From assembly GCA_002269645.1 (NCBI GenBank), contig NIVC01005203.1, positions 1 through 21,582 on the forward strand: a stretch of 21,582 nt of DNA, given 5' to 3'. This stretch comes from Macrostomum lignano. Its lineage: Eukaryota. Numbering within the stretch: position 1 is the stretch's first letter; every line of letters begins with the position of its first letter. Positions 1-21,582 of the stretch are shown here, one piece after another. Position numbers and translations under genes: made by a program. The notes below the pieces were generated by a model. That model ran no database searches, was not told where the DNA came from, and worked only from the letters and a program-made list of their open reading frames with translations.

Positions 1-37
1 TAATTTAATCTGCCCTTTCATTTTCACTTTCCAAAAG

Positions 38-253
38 GCGCCGTCCGCAACAAGAAGCTGGAGGGCGCCATCAGCCGACGCTTTGAGCTGACTGACAAGT
101 CTACGGAATCGGTGGCTGCCACCAAACAGCGAGCCGGAGCCGAAGATCAAAGGCAAGCAGCTCGAGCACGTCAGCGAAGGCTGGCTGGTGGCCTACGCAT
201 GCGTGTTCTTGGCCTTGGCCGCCGCCTTCTGGGCTGGTCTGTGGATGCACTGA
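38..253 (+). CDS. Probable terminal exon of a host gene with a C-terminal transmembrane helix (one apparent +1 frameshift at A3, 124-126)
   Basis: Pyrimidine-rich tract and AAG|G acceptor at 35-38, followed by a GC-rich segment. It reads AVRNKKLEGAISRRFELTDKSTESVAAT in one frame and SEPEPKIKGKQLEHVSEGWLVAYACVFLALAAAFWAGLWMH* (stop 251-253) in the next. Product not recognised. Confidence 0.4.
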
Positions 254-907
254 GCTGAACTGCGTTCAAAGAGAAGCTGCTGCTGTGTCTGAAGCTCGAA
301 AATCAACTGTTCAAATATTTGATTGAATGACTGTGAAGGACGTTCGATGGATTGAGACAGCGACGGGAGATGGCCTATGCGTTAGCCATGATGGCAGCCA
401 TTGTGCCTCATTTTCGAGTTCGAATTACTGGAATTAGTGGTGTTAACAGTAGCCGACTGTATAAACCAGCCTAATGGAGGCCTCGAGTATGAAAGTTTTA
501 AATAAGATTAATTTTTTATTCGAAAATAATGCGTTTTTGTTATTCGAAATGTCCAGATATTTTCACAGAAAACTAAGCTTTACTATTCCTAGCTAACATG
601 CTTATACCCACAGAATACAACTGGTGCAGTTGTATGTAGAGATTTTATATAGCTAAATTGTGACTTTTTTAATCATAACAATCGTCAATAGACTAGATTT
701 TTAATGGGTAATCAGTGCTAAAATGCACAGCAAATTGCAGAAATGAAATTTTGCCTGAAATTTTTATTAGTATCGCGGCGGAGCCGCCTATACATATACT
801 ATTTCTAGAATTCTTAAGAATGTCATGTAGCTAATCATGACAATGTAGCCTATTACACTGTTAAAACTTACAATATTTATTAATCAATACAAATACAGCG
901 ATATATT

Positions 908-958
908 CTATCTATCTAAATCTAAGCTGTCTCTGTCTATCTGTCTGTCTGTCTGTGC
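908..958. repeat. Degenerate TCTA/TCTG microsatellite
   Basis: tatctatctatctaaatct...tctatctgtctgtctgtctgtg. Confidence 0.7.
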
Positions 959-1766
959 GATAAATAGAAAAAAACGGCTCAACCGATTTCCACCAAACTT
1001 GCACCATTCGATCAGAAATTTCTCCATGACGGTACATGGGGTCGTGGCTAAGAAATTGCTCAATGCTAAAGGGATTAAATATTCGAAAAACGGTATTATC
1101 ACTATCTAATTAGTGTATTTTTCTTGCAGTGAGAGCTCAATACGTCAATGGCCATAGACTAAACTTCAATTCTTGAGCTGCTGCTGAGTTATAAATAGCT
1201 ATACCTAGCTTATTAAATTGTAATATTTATGAATATCTTTGTCTTTAACTTTAATTGTTTCAATCCGGAACTGATTGTTTGAATTAAAGTCGGGTGTTAC
1301 TAAAGTGCATAATCACTTGAACAGAAATGCCTCAACGACATTGTAATTATACTTTTACCCAGACGCAATGAAAAAATATTTTGGCCATTATTCCACAGTT
1401 TTGATGTGTACCATAGACATTTGGATTGAAAAAATCCATCGCTCAGTATTTTTGTTAATAAATACAGAATAACAAGAAGTGAATGAACAAAAAGGAAAAA
1501 TCATTAAAACTAAAGTACCAGCTACACGAAAAGAGTTAATAATAAATGTCACAGCTAGTGCAGTTTATCAGTTTGTAGTCGAAATTTGACAATGTAAAAA
1601 TCAATTTGTCACCCAAAGTGAAACATGCACAGTTCTCAAAGCCGCAGTTTCCAAAGATGCTCGACACTTTAGCCTGATGATTTGGCACTGCAAAAGGAGT
1701 TGGTCTATGTTGAATGTTTTCTATGAAAGAGGAATACAGGTGCTCAAGTATAGTTGCCGAACTTAC

Positions 1767-2000
1767 CATTTGAAAGATGCACGTCTTGGTTAAATTGGCA
1801 TGCGACTGATGAGCTTCGTCTGATGAGCTTCTTTGGTACTGCAGTATCCAAGCTGGGATTCTTTGGGACTGTCGGCTGCTCGACTGAATCGATTGGCCGC
1901 TTTCAGGCATCGTTTATAGCCGTCGAGGCGTTGAAGACTGCATGGTCGCGTTTTCTTCCTGCGGTAGCGGTGCGGTGCGGTAGCGCCGCACGGTTCGTTC
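1767..2000 (-). other. Possible host exon (GC-rich, Cys-containing; 5' boundary approximate)
   Basis: Minus-strand GC-rich segment ending at the consensus donor AATG|GTAAGT (1767/1766). One frame contains RPCSLQRLDGYKRCLK. Confidence 0.25.
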
Positions 2001-2335
2001 AGTCGTCGACAGGAAGATTTTTTCAATTAATAAGCGCGGCTGTTTGACGAGATGCACCAGCCATGGTTGTTTGACAAGACAAATAGCTTTTTCTCCCACT
2101 ACTCGCTTTCCTGATTTCTTGCAAGACGCAAGCGAAATCAGCACTCATCACAGTGTTGTCTATGGTCAAACTAAGCCACACAACTCAGTCGTCTATGAAT
2201 AAAACAACTCTTAAAACAGCCAATTGAAGCATGATAAAAAGTGTGGAATGATGACAGCGACAAAAGTGTGGAATAATGGCCGCAAAAGTGTGGAATAATG
2301 ACTGAGCGCTGAGTGAAAGTATAAATACAATGCAC

Positions 2336-2440
2336 TTGTATAGTATGCAACTGAGTTGAATAATGGCCAAAACTCGAGTGCGCGTAGCGTAGCGCACGAG
2401 TGTCTATGGCCATTATTCAACTCAGTTGCATACTATACAA
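2336..2440. mobile_element. 105-bp foldback / MITE-like element
   Basis: Perfect 34-bp inverted arms: 2336-2369 (ttgtatagtatgcaactgagttgaataatggcca) and 2407-2440. The 37-bp spacer is itself partly self-complementary. Confidence 0.6.
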
Positions 2441-2463
2441 TCTACCATTGTGCTAGGTTTAAG

Positions 2464-2695
2464 AGGGAATTGCTGAGATGTCAAGGCTTAATGGGAAATT
2501 GCTAATATGTCAAGGCTTATAGCTAGGGGAATTGCTGGGATGTCAAGGCTTACAGCTGGGGGAATTGCTAAGATGTCAAGGCTTATGGGGAATTGCTGAG
2601 ATGTCAAGGCTTATGGGGAATTGCTGGGATGTCAAGGCTTATGGGGAATTTCTAAGATGTCAAGGCTTGTGGGATTGTTGAGATGCCAAGGCTTA
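2464..2695. repeat. Host minisatellite, 28-bp core unit (some 33-bp variants), 8 copies
   Basis: Unit ggggaattgctgagatgtcaaggcttat; caaggctt occurs 8 times. Confidence 0.9.
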
Positions 2696-3910
2696 CTGGA
2701 AGCATCGCATGGGTCTATTCTTTAATTTAAGCAATATTTTCATTTTCTTTTTTGCACTCCCCGAACGGGCTGGATTGCTAGTACCTAACTAAATCAAACT
2801 TGCTTATCTTTCTACTAAACTGTGTGGAAGTGCAGAACTTTAAATTGGAGGTGTGTGAATGGGTTTTATCGGAATTTAGCTTACTCGTTTGTTAGCCTAA
2901 AATATCCGATAATCACTTGTCAGCTCTTTTTGCATATGCTACAACTATAAAATCCTAATGTACGCAATTAGTCATAAATTCATTGCAAACGTGCGAAACG
3001 TCTTATTGAACAGTTGTTTAATTGAATCCTGTAGAAACTACATGGGGCAGTTTATCTTGTGTAAAATGCATTTGCTTTCTACAGTGACTATAGCTGCTTC
3101 TCAAGTACGCAGAGGCAGGGACGATACAAATTTAGGGACCTTTTTCAAGCCCAGTGCGTATGAAGCTTTAAAATTTCTCGAAGATGGATCTCTGCGATTC
3201 CACGAAAGTGGACAGCAGCAGAGTTGGAAAAGTTGCACAGCGATCCAAAGCACAAATACCGCTTTGGATCTGCTTACTGCATTTTTCAGAAAGGCTATTT
3301 TTAACCAACTCTCGGGAATCCAACTCAAGCCGTAATCGCTCCGCATTTGCAAATGCAGATGGAGCAACCAAAGCAGCTGAAAAACTTCTGATGCCGTACT
3401 CAGCATCTTTCCGAACGCGCCATTCTACCCGAGCAAAACTGTTTCTGAGGAGCGACCTACCACCACGACACCTGCTCAGACTCGGCGAGAGAGGGCCATG
3501 TCTTACTACGAGGACGAGGCGGAAACCTTGCTCGAAACCGATGTCATTGGGGGCTTCTATGATCTACTGGCGTTCGAGTTTCCCGCCACAATGGGTTTTA
3601 AAATCTTTTTTTCCGCGCTAAAAGAAAGAACAGTTTTGTTAATAATGCTACTCAACCTTGGGAATCATAAAATTCTGAATGTTTTGCGTTGAATGTTGCA
3701 AACCGAATCTTTCTATGCCTTTTACTTACAAAGTTATCAGCCATAGTTCAAATGAAAAATAGTTGCATTTTCCTATTCTCTCACTGCATTTGTATTCGGC
3801 TTTTACCTATAAACTTGTAAGCATTGCTTTGAGTAGTGTCCCTTTCTTGGGAGCGCAGCGAGCCAATTGTATTCTCTGGCAGAGGGTAAAAGAAAAAAAG
3901 AGGAGAGGTC

Positions 3911-4181
3911 TGTAGTAGGGCGAATTATGATACTGCCGCACTAGCACTGGCGAGATAGGCGGCAATGCAAATGTATAGGGAAAAATACACTGCGGAGATA
4001 TGAGCCCTATCTCTGTGCATTGGGGACGGCTAAGCACTGCAGAGATATGAGCTCTATCTCTGTGCATTGGGGACGGCTAAGCACTGCAGAGATATGAGCT
4101 CTATCTCTGTGCATTGGGGACGGCTAAGCACTGCAGAGATATGAGCTCTATCTCTGTGCATTGGGGACGGCTAAGCACTGC
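3911..4181 (+). repeat. Left terminal inverted repeat (271 bp)
   Basis: Reverse complement of 20671-20940 with 4 differences: terminal T vs A, a 1-nt indel in cgaat(t)atga, atgtat/cagg, and one substitution in a 47-mer. Confidence 0.93.
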
Positions 4182-4250
4182 AGAGATATGAGCTCTATCT
4201 CTGTGCATTGGGGACGGCTAAGCACTGCAGAGATATGAGCTCTATCTCTG
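3990..4250. repeat. 47-bp tandem array in the left end (5 full units + 26 bp)
   Basis: Unit ctgcagagatatgagctctatctctgtgcattggggacggctaagca starts at 3990, 4037, 4084, 4131, 4178 and 4225. Confidence 0.95.
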
Positions 4251-4251
4251 C

Positions 4252-4484
4252 TTAACACAGGAGTGATAGGAGAAGAGGCGGCCTATTTCTTTACACTGGA
4301 GATGGTTAACACTGCAGAGATAGGAGGAGAGGCGGCCTATCTCTTTGCATTGGGGGTGGTTAACACTGCAGAGATAGGAGGAGAGGCGGCCTATCTCTTT
4401 GCATTGGGGGTGGTTAACACTGCAGAGATAGGAGGAGAGGCGGCCTATCTCTTTGCATTGGGGGTGGTTAACACTGCAGAGATA
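4252..4484. repeat. 54-bp tandem array (1 degenerate + 3 identical units + partial)
   Basis: Unit ttaacactgcagagataggaggagaggcggcctatctctttgcattgggggtgg starts at 4252, 4306, 4360, 4414 and 4468. Confidence 0.93.
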
Positions 4485-4579
4485 AGATGTTAATCTATGT
4501 AATTGGAAATAATGTTTGCGAAAGAGCCAATCACAGAGCCCGGAGTGGGATGGGTGGTTTGGGGTGGTTCGGTCGAGGG

Positions 4580-4588
4580 TATATAAGC
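4580..4588 (+). promoter_or_regulatory. TATA box (TATATAAGC), left-arm promoter
   Basis: Preceded by G-rich GGGTGG boxes (4543-4567), followed by an Inr-like TCAATT at 4613, and 112 bp upstream of the first ATG (4692). Confidence 0.6.
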
Positions 4589-4691
4589 CCCGAAATTGAC
4601 AAGGAAGAATTCTCAATTTTTCAAATCCAAAATTTCATCCGAAATTTTCCTCAGCTTTTAACTTTTGTGAGTTTTCAATTGCGAAAGGAAA

Positions 4692-5468
4692 ATGGACATC
4701 TGTGAAGGCTATAAGGCACAAGTCCAGGAGTTTGAAGGACAAAAATTTATCGCTATTCGCAAATTTTACCGACACGGCAGCACGGCAAGTCTGAAGCCAG
4801 GCGTCCCAGGATTCAACCTGAATGTTCACCAATGGAAGAAATTGAAGGAGGTGAAACGCTCACTTGTGATTTCTGCACGCAACAACGAGCCCAAGGTCGT
4901 GAAACTCGGCTTCGATAAGTTTGTGGAAGTCAAAGGCGGCATCATTTGGCTCAAACGGCTGCCGGAAGATTGCTGCGAGGAGTTTTTGAGACGAAACGCC
5001 GTACCACTGACTCCGCCGCTGTGGCAGAAGCTCTGGAAAATCGCCTCCTGGATCGACGGTCAGCTGGTGGCTCCCTTGAGGAACACAATGCAGTACGAGC
5101 TGGAGTCTGATGAGGAAGAGGAGGAAGAGGACAAGAAGCTCAAGTTGGAGGCTGACCAGGACACGAAGCCCATAATGGAGACTGATGAGGGCGGAGATCA
5201 TGCTGATGACGAGGACGTTAGCTCGCCCACAAGGCCGCGCATTGTGACTGAGCCAATCACATCCACACCGATACCTTCGGTTGATTCTGATGCTGGACTG
5301 CTTCCGCAGCGGGACACCAACCTTGAGGAAGATCCGGTGTGGTATCAGTTCAGGGCGCATGCAGCGGCTTCGACGGTGAGCAGCAGCAGCAGGAAGCGAA
5401 AGCTGCCATTTCAACTTCGTCGGCAGGACGCGATGAGGCTGCAGCCCAATGTTCGCTTTGATAACTGA
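4692..5468 (+). CDS. Tandem PC4/Sub1-like ssDNA-binding protein with acidic, disordered C-terminus (258 aa)
   Basis: Domain 1 (YKAQVQEFEGQKFIAIRKFY...LKPGVPGFNLNVHQWKKLKE) matches the PC4 pattern VSVRxFxGKxxIDIRExY...KPGxKGISLxxEQWxxL. A second degenerate copy follows (LGFDKFVEV...IWLKR...VPLTPPLWQKL...IDGQL), then a poly-Glu tract and an RKRK NLS-like motif. Confidence 0.8.
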   Translation: MDICEGYKAQVQEFEGQKFIAIRKFYRHGSTASLKPGVPGFNLNVHQWKKLKEVKRSLVISARNNEPKVVKLGFDKFVEVKGGIIWLKRLPEDCCEEFLRRNAVPLTPPLWQKLWKIASWIDGQLVAPLRNTMQYELESDEEEEEEDKKLKLEADQDTKPIMETDEGGDHADDEDVSSPTRPRIVTEPITSTPIPSVDSDAGLLPQRDTNLEEDPVWYQFRAHAAASTVSSSSRKRKLPFQLRRQDAMRLQPNVRFDN

Positions 5469-5717
5469 ACAGCTAGAATGCTTTGAATGCATTGGACTAA
5501 CTAAATTACTTTTAGCTTGCACATGATTATCCAGCCTGACGGCACTATGCTGTTTTTTATCTCTGCTATTTCTGAAATGCTGGTGTGCGAGTGTTTTAGT
5601 GTTCGTTTTTATGGATTGTTTGCTTTCGGAAAATACACCGACTGTTACGATGTTAGAGGTTTCAATCTGACAGTAATAAATTAATTTGCCACTCGTTTCT
5701 CTATCATTTAATTGGAA

Positions 5718-5723
5718 TATAAA
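5718..5723 (+). promoter_or_regulatory. Possible TATA box upstream of the integrase
   Basis: TATAAA about 65 bp before ATG 5789, just downstream of an AATAAA (5675-5680) that could terminate the PC4 transcript. The AT-rich context makes a chance occurrence possible. Confidence 0.3.
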
Positions 5724-5788
5724 TTTCTACTTAAGAAAAAATACTGTACAGCTAGAGCAGGTGGATAGGCACGTATCTTGATAAACCC

Positions 5789-6859
5789 ATGATGGAGAAA
5801 ATTTATTTGAAACCTGAGCAACCGGCTAGTTTTTCTTGTGCCTCAAAGTTGCTGCATGAAGTGAGGCAAAGAGGTGATCGAATATCTGCAAAGAGCATTG
5901 AGCAGTGGCTCAGCGAGCAGCCAGTGCACACTCTGCACAAGCCAGCTAGGAGGCGATATCCAAGGGCCCCAATCATAGTGCGCGCAATCGATGATCAGTG
6001 GGAACTTGACTTAGTGGAAATGATTCCATTCGCAAAGCATAATAAAGGCTACAAATATATTCTCACATGCATTGACGTGCTCTCAAAATGTGCTTGGGCC
6101 AAGGCACTGAAAAATAAATCTGCTGCAGAAGTGAAGTCAGCATTCGAGAGCATACTGAGAAGTTCAAAGCGCCAGCCACGCACAGTTCGCACAGATCAGG
6201 GGAAGGAATTTATCAACTCCACTTTCCGTCAATACTGCATTGACAGAGGGATTCTGGCTTTCCCAACTAACAGCGAGCAGAAGGCAGCTGTCATTGAGCG
6301 ATGGAATCGAACTCTGAAAAGTAGAATGTGGCGCTACTTCACCTACAAGAGCACACTGCACTGGCTTGATGTGCTGCCTAAGCTGGTAAAATCCTACAAC
6401 AATACCTACCACAGAAGCATCAAAATGGCACCCACTAGTGTCTGCAAAGAGAATGAATCTGAAGTGTGGATGAACCTGTACGATGGAAAAGCAGTCGAGA
6501 CTCTAGAAAAATTAAAGAAGCCTAAGTTCGCTGAAAACCAGTCAGTGAGAATTTCCAATGCTCCACGGATATTCAAAAAGGGATACAAAGCGAGCTGGAG
6601 TGAGGAAGTGTACACCGTGGTGAGCAGAGCCCCAAAACATTATCCCTACATGTACAAGATTAAAGACATGCGGGGGCAAGAGATTCGAGGACTCTTCCAT
6701 GAGCACGAGCTGCAGGCTGTCCCGGACTCACAGCGGCTGTATGTGATTGAGAAGATCCTGAAAACGGAGAAGCGGAAGGGAAAAATTCGCTATCTGGTGA
6801 AATGGGCGGGCTACGACTCGACTGGCTGGGTGGATGAAAAAGACTTAAGAAAGGTTTAG
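5789..6859 (+). CDS. INT: Polinton retroviral-type (rve/DDE) integrase with C-terminal chromodomain (356 aa)
   Basis: Catalytic D (WELDLVEM), D (VRTDQGKEF) and E (VIERWNRTLK). Chromodomain YVIEKIL...YLVKWAGY retains the three aromatic cage residues. Confidence 0.95.
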   Translation: MMEKIYLKPEQPASFSCASKLLHEVRQRGDRISAKSIEQWLSEQPVHTLHKPARRRYPRAPIIVRAIDDQWELDLVEMIPFAKHNKGYKYILTCIDVLSKCAWAKALKNKSAAEVKSAFESILRSSKRQPRTVRTDQGKEFINSTFRQYCIDRGILAFPTNSEQKAAVIERWNRTLKSRMWRYFTYKSTLHWLDVLPKLVKSYNNTYHRSIKMAPTSVCKENESEVWMNLYDGKAVETLEKLKKPKFAENQSVRISNAPRIFKKGYKASWSEEVYTVVSRAPKHYPYMYKIKDMRGQEIRGLFHEHELQAVPDSQRLYVIEKILKTEKRKGKIRYLVKWAGYDSTGWVDEKDLRKV

Positions 6860-6887
6860 CTTTGGCACAGCCCTCATCATGTAGTTT

Positions 6888-7706
6888 ATGATTATAATGC
6901 GAACTATTTTGATTAACAGTGAGCATGCTGAAGGTACTCCTAGTGACTTTAATTTTTACCTGCCTTCACCTATTTACTTGGATCGAAATGTGGACTATGA
7001 GGCAGGTCTGGCTGAAATCCATCTGCCTGCTGCATGGTTCAATGTTGACGAGCCTTACTGCTTCACTGTCTCAGATGGAAGAGAGCATGAGGCCCTGGTT
7101 CTTCAACCCGGACGCTTTGCTAGAGTGGAGGAGCTGGTGGAGCGCCTGAATGAGCTGCTGGCCAACTCTGATTCGCTGTTCTTTGATGCAATGAGTGACA
7201 GGGAGTCTGAGATGGAGGCTGATGAGTCCGGCCTGATGGGGCGTAGTGGCAACAGGGAATTTGGTATGAAGTTCGAAATCCGCAACTCACGAACTGTGGT
7301 GCACAACAACACTGCGAGAGCAGAGCTGTTTCTTCCATCTAGTAAAATTCTGCATTGGCTGGGATTTGGAAACCAGGCTGTGAAAATCCAGCCAGGGAGC
7401 CGCGTATCCGAGCATTGCATTGGCTGCCCGCGCACCAGCTTAATCAATGTGCACTGCAGTATCGTTGAGTCAACTAATTGCAACTGGAGCTCCTTGTTGA
7501 GAACAGTTGGAATGAAAGCTGGCATTGAATGGGGCAACTATCAAACAAAAATATTTAAGAAAACAATATTCTTCCCGATTCAACGAATCAGTCTTCTTCA
7601 CAGCATTCGAGTTCAGCTGCGGGACATCTATGGTTGCCCACTGATTGCACAGACTCACAGCCCTGTTCTGCTTACAGTTCAAATTCAGGAGAAACGCATT
7701 CAATGA
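6888..7706 (+). CDS. Minor capsid protein (penton, single jelly roll; Polinton PX) (272 aa)
   Basis: N-terminus SDFNFYLPSPIYL...YEAGLAEIHLPAAWFNV and C-terminus FFPI...SIRVQLRDIYGCPL fit the Polinton mCP pattern. Located between the integrase and MCP. Confidence 0.8.
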   Translation: MIIMRTILINSEHAEGTPSDFNFYLPSPIYLDRNVDYEAGLAEIHLPAAWFNVDEPYCFTVSDGREHEALVLQPGRFARVEELVERLNELLANSDSLFFDAMSDRESEMEADESGLMGRSGNREFGMKFEIRNSRTVVHNNTARAELFLPSSKILHWLGFGNQAVKIQPGSRVSEHCIGCPRTSLINVHCSIVESTNCNWSSLLRTVGMKAGIEWGNYQTKIFKKTIFFPIQRISLLHSIRVQLRDIYGCPLIAQTHSPVLLTVQIQEKRIQ

Positions 7707-8079
7707 ACTACCAGCAGCTAATCCAGCAATATTCGGGGTGAGGACAGGACACGAAAAGCCTGCACTCTATGGCTGTGGGAGCTTCCCAGGGATCATGACA
7801 TACCAGCCTCCGCCAGCGGCTATATCATCATCATCAGCCTCGACGCTTAGCAACGTCAGGCGCAAAAGAAATACTGAAGCAAGTCCGAAACGATTGAAGA
7901 AAAAGAAGGGCACCCGAAAGGCAACTGGTGGAAATCGCAGTAAGAGGTCGAGCAAGGCTAGTGGGAAAAAGCTTAAGAATAGGAAGACGAAAGCAAAGAA
8001 GAATAGAGCAGGCGGAGGAAAGCGAAAGCAAAAAGTCAGCAAGAAAACTGTGAAACGCGTGCTCGACTCTCTGTCATAG
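7703..8079 (+). CDS. Lys/Arg-rich core-like (pVII-like) protein, split by a -1 frameshift at G4 7735-7738
   Basis: ATG 7703 overlaps the mCP stop (ATGA). MNYQQLIQQYSG runs into the frame of ORF 7645-8079 if one G is added. Very basic C-terminal half; adenain-type site LYGC/G. Confidence 0.6.
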
Positions 8080-8081
8080 AC

Positions 8082-9365
8082 ATGGCTTACGGATTCAATC
8101 CCAGACTTGATTTATTTAAGACGCCCGTTCTACAAACCTGCATTGAAAAAGCTACTTATGTTGATATTCACCCAGTTAATTCCATTGTTGCAAACTCTCC
8201 CATTGAATTTGACTGCCACCAATCTGCCGATGAATATACAGATCTGCTTAATTCTTTTCTTTATATTCGCTGCCGCCTTGTGAGACTGGATGGGGGTTTG
8301 CTGAGGGAGGATGTTCGAGATGGAGATGGCATCATCACCGAGCGCAGAGACAGTGACGTGCACCCAGAAAATTTTGTTCTGTCTACAGCCTTCTCAGATG
8401 TAATTGTGAGCATTAACCAGCGAGTGGTGTCTGGTGGAGACCAGCTCTATCCCTACCATGCGTACTTCAAAGCACTAATGAGCTCATCCGATGCCCAGCA
8501 ACTAAAACTTTACCCTGCTGGCTTCCTGGAGCCGAACTCGGCAGCTGAAGAGCACACGGAGAGCCACAGGGAATCCCAATGGATGGAGTATGCGGGGCCG
8601 CTCTTCAGCGATGTTTTCCAGTGCCCAGTGTTTCTGCTAAGCAATCTGCACCTGCACATCAAACTGGTCCCCAGCGATGGGGCCTTTGCCATCAGAACCC
8701 CGAATGCAAACAACGCGGCATACCGAATGGAAATCTCTCACAGCATTCTGCATCTTCGCCGAGTCAAAGTGATGCCCCACATCAGCCTGGCCCATGAGCA
8801 GGGGCTGACAAACCAAAATGCACTGTATCCCATCGAGCGAACTGAAATGCAGAACTTCATCCTACCCCAGGGTATTCAGTCAAAAAACATTGAAGGATTC
8901 ACTCATGGAAAATTGCCGAAGTTCATCATGCTGGCCTTCGTGAGCCACCGAGCATTCAACGGTCATCATCACGCGAGCCCGTTACAGTTCCAGAGCTTCA
9001 ACCTTAGCCGATTGGCTCTAAAGAAAGGTGGGGAAACCGTGTGCCACGGCGCCTTCACACCTGAAAACAATTCCTTCGTAAGAGAATACTTGCACTACCT
9101 GAAAAGCTGTCAATCTGCAAGCCACACAAACTCGGTCCCGTGGATCCCCTACCAGCTCTTCTCCAACAACACCACGGTGTTTGCATTCGATCTCACACCC
9201 GAGGGAGCGGCTCTGTGGTACGGACAGAAGGAGGGCAACCTGCGGCTGGAGATTCGCTTCCAACAGGCTCTGAATGAAGCGGTGTCCCTGATTGCTATGT
9301 GCCTGTATGACTCGCTGATTGAGGTCACCAAGCACCGAGAGCTTTTGCTGGACTATTCCTCTTAA
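8082..9365 (+). CDS. MCP: Major capsid protein (double jelly roll; Polinton PY) (427 aa)
   Basis: LDLFKTPVLQTCIEKATYVDIHP...PIEF...YTDLLNSFLYI and GKLPKFIMLAFVSHRAFNG...PLQFQSFNL match Polinton MCP patterns. Confidence 0.92.
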   Translation: MAYGFNPRLDLFKTPVLQTCIEKATYVDIHPVNSIVANSPIEFDCHQSADEYTDLLNSFLYIRCRLVRLDGGLLREDVRDGDGIITERRDSDVHPENFVLSTAFSDVIVSINQRVVSGGDQLYPYHAYFKALMSSSDAQQLKLYPAGFLEPNSAAEEHTESHRESQWMEYAGPLFSDVFQCPVFLLSNLHLHIKLVPSDGAFAIRTPNANNAAYRMEISHSILHLRRVKVMPHISLAHEQGLTNQNALYPIERTEMQNFILPQGIQSKNIEGFTHGKLPKFIMLAFVSHRAFNGHHHASPLQFQSFNLSRLALKKGGETVCHGAFTPENNSFVREYLHYLKSCQSASHTNSVPWIPYQLFSNNTTVFAFDLTPEGAALWYGQKEGNLRLEIRFQQALNEAVSLIAMCLYDSLIEVTKHRELLLDYSS

Positions 9366-9370
9366 TTGAC

Positions 9371-9883
9371 ATGGATGCAATTCAACTACTTAATCTCGCC
9401 AGAAAATTTTTGCCTTACCAAAAATTTCTCATAGTTACTTTACATTTGCGCTATAAAAATTCTCTGCCCTTGAATGTAAAAAGAAAATTTAGATCATCAA
9501 TTTCCTTTGAAAACAAGTTTGTTTTTGTCCTACTTCAGCACAATGGCTCATTTGGTCACTGGGTGGTGTGCTATGTTGGGCAAGGAAATCGCATTGAGTT
9601 GTTCAACTCCCTCGGCTGGGAACCTGAAATTTTATCTTTGGTTTATAATTTGTTTCGAGAGATTAAAACAACTGGCTTTTGGCTCCGAAGCAATATAAAC
9701 AGAGTTCAATGTGCTAACTCTAATAAATGCGGAATGTTTTGCATCTATTTTGCTTATCAAAAGTTTCTGTTCAATCGGTCATTTGAGGGGATTTTGAAGC
9801 ATTTGCATGCTAATGAGAAAAATCATTTGAATGATAGAATCTTACAGAGGTTTGAAGCCAACTTAAGAAAAAGATGTCCGTGA
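9371..9883 (+). CDS. PRO: Adenain-like capsid maturation cysteine protease (170 aa)
   Basis: GHW (His), FNSLG (Asn at the usual Asp position), RVQ (oxyanion Gln) and KCG (Cys), immediately after MCP. Confidence 0.88.
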   Translation: MDAIQLLNLARKFLPYQKFLIVTLHLRYKNSLPLNVKRKFRSSISFENKFVFVLLQHNGSFGHWVVCYVGQGNRIELFNSLGWEPEILSLVYNLFREIKTTGFWLRSNINRVQCANSNKCGMFCIYFAYQKFLFNRSFEGILKHLHANEKNHLNDRILQRFEANLRKRCP

Positions 9884-10553
9884 TTTCTAATATTTATGCA
9901 TTAAACATGGGAGAAAAGCAAGTTTGCTACGATATCCGCCTCAGGCAGGGAAGCTGCATGATTGTCTGCGGGCCCACCAATGCAGGAAAAACAACCTTTG
10001 TCGAACACCTGATCCAGTACAGAGACGTCATGTTTGATGTGAAGCCTGGCAGAGTTCTGTGGTACTATGGGATCTCACAGGCAGGCCATGCAGAACTGAA
10101 CAGCCTAGGTGTGCAGCTGCGCCAGGGATTTCCCACCAACATCGAGGCAGCACTTAGGCCCAATGACCTGGTTGTTTTCGATGACTTAATAGAGGAAACT
10201 TCAAACTCTGCTTCAATGCGAAATTTTTTCACAGGAATCGCACATCACTTGCCGTGCTTTTTGGTGATGCTGACTCAGAATATATTTTTCAAGGGAAAAG
10301 AGTCGCGAACAATGAGCTTGAATGTAATGTACTTAGCTATCTTGAAAAACCCCGAGACCAGCTGCAGATTGCAGCACTGGGCAGGCAGTGCTTTACAGAG
10401 AAGCCCGGCTTTCTGCTGTCAGTGTTCAAGCACGTGACCGCGCAGGGCAGGGGAGCCTACCTGTTCCTAGACTTTCACCCATCAACTCCCGATGAGCTGC
10501 GAGTGCGGGCCAGAATTCTGCCCAACCAGCGACCCCATCTTGTATTTGCTTAA
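9874..10553 (+). CDS. A32/FtsK-like genome packaging ATPase, split by a -1 frameshift at C4 10350-10353
   Basis: Walker A GPTNAGKT, Walker B LVVFDD, and IAHH...LTQN. The conserved KNPRDxxQ motif is split between ORF 9874-10437 (…LKNP) and ORF 10254-10553 (RDQLQIAALGRQ…YLFLDF…RVRARILP). Confidence 0.92.
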
Positions 10554-10594
10554 GAAAGTGAAGCTTGTTTTTATCAGCTATTGTTTTCATCGCA

Positions 10595-10933
10595 ATGGAA
10601 GTGCTTGATTCATATGCAAGTCTTTTTGCGGTTCTTGCGTCACCTAAATATACCGTGCGCTTCAAGCGGCTGTTGATAAAAAATTGTCCAAAAGAAGTGC
10701 GTTATTTTCTTGTCGAGGCCTGCCATAATCTCTTACAAAACAATCTATCGTTTTCGCTCGATGAAAAAGCTGTTCTTGCAAAGTCAAAAGAGATAATTCG
10801 AAAAATTACTCACAAAAGAAGAAAGACAGACTTGTTGAAGGCTGGCTTCATCAAAATACTCCCGATTCTGCTTAAGCTGGTAAAGAAGAAGAAGCAAAAT
10901 GAACAAATTTTCAGAAATGGTTCTGATTCCTAA
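10595..10933 (+). CDS. Small basic conserved Polinton/adintovirus protein (112 aa from first ATG)
   Basis: KRLLIKNCPKEVRYFLVEACHNLLQNNL...EKAVLAKSKEIIRKI resembles the recurrent Polinton family pattern LIxxxxxxxxxxIxExxxNxLxGNxxL. The ORF track starts at TTG 10565. Confidence 0.65.
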   Translation: MEVLDSYASLFAVLASPKYTVRFKRLLIKNCPKEVRYFLVEACHNLLQNNLSFSLDEKAVLAKSKEIIRKITHKRRKTDLLKAGFIKILPILLKLVKKKKQNEQIFRNGSDS

Positions 10934-11591
10934 AGCAGAGTATGAGATGTTGATGCAGAATTTGAAGCCAAATGAGACTACCACTGAAGCTGACTTGAAG
11001 CAGGCTCAGAAGAAATGCGATGACATCTTGTATGCCGAGGATTGTCCAGAAGATGTGAAAACCGCCATGTACCAAAGTGCAATGCAAAGTTTGCTGGCCA
11101 AGCGCAAGCACGCTGGAAAAGAAGGAGCACGCAATACTGAAGCCAAGTTGATGAAAACAGAGACACCCCAGATAAGCACCTGGGAAGAGAAGATCAGCAA
11201 GTCGGTGCCACAGAAATTCAAAACCAGGGCTCGCAGTCTGTGGACGATCCTGTCCACCAATCCAGAGCTGATTCGAGTTTGTGAAAACGGGGAGGTGGAA
11301 ATCGCAGGCACGTCAATCCCTTCCTCAAACATACTGGACTTGATTCAGCACACAGTGAGGGATTCGCCATGTGAGCGTGAACCAGTTGGGTGGAACGAGT
11401 TCATCGATTTTCTGCAGCAGAAAAAGCTTAATGTTCCGCTTTCCGCTGTTGGTAAATCAGTTAAGAAGAAAATGGCAACCAGCAGAGGGGGTGAACTGGA
11501 GAAAGAACAGGAGAGTCTAGTCAAGGGGTACGGGAGCAACACAGCCTGGCTGAAATTGCCTGCCAGAAAAGTATATAAGAAGGTGGACTGA
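10899..11591 (+). CDS. Conserved Polinton/adintovirus protein of unknown function (230 aa)
   Basis: MVLIP N-terminus and the block VPQKFKTRARSL...ENGEVEIAG..IPSSNILDLI...PVGWNEFIDFL...NVPLSAVG are characteristic of a widespread Polinton family. Confidence 0.72.
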   Translation: MNKFSEMVLIPKAEYEMLMQNLKPNETTTEADLKQAQKKCDDILYAEDCPEDVKTAMYQSAMQSLLAKRKHAGKEGARNTEAKLMKTETPQISTWEEKISKSVPQKFKTRARSLWTILSTNPELIRVCENGEVEIAGTSIPSSNILDLIQHTVRDSPCEREPVGWNEFIDFLQQKKLNVPLSAVGKSVKKKMATSRGGELEKEQESLVKGYGSNTAWLKLPARKVYKKVD

Positions 11592-11620
11592 CTCCGAAAT
11601 TTTCGAAGGAAAGCTGCATC

Positions 11621-12041
11621 ATGAACTACATTGACTTCCAAGGATTCCGTGCAACAGCACAAGCAAAAAATTTGTTGTGAAGGAGTTGGCAGTTGTTCAA
11701 ATCAGAGCGGGGAGCTACCACATTGCTCACCATGTGTACGCACCTCCGTATCCATGGGAGAGAGTCTCACCTGACATGCGAGTTTACTACAGACAGCTAT
11801 CTAAGAGTCTGCACCAGTTTAAGTGGAATGATGGAACCCGTCCGTACATGGAACTGGCGGAAGACATTCTGAGCATTGCCAGTGGTCCGATCTGGTCAAA
11901 TGGGGAAAGGAAGTCGATTTTTCTGACTGAGCTGCTTGGAAGACAGGTTTATAACCTAGAAGATTTGGGAGCACCCTCGACTGAAGATTCAGATACTGGC
12001 TGTGCAGTGAGAAATTCGTTGCTGCACTACAGTTGGCTTAA
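11621..12041 (+). CDS. Degenerate DEDD exonuclease-like accessory protein (-1 frameshift at A6 11665-11670; 3' end uncertain, frame stays open to 12471)
   Basis: ATG 11621 gives MNYIDFQGFR…, joining KKFVVKELAV…APPYPW…LHQFKWNDG…GERKSIFL…VYNLEDLGAP…CAVRN. This resembles the DxQGF…FxxKELA family seen in Mavericks. Confidence 0.6.
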
Positions 12042-12139
12042 GCCAAAGTTCTGCATCAACTTAAGAAGCGAGCAGTGTCCGTGGCACACGAGCAGTAAAG
12101 TTGGCAGAAGCAGATTTGGTGAAGAAGTTGACGATCGAA

Positions 12140-12712
12140 ATGAGCCCACCAGCTACAGCCCTAAGAGTGACCAATCTGGTTGGCGGAGTAGATCTGAGAC
12201 TGGATGGTGGCAGGGGCGCTCAGCTGCCTCTACGGGAACTGGCTCTCAGCATGGCTCATGTGATCTACCGGCCCGTCTGGCCCCGGGTGCTCATCAAGCG
12301 GATGCGGATTCCCAGAGTGACTCTCCTACTCTACCCTACTGGGCAACTGAGCATCTGCGGTGCCAAGACCCACGCAGACGCCAAAAGGGCTGCCCGTCGC
12401 TTCGTGGCTATGCTGCATCGGAGAGTGCCGGCTCAACTGCTGCCTCATCAAACAATTTGTGTTCGAATTAAAACTATTACTGCTCATGGACAGCTCCCAG
12501 TTCATTCCGCACTTTCCTTATTAATGTTAAAATCAATTATCCCAAACGCCGAATATGAACCAGAATCCTTTTCTGCTTTAATTTTCAATTTAAACTTTTG
12601 TAAATGTCTGCTTTTTCACAGCGGCTCTTTTGTTCTCAGTGGAGCTCGGTCCTTGAATCAGTTGCATACCGATAGCATGCGTCTACTCAATGTAGTTCTT
12701 TCCATTGAATAA
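12140..12712 (+). CDS. TBP: Divergent TATA-box-binding protein (TBP)-like protein with both repeats (first ATG 12140; frame open from 12065)
   Basis: Repeat 1: VTNLV...IYRPVWPRVLIKRMRIPRVTLLLYPTGQLSICGAKTHADAKRAARRF. Repeat 2: AEYEPESFSALIF...CLLFHSGSFVLSGARS. These align with canonical TBP NIV...[37 protein letters not shown]...AARKY and SYEPELFPGLIY...LLIFVSGKVVLTGAK. Confidence 0.9.
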   Translation: MSPPATALRVTNLVGGVDLRLDGGRGAQLPLRELALSMAHVIYRPVWPRVLIKRMRIPRVTLLLYPTGQLSICGAKTHADAKRAARRFVAMLHRRVPAQLLPHQTICVRIKTITAHGQLPVHSALSLLMLKSIIPNAEYEPESFSALIFNLNFCKCLLFHSGSFVLSGARSLNQLHTDSMRLLNVVLSIE

Positions 12713-12719
12713 AAATAAA
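12708..12719 (+). terminator. Tandem polyadenylation signals AATAAA-AATAAA overlapping the TBP stop
   Basis: AATAAA at 12708-12713 and 12714-12719, at the end of the + strand gene block. Confidence 0.55.
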
Positions 12720-13291
12720 GTCAAGTCAAGCAATTTGCCGCAAATATTTCAATGATTAGTGAAAAGTGAATAAAAGGATAAACTTGTATTCTTTACATTC
12801 ATTTTCCCAGGCAGACAGCTATGGAACACTTCAAAAACGTATTTAGCCCATCACCAAAAGTATCGCAAAACGCATATCAAATCCGAAAGTAAACAATACT
12901 ACCATCGTTATAACAAACGATGTGCACCGAGAGAAGAGAAATAGAAAAGTGATAGAGAAAATATGATTAAAACGCTGATTGAATTTACAGGAACAATTTA
13001 TGTCAGATAAAAACCAAAAACACATTTTAAACAAGTAGTACACAAAGCAAACAAAAATGAATTAATATTGTATGAGCGCACTTGCCACAGCTTTATAAAA
13101 AGTAAAACTTAAATTGATATCAATATTTCACGCCGCAAAAACAAATTGACAGCTAAATCTAGCGCAATTAGCCAAGCATACAAATTTGTAAAAGTTACTA
13201 CATGCAAGTCACTACATTTAAAACAGAATTTGGCAATTTAAACAACTCTAAAAGCAAGAAAAAGTACTAAACAGTCTGTTAAACACCCGCA

Positions 13292-16200
13292 CTAGACCAG
13301 TCGGATGCGCTTCAGCTGATCGTGGGATGCGGGCGTCAGCGCATAGTGTCCGTAGGGCAGGCTTCGATTACTGCTAAGCCACACTCGCTTATCCTCCCAC
13401 ACCGATAGGCTTCTTTTCTCCATGACCGACGTGAAGATTTCGTGTTTCTTGGAAACAATCGCTGTCATGGCAACCATCTGCTCTTGCTTGGACTCGAACG
13501 CGTCGACATAGTTCGCATGCGAAATTTGCTGTCTTACTACTGACTGCTTCACGCCTTTGGCAGTTTTCTTGATCTTTGCACTCGAATTCTCGGCAGGGAG
13601 AAACGAATAAAGTTTTGGACGCAAAAGAATCCACTCCTGGTAAATTCCACCAGCAGATTCATCTTTAACGCAGCCCAGCTTTCCTTTTAACTCTTCAGAG
13701 AAATGCGGATGGTCTCGAGAATAGTTGGATGTGTCAAGTATTTTTTCCTCTCTAAGCTTCGGGATTACCTCCGATGTTAAATCATGATTCTTGAAAGCTA
13801 GAAAAAATGAGTCAGTATCACCTCCGCAAAGCATCATGTCTCTGGAACCGTCTGAATGACAGAACAGCGGTCGGAGCCTGTCATATAGTAGGCTGTACAT
13901 GGCCATCTTAGAGAGATCGAGAACTGCCTGGCCAACGAAAATGGCCTTGTCAAGCGTGACTTTATCTTTTTTGAGCTGAAAAATGCTCAACGACTCATTG
14001 ATAATCGAGAATGCGGCACAGTTTGGTCGAGAGGCGCAAGTTTCTGCTTGAGTCTGGTTAGTGCAAATTCGAACATCGCATCTTTTTCGAACGTTCTCCA
14101 TAGTTTTTCCAAAGAGAGAATTGTTTTTCAATTTGTAAAAATCCTTAGCAAACTCGGAAGTTGCCAAAGCTCTTTTTTCATTGTTGCTGGCAATGTACGG
14201 CGCGAAAATATTTTCCTGCTTGAACGAAATCATTTTTTTGACGCACTTGATCCGCATTCCGTGTTGCAGGTAAAATCTTAAAACGGTGCTGTGAACTACG
14301 TAAGAATCCTTGTCGGTACAGGTGAGTAGAAGCTTCTCCGTTGCTTGAAACTTAGCTTCAGCATTGCCAGTTCGCTGTTCAGCAATCTCTTTCCATAGTT
14401 CGGCCATGTACGGCGAGAATTGATCTGGCTGTGGTTTTGATTTTTCAGGTGCAAACGGTAACTCCTGAGTCGAATCGTGAATCTCAGCTGGGTATTCTAG
14501 ATCGAGTTGAACAAGGTAGGCGATCTCGGCTTCTGGATTGAGTGACAGAAACCGATTGGAGTCCCAGAACTGGATTTCCTGTTCCGGTACCCACCTGAAT
14601 TCCCTGCATGGAAGCGGAAGCGACAGGGCAAAGCCATACAAGTTGTTCATATCGATCGGCATGAGGCTTACACTCTCTTGCTGATCATCATAACCTGGCA
14701 AGCTAGGATTATTACCTTTGACGCAATGCACATTAATGAAGGACATGCCTCCTCGTATTCCCTTCTCAAACAGATGATACATGTCAGCATCAGTCAGCTG
14801 CTCTAGAACCACTCCAGTCGACTTTAGAGCTGAGTCGTAAGACAAACCAGGAGTAGTAAAGTAGTGTACCGGATCCAATCCGTCCTCTTTCAGACTGGCC
14901 TGTCGGAATGTCTCGAAAATGTCAGCCAGCTGCCTTACATCCATTTCAAGATAGGCGAGCATATAATCCTTCAAACTTTTGCATTGAAATGCCGCCCATG
15001 CCGCTCTTGCTCTATTGTAGTCGTCGTCGGAAATTCCCCTATCGGAAAGTCGATTAAAAAAAGCATCTTTAGGCGGCAAAACCGACTGCTCGAGAATCTC
15101 AAATCCTGTGAGGTAATCATATGGGAAAATCCCTTTTTTTCGAAGTAGCTCTCTTGAAAGATGTGGTCTTGACTCAAGCATTTGCATTGTCAGCTTGCAT
15201 TCAGCTTCGGGAAGATTAGCAAACAAATTGGACAAACTTCCCTTCAAAAAGCAGAGCGAGTCGATGAACTGAATTGTAAACATGATTGGCACAACTTTTC
15301 CGTTCTTTACGTAACTTGCAACAGGGAATTCCGCCCTTAGTGACAAGTATCGCTCGGATGATTGCGGAACAACACTAAGTTTCCAATTTTTCATGCTCCC
15401 AAGCGCAGTGGAAAGTAGAAGATGAAGGTCGTAGCCGCCTAAGTTGTGAAAAACCAGGGGCAGAAACCGGCGTCGGAGCTGTGCTCGCAGGTTGCATTCT
15501 TGACATGCACCTTTGTACTGTCCATTTAAATGATCGTGGTCAAAATGTTTATCTGTAGAACTTTTAAAGTTCTTCTTGCAGTAGTGACATACCTCAGCAG
15601 AATTGAAATCATCCATGACGGTCGCGGATGATCGGTCAGCCGGCTGGTGGCTATGCTTCTGGTTCCAGTGAAATATATCCTGAGCCAGGCTTTCAAGAGA
15701 TTTGAGAAAACCAAGGATACACTCATCAGGGTCCGCATTGCAAAAGACCTTGTACATGTCTCCTTCTGGCCTAAGCGGAGGTCCTGTCATGCCTTCACGA
15801 GGCACTGCAAGAAAAGCTGCTGCACATGGTTCATGCTTTGAGATCAGGTTAGCAGGGTCTGTGTTCGCTCGCAAAATGGCTTCCAGGTCGGCATAGGCAA
15901 CGAATGGTGGACTGACAGTGTTTTGACAGTTTCGGAACTTTATTTCATTCTGTCCTGGAACTGGAAGCGTTTCTTTGACAGGATTTTCTGCAGTAATGCT
16001 GCATTCGTTCCTGTGCTCTTGAAGCCTCTCGTTGCTATAAAATGATGTTAAACATTTCGTGCACCACTTCCTCATGGCGGGACCATTACGACTGTTCATT
16101 AACCTGTCAAAATTAGTAATTGCACACCAGTGCTCCGATCCGTAGCTGTCTTTAACTAGCAAAAGCATGAGGTGTCTTCGGTCATCTGACTCATGCTTGC

Positions 16201-16938
16201 GGCGACGGAGAAGAGTCACACTGCCCTGCTGCCAAGAGAACGCAGAAATGCAAATTCCTGGATTGTTAGACTCGACGCGATCGATATCAGCGACACTCAC
16301 TGGCATGGAGATTTCTGCAAAGTCCAGCTCACGCAACCATTCATCGTAAGAGGATATTCTGTTGGGCGATTTCTGAACTTTCGGATCGGCGCTGTGCAGT
16401 GCAGCGAGACAGGCGTACAGGAAACAGTCTTTGCCTGTGCTCGGTGGATTGATAACAGCCTTTTTGTTCTTCAAACTGGCAGGAAGATTGAATCTAACGG
16501 CTCTGCCCTGGCGAAATCGAATTGGATTGTACCTGGCAAGGTTGATGTCTAGAAAATTAATTTGTTTAATTGTCCAGCCACTGCCGTTCGTATTAATCAT
16601 ACTACAGATCCTCTCCAACTCCTGCTCCTGCTCAATCAACCAGTTGTTTAAACGGCCTGCTTCACCACCTAGGTCTAGGGCCTGCATTTTACAGCTTATC
16701 CATCTGTCCTCTTCGGCAAGCATCTCCCCATCTCTTATTCGGACCATTCGAATATTCGCCTTTAGCTGAACTTTGTAATGATGTCTTGAAATTCTTTGCT
16801 GAACTGCCTCAATAATTTTGTCTCCAGCTTGGACAAAAAATTCTGACGGAAGCGTGTCTGGGTGACTCGATCTGAGCCTCAGTATTTCCAGTGATTGATC
16901 ATAGGCTTGGGCAACTCTGCTGAAGCTGACTGTTGAAC
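13292..16938 (-). CDS. pPolB: Protein-primed family B DNA polymerase with vOTU, C2H2-like Zn finger and Endo VII insertion (1151-aa ORF from 16747; frame open to 16951; likely last exon starts at 16938)
   Basis: Exo I YADLEA, Exo II FHNLGGYDLHL, Exo III YLEMDV. Pol motifs DMNNLYG, KLKNNSLFGK, GGDTDS and RPKLY. vOTU DCF…HW; zinc finger CTKC…H…C; Endo VII CHYC…DHDH…CQECN. Confidence 0.96.
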
Positions 16939-17153
16939 CTGGTTTGTGGTTTTAGGATAATATTTTTGTTTTTTGCTGCCAAGATACTAAACTAAACGTC
17001 TGTACCCAAGCATACATGTACAACCCTACCGGTATAAAGTCTTTTATCTCCCCTTCTCCCATTCTTTGGACTAAAATTTTAGACTGCATAATATACATCG
17101 CATTGATAAGAAAATTTTTAAGTAAGTTGAAAAGGATAAATAAAGGCACTTAC
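16939..17153 (-). other. Predicted 215-bp spliceosomal intron upstream of the polymerase exon
   Basis: Donor CAAG|GTAAGT (17154/17153) and acceptor CCAG|GT (16939/16938), AT-rich. Both ends are phase 1, giving CAA G|GT TCA in frame. Confidence 0.6.
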
Positions 17154-17173
17154 CTTGGTGTGCATCAGTCACC

Positions 17174-17365
17174 GACTCGCTGTTGGCTGCTGACTCGCTG
17201 CTGGCTGCTGACTCGCTGCTGGCTGCTGACTCGCTGCTGGCTGCTGACTCGCTGCTGGCTGCTGACTCGCTGCTGGCTGCTGACTCGCTGCTGGCTGCCG
17301 ACTCGCTGCTGGCTGCCGACTCGCTGCTGGCTGCCGACTCGCTGCTGGCTGCTGACTCGCTGCTG
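17174..17365. repeat. 18-bp tandem repeat, about 10.7 copies (SESAAS on the - strand)
   Basis: Unit gactcgctgctggctgct. Confidence 0.93.
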
Positions 17366-17384
17366 ACGTCATGGTCCACCCAAG

Positions 17385-17580
17385 GGTGGTCATACTCGAT
17401 CCACGAGTGGTCATCCTCCATCCACGAGTGGCCATTCTCCATCCATGAGTGGTCATTCTCCATCCATGAGTGGTCATTCTCCATCCATGAGTGGTCATTC
17501 TCCATCCATGAGTGGTCATTCTCCATCCATGATGGTCATCTCATCCATGAGTGGTCATTCTCCTGCTCCATCCAGGAGTG
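17385..17580. repeat. 21-bp tandem repeat, about 8 copies (MENDHSW on the - strand)
   Basis: Unit ccatccatgagtggtcattct; one copy (about 17527-17544) lacks three single bases. Confidence 0.9.
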
Positions 17581-18512
17581 CTCAACCATAGAAAAGGCAA
17601 GCAGTTAAAAGCTGACAGTGTTTACTGGCTGCAACTGAGTGTCATAAGCAACTGGGAGTGAATATTGGAAATCTTTTTCGTAAGTCTTTATTGCTGCAAT
17701 ACTGGTACAATATCCACACTTACAAGCTAGTAGATGCTGGTTATATTTTTTTGGTTCTCCCTTAAGCTAGCTCTCTGCATGCATATTCTATTGATCCCTA
17801 TTCGTAAAAGTTCGTTTCTATTTGCCTCCTACGCAGACTCAATCGGTAAAAAATGCAAAATGAAGCCAATAGTTAATTAACAAACCAATCACCGAGTGGA
17901 AAAATGCTGACATTATATATATATTTTTTAAAAAATTATCGAATTCACATGGTGCAATCATAGTCAATAAACAATGCATGGAACAATGAATTACAAATAC
18001 AGACGAGAGTTTAGAAGCAGAAATATAGCTGAAAAGTTCAATAATTAAAGAATGAGGAAACACCGCGTCAAAGCAGTAGAAAGAAAATTATACCTAATCA
18101 ATCGCACCAAGCATACGAAACCATCACCAATTTATTGAAAGTATGTTATGTTGATTTTAATTTGTTAAATTCAACTGTATAATGTTTCACCTACTTTTCA
18201 AATAATTTTTTTTACCTCGGATACCAAAAAATATTGGTTGCCACTACGAGCTACGAGCTTTTTTTAAAACTAATTTGGAAATGAAAACTGAAAACTTATA
18301 AGCAAGATTCCTAGAAGCGAATACAGAGTTATGAGATGATCAAATCATTAATTAATGTACCTACTTTCAACTTTAAAAAGCTAGTTGAAATAAAGTTTTA
18401 GCAATAATTGCAATAAATGGGTAGATTTCTCACTCCACACAGAAAGCAAAAAAGTACAAAAATTGCTTAGTCACAGCGGCACAATTCTAATACGATTTTC
18501 GAAAATCGTTAC

Positions 18513-20157
18513 CTCGTACCCAGCCCCGCCGACAGGAGGCAGAAAGAAGGCAACTCCAGCTGGCACGGGTGGAGTTTCGGATTGAGAAGCTGGAATTGTA
18601 GAGGCTGCAGCTGGGCGGCTGGAGCAGCTGGGGCAGCCAGAGCAGCTGGGCGGCTGGAGCAGCTGGGGCGGCCAGAGCAGCTGGGGCGGCCAGAGCAGCT
18701 GGGGCGGCCAGAGCAGCTGGGGCGGCTGGAGCAGCTGGGGGGCCAGAGCAGCTGGGGCGGCTGGAGCAGCTGGGCGGCCAGAGCAGCTGGGGCGGCCAGA
18801 GCAGCTGGGGCGGCCAGAGCAGCTGGGGCGGCCAGAGCAGCTGGGGCGGCCAGAGCAGCTGGGGCGGCCAGAGCAGCTGGGGCGGCCAGAGCAGCTGGGG
18901 CGGCAGAGCAGCTGGGGCGGCCAGAGCAGCTGGGGCGGCCAGAGCAGCTGGGGCGGCAGAGCAGCTGGGGCGGCCAGAGCAGCTGGGCGGCCAGAGCAGC
19001 TGGGGCGGCCAGAGCAGCTGGGGCGGCCAGAGCAGCTGGGGCGGCCAGAGCAGCTGGGGCGGCCAGAGCAGCTGGGGCGGCCAGAGCAGCTGGGGCGGCC
19101 AGAGCAGCTGGGGCGGCCAGAGCAGCTGGGGCGGCCAGAGCAGCTGGGGCGGCCAGAGCAGCTGGGCGGCCAGAGCAGCTGGGGCGGCCAGAGCAGCTGG
19201 GGCGGCCAGAGCAGCTGGGCGGCCAGAGCAGCTGGGGCGGCCAGAGCAGCTGGGGCGGCCAGAGCAGCTGGGGCGGCCAGAGCAGCTGGGGCGGCCAGAG
19301 CAGCTGGGCGGCCAGAGCAGCTGGGGCGGCCAGAGCAGCTGGGGCGGCCAGAGCAGCTGGGGCGGCCAGAGCAGCTGGGGGGCCAGAGCAGCTGGGGCGG
19401 CCAGAGCAGCTGGGGCGGCCAGAGCAGCTGGGGCGGCTGGAGCTGCAGGTGCACAATTGCATATGCGACTCATTGTCGCTGCCCTCCTCTTCTAGATTTC
19501 CATTTCGTGTCGTCTTCATTAGATGAAGTTGTTTTCCAGCAATCACCGGAACCGAAGAGACAGGTTGCTGCTGCTGCTGACGACCCTTCTCCTTGAATTC
19601 CCTGAGGAACTGATCCAGGACATCTTCCTCTATGAAGTTTATGACAGCAGCAGCCTCGACTCCAGCAGCCTCGACTCCAGCAGCCTCGACTCCAGCGGCC
19701 TCAACTCCAGCAGCCTCGACTCCAGCAGCCTCGACTCCAGCAGCCTCGACTCCAGCAGCCTCGACTCCAGCAGCCTCGACTCCAGCAGCCTCGACTCCAG
19801 CAGACAGCTCAACTTCAAATTCTGCAGCTGCTGAAGACCCGCTTGGCCTATCCTCTTCAATGTAGAGTCAATTACTTGACTCAAGTGAGCTGATAGCAGA
19901 CTCCTGCTGGCTCCTTTTTTCTGCTGGATCTTCTTTTCTCTCTCGTTGCTCTTTTTGATGGCGCGGATTACTTTCCAGCGGTTACTTTCTTGCTTTTTCT
20001 TGTCATCGCTGACGATCCTGTGTCCTCGATGATATGCTGGAATTTTTCCCTCCTGCAGAGCTTCGACGGTGCCGCACTGGTCGCATGCCAACCAGCATGA
20101 GACCAGACAGTTCTCATTCTCGTGGTGTCTTGGGGACACGCCTCCAAGCAGGCACAC
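18513..20157 (-). CDS. Putative low-complexity protein/exon of the right arm (frameshifted; boundaries uncertain)
   Basis: Non-repetitive protein-like segments flank the arrays: a Cys/His-rich start, a basic coil, LYIEEDRPSG, VINFIEEDVLDQFLREFKEKGR and STIPASQSETPPVPAG…GGAGYE. Ends at a possible donor GAG|GTAACG (18513/18512). Confidence 0.4.
18607..19447. repeat. 18-bp GC-rich tandem array, about 47 copies (PAALAA/PAAPAA on the - strand if units are uniform)
   Basis: Unit gccagagcagctggggcg; about 11 copies are one base short, causing the frame switches seen in three overlapping ORFs. Confidence 0.93.
19648..19803. repeat. 15-bp tandem repeat, about 10 copies (GVEAA on the - strand)
   Basis: Unit cagcagcctcgactc. 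Confidence 0.93.
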
Positions 20158-20315
20158 TTCGGCAGCTTATACAGACCTCATAGAGGTCTCTATGACAACT
20201 TTTAAAATTTTCATTTTTGAAAGAGAAAGAGTTGTTTTTTAGAAGTAGTAAGGTTTTTAAAAATCATTTTATACAATTTGTTTTTGTCTATTTGTTTATT
20301 TGTACTTGCGTGGCT

Positions 20316-20324
20316 GCTTATATA
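20316..20324 (-). promoter_or_regulatory. TATA box (TATATAAGC), right-arm promoter
   Basis: gcttatata on + equals TATATAAGC on -, identical to 4580-4588 and at a similar distance from the end (616 vs 669 bp). Confidence 0.55.
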
Positions 20325-20538
20325 GTAATTTGTACATGCATGCCCTCTCCTTATCATATCGTATATGAACATCCAGCCATGCTCAGGTAATAATTACTTT
20401 ACCGTTATAGAGGCCACCGGCTGTAATTAGTGTATCCCCCCGTCCCTTATCCGGTAAGCAACACCAGCCGTCCTCTGTGCAGTTGTAAAACTTTATAACC
20501 TTACCCTAACACAGAGCACAGAGATTGGCCACCCCTCT

Positions 20539-20661
20539 TATCTCTGCAATGTTTAGCCGTTCCCAATGCACAGAGATAGGATCCTCTCCGCAGTGTATTT
20601 TTCCTATATCCTTTTTGCCGCCTATCTCGCCCGTGCTAGTGCGGCAGTATCATGAATCGCC
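20539..20661. repeat. Degenerate internal duplicate of the right terminus (copy of 20805-20932)
   Basis: Shares gtgtatttttcc…tgccgcctatctcgcc.gtgctagtgcggcagtatcat…cgcc but lacks the final ctactact. Confidence 0.88.
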
Positions 20662-20670
20662 TCCATCTCC

Positions 20671-20940
20671 GCAGTGCTTAGCCGTCCCCAATGCACAGAG
20701 ATAGAGCTCATATCTCTGCAGTGCTTAGCCGTCCCCAATGCACAGAGATAGAGCTCATATCTCTGCAGTGCTTAGCCGTCCCCAATGTACAGAGATAGAG
20801 CTCATATCTCTGCAGTGCTTAGCCGTCCCCAATGCACAGAGATAGGGCTCATATCTCCGCAGTGTATTTTTCCCTGTACATTTGCATTGCCGCCTATCTC
20901 GCCAGTGCTAGTGCGGCAGTATCATATTCGCCCTACTACT
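20671..20940 (-). repeat. Right terminal inverted repeat (270 bp) containing four 47-bp units (20675-20862)
   Basis: Ends in CCCTACTACT at 20940, the canonical Polinton-type 3' end. Confidence 0.93.
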
Positions 20941-21172
20941 CCTGTCAATGAGACGTCATGGCAGATGTCAGCGAAACGTGTGTTCTCAAATCTCTTCTTC
21001 ACTTTGTGCAAGTTGACTGTCACTAGAATGCGCACAGCATCTGCATACACTTTGGACGTCATTAATTTAGAGAAACGGTGACTACATATTTGAGTTTAGG
21101 GGCCATATGCTTACTAAAAGATCTGAACGCACATAAAAATTTGAAGTTTTTTACACACTATATATCTACTCC

Positions 21173-21582
21173 GCATGAGGATCTACTCCCACCTGAGGAT
21201 CTACTCCCACCTGAGGATCTACTCCCACCTGAGGATCTAAACCCACCTGAGGATCTACTCCCACATGAGAATCTAATCCCACATGAGGATCTAATCCCGC
21301 ATGAGGATCTAATCCCACATGAGGATCTACTCCCACATGTGGATCTAAACCCACTTGAGGATCTAAAGCACCTGAGGATCTACTCACAATGTGATCTACT
21401 CCCAACAGAGGATCTACTTCCACCTGAGGATATACTCCATCTGACCTAATCCGCATATGAGAATATAATCCCACTCGAAGATCTAATCCGACTCGAAGAT
21501 CTAATCCCACTCGAGGATCTAATCCCACTCGAGGATCTAATCCCACTCGAGGATCTAATCTCACTCGAGATCTAATCCCACT
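21173..21582. repeat. Host 18-bp minisatellite, about 20+ degenerate copies, running off the window end
   Basis: Unit gaggatctactcccacct and variants. Confidence 0.9.

Follow-up and report, generated by a model that had tools for sequence, protein, structure and literature searches.

A divergent TBP and recurrent inner boxes point to a possible early-to-late promoter switch in Macrostomum lignano Polintons

Polintons/Mavericks (adintoviruses) are described as sharing terminal inverted repeats (TIRs) that start with AGTAGT, a pfam03175-type DNA polymerase B (PolB), an rve integrase, an adenain protease, a packaging ATPase and likely capsid genes (Starrett et al. 2021, PMC8502044), and in the portion of that account available to us a "TBP" label occurs nowhere but in the Fig. 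5 legend (MELD viruses and elements related to them), and neither PC4 nor promoters are mentioned. Beyond this figure label, our literature search found no paper describing a Polinton TBP with an inner-box system, nor a described late promoter for animal Polintons/Mavericks. In herpesviruses, KSHV ORF24 is a 752-aa multidomain mimic that acts in a six-protein complex, keeps the four phenylalanines and Pro191 of TBP, has lost the glutamates that contact TFIIB and makes direct contact with Pol II (PMC12529657, in the sections available). Among large dsDNA viruses with a TBP, almost all also encode TFIIB, and the acidic stirrup is often lost (Ravarani et al. 2020, PMC7221094); polintons are not mentioned in the available part of that study.

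The window analysed here, 21,582 nt of a Macrostomum lignano contig (NIVC01005203.1), holds a Polinton/Maverick of 17,030 bp that starts at 3911 and ends at 20940, a length within 15-20 kb. Animal Polintons/Mavericks are without an RNA polymerase. The left TIR (3911..4250, +) carries 47-bp subrepeats and the right TIR (20665..20940, -) terminates in CCCTACTACT at 20940, the ends being AGT-type and the cores (3926-4187 and 20665-20926) matching at 99% over 262 bp; the element opens with a T at 3911, a position at which sister copies carry an A in their right ends. This copy is without a 6-bp target-site duplication, its flanks (GAGGTC vs CCTGTC) agreeing at 3 of 6 bases, which may reflect assembly chimerism or recombination. 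For comparison we used seven subfamilies of this element (A-G) and two further Polinton families of the same genome (H and I).

Both a protein-primed PolB (PF03175; open frame of 1219 aa, 13292..16951, -) and an rve integrase with a chromodomain (Pfam; 5789..6859, +) are encoded, together with an adenovirus-type (C5) cysteine protease, i.e., adenain (9371..9883, +; Peptidase_C5 above cut-off), and a packaging-type P-loop ATPase (9907..10553, +; weak Pox_A32 match, E=0.011, in a sister copy). A preliminary description had called the element polymerase-less, which is right for RNA polymerase and wrong for DNA polymerase. From size and position, we take 6888..7706 (+) to be a likely minor capsid gene and 8082..9365 (+; 427 aa) the likely major capsid gene; neither candidate (double/single jelly-roll) had a match in Pfam, PHROG, NCBIfam or PDB sequences. 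The + block also holds a small basic protein gene (7703..8079), two conserved ORFs of 112 and 230 aa (10595..11591) with counterparts in families H and I, and a conserved "IDFQGF" gene (11621..12471) that lies directly upstream of, and overlaps, the TBP gene in families A-H and for which Pfam, PHROG and NCBIfam gave no match and PDB none of meaning; tandem AATAAA hexamers (12708..12719, +) end the block as a putative shared poly(A) site. Frames are broken in this copy near 7735 (basic protein) and 10350 (ATPase), both open in sister subfamilies, and near 11645 (IDFQGF). The right-arm gene (18487..20214, -), with a Cys/His-rich N-terminus, an acidic stretch and long repeats, is frameshifted here; of 24 further copies examined, 23 have it as an open frame with the same start. 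Integrase scans returned five distant loci, none with TBP or PC4 matches. The PC4 stretch is present in 19 of 24 listed runs that we guess to be RNA, always as contigs; the contigs of four runs across 4470-13300 and of four across 16300-18550 are continuous, with neither splice joints nor information on starts, and are no evidence either way. Splicing of PolB to the transcript of the right arm is conjectural. An idea of GATAA promoters was dropped after a single match on the PolB strand.

The preliminary description had proposed that the element's TBP and PC4 may act as a pair, with identical 9-mers pointing inward from the two arms, outside the TIR homology, as promoters, or may serve as decoys. 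Count and alignment bear out the boxes themselves: TATATAAGC occurs exactly twice, at 4580..4588 (+), 112 nt before the PC4 ATG, and at 20316..20324 (-), about 110 nt before the right-arm gene, against a chance expectation of 0.06 (two copies reached in 1 of 100 shuffles, a post hoc value), and it lies outside the TIR homology because in a local alignment of the two sub-terminal regions the isolated 9-mer alone matches there. TATATAAG within the twin boxes is a canonical TATA box. A CCAAT box (4527..4531, +) stands upstream of the left TATA, followed by GGGTGG boxes, a host-type arrangement of putative promoter function, and six host H3 regions have the same CCAAT+TATA layout at -87 to -98. 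In build the twin boxes resemble the promoters of host histone genes; they look like early promoters of host type and are likely read by host TBP. Joint action of TBP and PC4 on them appears improbable to us: identical arm 9-mers in this element would suit it, but the boxes are canonical and host-like, and although arm TATA boxes are kept in 7/7 subfamilies, left and right 9-mers are identical in only 2/7 (for three subfamilies the two arms were taken from different copies).

The element-specific motif is a separate inner box, (C/T)TTAAGAA, overlooked in the preliminary description and found upstream of 8 of the 10 inner genes. TTAAGAA occurs in 5481-12720 eight times in sense and never in antisense orientation (expected 0.83; reached in 0/200 shuffles) and 7-9 times in each of the six other subfamilies, and a pattern-free scan returned the motif as top 7-mer, in 6 of 10 upstream windows, a value reached by 1 in 1000 random sets. 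CTTAAGAA stands on the + strand at 5730..5737 (non-coding, 62 nt before the integrase start), 6844..6851 (within the integrase end, as TTA-AGA codons), 7972..7979 (110 nt before the likely major capsid gene), 9862..9869 (45 nt before the ATPase start), 10549..10556 (overlapping the ATPase stop codon) and 12060..12067 (80 nt before the TBP ATG; retained in 30/30 near-identical copies), with TTTAAGAA at 7554..7561 (+), 149 nt before the basic-protein start. A hybrid of TATA-type and inner-type, TATATAAGAA (11572..11581, +), lies 47-49 nt before the IDFQGF gene and is retained in 28/30 near-identical copies; here the third TATATAAG of the element, at 11572, overlaps TATAAGAA. The protease gene and ORF230 have no box and one subfamily has none before the integrase; overall, boxes occupy 55 of 70 gene-by-subfamily slots, counts that are not independent because the subfamilies are relatives.

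The boxes lie in non-coding DNA, on a stop codon or in different codon frames, and TTA-AGA codons make up 18 of 113 Leu-Arg pairs (2.5 expected). Where estimable, integrase dS is 1.5-2.9, i.e., the box outlasts saturated synonymous divergence. Its density is 1.1 per kb per strand in the + block vs 0.08 in host loci; it is found in 0/17 upstream regions of host H3, and TAAGAA is missing from the - strand between 12721 and 20400, the PolB side. The distance to the ATG (minimum 39 nt, median 58) fits a TATA-like position near -30, but no peak resembling an initiator was found +28 to +32 past the boxes, which counts against the promoter reading. A signal at the RNA level (3'-end, splicing or re-initiation) in place of a promoter would agree with several boxes being <=20 nt from the upstream gene's stop codon, but the integrase box sits in a spacer about 260 nt past the stop codon of PC4, the boxes of the capsid and TBP genes fall within reading frames upstream of them, the nearest upstream AWTAAA is 55-2160 nt off without pattern and no AG acceptor is kept behind the boxes across subfamilies (judged by eye), so we regard this reading as highly improbable.

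The A-G box includes TAAG, the baculovirus-type late core. This favors a reading in which the inner box is a real late promoter with another reader (host TBP/TFIID plus an element activator, e.g., the right-arm protein, or a helper virus polymerase), the element TBP having a different job such as soaking up TFIIB, Mot1 or NC2 and damping host transcription. Bare TAAG, however, is without strand bias (21 vs 28) and was rejected as a baculovirus-type signal, whereas TAAGAA is biased (9 vs 0); the signal resides in the 8-mer, and the 39-nt minimum spacing in A-G suits a TATA-like site better than a start-site motif. A LEF-8 search of this genome, run without a positive control, was blank. Taking these points with those from the protein below, we think another reader unlikely, though a serious contender.

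The TBP gene (12140..12712, +; PF00352 E=7.9e-25, two repeats) encodes a 190-aa core only and closes the + block that the PC4-like gene (PF02229 E=5.5e-8) opens, in agreement with the preliminary description. Its model (pLDDT 90.5; TM about 0.8 to solved TBPs) predicts the two-lobed saddle of the TBP family, and a median dN/dS of 0.20 over 21 pairs indicates purifying selection. All 14 element-type TBPs keep E186/E188 (yeast numbering; the acidic TFIIB-binding stirrup), have lost Pro191 and are changed at F116, V122, T124, Q158, N159, V161 and V203. F190, F207 and N69 are kept in the element TBP, while F116 is replaced by Tyr, N159 by Thr and P191 by Ser/Thr/Asn, and F99 aligns to Pro (a gapless alignment that led us to drop an A100P/F99W reading of the N-lobe); the canonical TATA-binding set of four intercalating Phe, two Asn and Pro191 is thus incomplete. 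The changes at F99 and F116 suggest that the element TBP may bind DNA weakly, a point for another reader of the box, and TRF2-type cellular proteins bind DNA weakly. Against this, a mere decoy needs no invariant DNA-face substitutions, and here they are invariant across 14 sequences with identity down to about 31-38%. Pro191 reportedly keeps bases other than T out of box position 1, V203 is close to position 2 and wild-type TBP tolerates G at position 6 (PMC1636458, available part); CTTAAGAA departs from TATA at positions 1 and 2, those tied to Pro191 and V203. A plain TATA target, as the TBP-PC4 pair would have, leaves this altered DNA face unexplained.

TFIIB (PF00382) gave 15 matches on 7 contigs of the genome, none at identified element loci, where a very divergent TFIIB could be missed among the unnamed ORFs. 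Judging from the conserved stirrup, the element TBP probably docks host TFIIB, and it probably redirects host Pol II, as the preliminary description had suggested it may; fold, selection and TFIIB-contact residues mark a real, conserved TBP. The twin TATATAAGC boxes as its target and the pairing with PC4 are the parts left unsupported, while a decoy use may hold. In a quick tree, element TBPs separate from 61 other rows including host TBP and TRF2 (SH-aLRT 93; long branches). No relatives turned up among viral contigs when the capsid, the TBP and the IDFQGF gene served as queries, a metagenome scan gave seven weak TBP matches (24-33%), none adjoined by the queried element genes, and a phage collection yielded haloarchaeal virus TBPs only (26-28%).

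Families H and I likewise encode TBP-like proteins and have inner boxes of their own, so that within this one animal genome each of the three Polinton families examined has a TBP. The inner box of H is TATAAGAA, of [CT]ATAAGAA-type, and that of I, which has a different TBP-like protein, is TATAAATA (6 sense vs about 0.1 expected, in 2/2 copies). Since wild-type TBP accepts G at position 6, host TBP could read the H and I boxes, which again favors another reader. The family I protein shares the C-lobe changes T159, T161, N191 and K203 and is paired with the canonical TATAAATA, so these changes alone cannot explain C-T at positions 1-2, and the independent TBP/box contrasts number only two. This pairing, and the overlap of TATATAAG and TATAAGAA in the hybrid box, would fit an element TBP of relaxed specificity that reads no private code but binds both box classes, and either boosts every promoter of the element or closes those of the arms by occupancy. 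We hold that to be very improbable, as the inner box has sharp limits (AA follows TAAG 8-11 times in sense vs 0-2 in antisense per A-G copy) and each family is without the other family's box.

PC4 and TBP co-occur in both A-G and H although identity is 35-37% and the gene layout has been rearranged, which speaks for a pair. No PC4 is demonstrable in family I (a PC4-like reading of one ORF was unsupported, with hhalign at 1.5% and no Pfam match), which has a TBP-like gene all the same. In family H, the TATA is within the TIR and stands directly before PC4 on one side of the element and before PolB on the opposite side, placing PC4 in the promoter class of PolB; in addition, the TBP gene lies behind inner-type boxes, hence TBP would be made after the arm genes. 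The PC4-like protein (4692..5468, +) has a predicted tandem PC4/PUR fold at aa 1-131 and an acidic/basic tail. Superposition of its first repeat with PC4 gives an rmsd of 1.1 A over 64 aa, and the ssDNA-binding fold of PC4/Sub1 is predicted, but the fold begins at residue 2, leaving no N-terminal acidic/lysine-rich regulatory region, which in cellular PC4 serves coactivation. From this model, the protein is most likely a single-stranded DNA-binding protein (SSB) for strand-displacement replication and not a partner of TBP.

We therefore lean towards a simple early-to-late switch in which host TBP fires the arm promoters and the element TBP reads the inner box. Host TBP on the ordinary arm TATA boxes would yield the early proteins (the PC4-like SSB and the Cys-rich protein of the right arm, joined in family H by the DNA polymerase), and the hybrid TATATAAGAA box would prime the unit holding TBP. 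The element TBP would then read the inner CTTAAGAA boxes, bring in host TFIIB and Pol II and switch on the integrase, likely capsid, ATPase and its own gene, in nested late transcripts that would stop at the putative poly(A) site past the TBP gene. More tentatively, and with doubt outweighing confidence, we postulate a one-protein, "sigma-like" Pol II switch in animal Polintons: a bare TBP, its DNA face retuned, would work on host TFIIB and read a late box that differs between families (CTTAAGAA for A-G, [CT]ATAAGAA-type for H, TATAAATA for I), giving co-resident families separate codes and letting TBP level gate the virion genes of integrated copies. An 8-bp box and one 190-aa protein are simple enough for a gel shift and a minimal reporter, and the box classes allow Polinton genes without a name to be assigned to an early or a late class.

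Compared with known systems, the PC4-like protein differs from PC4/Sub1 in having two predicted repeats per chain and a conserved acidic/basic C-terminal tail; its first repeat is superposable on PC4 (cf. phage T5 PC4 homologue, PDB 4bg7), and the whole model best matches Pur-alpha (Z 10.3, rmsd 4.0, 117 aligned). Cellular TBP and TRF2/TBPL1, both present in the host genome, share the fold of the element TBP, which is about 26% identical to host TBP and without its N-terminal extension. Relative to the adintovirus account (PMC8502044, as far as available), TBP occurs here in all three families examined, with matching promoter boxes. TBPs of large dsDNA viruses, matched by the element TBP in a BFVD fold search, are likewise virus-encoded, two-lobed and of diverged surface (PMC7221094, available part), whereas here the stirrup is invariant and no element TFIIB was found. 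There is a likeness to beta/gamma-herpesvirus late transcription (KSHV ORF24 vTBP on TATTWAA; PMC12529657, available part): no own RNA polymerase, host-type early promoters and, for late genes, a TBP-like factor of the virus that acts at a short box similar to TATA but non-canonical, here proposed from sequence. Unlike ORF24, the Polinton TBP is a bare 190-aa core of clear TBP sequence similarity in which the glutamates persist and Pro191 and F99 are gone; the six viral activators and the Pol II-binding N-terminal domain of the herpesvirus vPIC have no counterpart in it, and the relation is one of functional analogy and not of membership. If true, the Polinton system would be a natural altered-specificity TBP and would need far fewer parts than the complex of six proteins in herpesviruses or the pairing of TBP with TFIIB in giant viruses.

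The window holds a single Polinton/Maverick element of 17,030 bp (3911-20940 of contig G000:C5203 in the 764-Mb assembly), with a TIR core of 262 bp at 99% identity; its flanks at 3905-3910 and 20941-20946 do not form a perfect target-site duplication. Its plus-strand block encodes, in order, a PC4-like protein, integrase, a likely minor capsid protein, a basic protein, a likely major capsid protein, protease, ATPase, two unnamed ORFs, the IDFQGF gene (11621-12471, +) and TBP, and its minus-strand block a Cys-rich/acidic gene and DNA polymerase B (PolB). The two capsid labels are our assumption from size and gene order, and database searches gave no confirming match for them. Four genes of this copy carry frameshifts, and the same genes are open in sister copies. 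The element is abundant, with at least 152 TBP and at least 150 PC4 matches (150 candidates scored per search) that fall in tiers from 100% down to about 35-38% identity; for comparison we used example copies from subfamilies A-G (seven, all related), from family H, whose layout is rearranged, and from the distant family I. Short contigs from public sequencing and metagenome collections also carry relatives of each of the three element TBP types (sequences P0002-P0004, P0009, P0014, P0162-P0168), and the element families are thus not confined to this assembly. A MITE-like inverted repeat, perfect over 34 bp and spaced by 37 bp, lies in the left host flank (2336-2440), the element sits between host minisatellites of 28-bp and 18-bp units (2436-2724 and 21136-21582), and the right flank recurs on another contig (L052). 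The PolB frame has no ATG at its start, and upstream of it (16952-17610, minus strand) lies a repeat-rich frame with a GT-AAGT donor-like site, possibly a 5' exon.

Lining up the gene starts brought out a box, (C/T)TTAAGAA, before the inner genes, and as this pattern had been picked by eye, pattern-free counts were added. TTAAGAA occurs within 5481-12720 eight times in sense and never in antisense orientation (0.83 expected from shuffles, 0 of 200 of which reached eight) and 7-9 times in each of subfamilies B-G; family H has only two (32/200 shuffles) and seven of [ACT]TAAGAA (0/200). The inner box was the top word in upstream windows of A, E, F and H in a pattern-free scan, and only 1 of 1000 random window sets matched its count. 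Of 70 gene-by-subfamily slots, 55 hold the box, which precedes 8 of 10 genes at 39-149 nt (median 58) and is absent in this survey before protease and ORF230, and before integrase in D. Bare TAAG has no strand bias, and TAAGAA is absent from the PolB strand. Its sites include a spacer, a stop codon and different reading frames; among 113 Leu-Arg pairs, 18 are written TTA-AGA where 2.5 would be expected (the sites are homologous, hence not independent), despite near-saturated integrase synonymous sites; the inner box is therefore constrained as DNA. An RNA-level signal seems to us a very improbable reading of the box. The IDFQGF-TBP unit is headed by a hybrid, TATATAAGAA at 11572, in 28 of 30 near-identical copies, and TBP's own inner box is present in all 30. 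The IDFQGF frame (about 278-293 aa in sister copies) overlaps the TBP gene by about 110 codons in a different frame in families A-H.

The preliminary description had placed twin TATA 9-mers at 4580 (+) and 20324 (-), and both are there (two found against 0.06 expected; 1/100 shuffles), outside the TIR homology. A TATA-type box lies 72-112 nt upstream of PC4 in 7/7 subfamilies and also precedes the right-arm gene in 7/7 (GATATAAG in two), the full 9-mer being identical between arms in only 2/7; in C, F and G the left and right arm stem from different copies. CCAAT and GGGTGG boxes precede the left TATA box in the window. Among 17 distinct host histone H3 upstream regions, CCAAT plus TATA at -87 to -98 occurs in six, one further region has a TATA-like match at -154, and none contains TTAAGAA. 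The TATA box of family H lies inside the TIR, directly upstream of PC4 (3/3 copies) and PolB (the one copy read); the TIR (L049/L050, L142/L143) is long enough to include it, so that identical promoters face inward to PolB and PC4. We infer that the twin boxes are ordinary early promoters read by the host.

The TBP and PC4 homologues are genuine, with Pfam and PDB matches. A protein 99% identical to this TBP is catalogued in NCBI/UniRef under the flatworm Macrostomum lignano. The TBP model is predicted with a pLDDT of 90.5 and a TM of about 0.8 to solved TBPs, and median dN/dS is 0.20 (21 pairs). We compared 14 element-type TBPs with host TBP (yeast numbering): each of them keeps N69, V71, L114, E186, E188, F190 and F207, and each replaces F116 with Y, V122 with S/T, T124 with C, Q158 with K, N159 with T, V161 with T/S, P191 with S/T/N and V203 with K; F99 is opposite Pro in 10, the alignment being ambiguous in four. 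According to excerpts of PMC1636458, Pro191 blocks any base but T at box position 1, V203 sits close to position 2, and wild-type TBP tolerates G at positions 3 and 6. Parts of PMC7221094 connect TFIIB binding with the two glutamates and state that a TFIIB gene accompanies TBP in almost all viruses that have one; the assembly has 15 TFIIB-family matches, none of them at an element locus. Since the glutamates are kept, DNA-contact residues are changed and element loci have no TFIIB match, the element TBP looks suited to host TFIIB on an altered DNA sequence. Relaxed specificity, with this TBP binding both box classes, seems decidedly unlikely. In a quick tree the element TBPs separate from the other 61 rows, which include host TBP and TRF2 (SH-aLRT 93; long branches). 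The host TBP core and the TRF2-like paralogue (L085, L090) occur on three contigs each, with intronless cores.

Family I provides a contrast. Its TBP-like frame was detected in 6/6 copies with a profile built in this analysis (E 5e-8 to 9e-7) and by hhalign (77%, E 2e-5), fell just below the Pfam cut-off in one of two tested, had TBP as top Atlas matches with low recognition, and shows dN 0.14 against dS 2.2. Its inner genes carry no TAAGAA; they carry TATAAATA, six in sense and none in antisense orientation against about 0.1 expected (2/2 copies), and its early-looking genes carry GGGTATATAAG. All three families have two box classes and the inner box varies with TBP type, in just two independent contrasts. 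The family I TBP has the C-lobe changes too, yet its box is canonical, so only N-lobe differences track G at position 6, which counts against the TBP/inner-box model. A different reader for the inner box, with the element TBP as a decoy, is an alternative that we doubt without dismissing it. The family I loci (L126:765-9825, L128, L130, L132, L136 and L138, on G000 contigs C4, C807, C976, C2246, C384 and C416) carry integrase, a likely capsid gene (26% to the window's), protease, ATPase, a Fic-domain gene and the TBP-like frame, which lacks an in-frame ATG at its start. As PolB was not matched in six 20-kb stretches, family I may be non-autonomous, or may have a PolB that has diverged too far.

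The structure prediction for the PC4-like protein (pLDDT 87.2) has residues 1-131 folded as two PC4-type repeats within a single chain; repeat 1 superposes on PC4 at 1.1 A, and Pur-alpha is the best match to the whole predicted domain (Z 10.3, rmsd 4.0, 117 aligned). The protein lacks the regulatory segment found at the N-terminus of cellular PC4. Its tail (5320-5460), D-P-V/L-W-Y-x-F-R-A followed by KRK and LRRQ, is kept across subfamilies, and the middle region has diverged. PC4 and PolB share one promoter class in family H, and the T5 phage homologue is titled a replication factor in PDB 4bg7. An SSB role is more likely than a joint action with TBP, and family I has its TBP-like frame without a demonstrable PC4. 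A TBP-PC4 pair acting on the arm boxes, as first proposed, is unlikely, even with both homologues and both boxes in place; the observation held, and the interpretation is partly supported and shifts to the inner box.

We lean towards an early-to-late switch, built on observed boxes, conservation and residues and on predicted folds, with host TBP on arm and hybrid boxes and element TBP on inner boxes. Host TBP would start transcription from the arm promoters and from the hybrid box; element TBP would build up, bind CTTAAGAA as its candidate inner box and bring in host TFIIB and Pol II; integrase, the likely capsid, ATPase and TBP itself would then be driven by element TBP, and nested RNAs from the inner boxes would end at an AATAAA pair (12708-12719).

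Searches of open full-text literature yielded no paper on a Polinton TBP together with its promoter; in the text and legends of Starrett 2021 (PMC8502044), "TBP" is named in the Fig. 5 legend only, and it is absent from one supplement. KSHV ORF24 with TATTWAA (PMC12529657) offers a functional precedent.

Follow-up and report, generated by a model that had tools for sequence, protein, structure and literature searches.

The window, a 21,582-nt stretch of the Macrostomum lignano genome, carries a 17-kb Polinton with long terminal inverted repeats (TIRs) that are 99% complementary (Table 1). Polintons, or Mavericks, measure 15-20 kb, encode a double jelly-roll major capsid protein and are flanked by a 6-bp target-site duplication; no clear target-site duplication was seen at the window copy. 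Between the TIRs lie a family B DNA polymerase (PolB), an rve integrase and an adenovirus-type cysteine protease, the last scoring above the Pfam cut-off, and together with the TIRs these genes bear out the Polinton setting proposed in the first-pass annotation. The putative packaging ATPase gave only weak P-loop matches. The putative major capsid open reading frame (ORF), of 427 aa, is conserved and has no sequence match in Pfam, NCBIfam or the PDB; we infer the identity of the capsid genes from their place and size. Among the 12 window proteins, none matched a TFIIB or RNA polymerase family, and a search of the genome for the Pox_A32 family found nothing.

The frame breaks near 10350 and 11650 fall where the contigs of four sequencing runs have a length other than that of the window, as assembly errors would. 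The PC4-like gene stands at the left end in family A, behind a TATATAAG box, and is convergent with the TBP gene described below in family B (L058:6282-6716). The right arm, from 16750 to 20300, contains long arrays of 15-, 18- and 21-nt tandem repeats that lie in open minus-strand frames behind a TATATAAG box, possibly representing exons or ORFs leading to PolB. Outside the element, the left flank holds a perfect inverted repeat of 34 nt, its arms 37 nt apart, and after it tandem repeats with a 28-nt unit (2336-2440), and the right flank an array of 18-nt tandem repeats (21136-21582).

Table 1. Genes, promoter boxes and repeats of the Polinton, in window coordinates
Feature	Position	Strand	Basis or remark
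Left TIR (approximate ends)	3911..4250	+	Repeat comparison
TATATAAG host-type box	4580..4587	+	Before PC4-like gene
PC4-like gene	4692..5468	+	Pfam PC4, E 5.5e-8
CTTAAGAA box	5730..5737	+	59 nt before integrase
rve integrase with chromodomain	5789..6859	+	Pfam
CTTAAGAA box	6844..6851	+	44 nt before putative minor capsid gene
Putative minor capsid protein	6888..7706	+	Place and size; no family match
TTTAAGAA box	7554..7561	+	Before basic-protein gene (149 nt before start in sister copies)
CTTAAGAA box	7972..7979	+	110 nt before putative major capsid gene
Putative major capsid protein	8082..9365	+	Place, size, conservation; no family or PDB match
Adenovirus-type cysteine protease	9371..9883	+	Pfam
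CTTAAGAA box	9862..9869	+	Before putative packaging ATPase
P-loop ATPase, putative packaging	9874..10590	+	Weak P-loop matches; frame broken near 10350 in window copy
CTTAAGAA box	10549..10556	+	46 nt before 112-aa ORF
Composite box TATATAAGAA (host-type TATATAAG plus TAAGAA core)	11572..11581	+	Before upstream ORF
Upstream ORF, no assigned family	11621..12471	+	Frame broken near 11650 in window copy
CTTAAGAA box	12060..12067	+	80 nt before TBP start codon, inside upstream ORF
Element-encoded divergent TBP, 190 aa, two repeats	12140..12712	+	ORF, Pfam, PDB, model
TBP repeat 1	12164..12418	+	Asn12, Pro48, Tyr65-Pro66, Ser71; GC 0.6; upstream ORF overlaps
TBP repeat 2	12461..12694	+	Glu140, Glu142, Phe144, Phe159, Ser145, Lys155; GC 0.38
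Mosaic junction	12470..12500	.	Sisters near-identical before, synonymously saturated after
Family B DNA polymerase, organellar/viral type, convergent with TBP	13292..16747	-	Pfam DNA_pol_B_2, E 2.1e-12
TATATAAG host-type box	20317..20324	-	Right end, facing PolB arm
Right TIR	20665..20940	-	Repeat comparison

Next to PolB, an uninterrupted ORF with an ATG start encodes a two-repeat TATA-binding protein (TBP). Its product matched the Pfam TBP family in two stretches (PF00352, E 7.9e-25), and a PDB sequence search returned 35 TBP sequences, archaeal and eukaryotic, at E<=0.01. The AlphaFold model (pLDDT 91.9) superposes on solved TBPs with a TM-score of about 0.8-0.84 (~0.83) and an rmsd of about 2 Å, displaying the saddle of two direct repeats that defines PF00352. 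The ORF comprises the bare domain core; both recognisable, uninterrupted repeats and the lack of an N-terminal extension had been read correctly at first pass, and the profile and structure searches suggested there agree with that reading. The span given for repeat 2 was transferred from identical copies. By comparison with viral models in BFVD, the element TBP showed 7-21% identity and TM-scores of up to 0.74, weaker than its matches to cellular TBPs. When a profile was run against 50% clusters, cellular TBPs crowded out other matches, since the alignment contained a host row; single-sequence folding of the family F protein gave a model too poor to be informative (pLDDT 42).

With cellular TBP the element protein shares the two-repeat saddle and residues Asn12, Glu140, Glu142, Phe144 and Phe159; the two differ in overall sequence (29% identity to the host TBP, L051), in the N-terminal extension and at several positions of the DNA face. 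For the slots compared here, we take yeast TBP numbers 99, 116, 190, 207, 69, 159, 122, 186 and 188 to apply. Numbers 191, 100 and 203 are those of PMC1636458, as given in its accessible text. Both intercalating Phe residues of repeat 2, Phe144 and Phe159, are retained, and Tyr65 occupies the second Phe slot of repeat 1, as originally noted. The first slot had been described as a Trp accompanied by a short deletion. The alignment to human TBP is instead ungapped at Trp47-Pro48 and the modelled loop is of equal length, with Pro48 on the Phe and Trp47 on the host Arg that precedes it. Pro48 occurs in 20/20 element rows, of which eight have W before it, four H and eight R/K. The four intercalating Phe residues of canonical TBP are therefore represented by two Phe, one Tyr and one Pro, and the suggestion that the changes stay aromatic holds for the second position of repeat 1 but not for the first, where the Trp side chain might still fill the Phe slot in the window's family. 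The central Asn, present in both repeats of canonical TBP, is kept in repeat 1 (Asn12) and replaced by Thr112 in repeat 2 (the Asn159 slot), in line with the first-pass annotation. Ser145 lies in the Pro191 slot and Arg49 in the Ala100 slot, such that the Pro191/Ala100 asymmetry is absent, and Ser71 and Lys155 occupy the Val122 and Val203 slots. Loss of intercalating Phe is also a feature of the TBP paralogue TRF2/TLF, in which three of the four are gone; the host TLF (L052) keeps one, whereas the element TBP keeps two and a Tyr.

Two stirrup acids of TBP contact TFIIB (PMC7221094, accessible text), and both are present in the element protein as Glu140 and Glu142. Glu142 and Phe144 are found in 20/20 element rows, and an acid occupies the Glu140 slot in 18/20. 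On the DNA face, Pro48, Tyr65-Pro66, Ser/Thr71, Phe144 and Phe159 are fixed across families A-E.

Searching its own genome with the element TBP yielded 152 matches, 25 of them at 100%; some copies are broken. The 30 best copies show 99.1-100% identity across 2.2-3.6 kb, so the window's subfamily spread recently. A further 22 matches were fetched, picked to cover the range of identity, and at all 22 loci other element genes adjoin TBP. In family B the gene order is unchanged, with TBP 37% and the putative capsid 39% identical. Families C-F were reached through capsid-like matches while seeking a control family of Polintons lacking TBP. No such family was found by this route: TBP-like frames occurred in 18 of the 20 more distant elements (9/10 and 9/10), the two misses being L091, where the fetched span had no match, and C889, for which that span broke off within PolB. 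Among distant members, E and D1 pass the Pfam TBP cut-off, F2 and D2 fall just short, and C and F1 have no match, leaving 4/6 below it. Nine database proteins are relatives of the element TBP but lack genomic context, and no related locus was found in IMG/VR or in JGI metagenome contigs.

In families C-E the TBP gene is located in the PolB arm. In six TBP frames of families C-F the domain is not preceded by a start codon (L090:4345, L092:5146, L094:5128, L098:5628, L106:4942 and L114:4778), and in C-E a pyrimidine tract and AG just before the domain suggest splicing onto an upstream exon. In family D1 (L092:3740-5146 (-) and L097) the TBP frame is continuous with a deoxynucleoside kinase domain (Pfam dNK, E 6.7e-24). 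Families C-E also contain what we take by eye, from its motifs, to be a dUTPase-like gene (L074:1267-2133, L080:1309-1884, L085:7345-7875). Family F (L100-L115, L118-L119) has the integrase, putative capsid and ATPase, and no PolB match within the 20 kb fetched.

Purifying selection is evident in both repeats, with dN/dS of 0.06-0.21 for repeat 1 (36/36 pairs) and 0.06-0.38 for repeat 2 (29/36 pairs, the other 7 being saturated); in one family B copy, L053, dN about equals dS. One branch of a 43-row tree separates the 20 element rows from the 23 cellular rows with support of 94/84, a value to be read with the tree's long-branch warnings and unsettled bootstrap. The element TBP and TLF do not group together, and the comparison with host TBP and TLF proposed at first pass thus sets the element proteins apart. 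The two host genes (TBP, L051:2213-2869 (-); TLF, L052:1845-3035 (-)) each match three places in the assembly. It had also been argued that the gene is under selection for a DNA-binding fold, and that absence from sister elements together with neutral evolution would speak against this. The dN/dS values, the element genes adjoining TBP at all 22 fetched loci and the invariance of DNA-face residues across deeply diverged families uphold that argument. The element TBP is a real, old Polinton gene maintained by selection, and not a recent passenger.

Part of this gene is open in two frames. The upstream ORF enters TBP in the -1 frame and overlaps it by 109 codons in the window copy, by 106-110 codons in 17/17 family A copies and by 128 codons in 5/6 family B copies. 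Stops are avoided in the overlap frame (synonymous shuffles, P 0.002-0.04), whereas seven other genes carry 4.7-10.1 stops per 100 codons in their -1 frame, and the overlapped part has at most about half the synonymous divergence of neighbouring genes. Nevertheless, the idea that dual coding keeps repeat 1 conserved is borne out only in part, because the overlapping tail avoids stops without amino-acid conservation of its own beyond the level imposed by TBP. Frames in which the upstream ORF and TBP are fused occur in some copies and in P0007; we did not accept them as real, since these loci are rich in indels.

At the end of the overlap, GC content falls from 0.60 to 0.38 and sister copies shift from near-identity to synonymous saturation, marking a recombination junction inside TBP. 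The PolB of these sisters is about 50% identical to that of the window, against 85-97% for their putative capsid, suggesting that right arms have been swapped among sister elements. The GC drop, the abrupt switch at the end of the overlap and the divergence of PolB together indicate that the TBP gene is a mosaic, its second repeat travelling with the polymerase arm. The contig of run X1 departs from the window sequence at 12491.

Upstream of the element genes we found a recurrent box, CTTAAGAA, with eight copies in the window and six within the element. All six copies inside the element lie on the sense strand, and 0/100 shuffles reached eight in the window. A broader pattern, YWTAAGAA, was derived from the window and family B jointly; it occurs eight times in sense and never in antisense in the window module, against 0.64 expected, with 0/200 shuffles reaching this count. 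Sense/antisense counts were 8/1 for L037 and 5/0 for family B (0/200 shuffles each), and 7/0 in each of three diverged A2 loci (0/200 shuffles), which played no part in defining the pattern. In the region upstream of the integrase, the box core is kept among subfamilies whose flanks are unrelated. The box of family B is often TATAAGAA. Families C-E carry TATAAGYAA at 2-5 copies per module and the family F module carries six copies of TATAAATA, motifs that were read off the very loci scored.

The boxes stand ahead of most module genes, usually 35-80 nt before start codons, and not in the TIRs. Coverage of the gene set is incomplete: no box was found for PolB or within 120 nt of the protease gene, a 230-aa ORF has only a variant box, and in the three A2 loci scored none stands directly upstream of the putative major capsid gene. 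In C, D2 and F the TBP frame is preceded, at a distance of 0.6-1.7 kb, by the host-type box TATATAAG; in E its place is taken by TATAAATA, and in D1 no TATATAAG occurs within 2.5 kb upstream. No sequencing run holding the stretch was recorded as RNA. Contigs of 4/24 listed runs cover all of 4600-16900, and because this includes the gaps between genes, the contigs cannot tell RNA from DNA.

According to the accessible text of PMC1636458, TATATAAG is the site most often selected by wild-type TBP and TATAAATA, the U6 box, is a perfect host site. CTTAAGAA departs from this host preference at bases 1, 2 and 6. The possible shift in specificity raised at first pass is thus matched by a candidate non-canonical box. 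The probe proposed there for SELEX or EMSA, TATATAAGC, is the wrong target, since TATATAAG is the most frequently selected site of wild-type TBP (PMC1636458), and CTTAAGAA would be the informative one. The same source suggests that Pro191 disallows any base but T at base 1, and reports that G at base 6 is never selected by wild-type TBP, which nonetheless has cavities able to accommodate it. Pro191 is absent in family A, where base 1 is mostly C, and kept in C-E, where base 1 is T. Families B and F also lack Pro191, yet their base 1 is often or always T, so loss of this residue would only permit the change. The Val122 slot holds Ser/Thr in 18/18 rows of families A-E, where base 6 is G, and Ile in F, where base 6 is A. 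About one inferred change underlies this covariation, which also tracks element ancestry; as we presume rather than establish that Val122 faces base 6, the pattern is a lead only.

Virus-encoded TBP folds are known from the vTBPs of beta- and gammaherpesviruses (EBV BcRF1, KSHV ORF24, HCMV UL87), which serve TATT late promoters, a non-canonical TATA variant before structural genes (PMC4893493, PMC12529657, accessible text). In the element, a non-canonical box likewise stands before putative structural genes, and host Pol II, used by vTBP, is the enzyme proposed for the element TBP. The systems differ in build: vTBP forms part of a larger, multi-domain protein that belongs to a complex of six proteins, whereas the element TBP is a bare 190-aa core, and no family match to the partners of such a complex occurs among the window proteins. 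They also differ in contacts, as vTBP binds Pol II itself and has been modelled as incompatible with TFIIB, while the element TBP keeps the TFIIB glutamates. We regard the likeness as a functional analogy, with no shared descent shown. Large dsDNA viruses also encode TBP-like proteins, often alongside a viral TFIIB and with diverged TFIIB signatures (PMC7221094), unlike the element TBP.

A "TBP" label already appears in figure legends for MELD viruses with adintovirus-like PolB (PMC8502044; 10.1101/697771). In the accessible parts of these sources it is a label only, in a section on non-animal datasets, with no residue, selection or promoter analysis and no mention of Macrostomum. The novelty of a Polinton TBP consequently holds only in part: the gene has been labelled before, and no description of one with a matching promoter was found in the literature searched, while figures, bioRxiv supplements, subscription papers and repeat databases may record the gene. 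The accessible text of PMC10748475, PMC12220804 and 10.64898/2026.06.19.733378 contains no relevant mention of TBP or TATA terms.

By analogy with herpesvirus vTBP, we consider it fairly probable that the element TBP acts as a viral late-promoter factor on its own YWTAAGAA box. This reading builds on the observed fold, purifying selection, spread, box position and TFIIB glutamates, and box and TBP together would likely give the element a private late-gene switch on the host transcription machinery. In such a scheme, host TBP would first fire the TATATAAG boxes at the element arms. The element TBP would then accept C/T at base 1 and G at base 6 through its changed repeat-1 face (Pro48, Tyr65-Pro66, Ser71) and the lack of Pro in the Pro191 slot, and on the predicted box it would recruit host TFIIB and Pol II. 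The integrase, putative capsid and packaging genes would be switched on late in the element cycle, with the box at -80 of the TBP gene itself providing positive feedback.

An early-to-late cascade requires TATATAAG upstream of TBP, an arrangement present in C, D2 and F, whereas in family A the TBP gene itself lies behind a late-type box, which argues against the late-factor reading. The strongest counter-point is the family F box. It is a perfect host site, and wild-type TBP has room in its cavities for G at base 6 (PMC1636458), so not every family needs a private code; escape from host control may be as much the purpose of the factor as recognition of a new sequence.

Host TBP/TFIID might instead read all boxes, with the element TBP a helper or decoy that evades or titrates host regulators, or ties up TFIIB, and does not determine specificity. 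The canonical box of F and the frequent TATAAGAA of B would fit such a role, as would the TFIIB stirrup, the most invariant surface of the protein, and the basic helix-2 patch, which is kept in A and lost in B. The DNA-face residues are, however, fixed in A-E, and CTTAAGAA is kept across subfamilies despite lying off the host preference at three bases; on balance we think this unlikely.

Quite improbable, in our judgement, is a role as an architectural DNA-bending factor in replication, integration or packaging rather than transcription. Loss of one intercalating Phe in 20/20 rows, replacement of Asn159 and the placement of the gene in the PolB arm in C-E would be compatible with it, but the TFIIB-binding acids are kept and the boxes precede genes rather than lying in the TIRs. 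Alternatively, the boxes could be read by the machinery of a helper virus, as with virophage late promoters, leaving TBP with an unrelated job. The baculovirus late motif has a similar TAAG core, and TBP-independent late motifs are known in virophages. Against this, the boxes have a TATA-box-like spacing from start codons and vary between families within one host in parallel with the TBP clades, and we hold it to be very improbable. A recent neutral retrocopy of host TBP, to which the lack of introns, the broken copies and L053 might have pointed, is refuted and retains next to no credibility: the host TBP core is itself a single intronless frame, as is that of TLF, so intron absence is no sign of retroposition, and the gene is only 29% identical to host TBP, has element context at 22/22 loci, is present across families, shows dN/dS far below 1 with saturated dS, and separates from the 23 cellular rows in the tree despite its long-branch warning.

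Returning to the late-factor reading, we tentatively extend it to a lineage-wide scheme, a real possibility that stops short of probable: Polintons of the flatworm lineage may run the smallest known late-transcription switch, with a single inherited TBP linking host TFIIB and Pol II to a private core promoter. Each family would then have its own pairing of TBP and box (YWTAAGAA, TATAAGYAA, TATAAATA), and interchangeable repeat-2 halves would be swapped with the polymerase arm.

Gene regulation in animal Polintons is almost unstudied. If their particle genes are indeed preceded by a box that matches a conserved transcription factor, this would speak for a staged programme like that of a virus, and so bear on whether these elements have a true viral cycle. 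Macrostomum lignano is a laboratory flatworm amenable to RNAi, and its Polinton families offer natural TBP variants with predicted target sites, allowing a direct test of the rules of TATA recognition. As standard annotation misses distant members, with most of those examined falling below the Pfam cut-off, the gene may be far commoner in Polintons than the literature indicates. If the proposed reading is true, animal Polintons would offer a set of TBPs whose specificity has been altered in nature, along with an early-to-late cascade of their own, neither of which we found in print. Judged from sequence, a lineage-wide Polinton TBP with family-specific boxes probably constitutes a minimal late-gene switch.
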